Position numbers and translations under genes: made by a program
Part shown: piece after piece, positions 1-14,455 of the stretch
Layout of the letters: each line of letters begins with the position of its first letter
How positions within the stretch are numbered: position 1 is the first letter of the stretch
IMG/VR virus record: IMGVR_UViG_2537561689_000014
Reading direction: 5' to 3' (one strand)
DNA from: a virus
Lineage: Duplodnaviria; Heunggongvirae; Uroviricota; Caudoviricetes
DNA: 14,455 nucleotides
The notes under the pieces: model-generated
Database searches by the model: none
Told to the model about the DNA's origin: nothing
What the model saw: only the letters and a program-made list of their open reading frames with translations

Positions 1-1284
1 TTACTTCTTCGCCTCTGCAACCACTTTACTACCCACGCCGCGGTTATTGTATTCCCACATGCGGTTGTAGTTAGTGTCATTCAGATTGCGCTGTATTTCG
101 TCGTTATCATCTACGCTGCCGGTATTACCCGCAAACGGACGATTAGAGATCACCGCATCGGCCCACGGTTTAGCCGTGTTAAAACCTTCGTTGATGGCGC
201 TATCACGGATCACCACCTGACCGTTGGTATTGGCATCAACATCCAGCGAGCGGCCCAGTTGCGCCACACCATCACCGAAAGCATTGAAACGGCTGTTTAC
301 GGCGAGGAAACCGTAGTAAATGTTGGACAGCGTAGCCGGTGCAAACACATACGCTTCTTGCTGAGTACGTGAGTTCACCACGCGGAATTCGGTGTTATCG
401 AACACCACTGCGCCGCGACCAGAAACGATATCCACATCCCCTTCAATGTAGCTGTTGGTCACCAGCGTACGCGGCTGACGGTTGGTTTCCAGACGGTTCT
501 GCACACCGCTGTTGGTGACAAAGAAGGTGTTCTGACGACCGAGAATGTTAACGTTGTTAATCTGTACCTGGTCACCATCAGTACGCAGTGCCACCGCCGG
601 ATGGTTACCTGCATCTACGCTATCGCCCAGCGTGTTTTCGATGGTCAGATTTTGCAGTTGCAGGCCATTGTTTTGTGACCAGAAGACCGCAGAGCAGAGA
701 ACACCGATACTGTCGCTGCGTTTGCTCTGGCAGCTATCGTACATATACCACGCTGGTTTACCTGGCATATATTTGCCGCGCGGGTTGACGTCGTGACGCC
801 AGTCGGCAGGGCTCATGCCACCATCAAGGGAAAGCCCAATCTTCACATCAATCGGTTTTTCACCTGTACCGTACAGAGTAATTCCACCCGGAGCGGCAGG
901 GACATATACCGTTCCCTGATACTCACCAGGCATCACGGCAATATACTGGCGCTTGTTGGTACGCTTGATAATTGCCGCATCTACCGCCGCCTGAATCGTG
1001 GTATGCGTTACACCTTGAGTGCCCGCCGGGCCGACAACAAAGTCAGGTTGCGCAGGCAGGGTAATCGGGGAAGGATTCCACGCTGCAGCACCTGGTGTCA
1101 GGGATGCAAAATAGTGTTGAGCATCGAAATTCTGCGCTTCTTTTGCCGACAGAATCGGGCGAGAAGAGGTACCAGGCGCGGTTTGATCAGAAGGACGTTG
1201 ATCGGGCGGGGTTGAGCTACAGGCGGTCAGCGTCACGCCAAAAGCCAATGCCAGCGCCAGACGGGAAACTGAAAATGTGTTCAC
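1..1284 (-). CDS. ybhC: YbhC-like pectinesterase-family lipoprotein (putative acyl-CoA thioesterase); host gene flanking attB-lambda
   Basis: Complete 427-aa ORF with stop at 1-3 and start at 1284. N-terminus MNTFSVSRLALALAFGVTLTACSS has a lipoprotein signal peptide with lipobox LTAC. Lies immediately beside the lambda att core, as ybhC does in E. coli. Confidence 0.85.
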   Translation of the reverse strand: MNTFSVSRLALALAFGVTLTACSSTPPDQRPSDQTAPGTSSRPILSAKEAQNFDAQHYFASLTPGAAAWNPSPITLPAQPDFVVGPAGTQGVTHTTIQAAVDAAIIKRTNKRQYIAVMPGEYQGTVYVPAAPGGITLYGTGEKPIDVKIGLSLDGGMSPADWRHDVNPRGKYMPGKPAWYMYDSCQSKRSDSIGVLCSAVFWSQNNGLQLQNLTIENTLGDSVDAGNHPAVALRTDGDQVQINNVNILGRQNTFFVTNSGVQNRLETNRQPRTLVTNSYIEGDVDIVSGRGAVVFDNTEFRVVNSRTQQEAYVFAPATLSNIYYGFLAVNSRFNAFGDGVAQLGRSLDVDANTNGQVVIRDSAINEGFNTAKPWADAVISNRPFAGNTGSVDDNDEIQRNLNDTNYNRMWEYNNRGVGSKVVAEAKK

Positions 1285-1330
1285 AGGTTGCTCCGGGCTA
1301 TGAAATAGAAAAATGAATCCGTTGAAGCCT

Positions 1331-1418
1331 GCTTTTTTATACTAAGTTGGCATTATAAAAAAGCATTGCTTATCAATTTGTTGCAACGAACAGGTCACTA
1401 TCAGTCAAAATAAAATCA
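1331..1418. other. attL (BOP') of a lambda-type integration site: 15-bp core 1331-1345, phage P' arm 1346-1418
   Basis: Exact lambda core GCTTTTTTATACTAA at 1331-1345. Host-type sequence lies to the left (gaagcctgc). To the right is the lambda P' arm with repeated CAGTCAAAAT-type Int arm sites (tcactatcagtcaaaataaaatcattatttgatttc), running straight into the int 3' end. Confidence 0.9.
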
Positions 1419-2489
1419 TTATTTGATTTCAATTTTGTCCCACTCCCTGCCTCTGTCATCACGATACTGTGATGCCATGGTGTCCGACTTATGCCCGAGA
1501 AGATGTTGAGCAAACTTATCGCTTATCTGCTTCTCATAGAGTCTTGCAGACAAACTGCGCAACTCGTGAAAGGTAGGCGGATCCCCTTCGAAGGAAAGAC
1601 CTGATGCTTTTCGTGCGCGCATAAAATACCTTGATACTGTGCCGGATGAAAGCGGTTCGCGACGAGTAGATGCAATTATGGTTTCTCCGCCAAGAATCTC
1701 TTTGCATTTATCAAGTGTTTCCTTCATTGATATTCCGAGAGCATCAACATGCAATGCTGTTGGGATGGCAATTTTTACGCCTGTTTTGCTTTGCTCGACA
1801 TAAAGATATCCATCTACGATATCAGACCACTTCATTTCGCATAAATCACCAACTCGTTGCCCGGTAACAACAGCCAGTTCCATTGCAAGTCTGAGCCAAC
1901 ATGGTGATGATTCTGCTGCTTGATAAATTTTCAGGTATTCGTCAGCCGTAAGTCTTGATCTCCTTACCTCTGATTTTGCTGCGCGAGTGGCAGCGACAGG
2001 GTTTGTTGTTATATGGCCTTCAGCTATTGCCTCTCGGAATGCATCGCTCAGTGTTGATCTGATTAACTTGGCTGACGCCGCCTTGCCCTCGTCTATGTAT
2101 CCATTGAGCATTGCCGCAATTTCTTTTGTGGTGATGTCTTCAAGTGGAGCATCAGGCAGACCCCTCCTTATTGCTTTAATTTTGCTCATGTAATTTATGA
2201 GTGTCTTCTGCTTGATTCCTCTGCTGGCCAGGATTTTTTCGTAGCGATCAAGCCATGAATGTAACGTAACGGAATTATCACTGTTGATTCTCGCTGTCAG
2301 AGGCTTGTGTTTGTGTCCTGAAAATAACTCAATGTTGGCCTGTATAGCTTCAGTGATTGCGATTCGCCTGTCTCGGCCTAATCCAAACTCTTTACCCGTC
2401 CTTGGGTCCCTGTAGCAGTAATATCCATTGTTTCTTATATAAAGGTTAGGGGGTAAATCCCGGCGCTCATGACTTCGCCTTCTTCCCAT
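1419..2489 (-). CDS. int: Lambda-type integrase (tyrosine recombinase)
   Basis: 356-aa ORF MGRRRSHERRDLPPNLYIRNNGYYCYRDPRTGKEF... ending ...RDDRGREWDKIEIK, recognised as phage lambda Int. Adjacent to attL and overlaps the xis 3' end. Confidence 0.97.
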   Translation of the reverse strand: MGRRRSHERRDLPPNLYIRNNGYYCYRDPRTGKEFGLGRDRRIAITEAIQANIELFSGHKHKPLTARINSDNSVTLHSWLDRYEKILASRGIKQKTLINYMSKIKAIRRGLPDAPLEDITTKEIAAMLNGYIDEGKAASAKLIRSTLSDAFREAIAEGHITTNPVAATRAAKSEVRRSRLTADEYLKIYQAAESSPCWLRLAMELAVVTGQRVGDLCEMKWSDIVDGYLYVEQSKTGVKIAIPTALHVDALGISMKETLDKCKEILGGETIIASTRREPLSSGTVSRYFMRARKASGLSFEGDPPTFHELRSLSARLYEKQISDKFAQHLLGHKSDTMASQYRDDRGREWDKIEIK

Positions 2490-2685
2490 TTCTGATCCTC
2501 TTCAAAAGGCTACCTGTTACTGGTCGATTTAAGTCAACCTTTACCGCTGATTCGTGGAACAGATATTCTCTTCCATCCTTAACCGGAGGAGGGAATATCC
2601 TGCATTCGCGCACCCATCGACGAACTGTTTCAAGGCTTCTTGGGCGTCGCTGGCGAGCGTTCCACTCCTGAAGTGTCAAGTACAT
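2467..2685 (-). CDS. xis: Excisionase
   Basis: 72-aa ORF MYLTLQEWNARQRRPRSLETVRRWVRECRIFPPPVKDGREYLFHESAVKVDLNRPVTGSLLKRIRNGKKAKS, recognised as lambda Xis. Overlaps the int start by 23 nt, as in lambda. Confidence 0.95.
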   Translation of the reverse strand: MYLTLQEWNARQRRPRSLETVRRWVRECRIFPPPVKDGREYLFHESAVKVDLNRPVTGSLLKRIRNGKKAKS

Positions 2686-2724
2686 CGCAAAGTCTCCGCA
2701 ATTACACGCAAGAAAAAACCGCCA

Positions 2725-2892
2725 TCAGGCGGCTTGGTGTTCTTTCAGTTCTTCAATTCGAATATTGGTTACGTCTGCATGTGCTATCTGCGCCCACAGC
2801 ATCCAGTGGTCATAGCAGTCGCTGATGTTCTCGGCTTCGATAACTCTGTTGAATGGTTCTCCATTCCATTCACCTGTGACTCGGAAGTGCAT
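2725..2892 (-). CDS. Hypothetical 55-aa protein (lambda orf55-like, immediately upstream of xis)
   Basis: Below the 60-aa cut-off of the ORF track; translated by hand as MHFRVTGEWNGEPFNRVIEAENISDCYDHWMLWAQIAHADVTNIRIEELKEHQAA. GGAG Shine-Dalgarno 8 nt upstream. Same size and position relative to xis as the small ORF I recall in lambda. Confidence 0.6.
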   Translation of the reverse strand: MHFRVTGEWNGEPFNRVIEAENISDCYDHWMLWAQIAHADVTNIRIEELKEHQAA

Positions 2893-2929
2893 TTATCATC
2901 TCCATAAAACAAAACCCGCCGTAGCGAGT

Positions 2930-2962
2930 TCAGATAAAAGAAATCCTCGTCAGTGCGAGGAT
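2930..2962 (-). terminator. Possible intrinsic terminator on the minus strand
   Basis: 7-bp inverted repeat ATCCTCG/CGAGGAT (2943-2962, loop tcagtg) followed on the minus strand by TTCTTTTAT. Confidence 0.3.
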
Positions 2963-3134
2963 GCTGTTCATTGCTGCTATACACTTTTTTGCTCTCAACG
3001 TAAGCGGTAGCCCATTCTGTTGGGTTGGTGCAGTTGCTTTTAGGAAATGCTATTTACCCCTTAAATGTCGGCTGAAAGAGCTAAAATCCATGCAAAAAAT
3101 TTACGCAATTTTGTGTATTATTGTGCAGTAAGTA

Positions 3135-3737
3135 ATGAGCTATTTTCTGCGCAAAAAATGGATGGTAAATTTGTCCGGGTCAGGAAAAATTTTATGGGCG
3201 CTAAACATGAAAAAAGATTCGTATCCTTATTTGATTTGCATGACAGTTTCAGGGCTGATCTTTATTTTCCTTTTCTTCTGGTGGCGGGCAGATATCTACA
3301 GGGTCACGTTTCTTAATCAGAGTATATCCCACTATTACATTCTGTTTAGCATGGGAATAGCTTTTCTGTTATCTCTGTTTTGGGTTAAGAAGGGGATAGT
3401 AAAACAAAGCGGCTGGAAGAGTCTGTCAGCATACCTTAAGGTTTATGCAGGGATGTGCATATTTGCTGGATTTTTTCTGATTATACCCCTTACGACACTA
3501 ACTTATTTTTTGCCTGGAGAGACATCGTCTTATGTTGCACCGTATCGGTATACTTCCGGTAGTTCAAAAAGTTGTTCTGGAGCTGAGGTGGATGACCCCG
3601 ATCTACATGAGAATATTCGCATTTGCTATCCGTATGGCAATTATGAGTACGATAATATTATCTATGTTGAAAAGAAAATTAATATATTAGGTGCGGTAGT
3701 GACATATGCACAGACCGCGCGTGATGATACTGAATGA
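3135..3737 (+). CDS. Hypothetical integral membrane protein: three predicted transmembrane helices plus a C-terminal domain of about 75 aa with two Cys; AT-rich accessory gene
   Basis: 200-aa ORF on the strand opposite the phage early-left genes. Hydrophobic segments YLICMTVSGLIFIFLFFWW, YYILFSMGIAFLLSLFWV and VYAGMCIFAGFFLIIPLTTLTYFL. Start is ambiguous: ATG at 3135, 3162 or 3207, none with a strong Shine-Dalgarno. Visibly AT-rich compared with flanking phage genes. Confidence 0.6.
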   Translation: MSYFLRKKWMVNLSGSGKILWALNMKKDSYPYLICMTVSGLIFIFLFFWWRADIYRVTFLNQSISHYYILFSMGIAFLLSLFWVKKGIVKQSGWKSLSAYLKVYAGMCIFAGFFLIIPLTTLTYFLPGETSSYVAPYRYTSGSSKSCSGAEVDDPDLHENIRICYPYGNYEYDNIIYVEKKINILGAVVTYAQTARDDTE

Positions 3738-3771
3738 TATAGTATATAGCGGGCAAGTTTTAGTTAATTTA

Positions 3772-3809
3772 TCGAGGTAATATAATTTACCTCGACTCGT
3801 TTGTTCTGG
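3772..3809 (+). terminator. Putative intrinsic terminator downstream of the membrane-protein gene
   Basis: Perfect 9-bp inverted repeat TCGAGGTAA / TTACCTCGA (loop tataat) at 3772-3795, followed by the T-rich ctcgtttgttctgg. Sits 35 nt after the stop codon at 3735-3737. Confidence 0.4.
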
Positions 3810-3947
3810 TATTAATATTTCGCTTTACGACCGATTTTTATCTGATGATATCATGCGGTTTTCATATACTGACTTACTGTCTTTTCTCCGTTAGCGATTT
3901 TCTCCTGCTCAGCGATGATTTTATCTTTGGCTTCTAGTTAATTTCGC

Positions 3948-4169
3948 TCACTTCGAACCTCTCTGTTTACTGATAAGCTCCAGATCTTGCTGGCAACTGG
4001 CACAAGTCCGACAACCCTGAACGGCCAGTCGTCTTCGTTCATCTATCGGATCGCCACACTCACAACAATGAGTGGCAGATATAGCCTGGTGGTTCAGGCG
4101 GCGCATTTTTATTGCTGTGTTGCGCTGTAATTCTTCAATTTCTGATGCTGAATCAATTATGTCTGCCAT
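3948..4169 (-). CDS. TraR/DksA-family C4 zinc-finger protein
   Basis: 73-aa ORF MADIIDSASEIEELQRNTAIKMRRLNHQAISATHCCECGDPIDERRRLAVQGCRTCASCQQDLELISKQRGSK with paired CxxC motifs (CCEC ... CRTC) near the C-terminus, typical of phage TraR-like proteins. Confidence 0.8.
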   Translation of the reverse strand: MADIIDSASEIEELQRNTAIKMRRLNHQAISATHCCECGDPIDERRRLAVQGCRTCASCQQDLELISKQRGSK

Positions 4170-4221
4170 CTTTCATTAATCCCTGAATTGTTGGTTAATA
4201 CGCTTGAGGGTGAATGCGAAT

Positions 4222-4246
4222 AATAAAAAAGGAGCCTGTAGCTCCC
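4222..4246 (-). terminator. Intrinsic terminator on the minus strand between the 71-aa orf and the TraR-like gene
   Basis: Hairpin GGAGC-ctgta-GCTCC at 4231-4245; on the minus strand it is followed by a T6 tract (plus-strand aaaaaa at 4225-4230). Confidence 0.5.
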
Positions 4247-4267
4247 TGATGATTTTGCTTTTCATGT

Positions 4268-4483
4268 TCACCGTTCCTTAAAGACGCCGTTCAACATGCC
4301 GATCGCCAGGCTTAAATGAGTCGGTGTGAATCCCATCAGCGTTACCGTTTCGCGGTGCTTCTTTAGTACGCTACGGCAAATGTCATCGACGTTTTTATCC
4401 GGAAACTGCTGTCTGGCTTTTTTGATTTCAGAATTAGCCTGACGGGCAATGCTGCGAAGGGCGTTTTCTTGCTGAGGTGTCAT
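4268..4483 (-). CDS. Hypothetical small phage protein (position of lambda orf61)
   Basis: ORF-track frame 4268-4549. The likely start is the internal Met at 4483, giving the 71-aa MTPQQENALRSIARQANSEIKKARQQFPDKNVDDICRSVLKKHRETVTLMGFTPTHLSLAIGMLNGVFKER; the upstream ATG at 4549 has no Shine-Dalgarno. Confidence 0.55.
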   Translation of the reverse strand: MTPQQENALRSIARQANSEIKKARQQFPDKNVDDICRSVLKKHRETVTLMGFTPTHLSLAIGMLNGVFKER

Positions 4484-4559
4484 TGAACAAGCCCCATGTC
4501 GGCAAGCATAAGCACACAGAATATGAAGCCCGCTGCCAGAAAAATGCATTCAGTGGTTG

Positions 4560-4751
4560 TCATACCTGGTCTCTCTCATCTGCTTCTGCTTTCGCCACCA
4601 TCATTTCCAGCTTTTGTGAAAGGGATGCGGCTAACGTATGAAATTCTTCGTCTGTTTCTACTGGTATTGGCACAAACCTGACTCCAATTTGAGCGAGGCT
4701 ATGTGCCATCTCGATACTCGTTCTTAACTCAACGGGAGATGCTTTGTGCAT
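4560..4751 (-). CDS. Lambda orf63-like small protein
   Basis: 63-aa [66 protein letters not shown]. Length and 28-nt overlap with the next orf match the orf63/orf60a arrangement upstream of exo in lambda as I recall it. Confidence 0.65.
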   Translation of the reverse strand: MHKASPVELRTSIEMAHSLAQIGVRFVPIPVETDEEFHTLAASLSQKLEMMVAKAEADERDQV

Positions 4752-4906
4752 ACAGCTCCCCGTTTATTATTTATCTCCTCAGCCAGCCGCTGTGCTTTCA
4801 GGGGATTTCTGATAACAGAAAGGCCGGGAAATACCCAGCCTCGCTTTGTAACGGAGTAGACGAAAGTGATCGCACCTACCCGGATATTATCGTGAGGATG
4901 CTTCAT
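4724..4906 (-). CDS. Lambda orf60a-like small protein
   Basis: 60-aa ORF from the third codon of the track ORF ([19 protein letters not shown]...). Its start overlaps the exo stop by 4 nt. Confidence 0.6.
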
Positions 4907-5583
4907 CGCCATTGCTCCCCAAATACAAAACCAATTTCAGCCAGTGCCTCGTCCATTTTTTCGATGAACTCCGGCACCATCTCGTCAAAACTCGCCATGT
5001 ACTTTTCATCCCGCTCAACCACGACATAATGCAGGCCTTCACGCTTCATACGCGGGTCATAGTTGGCAAAGTACCAGGCATCTTTTCGCGTCACCCACAT
5101 GCTGTACTGCACCTGGGCCATGTAAGCCGACTTTATGGCCTCGAAACCACCGAGCCGGAACTTCATGAAATCCCGGGAGGTAAACGGGCATTTCAGCTCA
5201 AGGCCATTGCCGTCACTGCATAAACCATCGGGAGAGCAGGCGGTACGCATACTTTCGTCGCGATAGATGATCGGGGATTCAGTAACATTCACGCCGGAAG
5301 TGAATTCAAACAGAGTTCTGGCGTCGTTCTCGTACTGTTTTCCCCATGCCAGCGCCTTAGCATTAACTTCCGGAGCCACACCGGTGCAAACCTCAGCCAG
5401 CAGGGTGTGGAAGTAGGACATTTTCATGTCAGGCCACTTTTTTCCGGAGCGGGGTTTTGCTATCACATTGTGAACTTCTGAAGCGGTGATGACGCCGAGC
5501 CGTAATTTGTGCCACGCATCATCCCCCTGTTCGACAGCTCTCACGTCGATTCCGGTACGCTGCAGGATAATGTCCGGTGTCAT
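4903..5583 (-). CDS. exo: Lambda exonuclease (Red alpha)
   Basis: 226-aa [46 protein letters not shown]..., recognised as lambda Exo. Translationally coupled to bet (overlap at 5580-5583). Confidence 0.97.
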
Positions 5584-6365
5584 GCAGCCACCTTCTGCTC
5601 AGTGGCTTTCTGTTTCAGGAATCCAAGAGCTTTCACTGCTTCGGCCTGTGTCAGTTCTGACGATGCGCGAATGTCGCGGCGAAATATCTGGGAACAGAGC
5701 GGCAATAAGTCGTCATCCCATGTTTTATCCAGGGCAATCAGCAGAGTGTTAATCTCCTGCATGGTTTCATCGTTAACCGGAGTGATGTCGCGTTCCGGCT
5801 GACGTTCTGCAGTGTATGCGGTATTTTCGACAATGCGCTCGGCTTCATCCTTGTCATAGATACCCGCAAATCCGAAGGCGAGACGGGCACACTGAATCAT
5901 GGCTTTATGCCGTAACATCCGTTTGGGATGCGACTGCCACGGTCCGGTGATTTCTCTGCCTTCGCGGGTTTTGAATGGTTCGCGGCGGCATTCATCCATC
6001 CACTCGGTAACGCAGATCGGATGATTGCGGTCCTTGCGGTAAATCCGGCATGTGCAGGATTCATTGTCCTGCTCAAAGTCCATGCCATCAAACTGCTGGT
6101 TTTCATTGATGATACGGGACCAGCCATCAACGCCCACCACCGGAACGATGCCGTTCTGCTTGTCAGGGAAGGCGTAAATTTCTTTCGTCCACGGATTAAG
6201 GCCGTACTGGTTGGCGACGATCAGCAATGCGATGAACTGCGCATCGCTGGCATCACCTTTAAATGCCGTCTGGCGAAGAGTGGTGATCAGTTCCTGTGGG
6301 TCGACAGAATCCATGCCGACGCGTTCAGCCAGCTTCCCAGCCAGCGTTGCGAGTGCTGTACTCAT
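5580..6365 (-). CDS. bet: Red beta single-strand annealing protein
   Basis: 261-aa [69 protein letters not shown]..., recognised as lambda Beta. Confidence 0.97.
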
Positions 6366-6370
6366 CCGTT

Positions 6371-6787
6371 TTATACCTCTGAATCAATATCAACCTGGTG
6401 GTGAGCAATGGTTTCAACCATGTACCGGATGTGTTCTGCCATGCGCTCCTGAAACTCAACATCGTCATCAAACGCACGGGTAATGGCTTTTTTGCTGGCC
6501 CCGTGGCGTTGTAAATGATCGATGCAGAGTGATTCAAACAGGTGCTGGGGCAGACCTTTTTCCATGTCGTCTGCCAGTTCTGCCTCTTTCTCTTCACGGG
6601 CGATCTGCTGGTAGTGACGCGTCCAGCTCTGAGCCTCAAGACGATCCTGAATGTAATAAGCGTTCATGGCTGAACTCCTGAAATAGCTGTGAAAATATCG
6701 CCCGCGAAATGCCGGGCTGATTAGGAAAACAGGAAAGGGGGTTAGTGAATGCTTTTGCTTGATCTCAGTTTCAGTATTAATATCCAT
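6371..6787 (-). CDS. gam: Gam, RecBCD nuclease inhibitor
   Basis: 138-aa [58 protein letters not shown]..., recognised as lambda Gam. Confidence 0.95.
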
Positions 6788-6885
6788 TTTTTATAAGCGT
6801 CGACGGCCTCACGAAACATCTTTTCATCGCCAATAAAAGTGGCGATAGTGAATTTAGTCTGGATAGCCATAAGTGTTTGATCCAT
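6742..6885 (-). CDS. kil: Kil (host cell-division inhibitor)
   Basis: 47-aa [50 protein letters not shown], the C-terminal part of the 89-aa track ORF. Overlaps the gam start, as in lambda. Confidence 0.8.
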
Positions 6886-7018
6886 TTTTTGGGACTCCTG
6901 GCTGATTAAGTATGTCGATAAGGCGTTTCCATCCGTCACGTAATTTACGGGTGATTCGTTCAAGTAAAGATTCGGAAGGGCAGCCAGCAACAGGCCACCC
7001 TGCAATGGCATATTGCAT
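6854..7018 (-). CDS. cIII: CIII (FtsH inhibitor that stabilises CII-type activators)
   Basis: Translated by hand, since it is below the track cut-off: [54 protein letters not shown] (54 aa), recognised as lambda CIII. Start ATG at 7018, stop at 6854-6856. Confidence 0.85.
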   Translation of the reverse strand: MQYAIAGWPVAGCPSESLLERITRKLRDGWKRLIDILNQPGVPKNGSNTYGYPD

Positions 7019-7090
7019 GGTGTGCTCCTTATTTATACATAACGAAAAACGCCTCGAGTGAAGCGTTATTGGTATGCGGTAACGCCGCGC

Positions 7091-7459
7091 TCAGGCGGCT
7101 TTGATAGTCATATCATCTGAATCAAATATTCCTGATGTATCGATATCGGTAATTCTTATTCCTTCGCTACCATCCATTGGAGGCCATCCTTCCTGACCAT
7201 TTCCATCATTCCAGTCGAACTCACACACAACACCATATGCATTTAAGTCGCTTGAAATTGCTATAAGCAGAGCATGTTGCGCCAGCATGATTAATACAGC
7301 ATTTAATACAGAGCCGTGTTTATTGAGTCGGTATTCAGAGTCTGACCAGAAATTATTAATCTGGTGAAGTTTTTCCTCTGTCATTACGTCATGGTCGATT
7401 TCAATTTCTATTGATGCTTTCCAGTCGTAATCAATGATATATTTTTTGATGTTTGACAT
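7091..7459 (-). CDS. ea10: Ea10 (lambda early protein)
   Basis: 122-aa ORF MSNIKKYIIDYDWKASIEIEIDHDVMTEEKLHQINNFWSDSEYRLNKHGSVLNAVLIMLAQH..., recognised as lambda Ea10. Confidence 0.85.
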   Translation of the reverse strand: MSNIKKYIIDYDWKASIEIEIDHDVMTEEKLHQINNFWSDSEYRLNKHGSVLNAVLIMLAQHALLIAISSDLNAYGVVCEFDWNDGNGQEGWPPMDGSEGIRITDIDTSGIFDSDDMTIKAA

Positions 7460-7479
7460 CTATTCATATCCTCACAGAT

Positions 7480-7505
7480 AAAAAATCGCCCTCACATTGG
7501 AGGGC
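7480..7505 (-). terminator. Intrinsic terminator on the minus strand upstream of ea10 (tL2-like position)
   Basis: Hairpin GCCCTC-acattg-GAGGGC at 7488-7505; on the minus strand it is followed by ATTTTTT. Confidence 0.45.
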
Positions 7506-7719
7506 AAAGAAGATTTCCAATAATCAGAACAAGTCGGCTCCTGTTTAGTTACGAGCGACATTGCTCAGTGTATTCACTCGTTGGAATGAATACACAGTGC
7601 AGTGTTTATTAGTATGCCTGTCTTTTAACCACATCAGGCTCGGTGGTTCTCGTGTACCCCTACAGCGAGAAATCGGATAAACTCTATTCACCCCTACAGA
7701 GAGCAAAAGAGAAACGCCG

Positions 7720-8301
7720 ATGAACAACTCATGGTGGCAGGAACTAATGCATTTTTTCCTGCAAGGAATGACACTTAAACAGTTGATTCATATGCTAATC
7801 ATCCTGATCATATTGATTATTGTTATGCCTGTAAGCGTAAAAGAATGGATAAACCTGCATAATCCAGAAATCCTTCCTCATTACTGGATGTATTACATCC
7901 TGTTGTTTTGCGTTAGCTATGTGCTTAACGGCGTTGTTAATTCCGCTTATCACGCTGTGACTGAAAGAATTGAGATATTCGCTGCTCAGAAGCGCAAATC
8001 TAAAGAAGAGAAATACGTGCAAGATTTGTTTGATTCGTTAACTCTTGGAGAAAGAGCGTATTTGGCATTCGCTGTAGCCGCTAATAACCAGCTAAAGACA
8101 GAAAAGGGAAGCCCTGAAGCAATCTCATTGCTCGAAAAAGGGCTTCTTATTCGGGTACCTTCTGCTACTGGATATCCTGAAATCGACCGTTTTGTTATCC
8201 CGGAACGCTATAGAAATGAGTGCTACATTAGGTTTGCTGGGAAGAAAGACAGTCTTATGGATGAACTTATCGCTCAGGATAAGCATGGCAAAAACAAGTA
8301 A
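7720..8301 (+). CDS. sieB: SieB-like superinfection exclusion protein (membrane protein)
   Basis: 193-aa ORF MNNSWWQELMHFFLQGMTLKQLIHMLIILIILIIVMPVSVKEWINLHNPEILPHYWMYYILLFCVSYVLNGVV... with N-terminal hydrophobic helices. On the strand opposite to, and convergent with, the N-type gene, as sieB is in lambda. Confidence 0.8.
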   Translation: MNNSWWQELMHFFLQGMTLKQLIHMLIILIILIIVMPVSVKEWINLHNPEILPHYWMYYILLFCVSYVLNGVVNSAYHAVTERIEIFAAQKRKSKEEKYVQDLFDSLTLGERAYLAFAVAANNQLKTEKGSPEAISLLEKGLLIRVPSATGYPEIDRFVIPERYRNECYIRFAGKKDSLMDELIAQDKHGKNK

Positions 8302-8317
8302 TTAGCAAATTAATTTA

Positions 8318-8590
8318 TCATCTCGCCGTCAGTTGTTTTGATTTCCGGTAGCCTGCCGCGTAAATGGCTACGTTTGGCAGGCAAATACTTCCACTGCATT
8401 CATCTGCCTTCTTGCAGCGAAGGCTTCCGAGTGATGCTGCTTTGTCTGCTCTGACGCAACCAGAGAGCTTTAGCGCAATTTTTCGCGCCAGTCGCTGTTC
8501 TTGCATTGCCTGCTCACGTTGAGCCTGTCTGCGTGCTCTGCGGCGATTTCTGGCGTTATTGTCAGCCAGATATGTAATGACTACTGCCAT
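8318..8590 (-). CDS. N-family transcription antitermination protein (not lambda N)
   Basis: 90-aa ORF MAVVITYLADNNARNRRRARRQAQREQAMQEQRLARK... with an N-terminal arginine-rich motif. First gene downstream of the pL-like promoter and nutL. GGAGGT Shine-Dalgarno upstream of the start. Confidence 0.7.
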   Translation of the reverse strand: MAVVITYLADNNARNRRRARRQAQREQAMQEQRLARKIALKLSGCVRADKAASLGSLRCKKADECSGSICLPNVAIYAAGYRKSKQLTAR

Positions 8591-8697
8591 GTTGACCTCC
8601 GATGATTAACTTTGGCGGTGACGCGCCGGGTGCTTATCTTCCGGTTGCCGTCGTGCAGCTGCACTTCACGTCACCCCAAAGCCAACTACTCTTTGGT

Positions 8698-8738
8698 TCC
8701 CGCATTTCGGCGGGACAATCCCATCAATGTTAAAGAGC
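8698..8738 (-). promoter_or_regulatory. nutL: boxA (8728-8738) and boxB hairpin (8698-8715), read on the minus strand
   Basis: Minus-strand GCTCTTTAACA (boxA-like) followed 12 nt later by the hairpin TCCCGC-CGAAAT-GCGGGA. The same 18-nt hairpin recurs at nutR (9852-9869). Confidence 0.6.
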
Positions 8739-8775
8739 CTGCCAATCTGTTCCGTTTGGCTACCAGCGTCCTGCC

Positions 8776-8868
8776 GATGACTTAAATTTAAGATTTCTTT
8801 AACTATTGGTCAAGAGTGTTTTTGAAGAAAACTTAAATTTTGTTGCGAAGCTTAAGTTTTGCTTTGAT
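8776..8868 (-). promoter_or_regulatory. pL/oL region: leftward early promoter with P22-type operator sites
   Basis: Minus-strand -35 TTGACC (8808-8813), 17-nt spacer, -10 TAAATT (8785-8790). Operator-like pseudo-palindromes with TTAAG half-sites: ATTTAAGatttCTTTAAC at 8786-8803 and GCTTAAG...CTTTGAT at 8850-8868. Confidence 0.55.
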
Positions 8869-8880
8869 TTTTAAAGGAAA

Positions 8881-8902
8881 GAAAAAAAGGGGCGAATGCC
8901 CC
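8881..8902 (-). terminator. Intrinsic terminator immediately after the repressor gene
   Basis: Minus-strand GGGGC-attc-GCCCC followed by TTTTTTTC (plus-strand gaaaaaaaggggcgaatgcccc), abutting the repressor stop at 8903. Confidence 0.6.
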
Positions 8903-9553
8903 TTATGGAAGGTTTGCTATTTTTGCATCGACAACTACACCGATGATTTTGCAGTTCCCGTTGATCTCAATCATCGGATATTGTGGGTTAAGTGGTTTTA
9001 GAAACCTTCTGCCAGCATCAATAACTAACTTCTTGAAAGTTGCCTCGTTTTCTCCTTCGAGCTTTGCCACTACCAGCTTCCCATTACGAGGTTCTACTTC
9101 AGGATCGACTAGTATTATCATCCCTTCCGGGATGCTAAGACCGGCTGGAGCCGTCATCGAATCACCCTTTACGTCCAGCCAAAACGAATCTTCTGAACAA
9201 TCTACGGTTGTATCGTACCAGTTATCTATTGCACGCTTATGATATGGCTCTACAGCTTCCATCCAACATCCTGCGCTTACCCAACTAATTAGAGGATACG
9301 AACCTCTTGGATCATGCCTGCTGTGATAGGCAATGTTTGAAAGACTATCTTCTCCTTTCAACAAGTAATCAGGGGAGCACTGTAAAGCCTTGGCTAAAGC
9401 CAATAGGTTTTCGCCATTGGGCTCAGTTTCAGAACGCTCCCATTGGGAAATAGCAACATTAGACACGCCAACCATCTTGCCGAGGGCAGCCTGCCTAATC
9501 TTAAGTTCTTTTCTGCGAGCGCGAATACGCTCACCCATCAGTTGTGTATTCAT
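8903..9553 (-). CDS. c2: Prophage repressor, P22 C2-type (HTH N-terminal domain plus S24/LexA-like autocleavage domain)
   Basis: 216-aa ORF MNTQLMGERIRARRKELKIRQAALGKMVGVSNVAISQWERSETEPNGENLLALAKALQCSPDYLLKG... with the GDSM serine motif and a downstream Lys (VVAKLEG). Near-identical over its length to the P22 c2 repressor as I recall it. Confidence 0.95.
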   Translation of the reverse strand: MNTQLMGERIRARRKELKIRQAALGKMVGVSNVAISQWERSETEPNGENLLALAKALQCSPDYLLKGEDSLSNIAYHSRHDPRGSYPLISWVSAGCWMEAVEPYHKRAIDNWYDTTVDCSEDSFWLDVKGDSMTAPAGLSIPEGMIILVDPEVEPRNGKLVVAKLEGENEATFKKLVIDAGRRFLKPLNPQYPMIEINGNCKIIGVVVDAKIANLP

Positions 9554-9633
9554 AGTTAAGACATCTTAAATAAACTTGACTTAAGATTCCTTTGATAGAT
9601 AATTTAAGTGTTCTTTAATTTCGGGGCGAGTCT
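9554..9633. promoter_or_regulatory. oR/pR/pRM region with three 18-bp operators
   Basis: Three pseudo-palindromes of the form ANTNAAG-N4-CTTNANT: AGTTAAGacatCTTAAAT (9554-9571), ACTTAAGattcCTTTGAT (9579-9596) and ATTTAAGtgttCTTTAAT (9602-9619), with 23-25 bp centre spacing. pR -35 TTGACT (9576-9581) and -10 GATAAT (9598-9603) point toward cro. Confidence 0.75.
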
Positions 9634-9819
9634 ATGTACAAGAAAGATGTTATCGACCACTTCGGAACCCAGCGTGCGGTAGCTAAAGCGTTAGGCATTA
9701 GCGATGCAGCAGTCTCTCAGTGGAAGGAAGTCATCCCAGAGAAAGACGCCTATCGACTGGAAGTCGTTACAGCTGGCGCCCTGAAGTATCAAGAAAGTGC
9801 TTATCGCAAAGCGGCATAA
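9634..9819 (+). CDS. cro: Cro (P22-type)
   Basis: 61-aa ORF MYKKDVIDHFGTQRAVAKALGISDAAVSQWKEVIPEKDAYRLEVVTAGALKYQESAYRKAA with a helix-turn-helix. First gene of the rightward operon. Confidence 0.9.
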   Translation: MYKKDVIDHFGTQRAVAKALGISDAAVSQWKEVIPEKDAYRLEVVTAGALKYQESAYRKAA

Positions 9820-9826
9820 GCAAATT

Positions 9827-9870
9827 GCTCTTTAACAGTCATGGTCCTTATTCCCGCCGAAATGCGGGAA
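9827..9870 (+). promoter_or_regulatory. nutR: boxA (9827-9837) and boxB hairpin (9852-9869)
   Basis: GCTCTTTAACA followed 14 nt later by TCCCGC-CGAAAT-GCGGGA, the same boxA and boxB sequences as nutL. Confidence 0.6.
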
Positions 9871-9927
9871 TACAACGCGCATCAGTTGGTGCGTATAACT
9901 TCTTATTTGTTAAGGAAATACTTACAT

Positions 9928-10206
9928 ATGCAACTTACAAGTACTCGCAAGAAAGCGAATGCAATCACAAGCAACATCCTGAATCGAATTGCTGTACGTG
10001 GTCAGCGAAAGGTTGCTGATGCATTAGGGATTAATGAATCGCAAATTTCGCGATGGAAAGACAGCTTTATCCCAAAGATGGCCATGCTTCTGGCTGTGCT
10101 GGAGTGGGGTGTTGAAGACGAGGAATTAGCAAAGCTAGCAAAGAAAGTAGCCATGGTGCTGACAAAAGAAAAGCCTCAAGACTGCTGCAACAGTTTTGAG
10201 GCCTGA
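9928..10206 (+). CDS. c1: CII-family transcriptional activator (P22 C1-type)
   Basis: 92-aa ORF from the internal Met of the 121-aa track ORF: MQLTSTRKKANAITSNILNRIAVRGQRKVADALGINESQISRWKDSFIPKMAMLLAVLEWGVEDEELAKLAKKVAMVLTKEKPQDCCNSFEA. AAGGAAA Shine-Dalgarno upstream. Shares the ISRWK ... PKxxMLLAVLEWGV core with lambda CII. Confidence 0.9.
   Translation: MQLTSTRKKANAITSNILNRIAVRGQRKVADALGINESQISRWKDSFIPKMAMLLAVLEWGVEDEELAKLAKKVAMVLTKEKPQDCCNSFEA
9961..9974 (-). promoter_or_regulatory. Candidate activator-dependent pRE -35 element (TTGC-N6-TTGC on the minus strand)
   Basis: Plus-strand GCAAtcacaaGCAA is TTGCN6TTGC on the minus strand, inside the 5' part of c1 and oriented toward cro and the repressor gene, as pRE is in lambda. 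Confidence 0.3.
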
Positions 10207-10240
10207 TGTAGAAAGACTGGATCAATCCACAGGAGTCATT

Positions 10241-11140
10241 ATGACAAATACAGCAAAAATACTCAACTTCGGCAGAGGTAACTTTGCCGGACAGGAGCGT
10301 AATGTGGCAGATCTCGATGATGGTTACGCCAGACTATCAAATATGCTGCTTGAGGCTTATTCAGGCGCAGATCTGACCAAGCGACAGTTTAAAGTGCTGC
10401 TTGCCATTCTGCGTAAAACCTATGGGTGGAATAAACCAATGGACAGAATCACCGATTCTCAACTTAGCGAGATTACAAAGTTACCTGTCAAACGGTGCAA
10501 TGAAGCCAAGTTAGAACTCGTCAGAATGAATATTATCAAGCAGCAAGGCGGCATGTTTGGACCAAATAAAAACATCTCAGAATGGTGTATCCCTCAAAAC
10601 GAGGGAAAATCCCCTAAAACGAGGGATAAAACATCCCTCAAATTGGGGGATTGCTATCCCTCAAAACAGGGGGACACAAAAGACACTATTACAAAAGAAA
10701 AAAGAAAAGATTATTCGTCCGAGAATTCTGGCGAATCCTCTGACCAGCCAGAAAACGATCTTTCTGTGGTTAAACCGGATGCTGCAATTCAGAGCGGCAG
10801 TAAGTGGGGAACAGCAGAAGACCTGACCGCCGCAGAGTGGATGTTTGACATGGTGAAGACCATCGCGCCATCAGCCAGAAAACCGAATTTTGCTGGGTGG
10901 GCTAACGATATCCGCCTGATGCGTGAACGTGACGGACGTAACCACCGCGATATGTGTGTGCTTTTCCGCTGGGCCTGCCAGGACAACTTCTGGTCCGGTA
11001 ACGTGCTGAGTCCGGCCAAACTCCGCGACAAGTGGACCCAGCTCGAAATCAACCGTAACAAGCAACAGGCTGGCGTGACAGCCGGAAAACCAAAACTCGA
11101 CCTGACAAACACTGACTGGATTTACGGGGTGGATCTATGA
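10241..11140 (+). CDS. O: Replication initiator O (lambda-type)
   Basis: 299-aa ORF from the internal Met of the track ORF (MTNTAKILNFGRGNFAGQERNVADLDDGYARLSNMLLEAYSG...), recognised as lambda O. AGGAG Shine-Dalgarno upstream; ori iterons lie inside the gene. Confidence 0.95.
   Translation: MTNTAKILNFGRGNFAGQERNVADLDDGYARLSNMLLEAYSGADLTKRQFKVLLAILRKTYGWNKPMDRITDSQLSEITKLPVKRCNEAKLELVRMNIIKQQGGMFGPNKNISEWCIPQNEGKSPKTRDKTSLKLGDCYPSKQGDTKDTITKEKRKDYSSENSGESSDQPENDLSVVKPDAAIQSGSKWGTAEDLTAAEWMFDMVKTIAPSARKPNFAGWANDIRLMRERDGRNHRDMCVLFRWACQDNFWSGNVLSPAKLRDKWTQLEINRNKQQAGVTAGKPKLDLTNTDWIYGVDL
10590..10716. repeat. Replication origin (lambda-type): four iterons plus an AT-rich region inside O
   Basis: Four imperfect repeats: TCCCTCAAAACGAGGGA (10590-10606), TCCCCTAAAACGAGGGA (10610-10626), TCCCTCAAATTGGGGGA (10634-10650) and TCCCTCAAAACAGGGGGA (10657-10674), followed by the A-rich tract aaaagacactattacaaaagaaaaaagaaaaga. 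Confidence 0.85.
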
Positions 11141-11838
11141 AAAACATCGCCGCACAGATGGTTAACTTTGACCGTGAGCAGATGCGTCGGATCGCCAACA
11201 ACATGCCGGAACAGTACGACGAAAAGCCACAGGTACAGCAGGTAGCGCAGATCATCAACGGTGTGTTCAGCCAGTTACTGGCAACTTTCCCGGCGAGTCT
11301 GGCTAACCGTGACCAGAACGAACTGAACGAAATCCGCCGCCAGTGGGTTCTGGCTTTCCGGGAAAACGGGATCACCACAATGGAACAGGTTAACGCAGGA
11401 ATGCGCGTAGCCCGTCGGCAGAACCGACCATTCCTGCCATCACCCGGGCAGTTTGTTGCATGGTGCCGGGAAGAAGCATCCGTTATCGCCGGACTGCCAA
11501 ACGTCAGCGAGCTGGTTGATATGGTTTACGAGTATTGCCGGAAGCGAGGCCTGTATCCGGATGCGGAGTCTTATCCGTGGAAATCAAACGCGCACTACTG
11601 GCTGGTTACCAACCTGTATCAGAACATGCGGGCCAATGCGCTTACTGATGCGGAATTACGCCGTAAGGCCGCAGATGAGCTTGTCCATATGACTGCGAGA
11701 ATTAACCGTGGTGAGGCGATCCCTGAACCAGTAAAACAACTTCCTGTCATGGGCGGTAGACCTCTAAATCGTGCACAGGCTCTGGCGAAGATCGCAGAAA
11801 TTAAAGCTAAGTTCGGACTGAAAGGAGCAAGTGTATGA
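11137..11838 (+). CDS. P: Replication protein P (DnaB helicase loader)
   Basis: 233-aa ORF MKNIAAQMVNFDREQMRRIANNMPEQYDEKPQVQQVAQIINGVFSQ..., recognised as lambda P. Its start overlaps the O stop. Confidence 0.95.
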   Translation: MKNIAAQMVNFDREQMRRIANNMPEQYDEKPQVQQVAQIINGVFSQLLATFPASLANRDQNELNEIRRQWVLAFRENGITTMEQVNAGMRVARRQNRPFLPSPGQFVAWCREEASVIAGLPNVSELVDMVYEYCRKRGLYPDAESYPWKSNAHYWLVTNLYQNMRANALTDAELRRKAADELVHMTARINRGEAIPEPVKQLPVMGGRPLNRAQALAKIAEIKAKFGLKGASV

Positions 11839-12008
11839 TGGGCAAAGAGGCAATTATTCATTACCTGGGGACGCACAAGAGCTTCTGTGCGCCGGACGTT
11901 GCTGCGACAACAGGTGTGACATTAACCAGCATAAATCAGGCTGCGGCAAAAATGGCGCGGGCAGGAATCCTGGTCATTGATGGTAAGGTCTGGCGAACGT
12001 TTGTTTAA
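11835..12008 (+). pseudogene. ren: Truncated ren (57 codons instead of about 96)
   Basis: ATG overlaps the P stop (ATGA), as in lambda. MMGKEAIIHYLGTHKSFCAPDVAATTGVTLTSINQAAAKMARAGILVIDGKVWRTFV* resembles lambda Ren up to about residue 55, then hits a stop where unrelated AT-rich DNA begins. Confidence 0.65.
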
Positions 12009-12154
12009 CGGTTAGCTACTCAGGATGATAGGGCGGGGCAAGTGAGTATGAAGCGGATTTTCAGGAATGCCATCAGAGTTTGGAAATAAAGTGGGTTTTC
12101 TAGTGGCAAGAGACTTGATAATATTTAGTTCTTTGAATCCAAGGAGATAGGGTT

Positions 12155-12649
12155 ATGAGAAAATTTATTTTAGCCTTTGTTATAAGTGCCTCGTTTACAG
12201 CAAATGCTGGTGTAGAGAAGTTAGGGCCGTGGATAACAAAGTCTGAGATAAATAAAATGACTGACCAGACTGACTTTGTGGCCCTTAATTTATCACCAGA
12301 TTCATATAACAAAGCAGGTACTGATCGTGCAACTTCACTGGTGTTGCGTTGTAGTGATAACAAAACAGATGCCTATTTATCATTCAATGATTATATGGGT
12401 TCGGACAACCCAAGAATTACAGTGCGGTTAGATGGCGGAAAGCCGGTCAAGAGTGTTTGGGGAGGTGGGGAAGGCGGTGATTCTGCATTTGCTCCACAAC
12501 CAATACAATTTATAAAGACCTTGGCTAAGCATAAAAAAGCTATTTTTGGGTTTGAACCTTATGGATCAACTATGCAAGTAGTTGAGTTTGACTTGTCTGA
12601 GATTGATAAGGTTGTGGAAAAAATTTCACAGTCTTGCAATTGGAAATGA
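12155..12649 (+). CDS. Hypothetical secreted protein with a Sec signal peptide; AT-rich accessory gene
   Basis: 164-aa ORF with AAGGAG Shine-Dalgarno 8 nt upstream. N-terminus MRKFILAFVISASFTANA-GVEK is a signal peptide with an AxA cleavage site and no lipobox. Two Cys in the mature part. Followed by a strong terminator. Confidence 0.7.
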   Translation: MRKFILAFVISASFTANAGVEKLGPWITKSEINKMTDQTDFVALNLSPDSYNKAGTDRATSLVLRCSDNKTDAYLSFNDYMGSDNPRITVRLDGGKPVKSVWGGGEGGDSAFAPQPIQFIKTLAKHKKAIFGFEPYGSTMQVVEFDLSEIDKVVEKISQSCNWK

Positions 12650-12666
12650 CAAAAAAATTTCATATG

Positions 12667-12694
12667 AACCCAGTTTGCGCTGGGTTTTTTATTT
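12667..12694 (+). terminator. Rho-independent terminator
   Basis: AACCCAG-tttgcg-CTGGGTT followed by TTTTTTATTT, 18 nt after the stop at 12647-12649. Confidence 0.7.
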
Positions 12695-13780
12695 CAGTAG
12701 CCAATAATGCATTCAAAATCTCTTACTTGAGAAACGGCCTATTTGAGATTTCAGTCGTGGCAGGATGATCAGTTGATTCGAGTATTGACGCATTTGCGTT
12801 CGGAGCGATTACAGTAGATTGTAAATAATAATGAGAAACACATAGCCACCCCGTGGTATTGAAACCATATAATGTTGGATTTGAAAACAGATCTTTTCCC
12901 ATGTATTAATAACTACATCCCCGCGAGTGATTCAAAAAGGAGGGCCCAATTTTGTCCGAGTTTTTGTATTCCCCCGCATGCCGCTGCGGAGCACTACATC
13001 TGAGTGTCTGACTAGGGGATAAAATTAGACTGGATAGTGAGAAGAAAGTGGCGCGCTAGGCTGTGCCGAGTGCTACCAGTACACCTTGGGGGTGTGCAGC
13101 TTTCGCCGAGACTGTAGTGGGTATCGGTTAATGCACGAAAAACCGAGAGGTCAGACAACCAATTTGCCGTAGGATTGTTTCCGGTGCGATACCGGTCTAC
13201 TAACTGAAAGCAATGCGAAAAAGCATAAACTCGGTCCTTCAGTCGCCCTACACACTATTTACTAAGAAGGGCTGAAGCATGGATACAATTATTACATGGA
13301 TGGGAGATCGTCTGTTGGGGGGACACAAAAATCCGATCTGCGGCAGATGGCGATCACTGGATTAACTTCCGCGATTTGTTCAACAATTTTGTACACTGAA
13401 AAATTAAAACATGGTGAGCCTATTAACCCAAACGAAGAAGAAAAACTTTATAGGCTTTGGTATGAAGGAAACGCTTGAAAGAATAAAGCACAATTAAAAC
13501 CTTTGATTTGCGATAATCAACTTGCCATAATTAAGTAATCGGAGTCTGAACAACTCCGGTGACTTCTGCGCTAAACGGGGACGTTTATGCGCACATACAA
13601 TCCAAACTATCTTCTCCTTTCACAGATGCAGAAATGCACCTGCAATTCTTTGCATCTAGCGTTTGACCTCTGCGGAGGTGAAGCGTGAACCTCCCACAAG
13701 ACGGCATCAAATTACATCGCGGCAACTTCACCGCTATCGGCCAGCAGATCCAGCCTTATCTGGAGGAAGGCAAATGCTTT

Positions 13781-14455
13781 GTAAGCGTCAACGGAGCACC
13801 GTATTGACGCTTATTTATTGGTGAGTACTACGTTCCATGGCAGGAGTTCGTCAACACGGTTGGAGGGCCATTCCGGCAGTACGCTCAGAATATGGCGCAG
13901 ATACGCTTCCGGATCGATACCGTTCAGTCGGCAGGTGCCGATCAGCCCGTACAGCAGTGCTCCACGCTCGCCGCCGTGATCGCTACCGAAGAACACGTAA
14001 TTTTTCTTTCCGAGACAGACTGCACGAAGCGCTCTTTCCGCTGTGTTATTGTCCACCTCCGCCAGACCGTCATCACTGTAATAACAGAGGGCGTCCCACT
14101 GATTCAGTACATAGCTGAACGCTTCGCCCAGTCTGGATTTTTTCGACAGCGTGCCATTCTTCTCCACCATCCATTCATGCAGCGACGTCAGTAACGCTTT
14201 GCTTCGCTGCTGCCTGGCTGCAAGACGCTCTGACTCTGGTAATCCCCGTATTTCATTCTCGATGGCGTACAGTTCACTGATTCGCTTCAGGGCTTCTTCT
14301 GCCGTCGCACTTTTGCTGCTGATGTATACATCGTGGATTTTTCTCCGGGCATGAGCCCAGCACGCAACTTCTGTCAGCGCACTACCTTCACGTTCTGCAC
14401 TGAACAGCCTGTCATAACCTGTGAACGCATCCGCCTGCAGGATACCCCGGAAGGG
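13781..14455 (-). mobile_element. IS66-family insertion sequence, 3' part only; the element continues past the window end
   Basis: Transposase C-terminus open to the window edge. Putative terminal sequence starting GTAAGCG at 13781, 30 bp beyond the transposase stop, consistent with the GTAA termini of IS66-family elements. The other end is not in the window. Confidence 0.7.
13811..14455 (-). CDS. IS66-family transposase (TnpC), C-terminal fragment; 5' end outside window
   Basis: The minus-strand frame is open from the window edge to the stop at 13811-13813: ...FTGYDRLFSAEREGSALTEVACWAHARRKIHDVYISSKSATAEEALKRISELYAIENEIRGLPESERLAARQQ...MVEKNGTLSKKSRLGEAF...NNTAERALRAVCLGKKNYVFFGSDHGGERGALLYGLIGTCRLNGIDPEAYLRHILSVLPEWPSNRVDELLPWNVVLTNK. 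The CWAHARRK and NNxAER motifs are as recalled for IS66 TnpC. Confidence 0.85.
   Translation of the reverse strand, partial: PFRGILQADAFTGYDRLFSAEREGSALTEVACWAHARRKIHDVYISSKSATAEEALKRISELYAIENEIRGLPESERLAARQQRSKALLTSLHEWMVEKNGTLSKKSRLGEAFSYVLNQWDALCYYSDDGLAEVDNNTAERALRAVCLGKKNYVFFGSDHGGERGALLYGLIGTCRLNGIDPEAYLRHILSVLPEWPSNRVDELLPWNVVLTNK

What the first reader, a model, noticed from the sequence alone, without database searches (positions are those of the whole stretch)
2893..4267. Lambda ea8.5/ea22 segment replaced by a different accessory module
int, xis and the 55-aa orf on one side, and the small orfs, exo and bet on the other, match lambda gene lengths and overlaps. Between them lambda carries ea8.5 and ea22 on the leftward strand (from memory of the reference annotation). 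Here that interval holds a convergent pair instead: the plus-strand membrane-protein gene and a minus-strand TraR/DksA-type zinc-finger gene, separated by AT-rich DNA with a perfect 9-bp hairpin. This is a mosaic junction where cargo has been swapped.
Basis: partly seen in the sequence, partly recalled or inferred. Interest (0 to 1): 0.55.

Follow-up and report, generated by a model that had tools for sequence, protein, structure and literature searches.

The report
Phage-434-type gene cassette replacing lambda ea8.5/ea22
In this lambda-like prophage the two lambda genes ea8.5 and ea22 are replaced by a 973-base cassette carrying one backwards-facing membrane-protein gene of unknown function. 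This is the arrangement already sequenced in phage 434 and present in about one in six complete E. coli genomes, so the mosaic is real but ordinary.

Summary

- **Breakpoints.** Alignment to lambda puts them at window 2962/2963 and 3935/3936, not about 2900 and 4270. The 973-bp cassette (2963-3935, 38% GC) replaces lambda 29356-30379, which is ea8.5 plus ea22 minus its first 16 nt.
- **TraR/DksA gene (3948-4169, minus strand).** It is not cargo. It is lambda's own orf73 (71/73 residues identical), which the RefSeq lambda record does not annotate.
- **The cassette.** It holds one plus-strand gene, probably starting at 3207 (176 aa). The protein has three membrane helices and a small C-terminal beta-barrel with two near-invariant cysteines. 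A 9-bp hairpin follows the gene.
- **Known occurrences.** The cassette is 98-99.9% identical in phages 434, mEp332 and 2B8, and sits in 906 of 5426 complete E. coli genomes. Lambda's own block is in 156.
- **The slot is polymorphic.** I found 11 cargo types among 52 related viral contigs.
- **Cargo function.** It has no Pfam, NCBIfam, PADLOC or structural match. Homologues lie in the gpA-gpQ defence hotspot of P2-like prophages, but also in ordinary chromosomal sites. A prophage-expressed envelope or exclusion role is inference only.

The parts
2725..2892 (-). orf55 (lambda lambdap35 homologue). Conserved backbone to the left of the slot.
   Evidence: The ORF is listed. It matches phrog_676 at E 5.5e-40. 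It lies inside the 96.8% lambda-identical block 2401-2962.
2912..2931 (-). Terminator-like hairpin just upstream of the orf55 ribosome-binding site, shared with lambda.
   Evidence: Found by the scan. It folds at -11.0 kcal/mol, z = -3.4. It is present in every cargo type.
2943..2962 (-). tL4 hairpin terminator (7-bp stem followed by TTTCTTTTAT). The left breakpoint lies at its pL-proximal edge, 2962/2963.
   Evidence: Found by the scan. The 434 record M60848 annotates 't-L4' at 2292-2322, which maps to window 2936-2966. Identity to lambda ends at 2962. Every cargo type ends with a hairpin at this position.
2963..3935 (+). The swapped cassette ('434-type'), 973 bp and 38.2% GC. It replaces lambda 29356-30379.
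   Evidence: No lambda homology. It is 98.4-99.9% identical over its full length to phages 434, 2B8 and mEp332. It is present in 906/5426 E. coli genomes. GC is 38.2% against 46.4-47.5% in the flanks.
3111..3128 (+). Two TTGTG(C/T) direct repeats 10 bp apart, at -96 and -86 from the ATG. Possible regulator site. The 434 record annotates it as a CII-consensus site.
   Evidence: 434 annotation. The repeats are conserved at the same distance in Salmonella P2-like copies, with a third repeat in L009.
3163..3171 (+). TGGTAAATT, a candidate extended -10 promoter element about 40 nt upstream of the start codon.
   Evidence: A TG(A/G)TAA(A/T/G)TT motif sits at the same distance in the lambdoid, Salmonella P2-like and Cedecea chromosomal copies. 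The 100 nt upstream are 60% identical between the window and the Salmonella copies, against 24-36% further upstream. The consensus scan did not call it, so this is inferred.
3207..3737 (+). Cargo gene: a 176-aa inner-membrane protein with three TM helices and a C-terminal beta-barrel domain. The longest ORF starts at 3135 (200 aa, the RefSeq call), but all distant homologues start at the MKK corresponding to 3207.
   Evidence: Alignments. Hydropathy and loop charges. AF2 mean pLDDT 87 for the whole protein and 90 for the C-domain. dN/dS is about 0.1-0.3 with synonymous sites near saturation.
3772..3795 (+). Perfect 9-bp stem, 6-nt loop, then CTCGTTTGTT. Likely the intrinsic terminator of the cargo gene.
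3934..3951 (-). Remnant of ea22: GTG AGC GAA ATT AAC followed by TAG. The right breakpoint is 3935/3936, inside codon 6.
   Evidence: Base-by-base comparison with lambda and with ten other cargo types, all of which continue as Ea22-family ORFs.
3948..4169 (-). orf73, a TraR/DksA-type zinc-finger protein. Lambda backbone, not cargo.
   Evidence: 71/73 residues identical to the translation of lambda 30392-30613. Pfam PF01258. phrog_54. TIGR02419 scores 55.6 bits, below its 59.7 cut-off.
4229..4247 (-). Terminator-like hairpin between the orf61-like ORF and orf73, shared with lambda.
   Evidence: -10.2 kcal/mol, z = -2.5. It lies inside the lambda-identical block.
4268..4483 (-). orf61-family ORF (72 aa). 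Conserved backbone to the right.
   Evidence: phrog_303 at E 4.7e-36. Annotated in 434, mEp332 and RefSeq E. coli.

Best explanation
The stretch between orf73 and orf55, at the pL-distal end of the lambdoid exo-xis region, is a recombinational cargo slot bounded by conserved sequence. On the right the boundary is orf73 plus the first bases of ea22. On the left it is the tL4 terminator plus orf55.

In this prophage the slot holds the '434-type' cassette (window 2963-3935) in place of lambda's ea8.5-ea22. Every other cargo type I surveyed still begins with an Ea22-family reading frame. This one keeps only five ea22 codons followed by a stop. The 434-type therefore looks derived: an ea22-containing ancestor was replaced by a joint inside ea22 codon 6.

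The cassette behaves as a self-contained, moron-like unit that faces against the pL operon. It has about 100 nt of conserved upstream DNA with an extended -10-like motif, one gene, and a hairpin terminator.

Inferred, not shown: the gene is transcribed from its own promoter in the repressed prophage, and is opposed by antisense pL read-through during lytic growth. Its product sits in the inner membrane with the N-terminus in the cytoplasm and a small, probably disulfide-bonded, beta-barrel in the periplasm. It acts at the envelope, most likely as a superinfection-exclusion or anti-phage factor. I put that function at about 0.35. A host-envelope fitness role is nearly as likely. The confidence given below is for the structural and cassette claim.
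For: Breakpoints and identity to lambda.

Identity to phages 434, mEp332 and 2B8 over the full cassette.

Frequency: 906/5426 genomes carry this cassette and 156/5426 carry the full lambda block.

Slot polymorphism: 11 interval types in 52 IMG/VR contigs, with the 434-type in 22 and lambda's ea22+ea8.5 in 7. Other cargo includes a dATP/dGTP pyrophosphohydrolase-DUF551 protein, DUF2513, LysR plus a BTP-family membrane protein, and an LprI-domain protein.

ea22 remnant and shared terminator boundary.

Cassette autonomy:
- GC is 38.2% against about 47% in the flanks.
- A hairpin follows the gene.
- Homology to the Salmonella P2-like copies starts about 100 nt upstream of the ATG. It is 60% identical there, while synonymous sites are near saturation (pS about 0.7).

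Real gene: dN/dS is about 0.1-0.3, with invariant residues and conserved length.

Topology: three hydrophobic segments, loop 2 carries net +5, the C-domain carries net -6 and has two near-invariant Cys.

Accessory-locus context: homologues at 71%, 59% and 56% identity lie between gpA and portal gpQ of P2-like prophages. PMC9122126 describes that locus as the old/tin anti-phage hotspot.
Against: No direct evidence of expression. The sigma-70 consensus scan found no strong promoter upstream of 3207, and the window copy has no obvious Shine-Dalgarno sequence.

More distant family members in Enterobacter, Klebsiella and Cedecea sit in ordinary chromosomal neighbourhoods. That argues for a general envelope function, not a dedicated anti-phage one.

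The hotspot paper itself found activity for only some of the cloned hotspot systems. The direction of the replacement event rests on a five-codon remnant.
Confidence: 0.85

Rival explanations
1. The whole interval 2893-4267 is the swapped module, and it consists of a convergent pair (membrane gene plus TraR/DksA gene) that entered together.
For: The two genes are convergent and adjacent. RefSeq lambda has no CDS annotated between ea22 and orf61, so the TraR gene looks foreign if one relies on that annotation.
Against: Window 3936-4800, which includes the TraR gene, is 97.2% identical to lambda 30380-31245, and the protein is 71/73 identical to lambda Orf73. Orf73 is a described lambda gene (PMC9239242, PMC8614690). 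The same orf73 precedes ten other cargo types.
Confidence: 0.02
2. The segment is simply a diverged set of ea8.5/ea22 homologues.
For: It occupies the same position and has a similar length (973 against 1024 bp). Five ea22 codons are retained.
Against: tblastn of Ea8.5 and Ea22 against the window, and blastp against the membrane protein, give only chance-level hits (best E 0.38). The only conserved gene is on the opposite strand and is a three-TM membrane protein. The minus-strand ea22 frame stops after five codons.
Confidence: 0.01
3. The plus-strand ORF is not a functional gene. The cassette is AT-rich filler or a decaying remnant.
For: No family or structure match. No strong consensus promoter. 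Many carriers are defective prophages such as O157 Sp3/CP-933K.
Against: Homologues at 42-78% identity keep the same length, the same start (MKK.SYP) and 15 invariant residues. dN/dS is about 0.1-0.3 while synonymous sites are near saturation. The AF2 model is confident, at pLDDT 87-90. The gene is retained in viable phages 434, mEp332 and 2B8.
Confidence: 0.03
4. The cargo protein is a general envelope or host-physiology factor (lysogenic conversion or stress adaptation), not an anti-phage or exclusion protein.
For: Family members in Enterobacter, Klebsiella sp. and Cedecea lie among housekeeping genes next to LysR regulators, GGDEF proteins and transporters, with no prophage genes nearby. 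There is no PADLOC hit. Other cargo in the same lambdoid slot includes non-defence functions, such as LysR plus a BTP-family membrane protein.
Against: The phage-borne copies occupy accessory slots of two unrelated temperate phage families. One of those is a documented anti-phage hotspot.
Confidence: 0.3

Closest known systems
Phage 434 exo-xis region (OL657226 genes CPT_434_35 to CPT_434_37; partial in M60848 with 'ORF-22+' and 't-L4'). Also phages mEp332 (PV340541) and 2B8, and O157:H7 prophage Sp3/CP-933K (ECs_0804).
   Same: The same 973-bp cassette at 98.4-99.9% identity, with the same flanks (orf55 and tL4 on the left, orf73 on the right) and the same membrane protein at 99-100% identity.
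   Different: 434 carries an extra ORF114 between xis and orf55. The window, mEp332 and lambda lack it. So neighbouring cassettes have assorted independently.
Lambda exo-xis region: exo, orf60a, orf63, orf61, orf73, ea22, ea8.5, orf55, xis (PMC8614690, PMC9239242).
   Same: The backbone on both sides is 97% identical, including orf73 and the tL4 hairpin.
   Different: ea8.5 and ea22 are missing, apart from 16 nt of ea22. A single antisense membrane-protein gene takes their place. Lambda's reference orf61 is frameshifted relative to this window.
Morons of lambdoid phages (Juhala/Hendrix concept; recalled from established literature, not read here).
   Same: A single gene in the opposite orientation to its neighbours, with lower GC, its own terminator, and conserved upstream DNA that travels with the gene into P2-like phages.
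   Different: Here the unit replaces resident genes instead of being added between two otherwise adjacent genes. Promoter activity is not demonstrated.
Cargo of the P2-like gpA-gpQ anti-phage hotspot (old/tin locus; PMC9122126).
   Same: Homologues of the cargo protein at 56-71% identity sit in exactly this hotspot in Salmonella and Klebsiella michiganensis P2-like prophages.
   Different: No anti-phage activity is known for this family, and it matches no PADLOC model. Other family members are chromosomal and not phage-borne.

Membership tests
Lambda Orf73 / TraR subfamily of DksA/TraR C4 zinc-finger proteins (gene 3948-4169) | Match to the zf-dskA_traR domain above the curated threshold | tested here: met
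   PF01258 scores 36.4 bits against a cut-off of 24.9. phrog_54 matches at E 1.8e-25. NCBIfam TIGR02419 scores 55.6 bits, just below its 59.7 cut-off.
Lambda Orf73 / TraR subfamily of DksA/TraR C4 zinc-finger proteins (gene 3948-4169) | Sequence hallmarks listed in PMC8614690: an N-terminal DxxDxA motif, a C4 zinc site, and ExxR(K/L) | tested here: met
   Read from the translation: D3-I-I-D6-S-A8; C35xxC38 and C56xxC59; E44-R-R-R47-L48. The hallmarks are as quoted.
Lambda Orf73 / TraR subfamily of DksA/TraR C4 zinc-finger proteins (gene 3948-4169) | Orthology with lambda orf73: near-identity, and the same position with its stop overlapping the ea22 start | tested here: met
   71/73 residues identical to the translation of lambda 30392-30613. 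The GTGA stop/start overlap is retained.
Lambda Orf73 / TraR subfamily of DksA/TraR C4 zinc-finger proteins (gene 3948-4169) | Binds the RNA polymerase secondary channel and reprograms transcription | not testable with these tools
   Shown for lambda Orf73 in PMC9239242. Inferred here from the two-residue difference only.
Ea8.5 / Ea22 (the 'diverged homologue' reading) | Detectable sequence similarity to lambda Ea8.5 or Ea22 | tested here: not met
   tblastn and blastp give a best E of 0.38 to 0.5, which is chance level. Only the first five ea22 codons remain.
434-type exo-xis cassette | Full-length nucleotide identity with the phage 434 segment between tL4 and orf73 | tested here: met
   100% coverage at 98.4% identity to OL657226/OL657227, 99.9% to mEp332 and 98.5% to 2B8.
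Moron (autonomous accessory transcription unit in a prophage) | Its own terminator directly after the gene | tested here: met
   A 9-bp perfect hairpin with a T-rich tail at 3772-3805, -12.9 kcal/mol, z = -3.3. This is a sequence-level prediction only.
Moron (autonomous accessory transcription unit in a prophage) | Its own promoter, active in the lysogen | tested here: inconclusive
   Conserved upstream 100 nt with a TGnTAAnTT motif at about -40. There is no strong consensus hit and no expression data.
Moron (autonomous accessory transcription unit in a prophage) | Base composition distinct from the neighbours | tested here: met
   38.2% GC against 47.5% and 46.4% in the flanks.
Moron (autonomous accessory transcription unit in a prophage) | Inserted between two genes that are adjacent in related phages | tested here: not met
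   No surveyed relative has orf73 directly abutting tL4/orf55. The slot always holds some cargo, so this is a replacement and not a pure insertion.
Known anti-phage defence or superinfection-exclusion proteins | Match to a model of a described defence or exclusion system | tested here: not met
   No PADLOC hit at E up to 1. No Pfam or NCBIfam family. phrog_1416 has unknown function.
Known anti-phage defence or superinfection-exclusion proteins | Protects cells from phage infection | not testable with these tools
   Needs plating or infection assays. Only the context in the P2 hotspot supports it.

The most novel reading that the evidence does not exclude
The 176-aa protein (three TM helices plus a periplasmic two-cysteine beta-barrel) founds an undescribed family of prophage-encoded envelope-level exclusion or defence factors. 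The gene moves as a promoter-gene unit between the lambdoid orf73-orf55 slot and the gpA-gpQ hotspot of P2-like phages. It is carried by about 17% of complete E. coli genomes, including O157:H7 Sp3/CP-933K.
Probability: 0.3. Interest if true: 0.45.

Novelty: already known. Interest (0 to 1): 0.2.

Why it matters
As a mosaic junction it adds nothing new. Modular exchange in lambdoid phages is textbook, and this exact arrangement is deposited for phage 434 and is common in E. coli.

It has two modest uses:
- It corrects an annotation trap. Lambda orf73 is missing from the RefSeq lambda record, so TraR-type genes next to ea22 can be mistaken for foreign cargo.
- It flags a small, wholly uncharacterised membrane-protein family with no Pfam, NCBIfam or PADLOC model and only 57 clusters at 50% identity among 1.84 billion representatives. 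The family sits in accessory slots of two unrelated temperate phage lineages and in about one in six complete E. coli genomes. It is a cheap candidate for a phage-exclusion or envelope phenotype screen.

Tried and rejected
1. **Gene remnant right of the hairpin.** The minus strand of 3855-3935 reads as a 27-aa ORF tail (EAKDKIIAEQEKIANGEKTVSQYMKTA*). blastn and tblastn against the ten other cargo types, and tblastn against 50,697 phage records, found it only in 434-type phages. There is no support for a remnant.

3. **Sequence profiles.** The profile against PDB sequences gave nothing (best E 0.28). The exhaustive profile search found only same-architecture relatives, and ten distant members have no Pfam domain above threshold.

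4. **An independent third context.** The E. coli YY76-1 copy next to a YqaJ/exo pseudogene turned out to be a deletion derivative of the same lambdoid arrangement, with an IS4 insertion.

6. **A CII-activated promoter.** The 434 record annotates a CII consensus site at window 3111-3124. The repeats are also conserved in P2-like prophage copies. From general knowledge those phages have no CII, so a CII-specific role is unlikely.

7. **RNA genes.** Rfam and tRNA scans found nothing in the interval.
Full report
**What the window is.** It is the left arm of a lambda-like prophage integrated next to ybhC (1-1284, minus strand). The order is int, xis, orf55, the interval in question, three small ORFs, exo, bet, gam, kil, cIII, then the immunity and replication genes. 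Megablast against phage records finds lambda-family genomes over window 1331-12024.

**Checking the observation.**
- The plus-strand ORF 3135-3737 encodes a protein with three hydrophobic segments.
- The minus-strand ORF 3948-4169 matches the dksA/traR zinc-finger domain above Pfam's threshold.
- The DNA between the two genes is 34.8% GC.
- A perfect 9-bp inverted repeat sits at 3772-3780/3787-3795. Its RNA hairpin folds at -12.9 kcal/mol, and none of 200 shuffles fold as well.
- Ea8.5 and Ea22 have no detectable counterpart anywhere in the window (best E 0.38).

**Where the breakpoints really are.** blastn against lambda NC_001416 gives two collinear blocks. Window 2401-2962 matches lambda 28794-29355 at 96.8%. 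Window 3936-4800 matches lambda 30380-31245 at 97.2%. Base-by-base inspection puts the left joint at 2962/2963 and the right joint at 3935/3936. The non-lambda segment is therefore 973 bp (2963-3935). It replaces 1024 bp of lambda (29356-30379), which is ea8.5 and all of ea22 except its first 16 nt.

**The TraR/DksA gene is lambda's own.**
- The 73-aa product of 3948-4169 differs at two positions (A49V, Q61E) from the translation of lambda 30392-30613.
- That lambda ORF is orf73. NC_001416 does not annotate it (one search shows no CDS between ea22 and orf61), but other lambda records do.
- It has been characterised as a TraR homologue that reprograms RNA polymerase (PMC9239242). PMC8614690 treats it as one of the conserved exo-xis genes.
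- The published hallmarks (DxxDxA, C4 site, ExxRL) are all present in the window protein.

So the 'convergent pair' joins one cargo gene to one backbone gene.

**The arrangement is already on record and is common.**
- The full interval is 98.4-99.9% identical in phages 434 (OL657226/7), 2B8 and mEp332. There the genes are annotated 'putative membrane protein' and 'zinc finger domain protein' or 'TraR/YbiI family protein'.
- The older 434 record M60848 already covers the left junction. It marks the hairpin at window 2943-2962 as terminator t-L4.
- Of 5426 complete E. coli genomes, 906 carry the cassette at 95% identity or more over at least 80% of its length, always on the chromosome. These include O157:H7 prophage Sp3/CP-933K, where the gene is ECs_0804.
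- Only 156 genomes carry the full lambda ea8.5-ea22 block.
- The window is not simply 434. It lacks 434's ORF114 between xis and orf55, as do lambda and mEp332. Neighbouring cassettes have assorted independently.

**The slot is polymorphic and has conserved edges.** I fetched 80 IMG/VR loci encoding a near-identical Orf73.
- 32 loci carry the 434-type cassette.
- In 52 loci, orf73 and orf55 or xis lie on one contig. These give 11 distinct interval types of 1.05-3.3 kb. The 434-type accounts for 22 and lambda's ea22+ea8.5 for 7.
- Other cargo includes a dATP/dGTP pyrophosphohydrolase-DUF551 protein, a DUF2513 protein, a LysR regulator with a BTP-family membrane protein, and an LprI-domain secreted protein.
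- All ten non-434 types continue after orf73 as an Ea22-family frame (MSEINSQALREAAE...) and diverge at various later points.
- Only the 434-type reads MSEIN-stop.
- On the other side, every type that reaches orf55 ends with its own hairpin. The hairpin sits directly before the shared sequence TTTATCTGAACTCGCTACGGCG that leads into orf55.

This fits exchange by recombination in the conserved flanks. The five-codon ea22 stub indicates that the 434-type arose by replacement of an ea22-containing ancestor. That last step is inference.

**Anatomy of the cassette.**
- Its GC content is 38.2%, against 46-47.5% in the flanks.
- It has one conserved gene. RefSeq and the longest ORF give 200 aa from 3135. 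All homologues below about 80% identity are 169-180 aa and begin at the MKK that corresponds to 3207. The likely product is therefore 176 aa.
- Pairwise comparison with Salmonella, Klebsiella and Cedecea homologues gives pN 0.18-0.29 and pS 0.55-0.85, so dN/dS is about 0.1-0.3. It is a real gene under purifying selection.
- Hydropathy and the AF2 model (pLDDT 87) agree on three membrane helices at about residues 5-28, 40-61 and 74-103.
- The second loop carries net charge +5. The acidic C-terminal domain carries two cysteines that are invariant or nearly so.
- By the positive-inside rule the N-terminus is cytoplasmic and the C-domain periplasmic.
- Modelled alone (pLDDT 90), the C-domain is a five-stranded small beta-barrel.

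**Expression signals (inferred).**
- Nucleotide homology between the window and the Salmonella P2-like copies begins about 100 nt upstream of the ATG.
- Those 100 nt are 60% identical, against 24-36% further upstream.
- A TG(A/G)TAA(A/T/G)TT motif at about -40 recurs in the lambdoid, P2-like and Cedecea copies. It looks like an extended -10 element.
- TTGTG(C) repeats lie at -96 and -86.
- The consensus scan did not call a strong sigma-70 promoter here, so the promoter remains a prediction.
- The hairpin at 3772-3795 has a T-rich tail on the plus strand. On the minus strand the tail is T-poor. It is best read as the terminator of the cargo gene and not as a stop for pL transcripts.

**What the cargo protein might do.**
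- No library names it. Pfam, NCBIfam and PADLOC give nothing, and phrog_1416 (unknown function) covers only the C-terminal half.
- Structure searches are uninformative.
- The family is small: 57 clusters at 50% identity among 1.84 billion representatives. Members come from Escherichia, Shigella, Salmonella, Klebsiella, Enterobacter, Cedecea, Phytobacter, Proteus, Providencia and Erwinia, plus one Pseudomonas. All are 'hypothetical'.
- Context gives the only lead. The Salmonella homologues (71% and 59% identity) and the K. michiganensis homologue (56%) sit in P2-like prophages between replication gene A and portal gene Q. PMC9122126 describes that locus as the old/tin anti-phage hotspot.
- Against this, the Enterobacter, Klebsiella sp. 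and Cedecea copies are in ordinary chromosomal neighbourhoods.
- Only three isolated phages among 50,697 records carry the gene.

I therefore rate a prophage-expressed envelope-level exclusion or defence role at about 0.3-0.35. A general envelope-fitness role is about equally likely.

**Verdict.** A cargo swap exists, but it is smaller than claimed and does not include the TraR-type gene. It is the known phage-434 arrangement, which is the commoner allele in E. coli. Interest is low. The residual value is the uncharacterised membrane-protein family shared between the lambdoid slot and the P2 hotspot.

Noticed in passing
window 4412-4417 (T-run) within ORF 4268-4549, minus strand: The lambda reference has one extra T here. 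Lambda 'orf61' (61 aa, ending ...KKSQTAVSG*) is therefore a frameshifted version of the ORF that is intact in this window, in 434, in mEp332 and in RefSeq E. coli (72 aa from 4483, or 93 aa from 4549; phrog_303). Lambda's other frame still encodes the conserved C-terminal part.
   Followed up: partly
window 3135-3206: The RefSeq and longest-ORF start for the membrane protein (200 aa) is probably 24 codons too long. All homologues below about 80% identity start at the MKK corresponding to 3207.
   Followed up: yes
window 3758-3770 and 3932-3944: A 13-nt direct repeat, TT(T/C)TAGTTAATTT, matching at 12 of 13 positions. One copy lies just after the cargo gene's stop. The other spans the right breakpoint 3935/3936. 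It could be microhomology from the joining event or a chance match.
   Followed up: no
window 2686-2724, compared with L002 1385-1820: Phage 434 has a 345-nt ORF114 between xis and orf55. The window, mEp332 and lambda lack it. This is a second, independently assorting indel only about 250 bp from the cargo slot.
   Followed up: partly
window 3111-3128; L009 about 5895-5922: TTGTG(C) repeats at 10-bp spacing upstream of the cargo gene. The 434 record annotates them as a CII-consensus site. They are conserved in Salmonella P2-like prophage copies, three repeats in L009. This points to a regulator other than lambda CII.
   Followed up: partly
window 7720-8301 (+): A sieB homologue (PF14163, E 1.1e-25). 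It is another plus-strand membrane-protein gene embedded antisense in the pL operon, a known superinfection-exclusion gene with the same orientation logic as the cargo gene.
   Followed up: no
window 11835-12008 and 12155-12649 (+): In the identical region of strain 120899, ren is annotated as a frameshifted pseudogene. It is followed by a 164-aa protein annotated as T6SS-associated TagO, with a weak VasI Pfam hit (26.7 bits against a cut-off of 26.5). That is unusual cargo after gene P.
   Followed up: no
window 13811-14170 (-): A C-terminal fragment of an IS66-family transposase (PF03050, PF13817). It is not present at the corresponding place in strain 120899, where ybcN/ninE follow. The window's source genome therefore differs from that strain downstream of about 12.7 kb.
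   Followed up: no
window 6973-7031 (-): Rfam Lambda_thermo (the cIII thermoregulator element), 88.5 bits. It is the only Rfam family at gathering score in the window.
   Followed up: no
L049 (IMG/VR), interval after orf73: One alternative cargo type in the same slot carries a LysR regulator divergent from a BTP-family (PF05232, 'chlorhexidine efflux transporter') membrane protein. This is a possible biocide-efflux module on a lambdoid phage.
   Followed up: no

Follow-up and report, generated by a model that had tools for sequence, protein, structure and literature searches.

The open reading frame (ORF) at 3135–3737 on the plus strand of a lambdoid prophage is, judged by its substitution pattern, a genuine and strongly conserved gene, which most likely encodes a 176-aa inner-membrane protein starting at ATG 3207. 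The gene lies in a portable cassette (3070–3827, plus strand; regulatory region, gene, and 3′ hairpin) that has been exchanged between lambda-like and P2-like prophages. Exclusion of other phages at the level of the cell envelope is the best-supported guess for the function of the protein, and we hold it at somewhat less than even confidence.

Genomic setting of the gene

The window, by which we mean the whole 14,455-nt stretch of DNA analyzed here, is a lambdoid prophage at the lambda attB site, adjoining ybhC (1–1284, minus strand). The prophage carries int (1419–2489), xis (2467–2685), exo, bet, gam, N, sieB (7720–8301), a P22-c2-like repressor gene (8903–9553), and O/P-like replication genes. 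The ORF at 3135–3737 is oriented against int, xis, exo, and bet, and the slot that holds it differs in other lambdoid prophages, in agreement with the accessory gene proposed in the preliminary description. This variable slot of the xis–exo region (2989–3935) was delimited by comparison with the lambdoid prophage L024. Backbone homology to L024 ends at 2988 and restarts at 3936, and L024 fills the slot with leftward genes (ASCH, DUF4752, DUF551, and Ea22-like).

Between 3000 and 3900, the window shares 99.9% identity with phage mEp332 and 98.7% with phage 434, in which the counterpart of the gene, CPT_434_36, is annotated as "putative membrane protein." In tblastn searches, the only phage isolates with the gene were 434, 2B8, and mEp332.

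Conservation and translation start

The dN/dS of the gene was 0.09–0.16 in comparisons with homologues that have reached saturation at synonymous sites, and 74 homologues of the protein were found at E ≤ 1e-3. We regard the gene as real because of these two results, and a chance or spurious ORF at 3135–3737 was ruled out by the dN/dS of about 0.1. The AT-richness remarked on earlier was borne out by a GC content of 39% for the ORF versus 46.7% across the whole window.

The ORF had been described as one of 200 aa on the plus strand. All 200 codons are indeed open, but the first 24 (3135–3206, plus strand) form an in-frame extension that is probably untranslated and is open in lambda-type copies only. 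Across 20 aligned family members, the Met at the position of M25 is invariant, and the proteins of Salmonella, Enterobacter, Klebsiella, and Cedecea (169–180 aa) all start at the equivalent Met. In nine of nine non-lambda loci, the upstream frame runs into a stop within 1–18 codons and has no ATG. Additionally, the 72 nt of 3135–3206 overlap the most conserved non-coding, promoter-like block of the region. For these three reasons, translation most likely starts at ATG 3207, and the coding sequence for the 176-aa inner-membrane protein is placed at 3207–3737 (plus strand, stop included) on the evidence of the conserved start, dN/dS, AlphaFold2, and PHROG 1416. A conserved start at 3135 was ruled out by the M25 starts of the homologues and their closed upstream frames.

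Existing annotations conflict on this point: RefSeq and mEp332 place the start at 3135, 434 places it at a TTG at 3171, and in 2B8 the gene is split. The Shine-Dalgarno sequence before ATG 3207 is poor in the lambda-type copy. A full 200-aa product from ATG 3135, as annotated in RefSeq, would fit the open frame of the lambda-type copies, and the majority of database entries are 200 aa long. However, the extension is missing or closed in every other lineage, overlaps the promoter-like block, and adds 24 residues that bring four more positive charges and no conserved feature, which makes the longer product very improbable.

Exchange of the cassette between lambda-like and P2-like prophages

In blastn comparisons, the cassette at 3070–3827 (758 bp) was 76% identical to the E. 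coli P2-like prophage L020, and 3074–3705 was 71% identical to the Salmonella P2-like prophage L005. Identity to the P2-type copies falls to background upstream of ca. 3074. A 56-aa ORF at 2961–3131 was rejected as a part of the unit, since it spans the backbone, junction, and cassette boundaries.

In P2-like prophages, the homologues lie between the portal gene (gpQ) and gpA, on the strand opposite gpA. Identities of these hotspot homologues were 78% in E. coli, 71% and 59% in Salmonella, and 55% in Klebsiella michiganensis, and four homologues (P0039, P0043, P0048, and P0054) were assigned to this gpQ–gpA position. The window copy itself is found not in the P2 hotspot but in a lambdoid prophage, between xis and exo. 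The alignments demonstrate that the cassette has been exchanged between the lambda-like xis–exo slot and the P2-like gpQ–gpA hotspot, and the shared unit, which includes regulatory DNA, provides a clean case of cargo exchange between the two phage types.

Two hallmarks of morons were found: the cassette is present or absent between homologous phages, its slot being replaced in L024, and its base composition deviates (39% vs 46.7% GC). Lambda lom and bor are morons expressed from the prophage. Lambda-type morons, including SieB in the window, resemble the cassette gene in their AT-richness, opposite or independent transcription, presence or absence among similar phages, and envelope location, whereas their sequences and folds are unrelated to it. 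Unlike the lambda-type morons compared, the cassette is also common to P2-like phages and chromosomal sites.

Of 5426 complete E. coli genomes, at least 905 (about 17%) carry the lambda-type cassette, and in the P2 hotspot the family ranks fourth by frequency. The gene is thus one of the commonest E. coli prophage cargoes to which no function is assigned. In a decayed O157:H7 prophage at ybhC (the CP-933K remnant), the gene is intact, int is frameshifted, and bet is truncated. Homologues with 42–56% identity were found in ordinary non-phage chromosomal neighborhoods of Enterobacter, Klebsiella, and Cedecea, and further homologues in genomes of Phytobacter, Erwinia, Providencia, and Pseudomonas.

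Sequences flanking the gene

Over the 133 nt that precede ATG 3207, identity is 77% with L020, the closest P2-type copy, and 62% with L005, while synonymous sites differ by 57–70% in the same comparisons (57% for L020). Therefore, the upstream region appears to be under constraint. A near-invariant block, TTTTCTGCGCAAAAAA.GGATGGTAAATTTGT, is identical to L020 at 32 of 33 positions. A candidate sigma-70 promoter occupies 3143–3171 (plus strand) and consists of a −35-like TTTTCT (3143–3148), a 17-nt spacer, and the extended −10 sequence TGgTAAATT (3163–3171). TGnTAAnTT stands at an equal distance from the ATG in the Salmonella and the chromosomal Cedecea copies. The candidate was not among the promoters listed by a consensus promoter scan. 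We consider 3143–3171 to be most likely an extended −10 sigma-70 promoter, from which transcription would start at ca. 3178. Before it, direct repeats that recur three times in phase, every 10 bp (TTACGCA/TTGTGTA/TTGTGCA; 3101–3127, plus strand), may form a regulator site, and these repeats are better kept in the P2-type copies (L005: TTGTGCAaaaTTGTGCAgtaTTGTGCA).

Alternatively, the lambda-type copies could be driven by a CII/C1-dependent promoter, TTGT-N6-TTGT-N13-AGCTAT (3111–3143), with a start at ca. 3150. The product would then be made mainly during the establishment of lysogeny, which is compatible with any of the functions proposed below. Promoters of the CII/C1-activated kind (pRE, pI, and paQ) have TTGC-N6-TTGC repeats astride the −35 region and a weak −10 some 13 nt further on. 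The CII-consensus pattern TTGY-N6-TTGY has a match at 3111–3124, and AGCTAT at 3138–3143 (plus strand) is a candidate weak −10 by its spacing only. The geometry of this arrangement equals that of the prophage's own pRE-like site (TTGC GAGTAC TTGT - N13 - AAGTAT), and a match on the correct strand within ca. 100 nt upstream would arise by chance in about 1% of cases. A CII site is also annotated at this place in the record of phage 434, an annotation that is a consensus match only (PMC9119081). On the other hand, the window has no excess of the pattern (5 matches vs 3.7 expected by chance), its second half-site is broken (TCGT) in L020, P2-like phages are without CII, and the repeat unit TTGTGCA exceeds the CII half-site. 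We consider control by CII/C1 unlikely.

A hairpin terminator had been reported to follow the gene. A stable hairpin is present after the stop codon at 3772–3795 (plus strand; 9-bp stem, 6-nt loop; −12.9 kcal/mol, z = −2.96), but its U-tract is poor (CUCGUUUGUU), and the equivalent hairpin in L020 is weak (z = −0.8). The hairpin is therefore treated as a plausible, unproven, and possibly weak intrinsic terminator.

Architecture and topology of the protein

The preliminary description had proposed three hydrophobic helices and a Cys-containing C-terminal domain of about 75 aa, which an N-in/C-out topology would place in the periplasm, and had suggested a structure prediction. AlphaFold2 with a 23-sequence alignment gave a confident model (pLDDT 87.1, pTM 0.74). 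In it, three long helices, with a short strand in loop 1, precede a five-strand beta domain of 74 aa at the C-terminus. Kyte-Doolittle peaks and the model agree on the three helices, at residues ca. 29–53, 62–85, and 93–125 (200-aa numbering).

Along the plus strand, predicted transmembrane helix 1 (3228–3290) has a Kyte-Doolittle peak of 2.09 and corresponds to the AlphaFold2 helix 5–29 (176-aa numbering). It is followed by the putative periplasmic loop 1 (3291–3329), which has a charge of about 0 and holds the model strand 34–36 and the motif W-x3-I-Y-R-x-T-F-L. Transmembrane helices 2 (3330–3389) and 3 (3444–3512), both assigned from hydropathy and AlphaFold2, enclose a Lys-rich loop 2 (3390–3443; family mean of 4.4 K+R vs 0.7 D+E) that is predicted to be cytoplasmic. 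The remainder (3513–3734) encodes the five-strand beta domain, predicted to be periplasmic, in which the conserved Cys are C147 and C164 (200-aa numbering). The sequences SKSCSG and RICYPYG, to which attention had been drawn, are both present, and exactly two Cys occur in the C-terminal domain of 22 of the 23 family members. The C147–C164 pair probably staples the beta domain by a disulfide.

Net charge over the family is positive in the N-terminal tail (+1.6) and loop 2 (+3.7), close to zero in loop 1 (+0.2), and negative in the C-terminal domain (−1.7). From the positive-inside rule, and given that conserved Cys pairs typically occur in oxidizing compartments, we infer an N-in/C-out topology with the C-terminal domain in the periplasm. 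The family-wide charge bias and the Cys pair thus agree with the topology suggested earlier. Conservation is strongest on this predicted periplasmic face, namely, in the C-terminal domain and in the loop-1 motif W-x3-IYRxTFL. The latter is the most conserved motif of the N-terminal half, with I54, T58, and L60 invariant and R56 and F59 nearly invariant.

A class I holin was considered and rejected. The predicted topology is opposite to the N-out/C-in topology of holins, the protein carries a further domain of 74 aa, predicted to be periplasmic, while holins are ca. 100 aa in length, and the gene adjoins int/xis, far from the lysis genes.

Family membership

Pfam, searched with the single protein and with all 23 members, and NCBIfam gave no meaningful match. 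The PADLOC-DB v2 defense models yielded 0 families at E ≤ 1, and a profile search of PDB sequences returned only noise (E > 0.2). A profile search of 1.84 billion representatives recovered only 57 proteins, all with the same architecture, and revealed no link to a larger family. All named members are labeled "hypothetical"; they are from Enterobacterales and Pseudomonas. The database search that had been recommended produced homologues and a match to PHROG 1416, but Pfam, NCBIfam, PADLOC, and PDB offered no characterized family.

Two catalogues already contain the family, with no function assigned, as PHROG 1416 and as "system #4" of Rousset et al. 2022. PHROG 1416, a phage family without an assigned function, matches the window protein strongly at residues 113–200 (200-aa numbering; E = 7e-51). 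Its profile (90 positions) omits two of the three helices and appears to derive from truncated gene calls, of which the split gene in phage 2B8 is an example. None of the annotated PHROG exclusion families matched the protein. System #4 is listed in Table S5B of Rousset et al. 2022 with no Pfam domain, 3 TM helices, and 470 loci (PMC9122126). BLASTP aligned its representative with the window protein at 52% identity over 168 aa (E = 5e-57). The two share the family motifs, and system #4 is likewise a single-gene hotspot cargo; the catalogue entry refers to the P2-like hotspot, whereas the window copy occupies the lambda-like xis–exo slot. The entry carries no domain and no note, and the family motif is missing from the tables of cloned systems in the same study (PMC9122126). 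Among published work on mEp332, 434, CP-933K, and superinfection exclusion, we found no functional study of the gene, and a paper on Salmonella prophage transcriptomes included no prophage that carries it.

Exclusion of phages as a possible function

The model that we favor would work as follows. The stretch 3070–3827 would act as a self-contained accessory "moron" cassette with its own upstream regulatory region, that is, the extended −10 sigma-70 promoter at 3143–3171 and the phased TTGTGCA repeats before it. The protein would be produced in the lysogen from this promoter and would act at the periplasmic (outer) face of the inner membrane, guarding the cell from other phages. The likeliest route would be to hinder the passage of incoming phage DNA, with the entering ejection/tape-measure apparatus or an inner-membrane entry factor used by the phage as possible targets. 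Because siphovirus-type and myovirus-type prophages carry the same protein, any exclusion would be heterotypic or aimed at a shared host step, rather than self-exclusion.

A protective role is suggested by the occurrence of the gene in two prophage accessory hotspots, one of which is a validated anti-phage locus, by its retention in decayed prophages, and by the precedent of SieA. The gpA–gpQ locus of P2, which holds old and tin in P2 itself, is a hotspot of anti-phage systems (Rousset et al. 2022, PMC9122126), and the presence of homologues there along with old, tin, and other validated systems supports the defense idea indirectly. However, only three of eight newly cloned systems from this hotspot gave defense (PMC9122126). 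Against a purely anti-phage role stand the chromosomal homologues and the lack of similarity to SieA or to PADLOC models.

SieA of P22 is a three-TM inner-membrane protein of 162–164 aa that has its own promoter and blocks DNA injection (PMC10883804). The window protein (176 aa) is of similar size and likewise has three predicted transmembrane helices and a predicted inner-membrane location. Both genes are prophage-borne, stand alone, have their own promoter (a candidate one here), and are oriented against neighboring phage genes. However, the conserved motif of SieA, FxRYPxEAxxFNK, is predicted to be cytoplasmic and is missing from the window protein, whose conserved domain is Cys-containing and predicted to be periplasmic. 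Additionally, SieA acts on P22-like ejection proteins. Homology to SieA was rejected when the family alignment was compared with P22 SieA by hhalign (probability 0.1%, 5 aligned columns). A more specific proposal, which we put forward as doubtful, is that the family represents new single-gene, periplasm-acting blockers of genome entry by heterologous phages, with a portable TTGTGCA-repeat promoter and unrelated to SieA, Imm, or gp15. Such proteins would combine the three TM helices with a beta barrel stapled by a disulfide and would engage an entry step, in the inner membrane or the periplasm, that these phages have in common.

If the gene serves defense or exclusion, few prophage-borne protections in E. 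coli, Shigella, and Salmonella would be more widespread. Its carriers include the classic phage 434 and the O157:H7 CP-933K remnant, and it would have been overlooked for want of a domain match. Little is understood of how entry blocks at the inner membrane work. A small protein whose periplasmic domain is modeled with confidence would offer a tractable probe of how the DNA of siphoviruses and myoviruses crosses the periplasm and the inner membrane.

Alternative functions

The protein could instead be an envelope fitness or immunity factor that benefits the lysogen in ways not related to phages, a reading that we regard as possible rather than probable. Its periplasmic domain would then modulate an envelope protein of the host or neutralize a toxin acting in the periplasm, be it a bacteriocin or a T6SS or CDI effector. 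This would suit the core-like chromosomal copies in Enterobacter, Klebsiella, and Cedecea, the homologues in Phytobacter and Pseudomonas genomes, the sharing of one protein by phages with unrelated entry machinery, and the conservation of the periplasmic face. Non-defense cargo is also found in the P2 hotspot, which carries partition systems and cdt toxin cargo (PMC9122126). However, a cognate toxin gene adjoins none of the copies examined, and the protein matches no Pfam immunity family. Should the protein have no anti-phage role, its chromosomal homologues would indicate that it serves the envelope in a way conserved among Enterobacterales.

A single-gene abortive-infection effector, which would permeabilize or depolarize the inner membrane on sensing a phage and kill the cell before phage release, seems very unlikely: transmembrane proteins are common as effectors of hotspot systems (PMC9122126) and the gene occupies the same hotspots, but it has no consistently linked sensor partner and stands alone in most loci, its conservation peaks in the folded periplasmic domain and not in the helices, and its chromosomal copies are stable and partnerless.

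Structural neighbors of the C-terminal domain

Modeled by itself, the C-terminal domain again formed five strands (pLDDT 89.5). Its best structural neighbors were small beta-barrel proteins of the DUF1093/YxeA type (PDB 3npp and 2k5q), which are likewise small beta domains associated with membranes and are close to it in size.

Genomic neighbours of the 3-TM gene homologues

In a P2-like prophage of Klebsiella michiganensis (L017-L019, 2281-5623), the homologue of the three-helix membrane protein gene (3-TM gene; window 3207-3737, plus strand) adjoins two further genes in the gpQ-gpA hotspot, an accessory-gene locus of P2-like prophages. One encodes an AAA_16 protein of 790 aa, the other a 279-aa product in which no domain was found; together they resemble a candidate defence system made up of two genes. 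In the Salmonella P2-like hotspots (L004, L006, L014, and L015, ca. 5100-5890), a small two-gene pair lies just upstream of the homologue; its first gene encodes 81 or 123 aa and its second 119 aa. The Salmonella P2-like prophage L005 carries a YafO-toxin gene just downstream of it (6703-7687). Since the hotspot neighbours vary, no fixed partner accompanies the 3-TM gene.

LysR-family regulator genes adjoin two chromosomal homologues, at L007 5085-6510 (Enterobacter) and L010 6001-7477 (Klebsiella). One lies on the same strand, 17 nt downstream; the other is in convergent orientation across a gap of 4 nt. The adjacency could reflect coincidence or a regulatory link.

Gene calls and upstream repeats

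The PHROG 1416 profile (90 positions) spans only the final 88 residues of the window protein, and the record of phage 2B8 (L003) splits the gene into two small ORFs (3159-3317 and 3589-3738). The family model thus seems to have been shaped by truncated gene calls. Annotations of phages 434 and mEp332 list a 56-aa ORF on the plus strand at the cassette edge (window 2961-3131), either as a gene or as a "putative membrane protein". This ORF spans the end of the lambdoid backbone, which extends to 2988, then a unique junction, and then the first part of the portable cassette, which starts at 3070. No family match was obtained for it, and it is unlikely to be a genuine gene.

TTGTGCA-type direct repeats with a 10-bp period precede the gene in the window (3101-3127), in L005 (5896-5925), and in the E. 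coli P2-like prophage L020 (5895-5935). The P2-type copies keep these repeats better than the window does, with three perfect TTGTGCA units in L005. The repeats were not recognised as any known regulator site.

Other features of the window

A perfect 8-bp stem forms a hairpin at 2943-2962, which is terminator-like on both strands and has its T-run on the minus strand. Given its position between the variable xis-exo slot (2989-3935) and a leftward gene encoding 55 aa (2725-2892), it may terminate leftward transcription before xis and int. In the cro/cII-like region, two adjacent TTGC-N6-TTGY matches were found on the minus strand (9937-9974). The downstream match (9950..9937) is followed 13 nt further on by AAGTAT and appears to be the pRE of this P22-immunity prophage.

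A second AT-rich accessory ORF runs rightward 3' of the replication genes (12155-12649, plus strand), accompanied by AT-rich DNA reaching ca. 13500. Its 164-aa product has an apparent signal peptide and matches Pfam T6SS VasI at threshold level (26.7 bits; cutoff, 26.5). Beyond this ORF lies an IS66 transposase remnant (13811-14170, minus strand).

Follow-up and report, generated by a model that had tools for sequence, protein, structure and literature searches.

The window, which here means the whole 14,455-nt stretch of DNA that we analyzed, carries genes in the canonical order sieB–N–cI–cro–cII–O–P. A cI-type repressor gene (HTH plus S24 peptidase; 8903–9553, minus strand) lies between two putative N-utilization sites, nutL and nutR, and cro, identified from the ORF list and a family search as a member of the P22_Cro family, follows at 9634–9819 on the plus strand. 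A promoter scan revealed a pL-like promoter at 8785–8813 on the minus strand (−35 TTGACC, 17-nt spacer, −10 TAAATT) and a pR-like promoter at 9576–9603 on the plus strand (TTGACT, 16-nt spacer, GATAAT). Alignment to the annotated pL start of phage 21 would place the start of the pL transcript at about 8778, with boxA of nutL at about +41, and boxA of nutR starts 8 nt past the cro stop codon. The pL operon opens with N (8318–8590, minus strand), which is preceded by a GGAGG ribosome-binding site and encodes a 90-residue protein beginning MAVVITYLADNNARNRRRARRQAQRE.

The initial annotation had placed the same 18-nt hairpin and the same boxA on both strands, each downstream of an early promoter, and we found this to be so. 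The window holds exactly two copies of the hairpin string TCCCGCCGAAATGCGGGA, at 8698–8715 on the minus strand and at 9852–9869 on the plus strand, and exactly two of the boxA string GCTCTTTAACA, at 8728–8738 (minus) and 9827–9837 (plus). Among 200 dinucleotide shuffles the hairpin string gave no match, even with two mismatches allowed; the mean for boxA was 0.21, and 6 of the 200 reached two matches. The boxA of either site (GCUCUUUAACA) equals the corresponding annotated boxA-L or boxA-R of phage 21, lies inside the annotated nutL of phage HK620 and in the matching stretch of HK620 nutR, and by homology would be a site for NusB and NusE. Only boxA and boxB are common to nutL and nutR, the spacers between them being unlike (12 nt, TTGATGGGATTG, versus 14 nt, GTCATGGTCCTTAT) and the downstream flanks differing.

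Folding, which had been proposed as a check on the hairpins, gave for both copies a 6-bp stem and a 6-nt loop, UCCCGC-CGAAAU-GCGGGA, the same boxB as in the annotated nutL and nutR of HK620. The fold at nutL has an energy of −10.5 kcal/mol (z −2.95); at nutR the core at 9852–9869 lies within a longer hairpin (9849–9872) whose stem extends to 9 bp (−13.7 kcal/mol, z −4.6), and both hairpins are kept when the whole leaders are folded. For the hexaloop C-GAAA-U, the most likely arrangement is a GNRA tetraloop with a closing C·U mismatch. Base-pair covariation for the stem is unobtainable because the core hairpin is invariant across some 200 copies, and an Rfam scan of the window detected the cIII thermoregulator only, assigning neither nut site to a family. 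The idea that these perfect 6-bp inverted repeats on either side of the immunity region are DNA palindromes bound by a protein, or intrinsic terminators, rather than N-binding RNA sites is very improbable, and we reject it: no U-tract follows either hairpin (ACCAAAGAG past nutL, AUACAACG past nutR), the terminator scan called neither of them, the two copies bear the asymmetric loop in opposite orientations on the DNA, which gives both early transcripts the same RNA, each hairpin lies 12–14 nt past a boxA at a position homologous to a phage 21 boxB, and the repressor operators are elsewhere, at the promoters, as annotated in phage 21 and HK620.

Several further elements flank the nut sites. The leader of N contains a long interrupted duplex (8605–8686, minus strand), seen both in a single-sequence fold and in an alignment fold with the leaders of phage 21 and HK629, in which the helix is kept and five pairs change on both sides. 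We take its position to be that of the processing hairpin in the lambda N leader. The 5′ arm of the duplex holds a boxC-like string, GGCUUUGGGGUG (8672–8683), that is also present in lambda nutL. A second hairpin (9877–9894, plus strand) lies directly past nutR, in the tR1 region ahead of cII; it may have a role there and resembles one found after nutR in P22. A Rho-dependent tR1 is not recognizable from sequence. Two intrinsic terminator-like sites were seen downstream of the nut sites. One of these, in the pL operon (7486–7507, minus strand), lies upstream of the ea10/DUF2528 gene, has an almost identical counterpart annotated as a terminator in phage 21, and is likely to be a read-through target of N-modified polymerase. 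The other is a strong terminator-like hairpin in the pR operon (12666–12687, plus strand) that separates the replication genes from the nin/Q region. Neither an HK629-type oop RNA nor the inserts present in relatives turned up when the window was searched for them, and Rfam returned nothing credible for the insert of about 290 nt in those relatives.

The 90-residue product had been described as N-like with an arginine-rich N-terminus, a description that family searches and a segment alignment bear out. It belongs to Pfam family PF25694, N_peptide (E = 8.8e-16; a score of 58.7 bits, where the cutoff is 27.9), matches PHROG 271, "anti-termination protein N-like" (3e-33), and aligns over its full length with P22 gp24 (E = 2e-14). 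RefSeq labels it "hypothetical protein," no NCBIfam model matches it, and a PDB sequence search retrieved no N-related chain, only a chance match to RNF168. Seven arginines fall within residues 14–25 (RNRRRARRQAQR), which align with the A-x-x-R-R-x-x-R-R motif of lambda, P22, phage 21, and VT2-Sakai. The protein is made up of three segments: an arginine-rich segment of HK620 type, a center of phage 21 type, and a C-terminus of P22/Stx-phage type.

The GenBank record of HK620 (NC_002730) annotates boxA–spacer–boxB strings identical to those in the window as "nutL/nutR; putative N-utilization." The N/nut pair is therefore not new, and the novelty implied by the initial annotation, which had itself said that identity with a well-characterized nut site of a named phage would make the hairpin known rather than new, has to be given up; we confirm that the pair is an already known one, correctly read. 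The whole nutL string (42 nt) is identical in HK620, HK630, HK140, CUS-3, N7, JEP4, and IME10; in nutR of this group boxA and boxB are identical to those of the window, with small differences outside both. HK620, HK630, HK140, mEpX2, and CUS-3, which have identical nut sites, are viable phages, a point in favor of a working antitermination module. HK620 N is likewise 90 residues long, has the same motif (RNRRRARRQAQRE), and is about 96% identical to window N, which has T2A, D11N, and a few C-terminal substitutions; over residues 1–30 the two match at 28 of 30 positions. The window thus has the hallmarks of the HK620 type, namely boxB UCCCGCCGAAAUGCGGGA at both nut sites together with residues 1–30 of the type MxVVITYLADxNARNRRRARRQAQREQAMQ. 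The leader and the positions within the pL and pR operons also agree, whereas the surroundings differ: in the window the pair is carried on an immunity cassette like that of P22 c2/CUS-3, within a lambda-type prophage at the lambda attachment site, and HK620 is a P22-like podovirus with its own cI cassette.

About 9% of complete E. coli genomes carry the same N/nut pair. Among species-representative genomes, the only ones with the nut pattern were an Escherichia sp. and two MAGs, the latter probably mis-binned. Our literature search did not recover the exact boxB string, nor a binding or structural study of the C-GAAA-U boxB, HK620 sites included, which does not prove that there is none; for boxB with HK620 or CUS-3 it yielded only the genome paper of phage epsilon34, and for antitermination in HK630 or HK140 and for the nut site of 933W nothing relevant.

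How does this pair compare with the better-known ones? The window hairpins occupy the positions of the annotated nutL and nutR boxB of phage 21, in otherwise homologous sequence. Phage 21 has the same boxA, homologous nut flanks and N leader, and an N whose central segment is identical to that of window N (LARKIALKLSGCVRADKAASLGSLRCKK), and in both phages boxB has a 6-nt loop with a pyrimidine at each end of a 4-nt turn. The boxB sequences nevertheless differ, in the turn (UAAC in phage 21, GAAA in the window) and in the stem, as do the arginine-rich segments (GTAKSRYKARRAELIAERR versus NARNRRRARRQAQREQ) and the C-termini, lambda-like in phage 21 and P22-like in the window. The window therefore lacks the C-UAAC-C hexaloop and the arginine-rich segment that mark the phage 21 class. 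The phage 21 loop CUAACC, whose complex with N is represented by PDB 1NYB, forms a GNRA-like turn with a closing C-C pair (PMC12550061), a parallel to the fold that we propose for C-GAAA-U.

Lambda and P22 have the same architecture as the window, boxA–spacer–boxB with N first in pL, and the N proteins of all three carry an A-x-(T/N)-R-R-x-x-R-R motif. That the window boxB is unlike those of lambda (GCCCUGAAGAAGGGC / GCCCUGAAAAAGGGC) and P22 (GCGCUGACAAAGCGC / CCGCCGACAACGCGG), as originally claimed, held up on comparison. The loops of lambda boxB (GAAGA/GAAAA) and of P22 nutL (GACAA) are 5 nt long, extrude one base, and are closed by a U-A pair, whereas the window has GAAA between C and U, and window N has no equivalent of the lambda tryptophan W18. 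By the requirements given in PMC12027372 the lambda class has a U-A-closed GNRNA pentaloop; the window loop is CGAAAU on a C-G closing pair. The P22 class has a GACAA pentaloop with an extruded C, where the window has GAAA, although the stem is nearly that of P22 nutR (CCGCC...GCGG), and the C-terminus of P22 N is shared too. The closest relative of the arginine-rich segment is that of VT2-Sakai N (TAASRRRARRAN). The Stx2 phages 933W and VT2-Sakai have in common with the window the RRRARR core, a GAAA boxB loop, and an N C-terminus reading CLPNVA(L/I)YAAGYRKSKQLTAR. Unlike the window, VT2-Sakai has a plain, U-A-closed tetraloop on a UGGCU stem (boxB UGGCU-GAAA-AGCCA) and an N with another center and greater length (114 residues as annotated).

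The relationship between the arginine-rich segment and boxB could be followed across 157 N genes that share the phage 21-type center. At nutL, 100 loci paired an HK620-type segment with an HK620-type boxB, 54 paired phage 21 with phage 21, and none was crossed, counts that represent lineages of closely related loci rather than independent events; the corresponding numbers at nutR were 95, 51, and 0. Meanwhile, both arginine-rich types occurred with all three C-terminal types, and the same N/nut pair was found on at least three immunity cassettes, with nutL–nutR spacings of about 1140, 1680, and 1725 nt. In phage mEpX2, residues 1–30 are joined to a P22-like body, and the same boxB is present at both nut sites; these residues are the sole N segment common to every phage with this boxB that we examined, mEpX2 included. 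A protein search with the first 40 residues, directed at finding the arginine-rich segment on other N bodies, returned only nine short fragments. As judged from sequence, then, the arginine-rich segment and the boxB type are always co-inherited, strictly so, and the remainder of N reassorts freely. Codons 1–30 (8501–8590, minus strand; MAVVITYLADNNARNRRRARRQAQREQAMQ) are accordingly our candidate for the boxB-specificity module, and the strict co-inheritance points to binding of boxB by N.

We conclude, with a probability of roughly 0.9, that the region is the early antitermination module, of HK620 type, of a lambda-like E. coli prophage. From the sequence anatomy, family membership, positional homology, and strict co-inheritance we infer RNA binding, Nus-factor contacts, and read-through, by analogy with lambda, P22, phage 21, and H-19B. 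Upon derepression, pL would transcribe nutL and then N. The arginine-rich N-terminus of N (residues 13–25 or so, inside the 30-residue module) would bind boxB in the nascent nutL and nutR RNAs, the adjacent boxA would recruit NusB/NusE, and the phage 21-type center and P22/H-19B-type C-terminus would contact NusA and RNA polymerase. Polymerase so modified would run past Rho-dependent termination in the tR1 region as well as past intrinsic terminators, including the sites at 7486–7507 (minus) and 12666–12687 (plus), allowing expression of recombination genes leftward and of replication, nin, and Q genes rightward. In H-19B, the arginine-rich motif recognizes nut, the C-terminal domain binds polymerase, and tR1 is Rho-dependent (PMC3526286).

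Does the HK620-type pair have a specificity of its own? The C-GAAA-U boxB might instead be one more GNRA-fold hairpin that lambda-, P22-, or 933W-type N proteins can also use, the pairing reflecting linkage rather than selectivity. All characterized boxB loops adopt GNRA-like folds (PMC12550061; PMC12027372), VT2-Sakai shares both RRRARR and GAAA with the window pair, and the stem matches that of P22 nutR. In the prophages L077 and L072 this N stands in tandem with one of lambda type, and the sole intact nutL is that of lambda; along with L013, they are relatives that keep this N without an intact cognate nutL, a point against the antitermination-module reading as a whole. Against shared use, none of the 154 paired loci is crossed, while the other N segments and the immunity cassette reassort, and the U-A closing pair that lambda N prefers (PMC12027372) is absent from the window boxB. 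We regard such shared use as unlikely. A tentative proposal, to which we give somewhat less than an even chance, is that the HK620-type pair is a structurally distinct fourth or fifth boxB solution in which a C·U-closed GNRA tetraloop would be recognized by an RRRARR peptide without the lambda tryptophan, and that it is orthogonal to the pairs of lambda, P22, and phage 21, hence usable as an extra RNA-tethering tag.

It is also conceivable, if unlikely, that in this strain the module is no more than an inert relic, its sequences intact but N and nut without current function in a defective prophage. The host prophage may indeed be defective: the nin region contains IS66, an IS100 copy lies past the lysis genes, a tail gene has an IS66-family element inside it, and ren is a frameshifted pseudogene. 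However, the genes N, cI, cro, cII, O, and P are intact, and so are the two promoters and the two nut sites; N and the nutL region match copies from other genomes and from viral contigs at 100% identity. A relic, moreover, would concern activity in one strain and not the identity of the element, which we continue to read as an HK620-type antitermination module.

Finally, we note that the module itself adds little new biology, being a textbook N/nut switch whose exact pair was already annotated in HK620. With RefSeq calling this N hypothetical and NCBIfam offering no matching model, some 500 complete E. coli genomes carry an unannotated antiterminator together with unannotated nut sites. On sequence evidence, natural reassortment would map the determinant of RNA specificity to residues 1–30 of N, and if the pair does prove to be a distinct recognition class, it could join the lambda and P22 tethering tools as an orthogonal peptide–RNA pair.

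The window contains the boxB 18-mer TCCCGCCGAAATGCGGGA in exactly two copies (8698-8715, minus strand; 9852-9869, plus strand), and 200 dinucleotide-preserving shuffles yielded no match even with two mismatches permitted. The boxA sequence GCTCTTTAACA is likewise present in exactly two copies (8728-8738, minus strand; 9827-9837, plus strand), which confirms the proposal of the initial annotation that nutL and nutR share the same hairpin and the same boxA. As had also been proposed, each site lies downstream of an early promoter: a promoter scan revealed a pL-like sequence at 8813-8785 (minus strand) and a pR-like sequence at 9576-9603 (plus strand). Alignment with the annotated pL start of phage 21 would place the start of the pL transcript at about 8778 and thus boxA-L at about +41, and boxA-R begins 8 nt after the cro stop codon. 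The spacer between boxA and the hairpin is 12 nt at nutL (TTGATGGGATTG) but 14 nt at nutR (GTCATGGTCCTTAT), and the flanks 3' of boxB are also unlike. Thus, boxA and boxB are conserved specifically rather than as parts of a longer duplication. Folding gave a 6-bp stem and a 6-nt loop, CGAAAU, at both sites (−10.5 kcal/mol, z = −2.95, at nutL; −13.7 kcal/mol, z = −4.6, at nutR, where the stem is lengthened to 9 bp), and both hairpins were retained when the entire pL leader or cro-cII interval was folded. Because the loop is asymmetric and the DNA copies are mutually inverted, the pL and pR transcripts carry the same RNA.

Two further structures lie near these sites. A conserved second hairpin, GCGCAUC-AGUU-GGUGCGU (9877-9894, plus strand), directly follows nutR on the 5' side of cII; it is resembled by a hairpin of P22, GCGCAUCAACGAAUGCGC, and may be part of the tR1/rut region. 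The N leader contains, 3' of boxB and 5' of the N ribosome-binding site, a long interrupted duplex (8605-8686, minus strand). It is retained, with several compensatory changes, in the leaders of phage 21 and HK629, and we take it to resemble the RNase III processing hairpin of the lambda N leader.

The first leftward gene (8318-8590, minus strand), an open reading frame with a GGAGG ribosome-binding site upstream, encodes the 90-aa protein that had been read as an N-family antiterminator with an arginine-rich N-terminus. This assignment is borne out by matches to Pfam PF25694 (N_peptide; 8.8e-16, over the gathering score) and PHROG 271 ("anti-termination protein N-like"; 3e-33) and by full-length alignment with P22 gp24 (E = 2e-14); the NCBIfam models searched gave no match. 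RefSeq labels the gene product "hypothetical protein" (WP_001398786.1), and the nut sites are likewise unannotated there. Alignment with relatives resolves N into three segments: residues 1-33, including the arginine-rich motif NARNRRRARRQAQRE, which are common to HK620, JEP4, N7, and CUS-3 but not to phage 21; residues 34-61 (LARKIALKLSGCVRADKAASLGSLRCKK), which are identical to phage 21 N; and a C-terminus (CLPNVAIYAAGYRKSKQLTAR) that is like those of P22 and the Stx phages and unlike that of phage 21 or lambda.

Set against known boxB classes, the window hairpin (CCCGC-C-GAAA-U-GCGGG) is distinct from those of lambda, P22, phage 21, and VT2-Sakai. It had been judged unlike the lambda and P22 elements, and rightly so: the lambda loops are GAAGA and GAAAA, both U-A closed, and the P22 loop is GACAA, U-A closed at nutL and present as C-GACAA-C on a CCGC stem at nutR. 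The stem of P22 nutR is almost equal to that of the window boxB, and the GAAA tetraloop of VT2-Sakai (933W type; UGGCU-GAAA-AGCCA) corresponds to the four central bases of the window loop; the arginine-rich segment of VT2-Sakai, TAASRRRARRAN, has an RRRARR core in common with the window N. The nut regions of phage 21, whose record (OL657228) has boxA-L, nutL, boxA-R, and nutR annotated, align with those of the window across the promoter, an identical boxA, and the N leader. At the position of boxB, however, phage 21 has another hairpin (CUCAAC-CUAACC-GUUGAG at nutL, CACCU-CUAACC-GGGUG at nutR), so that hairpin structure is retained and its sequence exchanged, together with exchange of the arginine-rich segment. 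The phage 21 hexaloop has been described as a GNRA-like UAAC turn with a closing C-C pair (PMC12550061, PDB 1NYB); by analogy, C-GAAA-U in the window is most likely a true GNRA tetraloop with a C·U mismatch as its closing pair. The U-A closing pair that lambda N prefers (PMC12027372) is missing from the window boxB, and this favors some selectivity.

Does boxB follow the arginine-rich segment among relatives? The sample consisted of 160 IMG/VR loci whose N proteins have a phage 21-type center, with named phages added; N genes were selected on their central motif, with a generic hairpin finder used to call hairpins downstream of boxA. At nutL, UCCCGC-CGAAAU-GCGGGA accompanied all 100 HK620-type N genes (those with arginine-rich residues 1-30 as in phage HK620) that had a detectable site, and the phage 21 boxB accompanied all 54 phage 21-type genes. 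At nutR, 95 HK620-type and 51 phage 21-type pairs were matched, and crossed pairs were found at neither site (Fisher 7e-43, a value that overstates independence because the loci are related). These counts support the proposal that N and nut form a cognate pair. More telling than the counts is the reassortment of all else: each arginine-rich type was found with all three C-terminal types of N, and the HK620-type pair was found on no fewer than three immunity cassettes, whose nutL and nutR sites are about 1140, 1680, and 1725 nt apart. The sequences 5' of boxA-R fall into two groups around a constant boxA-R (the segments were chosen by exact boxB, whose constancy there is by construction). The sharpest case of this pairing amid reassortment is mEpX2 (L177, 1843-2106), whose N is a natural chimera of HK620-type residues 1-30 with a P22-like center and C-terminus, and which has the HK620-type boxB at both nutL and nutR. 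Since boxB type tracks the arginine-rich segment while all else reassorts, mEpX2 included, these sequence comparisons point to N residues 1-30 as the likely determinant of boxB specificity.

Some relatives depart from this arrangement. Two IMG/VR prophages (L077, 2100-2500; L072, 130-530) carry tandem N genes, of which the first is lambda-type and accompanied by a lambda nutL and the second is HK620-type. The upstream boxB of L077 is chimeric, joining the left arm of the tL terminator to the right half of boxB (GCCCUCCGAAAUGCGGG) and leaving the second N without an intact cognate nutL. An insert of about 250-290 nt, placed precisely where boxB meets the N leader (start ...GGGAAC/TGAGTTTAACCAAACAGGAGGTGC, finish ...GAGAGTGTGAGT/CAAAGAG), was seen in L084 (about 635-880) and some 10 further IMG/VR loci; it is G+C-rich, has many inverted repeats, and had no Rfam match. 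CUS-3 (L002, 812-1010) and HK140 (L089, 2775-2985) have an insert of another kind, about 200 nt long, which lies between the N leader and the N ribosome-binding site and is annotated in the CUS-3 record solely as a mosaic "boundary sequence."

The mechanism that we propose for the window is the standard one. The N protein of H-19B, which has its C-terminal sequence type in common with the window N, recognizes nut through its arginine-rich motif and binds polymerase through its C-terminal domain, and H-19B tR1 is a Rho-dependent terminator overlapping nutR (PMC3526286). By inference, N would bind boxB in the nascent RNA, boxA would be bound by NusB/NusE, and the modified polymerase would transcribe past the tR1 region and intrinsic terminators. 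Candidates for the latter are 7486-7507 (minus strand), near-identical to an annotated phage 21 terminator, and 12666-12687 (plus strand).

The window is 100% identical to nucleotides 1158651-1173105 of E. coli strain 504237 (ETEC; NZ_CP025862.1), where it forms the left portion of a lambda-like prophage adjoining ybhC, a neighborhood that we take to be the attachment region of lambda. Its genes run in the order int, xis, exo, bet, gam, kil, cIII, ea10/DUF2528, sieB, N, cI, cro, cII, O, and P, followed rightward in the prophage by nin genes, Q (quuD), lysis genes, and lambda-type head and tail genes. This element is apparently degraded: ren carries a frameshift, and the right part is broken by three IS elements (window 11835-14455 and beyond, L172), namely IS66 (nin region, from 13811), IS100 (after the lysis genes), and an IS66-family element (within a tail gene). 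A strong terminator lies downstream of a gene labeled "TagO" (12155-12649), which points to insertion of an accessory gene. At the start of cIII, Rfam RF01804 (lambda cIII thermoregulator element) matches 6973-7031 (minus strand) with 88.5 bits.

Finally, the pair is not new, although the initial annotation had implied novelty. In the HK620 record (NC_002730/AF335538), the feature "nutL; putative N-utilization leftward" (7753-7794) is exactly GGCTCTTTAACATTGATGGGATTGTCCCGCCGAAATGCGGGA, the annotated "nutR" (9423-9468) contains the same boxA and boxB, and the 90-aa N is about 96% identical to that of the window. The window element is therefore an ordinary HK620-type N/nut module, already annotated. 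A 61-nt nutL segment is 100% identical in HK620, HK630, HK140, mEpX2, CUS-3, IME10, ECP1, N7, HF4s, Gally, and others (26 phage records in total) and occurs in 501 of 5426 complete E. coli genomes. Among species-representative genomes, it was found in Escherichia alone except for two suspicious MAGs of unrelated taxa (L174, Bacillales; L175, Segatella copri), whose short contigs with this E. coli phage nut region most likely reflect binning contamination. Among the papers available to our literature search, none contained the boxB string or dealt with HK620-type specificity, although earlier discussion may exist. What remains of interest is that N goes unannotated in RefSeq genomes though Pfam and PHROGs recognize it clearly, and that a class of arginine-rich segment and boxB for which we found no biochemical study in the literature searched is a common one.

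What the first reader, a model, noticed from the sequence alone, without database searches (positions are those of the whole stretch)
12155..12694. AT-rich gene for a secreted protein with a strong Shine-Dalgarno and its own terminator
Seen directly: a signal peptide MRKFILAFVISASFTANA with an AxA site, an AAGGAG Shine-Dalgarno, and a textbook terminator at 12667-12694. The gene is AT-rich and sits where the nin region should be. An exported protein encoded by a prophage in a self-contained transcription unit is typical of lysogenic-conversion factors. I cannot place the mature domain in any family from memory.
Basis: partly seen in the sequence, partly recalled or inferred. Interest (0 to 1): 0.6.

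Follow-up and report, generated by a model that had tools for sequence, protein, structure and literature searches.

The report
Mobile prophage moron encoding secreted VasI-like protein
This is a real, self-contained 580-base "add-on" gene cassette in an E. coli lambda-like prophage; it makes a small exported protein related to the C-terminal domain of the type VI secretion accessory protein VasI/TagO, its function has never been tested, and its relatives usually sit next to the tail tape-measure gene.

Summary
ORF 12155-12649 (164 aa) has an AAGGAG ribosome-binding site, a Sec-type signal peptide (MRK, hydrophobic core, ANA|G) and a hairpin-plus-T terminator. It is AT-rich: 39% GC against 53% in gene P.

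The window is a lambdoid prophage at the lambda attachment site. The gene lies between a decayed ren and the still-present nin genes.

The mature domain can be placed. By profile-profile comparison it is homologous to the C-terminal 150 residues of VasI/TagO (PF11319). It has an IalB-like fold and belongs to PHROG 1848, whose function is unknown. It lacks the VasI N-terminal Cys motif, falls far below the NCBIfam VasI cut-off and is not near any T6SS gene, so RefSeq's "TagO" name over-reaches.

The cassette is mobile, from a predicted extended -10 promoter to the terminator. All E. coli copies sit after ren. Of 39 more distant viral copies, 36 lie upstream of a tape-measure gene, and one relative occupies the exact slot of the HK97 gp15 exclusion moron.

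dN/dS of about 0.1 shows a working gene. My best guess, untested, is a prophage-expressed periplasmic factor that blocks incoming phage. It is an ordinary kind of element carrying an uncharacterised cargo of moderate interest.

The parts
11835..12103 (+). ren pseudogene; left boundary of the cassette
   Evidence: RefSeq annotates 'protein ren, frameshifted; internal stop'. tblastn of an intact Ren gives 70% identity over residues 1-78 at 11835-12068.
12116..12124 (+). Predicted extended -10 promoter, TGATAATAT (TGn + TAATAT), 31 nt upstream of the ATG
   Evidence: Read from the sequence. TGNTAWWAT occurs only twice in the 14.4-kb window on both strands. Relatives in the tail-module slot carry TGnTAGGAT or TGnTAACAT at -39 to -49, and these align with this site. 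Not shown experimentally. The standard -35/-10 scan found nothing here.
12141..12146 (+). Shine-Dalgarno AAGGAG, 8-nt spacer to the ATG
   Evidence: The motif ...GG(A/G)GATAGGG(A/T)TATG is conserved in relatives.
12155..12208 (+). Sec-type (signal peptidase I) signal peptide, residues 1-18, predicted cleavage ANA|GV
   Evidence: Feature analysis of the protein and 23 homologues. pLDDT below 50 for residues 1-17. No Cys, so it is not a lipoprotein.
12209..12646 (+). Mature 146-aa domain of VasI-C / IalB-like fold, with invariant Cys66 and Cys161 (probable periplasmic disulfide)
12647..12649 (+). Stop codon TGA
12666..12692 (+). Intrinsic terminator (GAACCCAG-TTTG-CGCTGGGTT plus T-run); right end of the mobile cassette
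   Evidence: It is homologous to the terminators of tail-slot copies, and similarity stops right after the T-run. Terminators also follow the Pantoea, Serratia and Klebsiella copies.

Best explanation
The feature is a moron: a roughly 580-bp horizontally mobile cassette (about 12110-12692) inside a lambdoid prophage.

Inferred steps:
- It is probably transcribed from its own extended -10 promoter while the prophage is repressed.
- It is also read through from pR under N antitermination during lytic growth.
- Its product is exported by Sec and cleaved after Ala18.
- It then folds in the periplasm into a disulfide-stabilised IalB/VasI-type beta-sandwich, a protein-binding module.

Most likely job (inference, not shown): an envelope-level exclusion or defence factor. 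I propose that it binds a component which an incoming phage tail must use or deploy while crossing the periplasm, such as the tape measure or tail-tip complex or a host partner. This would protect the lysogen and the prophage from superinfection. HK97 gp15 does this from the same genomic slot, and T4 Spackle does it as a periplasmic binder of the tail spike.

Shown: the gene, its export signals, its homology, its fold, its mobility and purifying selection.
Inferred: expression in lysogens, periplasmic location, the binding target and the exclusion phenotype.
For: 1. Moron architecture and mobility.
- Cassette homology between the window and tail-slot copies runs only from the extended -10 element to the terminator.
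- The gene is 39-45% GC in loci of 49-54% GC.
- The same slot between ren and nin holds other cargo (emrE, ybcK) in a DLP12-like prophage.

2. Export.
- The three-part signal peptide is conserved in 24 of 24 homologues.
- Two Cys are invariant across the whole superfamily.

3. Phage association.
- Full-length match to PHROG 1848.
- An identical protein is carried by the isolated phage IdasGreatGrand.
- Relatives occur in lambdoid, P2-like, Pasteurella and Brucella phages.
- The same fold appears in the T4-like phages RB16, KP15 and VH7D.

4. Recurrent placement beside the tape-measure gene in three unrelated tail-module types.
- 36 of 39 viral loci at 55-81% identity have a tape-measure homologue downstream.
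- In 18 of 23 non-redundant loci the tape-measure gene starts 55-94 nt after the stop.
- Relative P0032 sits exactly between gpT and the tape-measure gene of a lambda/HK97-like module. This is the slot of the HK97 gp15 superinfection-exclusion moron (PMC3594210).
- Relative P0036 sits directly after a tape-measure gene.
- Neighbouring morons in that slot are also envelope proteins: a lipoprotein and a small membrane protein.

5. The fold is a periplasmic interaction module.
- It is fused to Sel1/TPR, ankyrin, DUF2939, cytochrome c and Zn-ribbon-TM segments.

6. There is a precedent for a periplasmic exclusion protein that binds a tail part: T4 Spackle (PMC7677548).

7. Purifying selection: dN/dS 0.085-0.11.
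Against: - There are no expression, localisation or phenotype data for any member.
- PADLOC has no match, and no paper on phage-borne members was found.
- Identical alleles sit next to tape-measure proteins that share only 5-39% N-terminal identity. Allele identity does not track tape-measure identity (rho 0.04). The adjacency may therefore simply mark an insertion hot-spot rather than a functional pairing.
- In the window itself the gene is far from any tail gene.
- The promoter is only a sequence prediction. The 68%-identity group lacks an exact TGnTAnnnT upstream.
- Homologues in T6SS clusters and IalB in alpha-proteobacteria point to non-phage roles for the same fold.
Confidence: 0.35

Rival explanations
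1. It is a lysogenic-conversion factor that alters the host envelope or host-animal interaction (adhesion, invasion or serum resistance). This is analogous to lambda Bor and Lom and to the invasion-associated protein IalB, whose fold it shares.
For: [quoted passage not shown]
- Many of the 100%-identical E. coli copies are in human ETEC isolates.
- The moron architecture fits.
Against: - IalB's molecular role is itself unknown.
- The gene also occurs in E. coli from soil, wastewater, frogs, mink and salad, and in a phage isolated from swamp mud.
- Fold relatives in strictly virulent T4-like phages cannot act through lysogenic conversion.
- Sequence identity to IalB is only 9-10%, and Pfam IalB gives no hit.
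Confidence: 0.15
2. It has a T6SS-related function. It could be a phage-borne VasI/TagO that modulates the host's own type VI secretion system, or a periplasmic shield against incoming T6SS attack.
For: - There is robust homology to the C-terminal domain of VasI, including E. coli EDL933 VasI, which lies between tssH and tssA.
- RefSeq names it TagO.
- Most host genera of the close subfamily (Escherichia, Klebsiella, Serratia, Pantoea, Enterobacter) commonly carry T6SSs (general knowledge).
Against: - NCBIfam VasI equivalog scores 14.4 bits against a 124.2 cut-off.
- Identity to E. coli T6SS VasI is only 18%.
- The N-terminal Cys...RLxCYD segment is absent.
- No T6SS gene lies within 13 kb on either side, nor in any of the prophage contexts examined.
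- Two motif-bearing 'VasI' representatives also lie in mobile elements, not in T6SS clusters.
- Relatives occur in a Brucella phage, and Brucella has no T6SS to my knowledge.
- The function of VasI/TagO is itself listed as unknown (PMC13584744).
Confidence: 0.12
3. It acts in the phage's own lytic cycle rather than in lysogeny. For example, it could be a periplasmic factor that stops progeny virions from wasting themselves on already infected or lysed cells, or one that tunes lysis.
For: - The gene is co-oriented with the pR operon here and with the late tail operon in relatives, so it would be transcribed during lytic growth.
- Fold relatives exist in virulent T4-like phages.
- The 68%-identity group shows no clear promoter of its own.
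Against: - Flanking terminators and a predicted promoter insulate the cassette from the operons.
- It is dispensable: only 85 of 5426 E. coli genomes carry it, and most lambdoid phages lack it.
- This reading overlaps mechanistically with the exclusion model, so it is hard to separate from it.
Confidence: 0.12

Closest known systems
HK97 gp15 moron (superinfection-exclusion protein)
   Same: It is a small AT-rich add-on cassette with its own transcription signals that encodes an envelope-targeted protein. Relatives of the window gene occupy the same slot, between the tail-assembly chaperone (gpG/gpT) and the tape-measure gene (PMC3594210).
   Different: The protein is unrelated: gp15 is a YebO-like inner-membrane protein, not a cleaved periplasmic beta-sandwich. 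In this window the cassette sits after ren, not in the tail operon. Exclusion has not been tested for this family.
VasI / TagO (Pfam PF11319, TIGR03360), T6SS accessory protein
   Same: The whole mature domain is homologous (hhalign probability 100%, E 5e-46). It shares the Cys pair, the conserved Trp residues and the signal peptide. The function of VasI is also unknown.
   Different: It lacks the N-terminal 35-75 residues that carry the C...RLxCYD motif. It shares 18% identity with E. coli VasI and is far below the NCBIfam equivalog cut-off. It sits in a prophage, not in a T6SS cluster.
IalB, invasion-associated locus B (PDB 3dtd; Pfam PF06776)
   Different: Identity is 9-10%, and the window protein gives no Pfam IalB hit. 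IalB is an alpha-proteobacterial chromosomal family, and its molecular function is unknown.
T4 Spackle (Sp), periplasmic superinfection-exclusion protein
   Same: It is a phage-encoded, signal-peptide-bearing periplasmic protein that neutralises part of an incoming tail (PMC7677548). It serves as the functional model for the best explanation.
   Different: There is no sequence or fold similarity. Spackle comes from a virulent phage and targets the gp5 lysozyme. The analogy rests on inference only.
PHROG 1848
   Same: The window protein is a full-length member (236 bits, E 2.7e-70). The P2-like 297-aa protein is also a member through its C-terminal domain.
   Different: The PHROG carries no functional annotation, so membership names the family without explaining it.

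Membership tests
Moron (independent add-on transcription unit in a phage genome) | The gene is absent from otherwise related phages and present at different positions in different phages | tested here: met
   85 of 5426 E. coli genomes carry it, whereas about 2500 carry the flanking P/ren sequence. It sits in the ren-nin slot in E. coli, in the tape-measure slot in 36 of 39 viral loci, and at the prophage end in P2-like phages.
Moron (independent add-on transcription unit in a phage genome) | Base composition differs from the surrounding genes | tested here: met
   39% GC against 53% for gene P. Relatives are 39-45% GC in loci of 49-54% GC.
Moron (independent add-on transcription unit in a phage genome) | The cassette has its own terminator | tested here: met
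   Hairpin plus T-run at 12666-12692. It is conserved and alignable in other contexts. Termination activity was not measured.
Moron (independent add-on transcription unit in a phage genome) | The cassette has its own promoter that is active in the repressed prophage | tested here: inconclusive
   An extended -10 element, TGATAATAT, lies at 12116-12124. There are only two such matches in the window, and similar motifs occur in most lineages. There is no -35 match and no transcript data, and one lineage lacks the motif.
VasI/TagO, T6SS-associated protein (PF11319 / TIGR03360) | Score above the curated family threshold | tested here: inconclusive
   Pfam scores 26.7 against 26.5, barely above threshold and covering only the C-terminal half. 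NCBIfam equivalog TIGR03360 scores 14.4 against 124.2, which is not met. Profile-profile homology of the domain is certain.
VasI/TagO, T6SS-associated protein (PF11319 / TIGR03360) | Full-length architecture including the N-terminal Cys...RLxC(Y/F)D segment | tested here: not met
   The Pfam match starts at profile position 78 of 184. The motif is absent here but present in 58 of 150 family representatives. hhalign covers only template columns 57-205.
VasI/TagO, T6SS-associated protein (PF11319 / TIGR03360) | Encoded within or next to a T6SS gene cluster | tested here: not met
   The 27-kb annotated neighbourhood holds only prophage and host housekeeping genes. For contrast, EDL933 vasI lies between tssH and tssA.
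VasI/TagO, T6SS-associated protein (PF11319 / TIGR03360) | Contributes to T6SS-dependent killing or virulence | not testable with these tools
   This needs genetics. It has been shown only for V. cholerae VCA0118 (PMC3166118).
IalB family (PF06776) | Sequence match to the family profile | tested here: not met
   No PF06776 hit at E <= 1. Only the fold is similar.
Sec-exported, signal peptidase I-cleaved periplasmic protein | Three-part signal peptide with small residues at -3 and -1, and no lipobox | tested here: met
   MRK / FILAFVISASF / TANA|G. The layout is conserved in 24 of 24 homologues. SignalP was not available and export was not shown.
Superinfection-exclusion / anti-phage defence protein | Match to a known defence family, or a demonstrated exclusion phenotype | tested here: not met
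   PADLOC gives no hit and the phenotype is untested. The functional proposal rests on context and analogy only.

The most novel reading that the evidence does not exclude
The VasI-C/IalB-like domain could be a general periplasmic binder of envelope-crossing injection machinery, meaning a phage tail tip or tape-measure conduit and the T6SS tube or spike. On this reading the phage-borne, domain-only version is a new class of soluble periplasmic exclusion protein that jams incoming phage tails, or T6SS spikes. It would be carried as a mobile cassette that preferentially lands beside tape-measure genes. If true, it would also give the first mechanistic handle on the long-unexplained T6SS accessory protein VasI/TagO and on IalB.
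Probability: 0.12. Interest if true: 0.75.

Novelty: new member of a known kind. Interest (0 to 1): 0.4.

Why it matters
- Prophage morons are a main source of phage-resistance and fitness traits in enteric bacteria, and most remain uncharacterised.
- This one is compact, under strong purifying selection and mobile as a unit.
- It recurs next to tape-measure genes in three unrelated tail-module types, including the slot of the first characterised exclusion moron.
- It is also a domain-only relative of VasI/TagO and shares a fold with IalB. Both of those proteins have phenotypes but no known mechanism.
- A simple plating or competition experiment with this 164-aa protein could define a new exclusion family and shed light on those two.

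Tried and rejected
- PDB sequence search: only chance-level hits.
- PADLOC defence models: no hit for the protein, for its P2-like relative or for the adjacent Zn-ribbon protein.
- Rfam and tRNA scans of the window: nothing in or near the cassette.
- Standard -35/-10 promoter scan: no upstream site. I therefore looked for extended -10 elements instead.
- Allele pairing with the tape-measure gene: I tested whether the gene's alleles co-vary with the adjacent tape measure, as a matched exclusion pair would. They do not (rho 0.04 for the N-terminus, 0.22 for the C-terminus; identical alleles lie next to tape measures of 5-39% identity). I dropped the specific-pairing version of the hypothesis.
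- Recent capture from the E. coli T6SS: rejected, because identity to EDL933 VasI is only 18%.
- Scan of one genome per species: only 3 loci, so it gave little context.
- afdb50 fold library: unavailable.
- Context look-ups: P0034 is not on record and the P0041 contig is too short.
- Gap 12650-13586 downstream: I considered an ncRNA. There is no Rfam hit, and folding z-scores are -0.4 and -0.5. Part of the gap is explained by decayed gene remnants.
- Literature searches for DUF3121, PF11319 with prophage, and TagO with prophage: nothing on phage-borne members.

Full report
**What the window is.** The window is 100% identical to E. coli chromosomes such as ETEC strain 120899. The RefSeq annotation shows a lambdoid prophage next to ybhC. 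In order it carries int, xis, exo/bet/gam, kil, cIII, sieB, a cI-like repressor, cro, cII, O, P and a frameshifted ren (window 11835-12103). Then comes the gene in question. A stretch of about 940 bp with no annotation follows, and then ylcH, ybcN, ninE, ybcO, rusA and quuD. So the gene lies at the left edge of a nin region that is still present, rather than replacing it.

- ORF: 12155-12649, 164 aa.
- Ribosome-binding site: AAGGAG at 12141-12146, 8 nt from the ATG.
- Signal peptide: MRK / FILAFVISASF / TANA|G. Charge is +2, the hydrophobic window has mean Kyte-Doolittle 2.46, and Ala is at -3 and -1. There is no lipobox. The same layout is kept in 24 of 24 homologues, although the peptide sequence drifts while the mature part stays conserved. 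AlphaFold is unconfident only for residues 1-17.
- Terminator: a 9-bp stem at 12666-12687 followed by a T-run. On its own this is not above chance (1 found, 1.8 expected). However, a terminator sits at the same place after the Pantoea, Serratia and Klebsiella copies and after most viral copies, and it aligns with the window's.
- Composition: 39% GC (GC3 32%) against 53% in gene P.
- The gene is functional: dN/dS is 0.085-0.11 against relatives 75-81% identical.

**What the protein is.**
- Pfam: PF11319 (VasI) scores 26.7 bits against a 26.5 cut-off, and only profile positions 78-184 are matched.
- NCBIfam: the VasI equivalog scores 14.4 bits against a 124.2 cut-off.
- PHROGs: a full-length match to phrog_1848, function unknown (236 bits).
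- Family size: a profile search of 1.84 billion representatives finds 3825 clusters at E <= 1e-3. Of the best 150, 58 carry an N-terminal C...RLxC(Y/F)D motif that the window protein lacks. Others are fused to Zn-ribbon-TM, Sel1/TPR, ankyrin, DUF2939 or cytochrome c segments.
- Homology: profile-profile comparison with a VasI-type alignment that includes the E. coli EDL933 T6SS VasI gives probability 100% and E 5e-46 over the whole mature domain. The two Cys and the Trp residues are conserved. Pairwise identity to EDL933 VasI is only 18%.

The protein is therefore a domain-only, signal-peptide-bearing member of the VasI-C/IalB-like superfamily. RefSeq's name "T6SS-associated protein TagO" reflects domain homology, not context. 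No T6SS gene lies within 13 kb. Two motif-bearing "VasI" representatives that I could place also lie in a phage-like contig and in an integrative element.

**It is a mobile cassette.**
- The gene is rare: 85 of 5426 complete E. coli genomes, and 3 of 185,579 species-representative genomes for the close subfamily.
- All 41 IMG/VR loci at 98% identity or more have it after P and ren.
- All relatives at 55-81% identity whose context was examined are in prophage or viral contigs of Enterobacterales and sit in the tail module. Of 39 such viral loci, 36 have a tape-measure homologue downstream.
- In 18 of 23 non-redundant loci the tape-measure ORF starts 55-94 nt after the stop. The gene usually follows the DUF6246 chaperone-like gene, sometimes with ant, arc, KilA-N or YafO morons in between.
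- Alignment of the window with tail-slot copies shows similarity that begins at an extended -10-like element. This is TGATAATAT at 12116-12124 in the window, and TGnTAGGAT or TGnTAACAT at -39 to -49 elsewhere. Similarity continues through the conserved ribosome-binding region and the ORF, and ends right after the terminator T-run.
- TGNTAWWAT occurs only twice in the whole window.
- The unit that moved is therefore about 12110-12692: promoter, ribosome-binding site, ORF and terminator.
- The ren-nin slot is itself a cargo site. A DLP12-like prophage carries emrE, ylcJ and ybcK there.

**Clues to function.**
- More distant relatives repeat the tape-measure adjacency in other tail-module types. 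P0032 lies exactly between gpT and the tape measure of a lambda/HK97-like module. P0036 lies directly after a lambda-type tape measure. P0033 lies in a prophage remnant next to DUF6246.
- The chaperone/tape-measure junction is where the HK97 gp15 moron sits. gp15 is a prophage-expressed protein that blocks DNA entry in a tail-dependent way (PMC3594210).
- Other morons sharing the slot with this gene encode a lipoprotein and a small membrane protein.
- A periplasmic exclusion protein that binds a tail component has a precedent in T4 Spackle (PMC7677548).
- Against a matched pair: identical alleles of the gene lie beside tape measures with 5-39% N-terminal identity, and allele similarity does not track tape-measure similarity (rho 0.04). 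The adjacency may only mark a permissive insertion site.
- PADLOC has no match. The literature holds nothing on phage-borne members.
- VasI/TagO is listed as of unknown function (PMC13584744). [quoted passage not shown] IalB's mechanism is also unknown.

**Verdict.** The most likely reading (about 0.35) is a prophage-expressed periplasmic exclusion or defence factor that interferes with an envelope-crossing step of incoming phage. The rivals are:
- envelope or virulence conversion (0.15);
- T6SS modulation or protection (0.12);
- a lytic-cycle periplasmic role (0.12).

The rest is unknown. Shown here are the gene, its export signals, its homology, its fold, its mobility and selection on it. 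Expression in lysogens, localisation, the target and the phenotype are all inferred.

The element is an ordinary kind, a moron, with an uncharacterised cargo from a catalogued family. It is worth a simple plating experiment but is not categorically new.

**Side observation.** The 940-bp gap downstream (12650-13586) is largely decayed DNA. It holds the tail end of a P22AR-C gene (12731-12817) and a frameshifted, internally deleted remnant of a 118-aa gene (13279-13478). It also holds a stretch of about 330 nt that is 78% identical to Klebsiella phages, with no ORF, no Rfam hit and no significant predicted fold.

Noticed in passing
window 12650-13586: This is a gap of about 940 bp with no annotated gene between the cassette and ylcH/ybcN. 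Part of it is decayed genes: the last 29 codons of a P22AR C-terminal-domain gene (12731-12817), and a frameshifted, roughly 124-nt-deleted remnant of a 118-aa hypothetical gene (13279-13478). The gap sequence occurs in 156 E. coli genomes against 83 for the cassette, so the two are separate mosaic modules.
   Followed up: partly
window 12917-13245: This 330-nt stretch of about 50% GC is 78% identical to the Klebsiella phages Kp4856-1 and Kp4862-1 and 94% identical to a DLP12-like E. coli prophage. It has no ORF, no Rfam hit and no significant predicted RNA structure (z -0.4 and -0.5). It is conserved non-coding DNA of unknown role in the nin region.
   Followed up: partly
window 13500-13600: The last 100 nt or so before ylcH/ybcN are conserved in about 2600 E. 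coli genomes and many lambdoid phages. In the phage 82 record X92588 the same stretch is annotated with -35 and -10 signals and a possible regulator-binding site upstream of orf33.
   Followed up: no
window 6973-7031 (-): The lambda cIII thermoregulator RNA element (Rfam RF01804) is present at 88.5 bits, E 7e-21. This is consistent with a lambda-type early left operon.
   Followed up: no
L003 5235-6465 (Escherichia phage 500465-2, P2-like): At the prophage end, next to host flk, a 110-aa zinc-ribbon protein (phrog_6586) precedes a 297-aa protein whose C-terminal half is the same VasI-like domain. Elsewhere the zinc ribbon, a TM segment and the domain are fused into one protein (P0067, P0072, P0102). 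This suggests a two-part membrane-spanning version of the module at a P2 cargo site.
   Followed up: partly
L066 6560-6977; L082 6446-6835: Between the VasI-like gene and the tape-measure gene some phages carry a second small envelope-protein moron: a 128-aa lipoprotein with a LAGC lipobox, or a 129-aa protein with an N-terminal TM segment. In L066 this second gene is preceded by a near-copy of the promoter and ribosome-binding region of the first cassette.
   Followed up: no
L105 5682-12455; L107 1585-6815: Two full-length, motif-bearing PF11319 'VasI' proteins from metagenomes do not lie in T6SS clusters. One lies beside a Rha-family gene and a 1947-aa ORF. The other lies in an integrase/YagK-YfjJ island. 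This hints that part of the family is mobile-element cargo rather than T6SS-associated.
   Followed up: partly

Follow-up and report, generated by a model that had tools for sequence, protein, structure and literature searches.

The prophage in the DNA analysed here (the window, 14,455 nucleotides) is densely coded apart from about 1 kb, between the gene for a secreted protein and an insertion sequence, in which no credible gene is present. Such a gap is unusual, and the question was what occupies it. An earlier note, made from the letters alone, had suggested decayed coding sequence, small proteins or RNAs. The ORF listing confirmed its statement that 12695-13684 holds only one ORF of at least 60 aa (13296-13478, + strand, 60 aa), the second largest being 59 aa long (12723-12902, - strand). 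The terminator scan likewise recovered the terminator hairpin that it had placed behind the secreted-protein gene, at 12666-12687 and followed by a T run. The end of the insertion sequence had been set wrongly at about 13684; the IS66-family end (GTAAGCG...) begins at 13781.

Comparison with relatives explained the scarcity of genes. Most of the "empty" 1 kb can be read as the wreckage of two genes, plus a folded RNA gene. The suggestion of decayed coding sequence was right for 12729-12817 and 13279-13497, and wrong for 12918-13247, which is a structured RNA. What the note had named as speaking against a functional element, pseudogene sequence lacking conserved structure, describes the flanks and does not describe the core. 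The preferred reading, to which a probability of roughly 0.55 was given, is that 12918-13247 (+ strand) is an independent gene whose product is a structured non-coding RNA, which would be transcribed rightward and act in trans, and, jointly with this, that the region 12695-13780 would be a mosaic that arose as cargo was exchanged at the P/ren-to-nin junction of a lambdoid E. coli prophage. The features of the region, all on the + strand, are the following.

12666-12696, +: intrinsic terminator of the VasI/TagO-like gene (hairpin 12666-12687 and T run), the left border of the finding
12729-12817, +: 3' remnant of an anti-repressor-like gene (Ant-like, P22_AR_C), the last ~29 codons and the stop
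12881-12909, +: promoter-like element for the RNA (TTGAAA at 12881-12886, 17-bp spacer, TATTAA at 12904-12909)
12918-13247, +: conserved structured non-coding RNA of ~330 nt (28 copies, covariation)
12976-12981, +: invariant palindrome GCAUGC within the invariant run UCCCCCGCAUGC, predicted to be single-stranded
13006-13012, +: pseudoknot 5' strand GUCUGAC, pairing with 13150-13156 and holding the UGA stop of a 19-codon ORF
13150-13156, +: pseudoknot 3' strand GUCAGAC, pairing with 13006-13012
13181-13195, +: hairpin CCGGU-GCGAU-ACCGG, the apical part of RNA helix 17
13279-13497, +: pseudogene of a 118-aa protein (PHROG 12412) that is intact in phage Turner
13503-13531, +: nin promoter-like site (TTGATT, 17 bp, CATAAT), overlapping the palindrome TTGATT...AATCAA
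13535-13592, +: nin-leader with two hairpins, hairpin 1 at 13535-13563 (loop UCUGAACAA) and hairpin 2 at 13568-13592
13587-13688, +: orf33/ylcH-type 33-codon ORF (RefSeq WP_072141579.1 in an identical locus; orf33 of phage 82)
13685-13780, +: first 32 codons of ybcN (NinB/Orf-family base-flipping protein), cut by the IS66-family insertion

Gene remnants and the nin-leader

The secreted-protein gene to the left (12155-12649) matched VasI in Pfam and is named TagO in RefSeq. Behind its terminator, 12729-12817 aligned with the C-terminus (...PWQDDKWSRVLPHLRSDRLQ) of a 107-aa ORF in phage Turner and of a 202-aa ORF in another relative (L004). The Turner ORF matched PF10548 P22_AR_C (E = 1e-15) and also PHROG anti-repressor families. 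As read from these alignments, the remainder of the anti-repressor-like gene is replaced by the VasI-like insert.

The intact 118-aa ORF is present in phage Turner (L002, 4551-4907), whereas in the window the reading frame is shifted by a 4-nt indel after about codon 14, and ~124 bp between TGGTATGAAG repeats are deleted. In the E. coli-type copies the ORF had 118 codons at 28 loci, 66 at 21, 28 at 7 (including the window) and 37 at 1; it was broken in about half of these copies, in at least three ways. The RNA stayed at least 98.8% identical in the E. coli-type copies while this neighbouring ORF broke. The 118-aa family is small, was found only in Enterobacterales, and had no match in Pfam, NCBIfam or PADLOC. 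The AlphaFold model of the protein was a four-helix bundle (pLDDT 80), for which the PDB search returned generic four-helix bundles only, none of them significant (best E = 0.4).

On the right, the window was 100% identical to the uninterrupted prophage in NZ_CP025916 up to 13780, and the IS66-family end starts at 13781; 13685-13780 was therefore assigned to the 5' part of ybcN. The ORF at 13811-14170 (- strand) matched DDE_Tnp_IS66 and IS66_C. The 33-codon ORF pointed out in the earlier note is real, as it is a RefSeq CDS in the identical locus and equals orf33 of phage 82, and its stop overlaps the GTG start of ybcN. The site at 13503-13531 was the only sigma-70-like site called in the region by the scan. 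Its equivalents are annotated in phage 82 (X92588) as a putative -35/-10, and this promoter segment is common to more than 2000 E. coli genomes at 90-95% identity. Hairpin 2 of the nin-leader encloses the Shine-Dalgarno sequence GGGGA and the AUG of orf33, and hairpin 1 is annotated in phage 82 as a 'possible regulator-binding site'. The stems differ in sequence between phages, with pairing kept. The orf33/ylcH gene belongs to this leader and not to the RNA. A resemblance between a pseudoknot strand of the RNA and the nin-leader loop (GUCAGACAAC versus UCUGAACAAC) was dropped, as no co-variation between phages was observed.

Conservation and fold of the RNA

In total, 28 distinct copies of the RNA were recovered from prophages of E. 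coli, Klebsiella, Enterobacter and Obesumbacterium, at 73-100% identity to the window. The RNA occurs in about 3% of complete E. coli genomes, where most copies are at least 99% identical, and in 159 E. coli genomes PGAP leaves its position without annotation. Conservation begins at the promoter-like hexamers and ends sharply at ...CCAGUCGCC, and the flanking genes on both sides vary between phages.

The Rfam scan proposed in the earlier note returned no family for 12918-13247. With the 4227 covariance models of Rfam 15 applied to 12600-13800 at E<=10, the RNA was unmatched and two sub-threshold matches were obtained, both on the minus strand of the terminator (12651-12721); at the gathering threshold the whole window gave a single match, the lambda cIII thermoregulator at 6973-7031. 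The earlier inspection by eye, in which no tRNA or retron pattern could be matched, agreed with ARAGORN, which found no tRNA or tmRNA gene in the window, and with the RefSeq annotation of the identical 13-kb locus, which has no reverse transcriptase; none was present among the flanking ORFs examined in relatives either. Tandem Repeats Finder (minimum score 30) detected no tandem repeats in 12690-13700. Exact 22-24-mers of the RNA were absent from the GTDB species-representative genomes, which shows only that those exact motifs are missing there. A literature search that included exact sequence fragments found no paper describing the RNA, and a survey of the Pas sRNAs, which is unrelated, does not mention the locus. 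The RNA is apparently undescribed.

Two comparative alignments were used, one made with MAFFT only (A4, 20 copies) and one guided by a covariance model (A7, 28 copies). In A4, 98 pairs were 96.3% paired and 18 of them had compensatory double changes, compared with 2-6 in slid controls, and none of 500 shuffles was as high. In A7, 95.3% of cells were paired over 98 pairs, and double changes were observed in 33 pairs (209 cells), compared with 6-10 in the controls; again, the observed value was reached in 0 of 500 shuffles. The shuffles are a control on the compensatory pairs and do not give a probability. The phylogenetic depth is modest (73-100% identity, perhaps 6-8 independent lineages), so the compensatory changes represent few events. 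MAFFT had placed one helix strand a base off in divergent clades (A5, A6), which was corrected by script before the covariance-model alignment was made; the A7 pair counts refer to the corrected helix 1, two pairs of which were mis-specified in the structure given to the model. Compensatory pairs well beyond the controls and the absence of a coding signal, both observed here, are what is expected of a structured non-coding RNA of a generic kind.

At the level of predicted structure, the comparison establishes an RNA of two domains, 5' (12918-13019) and 3' (13028-13244), that have separate closing helices, with a fold that has been kept by compensatory substitutions across prophages of Escherichia, Klebsiella, Enterobacter and Obesumbacterium. 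The helices of the 5' domain are almost invariant, and covariation is for that reason no test of them. The hairpin CCGGT-GCGAT-ACCGG that had been noticed at 13181-13195 is present and caps a helix with co-varying pairs among the relatives (helix 17), in which the loop-closing pair is A-U, C-G or U-A and lower pairs alternate between C-G and G-C and between C-G and U-A. Invariant G-U pairs (for example, A4 columns 132-182, 136-157 and 188-211) are compatible with the + strand only, and the RNA was assigned to this strand because of them. The minimum free energy fold of the single sequence was no better than shuffled sequence on both strands (z = -0.28 and -0.13); folding of a single sequence was uninformative on either strand and the fold was revealed by the comparative data only.

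The two domains are clamped together by a pseudoknot of 6-7 bp, as predicted from the same copies. All seven positions were paired in 27 of 27 copies, and three of the seven showed compensatory changes: in clade C, U-A to C-G and A-U to G-C (GUCCGGC/GCCGGAC), and in clade B, C-G to U-A. The covariance model left the pseudoknot out, so the alignment was not fitted to it. A local hairpin proposed by RNAalifold in place of the pseudoknot (GGU...ACC) was rejected, being broken in 7 of 27 copies, and the outer pairs of helix 2 were dropped, being broken in clade C. The columns of the palindrome GCAUGC were invariant in all 28 aligned copies and were paired by none of the supported helices. It is speculative that this palindrome might serve in dimerisation or partner binding.

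Promoter, terminator and downstream genes

The positions of two hexamers upstream of the RNA, TTGAAA, TTGAAT or TTGTAT followed by an A/T-rich hexamer (TTTAAT, TATTAA or TTAAAT), are kept in every clade, and the spacer and the sequence farther upstream vary between clades. The conserved RNA starts 8-9 nt downstream of TATTAA. These observations suggest that 12881-12909 promotes transcription of the RNA. The generic sigma-70 scan skipped this site because its -10 fails the A2/T6 rule of the scan; in most clades position 2 of the -10 hexamer is not the canonical A.

Most relatives have an intrinsic terminator that begins 8-12 nt past the closing helix of the RNA; behind it come toxin-like cargo genes that are unrelated to one another or, in the absence of cargo, the nin promoter. 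The cargo-less copies, which belong to three RNA clades, have a common terminator (GCCACC-GAAA-GGUGG-U6) with the nin promoter directly after it. The copy in the window is of the version that is linked to the 118-aa gene, which lies directly behind the RNA, and has no terminator; its 3' end is therefore undefined. The next start codon lies within ~25-50 nt after the terminator in most relatives, leaving no room for a promoter, and the same was true of the two cargo types with two transmembrane helices (2-TM) or a HEPN-like motif, which begin at most ~25 nt behind it. The arrangement promoter, RNA, terminator, ORF was present with these two cargo types and absent in the window and in the cargo-less copies.

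The cargo proteins include one of 183 aa with an RHNLLH (Rx4H, HEPN-like) motif, one of 177 aa with a PIN-like N-terminus and one of 178 aa with the two transmembrane helices, the HEPN and PIN assignments being motifs read by eye. There was no Pfam or PADLOC match for the downstream proteins of 118 aa, 183 aa and 95 aa or the 2-TM protein, and no NCBIfam match for those of 118 aa, 183 aa and 177 aa or the 2-TM protein. The 2-TM protein was considered as a relative of the SieB of the phage, and was rejected (no significant similarity, E = 0.011 over 84 residues). At least five unrelated proteins are encoded behind this same RNA, and some copies have none. Two different RNA clades are followed by the same cargo protein (95% identical), and cargo homologues without the RNA were found at three loci (L104, L109 and L127).

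Possible roles of the RNA

The best guess is that this is a stand-alone regulatory or protein-binding RNA expressed in the lysogen, the terminator of which also limits cargo transcription. A sigma-70-like promoter of its own (12881-12909) would drive its rightward transcription, and it may also be made by read-through from pR during lytic growth; alternatively, the transcript could be processed from the pR operon. Ancestrally, an intrinsic terminator belonging to the RNA, a short way before the nin promoter, would have ended the transcript. The RNA may act in trans, and would then most likely serve, in the lysogen, as a scaffold or decoy to which a protein or nucleic acid binds. In cargo-bearing phages, the RNA gene would double as promoter, leader and attenuator, limiting transcription into the toxin-like genes, and in the window the 118-aa ORF would have decayed afterwards while the RNA stayed intact.

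To our knowledge, no biological system has been annotated more thoroughly than E. coli and its lambda-like phages, and despite this no Rfam family, annotation or publication was found for the RNA. Pseudoknotted RNAs of comparable size and complexity usually have a specific binding partner or a catalytic activity. This one is placed where lambdoid phages swap toxin-like 'moron' genes, and would supply their promoter and terminator. It explains a recurrent unannotated gap and merits a new RNA family.

Small prophage RNAs (DicF, IpeX, AgvB/AsxR, Esr41 and the Pas sRNAs) are comparable as 'moron'-type RNA genes of lambdoid prophages with their own promoter-like and terminator elements. However, each of them is 50-110 nt long and combines a single-stranded seed with an Hfq-type terminator, and they are in Rfam, whereas this RNA is ~330 nt long, almost fully structured and unmatched. 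A CsrA sponge was also considered and rejected, the five GGA motifs in the RNA (read by eye) being close to chance expectation.

A bolder proposal, tentative and less likely than not, is that the RNA represents a new class of large pseudoknotted phage RNA, acting as a sensor of superinfection or cell state, as a ribozyme, or as a self-assembling RNA that sequesters a factor. As a sensor, it would open the terminator and release the toxin-like cargo or nin/Q transcription; as a self-assembling RNA, joined through the invariant GCAUGC, it would sequester a host or rival-phage factor. On this proposal, the invariable part of an exchangeable defence or exclusion locus in a temperate phage of E. 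coli would be a structured RNA and not a protein. The closest parallels are ROOL (RF03087) and GOLLD (RF01998), which are likewise multi-helix RNAs whose folds are supported by covariation and include long-range tertiary pairing, and which temperate phages carry as independent units. According to a bioRxiv report (10.1101/2024.12.08.627333), RNAs of the ROOL/GOLLD type self-associate. The GCAUGC of this RNA, which is predicted to be single-stranded, would allow the same. On the other hand, the RNA matched neither covariance model at E<=10, is shorter (~330 nt compared with ~580-800 nt), is found in Enterobacterales and not in Lactobacillales or in rumen or lake metagenomes, and has a fixed position at the replication/nin junction.

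That fixed site, directly upstream of genes on the same strand, would fit a cis-acting leader equally. A riboswitch-like or infection-sensing attenuator might sense a ligand, a protein or translation of the 19-codon ORF, and gate the terminator into the cargo or the nin/Q region. This possibility is rather doubtful. The RNA is always directly upstream of same-strand genes, the terminator (8-12 nt past the closing helix in most relatives) is followed by a start codon, and in the E. coli type the RNA is fused to the 118-aa ORF as its 5' UTR. The Shine-Dalgarno sequence and start of the 19-codon ORF lie within helices 3 and 4 and its stop within a pseudoknot strand, so that translation and folding of the RNA would exclude each other. 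However, no conserved antiterminator alternative was found, the terminators differ with the cargo while the 3' end of the RNA does not co-vary, and cargo-less phages have a separate nin promoter after the terminator. Two lineages have the leader ORF shortened to 11-12 codons, with its stop moved off the pseudoknot, and 330 nt exceeds nearly all known riboswitch aptamers, none of the riboswitches in Rfam being matched. The antitermination sites of lambda (nut boxA/boxB) and HK022 (putL/putR) share with the RNA a place in the rightward early operon, just ahead of the terminators protecting nin/Q. The RNA is five times larger than put and, unlike these sites, has its own promoter-like site and terminator. 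No boxA (CGCUCUUUA-like) was found within 12918-13247, boxA-like matches being at 8051, 9826 and 14030, and the phage in the window encodes an N protein.

It is unlikely that the RNA is a type III-like antitoxin or regulator of the downstream toxin-like protein, forming an abortive-infection module. In the cargo-bearing relatives, the order of promoter, structured RNA, terminator and promoterless small toxin-like ORF is that of ToxIN, CptIN, TenpIN and AbiF-ncRNA loci (for AbiF loci with an upstream ncRNA, the layout was compared with that given in PMC12373285), and the terminator behind the RNA would set the RNA:protein ratio as it does in type III loci. The cargo proteins also look like effectors, by the HEPN-like motif, the PIN-like N-terminus and the two transmembrane helices. 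A type III antitoxin RNA is an array of short tandem direct repeats; this RNA has a single complex fold and no such repeats, and occurs with unrelated proteins or alone. The existence of cargo homologues without the RNA is a further argument against such a module, as are the reliance of the HEPN and PIN calls on motifs seen by eye and the absence of any cargo match to ToxN/AbiQ, Abi_2 or any PADLOC model. In the window, moreover, the partner ORF is dead and the RNA unchanged.

The suggestion that the stretch might encode small proteins fared worse than its companion suggestion of RNAs, which covariation upheld for 12918-13247. The Shine-Dalgarno sequence AAGGAGGG (12937-12944) and the TTG-initiated ORF (12952-13011, 19 codons and TGA) are both present as described, and GGAGG lies 6-8 nt from the TTG in all clades, with the first 10 codons nearly constant. 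The product would be a 19-aa protein (MSEFLYSPAC...) or else a hydrophobic 32-aa protein from the - strand (MLFRIAFGWL...), which would be similar to a type I toxin overlapped by an antisense RNA; the 32-codon ORF is uninterrupted in 21 of 27 copies, but not in the window. Variable columns were distributed 5/5/4 over the codon positions of the + ORF and 9/12/10 over those of the - ORF, with no excess at third positions in either, and the changes observed were mostly non-synonymous and coincided with compensatory RNA pairs. The + ORF is reduced to 11-12 codons in the L005 type and in clade C, and the - ORF meets a stop after 8 codons throughout the E. coli type (at least 155 genomes) and is unrelated in clade C. 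The invariant G-U pairs are also a sign of selection on the + strand RNA. On these counts and truncations, the coding potential of both ORFs was rejected, and neither shows selection at the protein level. Similarity to hok/sok extends to a highly folded transcript of 300-400 nt with small ORFs and long-range pairing, common in enterobacterial prophages; unlike hok/sok, the RNA lacks a Hok-like 50-aa ORF, 5'-3' fold-back pairing and any coding signature, and there was no match to Hok or another toxin family, or to Sok or another type I RNA in Rfam. Small proteins as the product of the element are very improbable.

The least probable reading is that no functional element exists, the segment being decaying DNA that looks conserved only through its recent spread and its use as a homology arm when phages exchange cargo: the flanks are clearly pseudogenes, most E. 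coli copies are at least 99% identical and the single-sequence fold is no better than shuffled (z = -0.28), but lineages at 73-80% identity keep more than 95% of the 98 pairs through 33 double substitutions plus the pseudoknot, conservation stops sharply at the RNA ends, and neutral decay does not yield such covariation.

Should the RNA have a role in superinfection exclusion, prophage gene control or RNA-only assembly, it would offer an experimentally easy system. Two of the phages that carry it, Turner and Kp4856-1, are cultured.

Genomic setting and gene remnants

The window is the early region of an E. coli lambdoid prophage. It contains the lambda cIII thermoregulator (Rfam match, 6973-7031) and an N antiterminator ORF. 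The locus is 100% identical in E. coli 120899, where the annotated order is gam, kil, cIII, sieB, cI-like repressor, cro, cII, O and P, followed by a ren pseudogene, a 'TagO' secreted protein, approximately 940 bp without annotation, a 33-aa hypothetical protein, and then ybcN, ninE, ybcO, rusA, ylcG and quuD. This gene order and the N ORF place the region where the replication genes meet nin, on the same strand as the rightward early operon. The relevant features are:

8318-8590, - strand, N antiterminator ORF
12729-12817, C-terminal stump of a 107-aa ORF (alignment to phage Turner)
12881-12886 and 12904-12909, promoter-like hexamers (position conserved across clades)
12918-13247, + strand, proposed structured RNA (5' domain 12918-13019, 3' domain 13028-13244)
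13279-13497, decayed 118-aa ORF, with a 4-nt indel and a deletion of approximately 124 bp between TGGTATGAAG repeats (alignment to Turner)

The earlier note had located a single ORF of at least 60 aa (13296-13478), a Shine-Dalgarno AAGGAGGG (12937-12944) with a 19-codon TTG ORF (12952-13011), a hairpin (13181-13195) and a 33-codon ORF (13587-13688), and all of these coordinates were borne out. Its right border at an IS end was wrong: identity to the uninterrupted prophage reaches 13780, which makes 13685-13780 the beginning of ybcN, and an IS66-family element takes over at 13781. The element (13781-14455; end GTAAGCG..., transposase fragment 13811-14170 on the - strand) is inserted after ybcN codon 32, and separates the nin operon (ninE, ybcO, rusA, Q) from its leader in this strain.

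By megablast, more than 2000 E. coli genomes carry the last 200 bp of the region (from approximately 13502), and only 149 E. coli genomes and two cultured phages, Turner and IdasGreatGrand, carry the whole stretch. Turner has the same DNA flanked by ren-emrE-ybcK and ybcN; there it comprises a 107-aa ORF, approximately 430 bp free of ORFs, and a 118-aa ORF. The 107-aa product carries the C-terminal domain of the P22 anti-repressor; in another relative this ORF reaches 202 aa. Among E. coli-type copies, the 118-aa ORF is intact in 28 loci and reduced to 66 codons in 21, to 28 codons in 7 (window included) and to 37 codons in 1. The 118-aa protein belongs to a small family found in Enterobacterales only, had no match in Pfam, NCBIfam or PADLOC, and was modelled as a four-helix bundle without a significant structural neighbour.

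From 13503 onward the DNA is the nin-leader, for which phage 82 already has annotations of putative -35/-10 hexamers, an inverted repeat, orf33 and orf151 (ybcN). Two conserved hairpins at 13535-13592 are shared with other loci (L053, L111, L112, L115 and others). The first, annotated in phage 82 only as a 'possible regulator-binding site', has the loop YCUGAACAA and stems that vary by phage (CGGAG/CUCCG, CCGG/CCGG, GUCAG/CUGAC). In the second (13568-13592), which has the orf33/ylcH Shine-Dalgarno and AUG inside it, the stem shows covariation (UAAACG/CGUUUA versus AUUUAA/UUAAAU). The two hairpins resemble a cis-regulatory RNA.

As in DLP12, the DNA between ren and the anti-repressor-like gene in Turner (L002, 1539-3654) encodes emrE/qacE and a large serine recombinase of the ybcK type (508 aa); many different inserts thus gather at this junction. 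In the window, a VasI/TagO-like gene (12155-12649) took the place of the 5' part of the anti-repressor-like gene. Its product, with a signal peptide, belongs to a type VI secretion accessory family and to PHROG 1848, listed there as of unknown function; the gene is a prophage moron with its own terminator.

Copies of the RNA and their neighbours

The segment 12917-13252 was 79% identical to Klebsiella phages Kp4856-1 and Kp4862-1, with unrelated neighbours on either side, and a wider search for copies was therefore made, by exact scans with conserved blocks in IMG/VR and metagenomes and by searches anchored on downstream proteins. More than 90 copies were recovered, and these collapse to 28 different sequences. 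They fall into several lineages, namely the E. coli type (identity to the window of 98.8% or higher), clade A (approximately 17 variants, 75-81%), clade B (approximately 73%) and clade C (approximately 76% across the alignable 60%). One copy (L116) is apparently decayed. The named hosts are Escherichia, Klebsiella, Enterobacter bugandensis and Obesumbacterium proteus. Exactly one copy apiece was present in 159 of 5426 complete E. coli genomes, in which PGAP placed no annotation beneath the RNA. In L111, a weak second match (E = 0.003, 11 bits) to the 5' segment (GGAGG...AUGUCCCAAUUUUUGGGUUGCCCC) lies at approximately 1223-1263 on the - strand, opposite to the main copy and approximately 330 bp upstream of it; this may be chance.

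Upstream of the RNA, TTGAAA (or TTGAAT, TTGTAT) is followed 17 bp on by an A/T-rich hexamer, in positions kept in all clades with a varying spacer, and the conserved RNA begins 7-9 nt past the second hexamer. As this hexamer is a poor -10 match in most clades and a generic promoter scan of the region did not call the pair, the promoter is putative. Downstream, conservation stops at ...CCAGUCGCC.

What follows differs between copies. The commonest partner among divergent copies is a 178-aa protein with two transmembrane helices (2-TM), which starts within approximately 25 nt of a GC-rich hairpin and U-tract. Other copies have a similar terminator and a 183-aa protein with an RHNLLH motif, a 95-aa protein, or a 177-aa protein with a PIN-like N-terminus and its own TATAAT-like hexamer ahead. 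The E. coli type (window included), L056, L060 and the Enterobacter and Obesumbacterium copies lack a terminator, and the 118-aa ORF begins 29 nt on. Cargo-less copies, from three RNA clades, share a GCCACC-GAAA-GGUGG-U6 terminator directly followed by the nin promoter. Two contigs, one with a clade B RNA and the other with a clade A RNA, carry 2-TM proteins behind it that are 95% identical, and cargo homologues occur without the RNA in L104, L109 and L127. Upstream genes vary too (anti-repressor-like gene, dATP/dGTP pyrophosphohydrolase, others). With neighbours varying on both sides, the RNA is an autonomous conserved module, and the gap that separates it from the nin promoter serves as a slot for changing cargo.

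The cargo ORFs (L003 4385-4936; L078, L062, L086) had no Pfam, PADLOC or NCBIfam match in the libraries against which each was scanned. The C-terminal RHNLLH of the 183-aa protein is a HEPN-like Rx4H motif, and the 177-aa protein starts MKNIIIDSNAW (PIN-like). Judging from motifs read by eye and predicted transmembrane helices, rather than family matches, the cargo proteins are candidate single-gene exclusion or abortive-infection effectors.

Fold and covariation

A two-domain fold was obtained with RNAalifold from 10, and then 20, sequences. For 98 curated pairs in 18 helices, counted on a MAFFT-only alignment of 20 copies, 96.3% of cells were paired and compensatory double changes occurred in 18 pairs (117 cells), from few independent lineages of modest phylogenetic depth. 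None of 500 shuffles reached these values, and with partner columns slid by 1-3 positions only 36-46% of cells paired, with double changes in 2-6 pairs. When the divergent clades were brought in by covariance-model alignment, 33 pairs had double changes (209 cells; 95.3% paired; slid controls 6-10 pairs); the MAFFT result is the cleaner control because the covariance-model alignment leans to modelled helices. Helix 2 is counted without its outer pairs, which do not hold in clade C.

The most telling feature is a pseudoknot absent from the covariance model, in which GUCUGAC (13006-13012, at the 3' end of the 5' domain) can pair with GUCAGAC (13150-13156, 3' domain). With the variants of clade C (GUCCGGC/GCCGGAC) and clade B (GUCUGAU/AUCAGAU), both partners change at three of the seven positions, and 27 of 27 sequences stay fully paired; a competing local hairpin is broken in 7 sequences. 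Invariant G-U pairs assign the RNA to the + strand, and its fold is under purifying selection. Covariation speaks to few helices of the 5' domain because its sequence is nearly invariant. The run UCCCCCGCAUGC is invariant in every copy, and the model leaves the palindrome within it, GCAUGC (12976-12981), single-stranded.

Possible function

The element is very probably a structured non-coding RNA. The best explanation, to which we give a probability of roughly 0.55, combines a trans-acting RNA with a leader/attenuator role as an added consequence of its position. The RNA would have its own promoter, and be expressed in the lysogen like other morons, and its own terminator, placed like lambda tR2. 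In trans it might bind a protein or nucleic acid, as a scaffold or a decoy. The 2-TM and HEPN-like genes, with no room for a promoter, would depend in the lysogen on read-through of this terminator, which would hold their transcription low.

A purely cis-acting sensor or attenuator would suit the copies with a terminator before the cargo, and is unlikely; the trans-acting role is ranked first because the RNA also occurs alone and stays intact while its neighbour decays. An antitoxin like those of type III systems is improbable. In layout, copies with 2-TM or HEPN-like cargo resemble type III TA and AbiF-ncRNA loci, unlike the window and the cargo-less copies; the RNA shares no homology with those loci and has no ToxI-type repeats.

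Small-protein coding is very improbable. The 19-codon ORF and its Shine-Dalgarno lie within the 5' domain. The variable columns of this ORF divide 5/5/4 among codon positions, and it is cut to 12 codons in one E. coli sub-lineage and to 11 in clade C. A hydrophobic 32-codon ORF on the minus strand (L078, L063, L003, others; window equivalent approximately 13130-13228; MLFRIAFGWLTGL...GMLLWQIGCLTS...) remains uninterrupted in 21 of 27 copies. It shows no codon-position bias (9/12/10), ends after 8 codons throughout the E. coli type, and has no relation to the clade C sequence; it is probably a chance by-product of sequence conservation. The even codon-position spread and the lineage truncations argue against a coding role for either ORF. 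That the element has no function is the least probable explanation.

A more radical proposal, that an RNA sensor, ribozyme or self-assembling RNA forms the constant core of a swappable exclusion locus, is tentative and rather unlikely. The RNA could be assigned to no Rfam family and did not qualify as a tRNA/tmRNA, retron ncRNA, nut/put element or hok/sok RNA, and literature searches, exact sequence fragments included, turned up no description of it. It is alike in kind to ROOL and GOLLD, orphan large phage RNAs, without homology to them, and we class it as a new family within a known kind, the autonomous structured RNAs carried by prophages.
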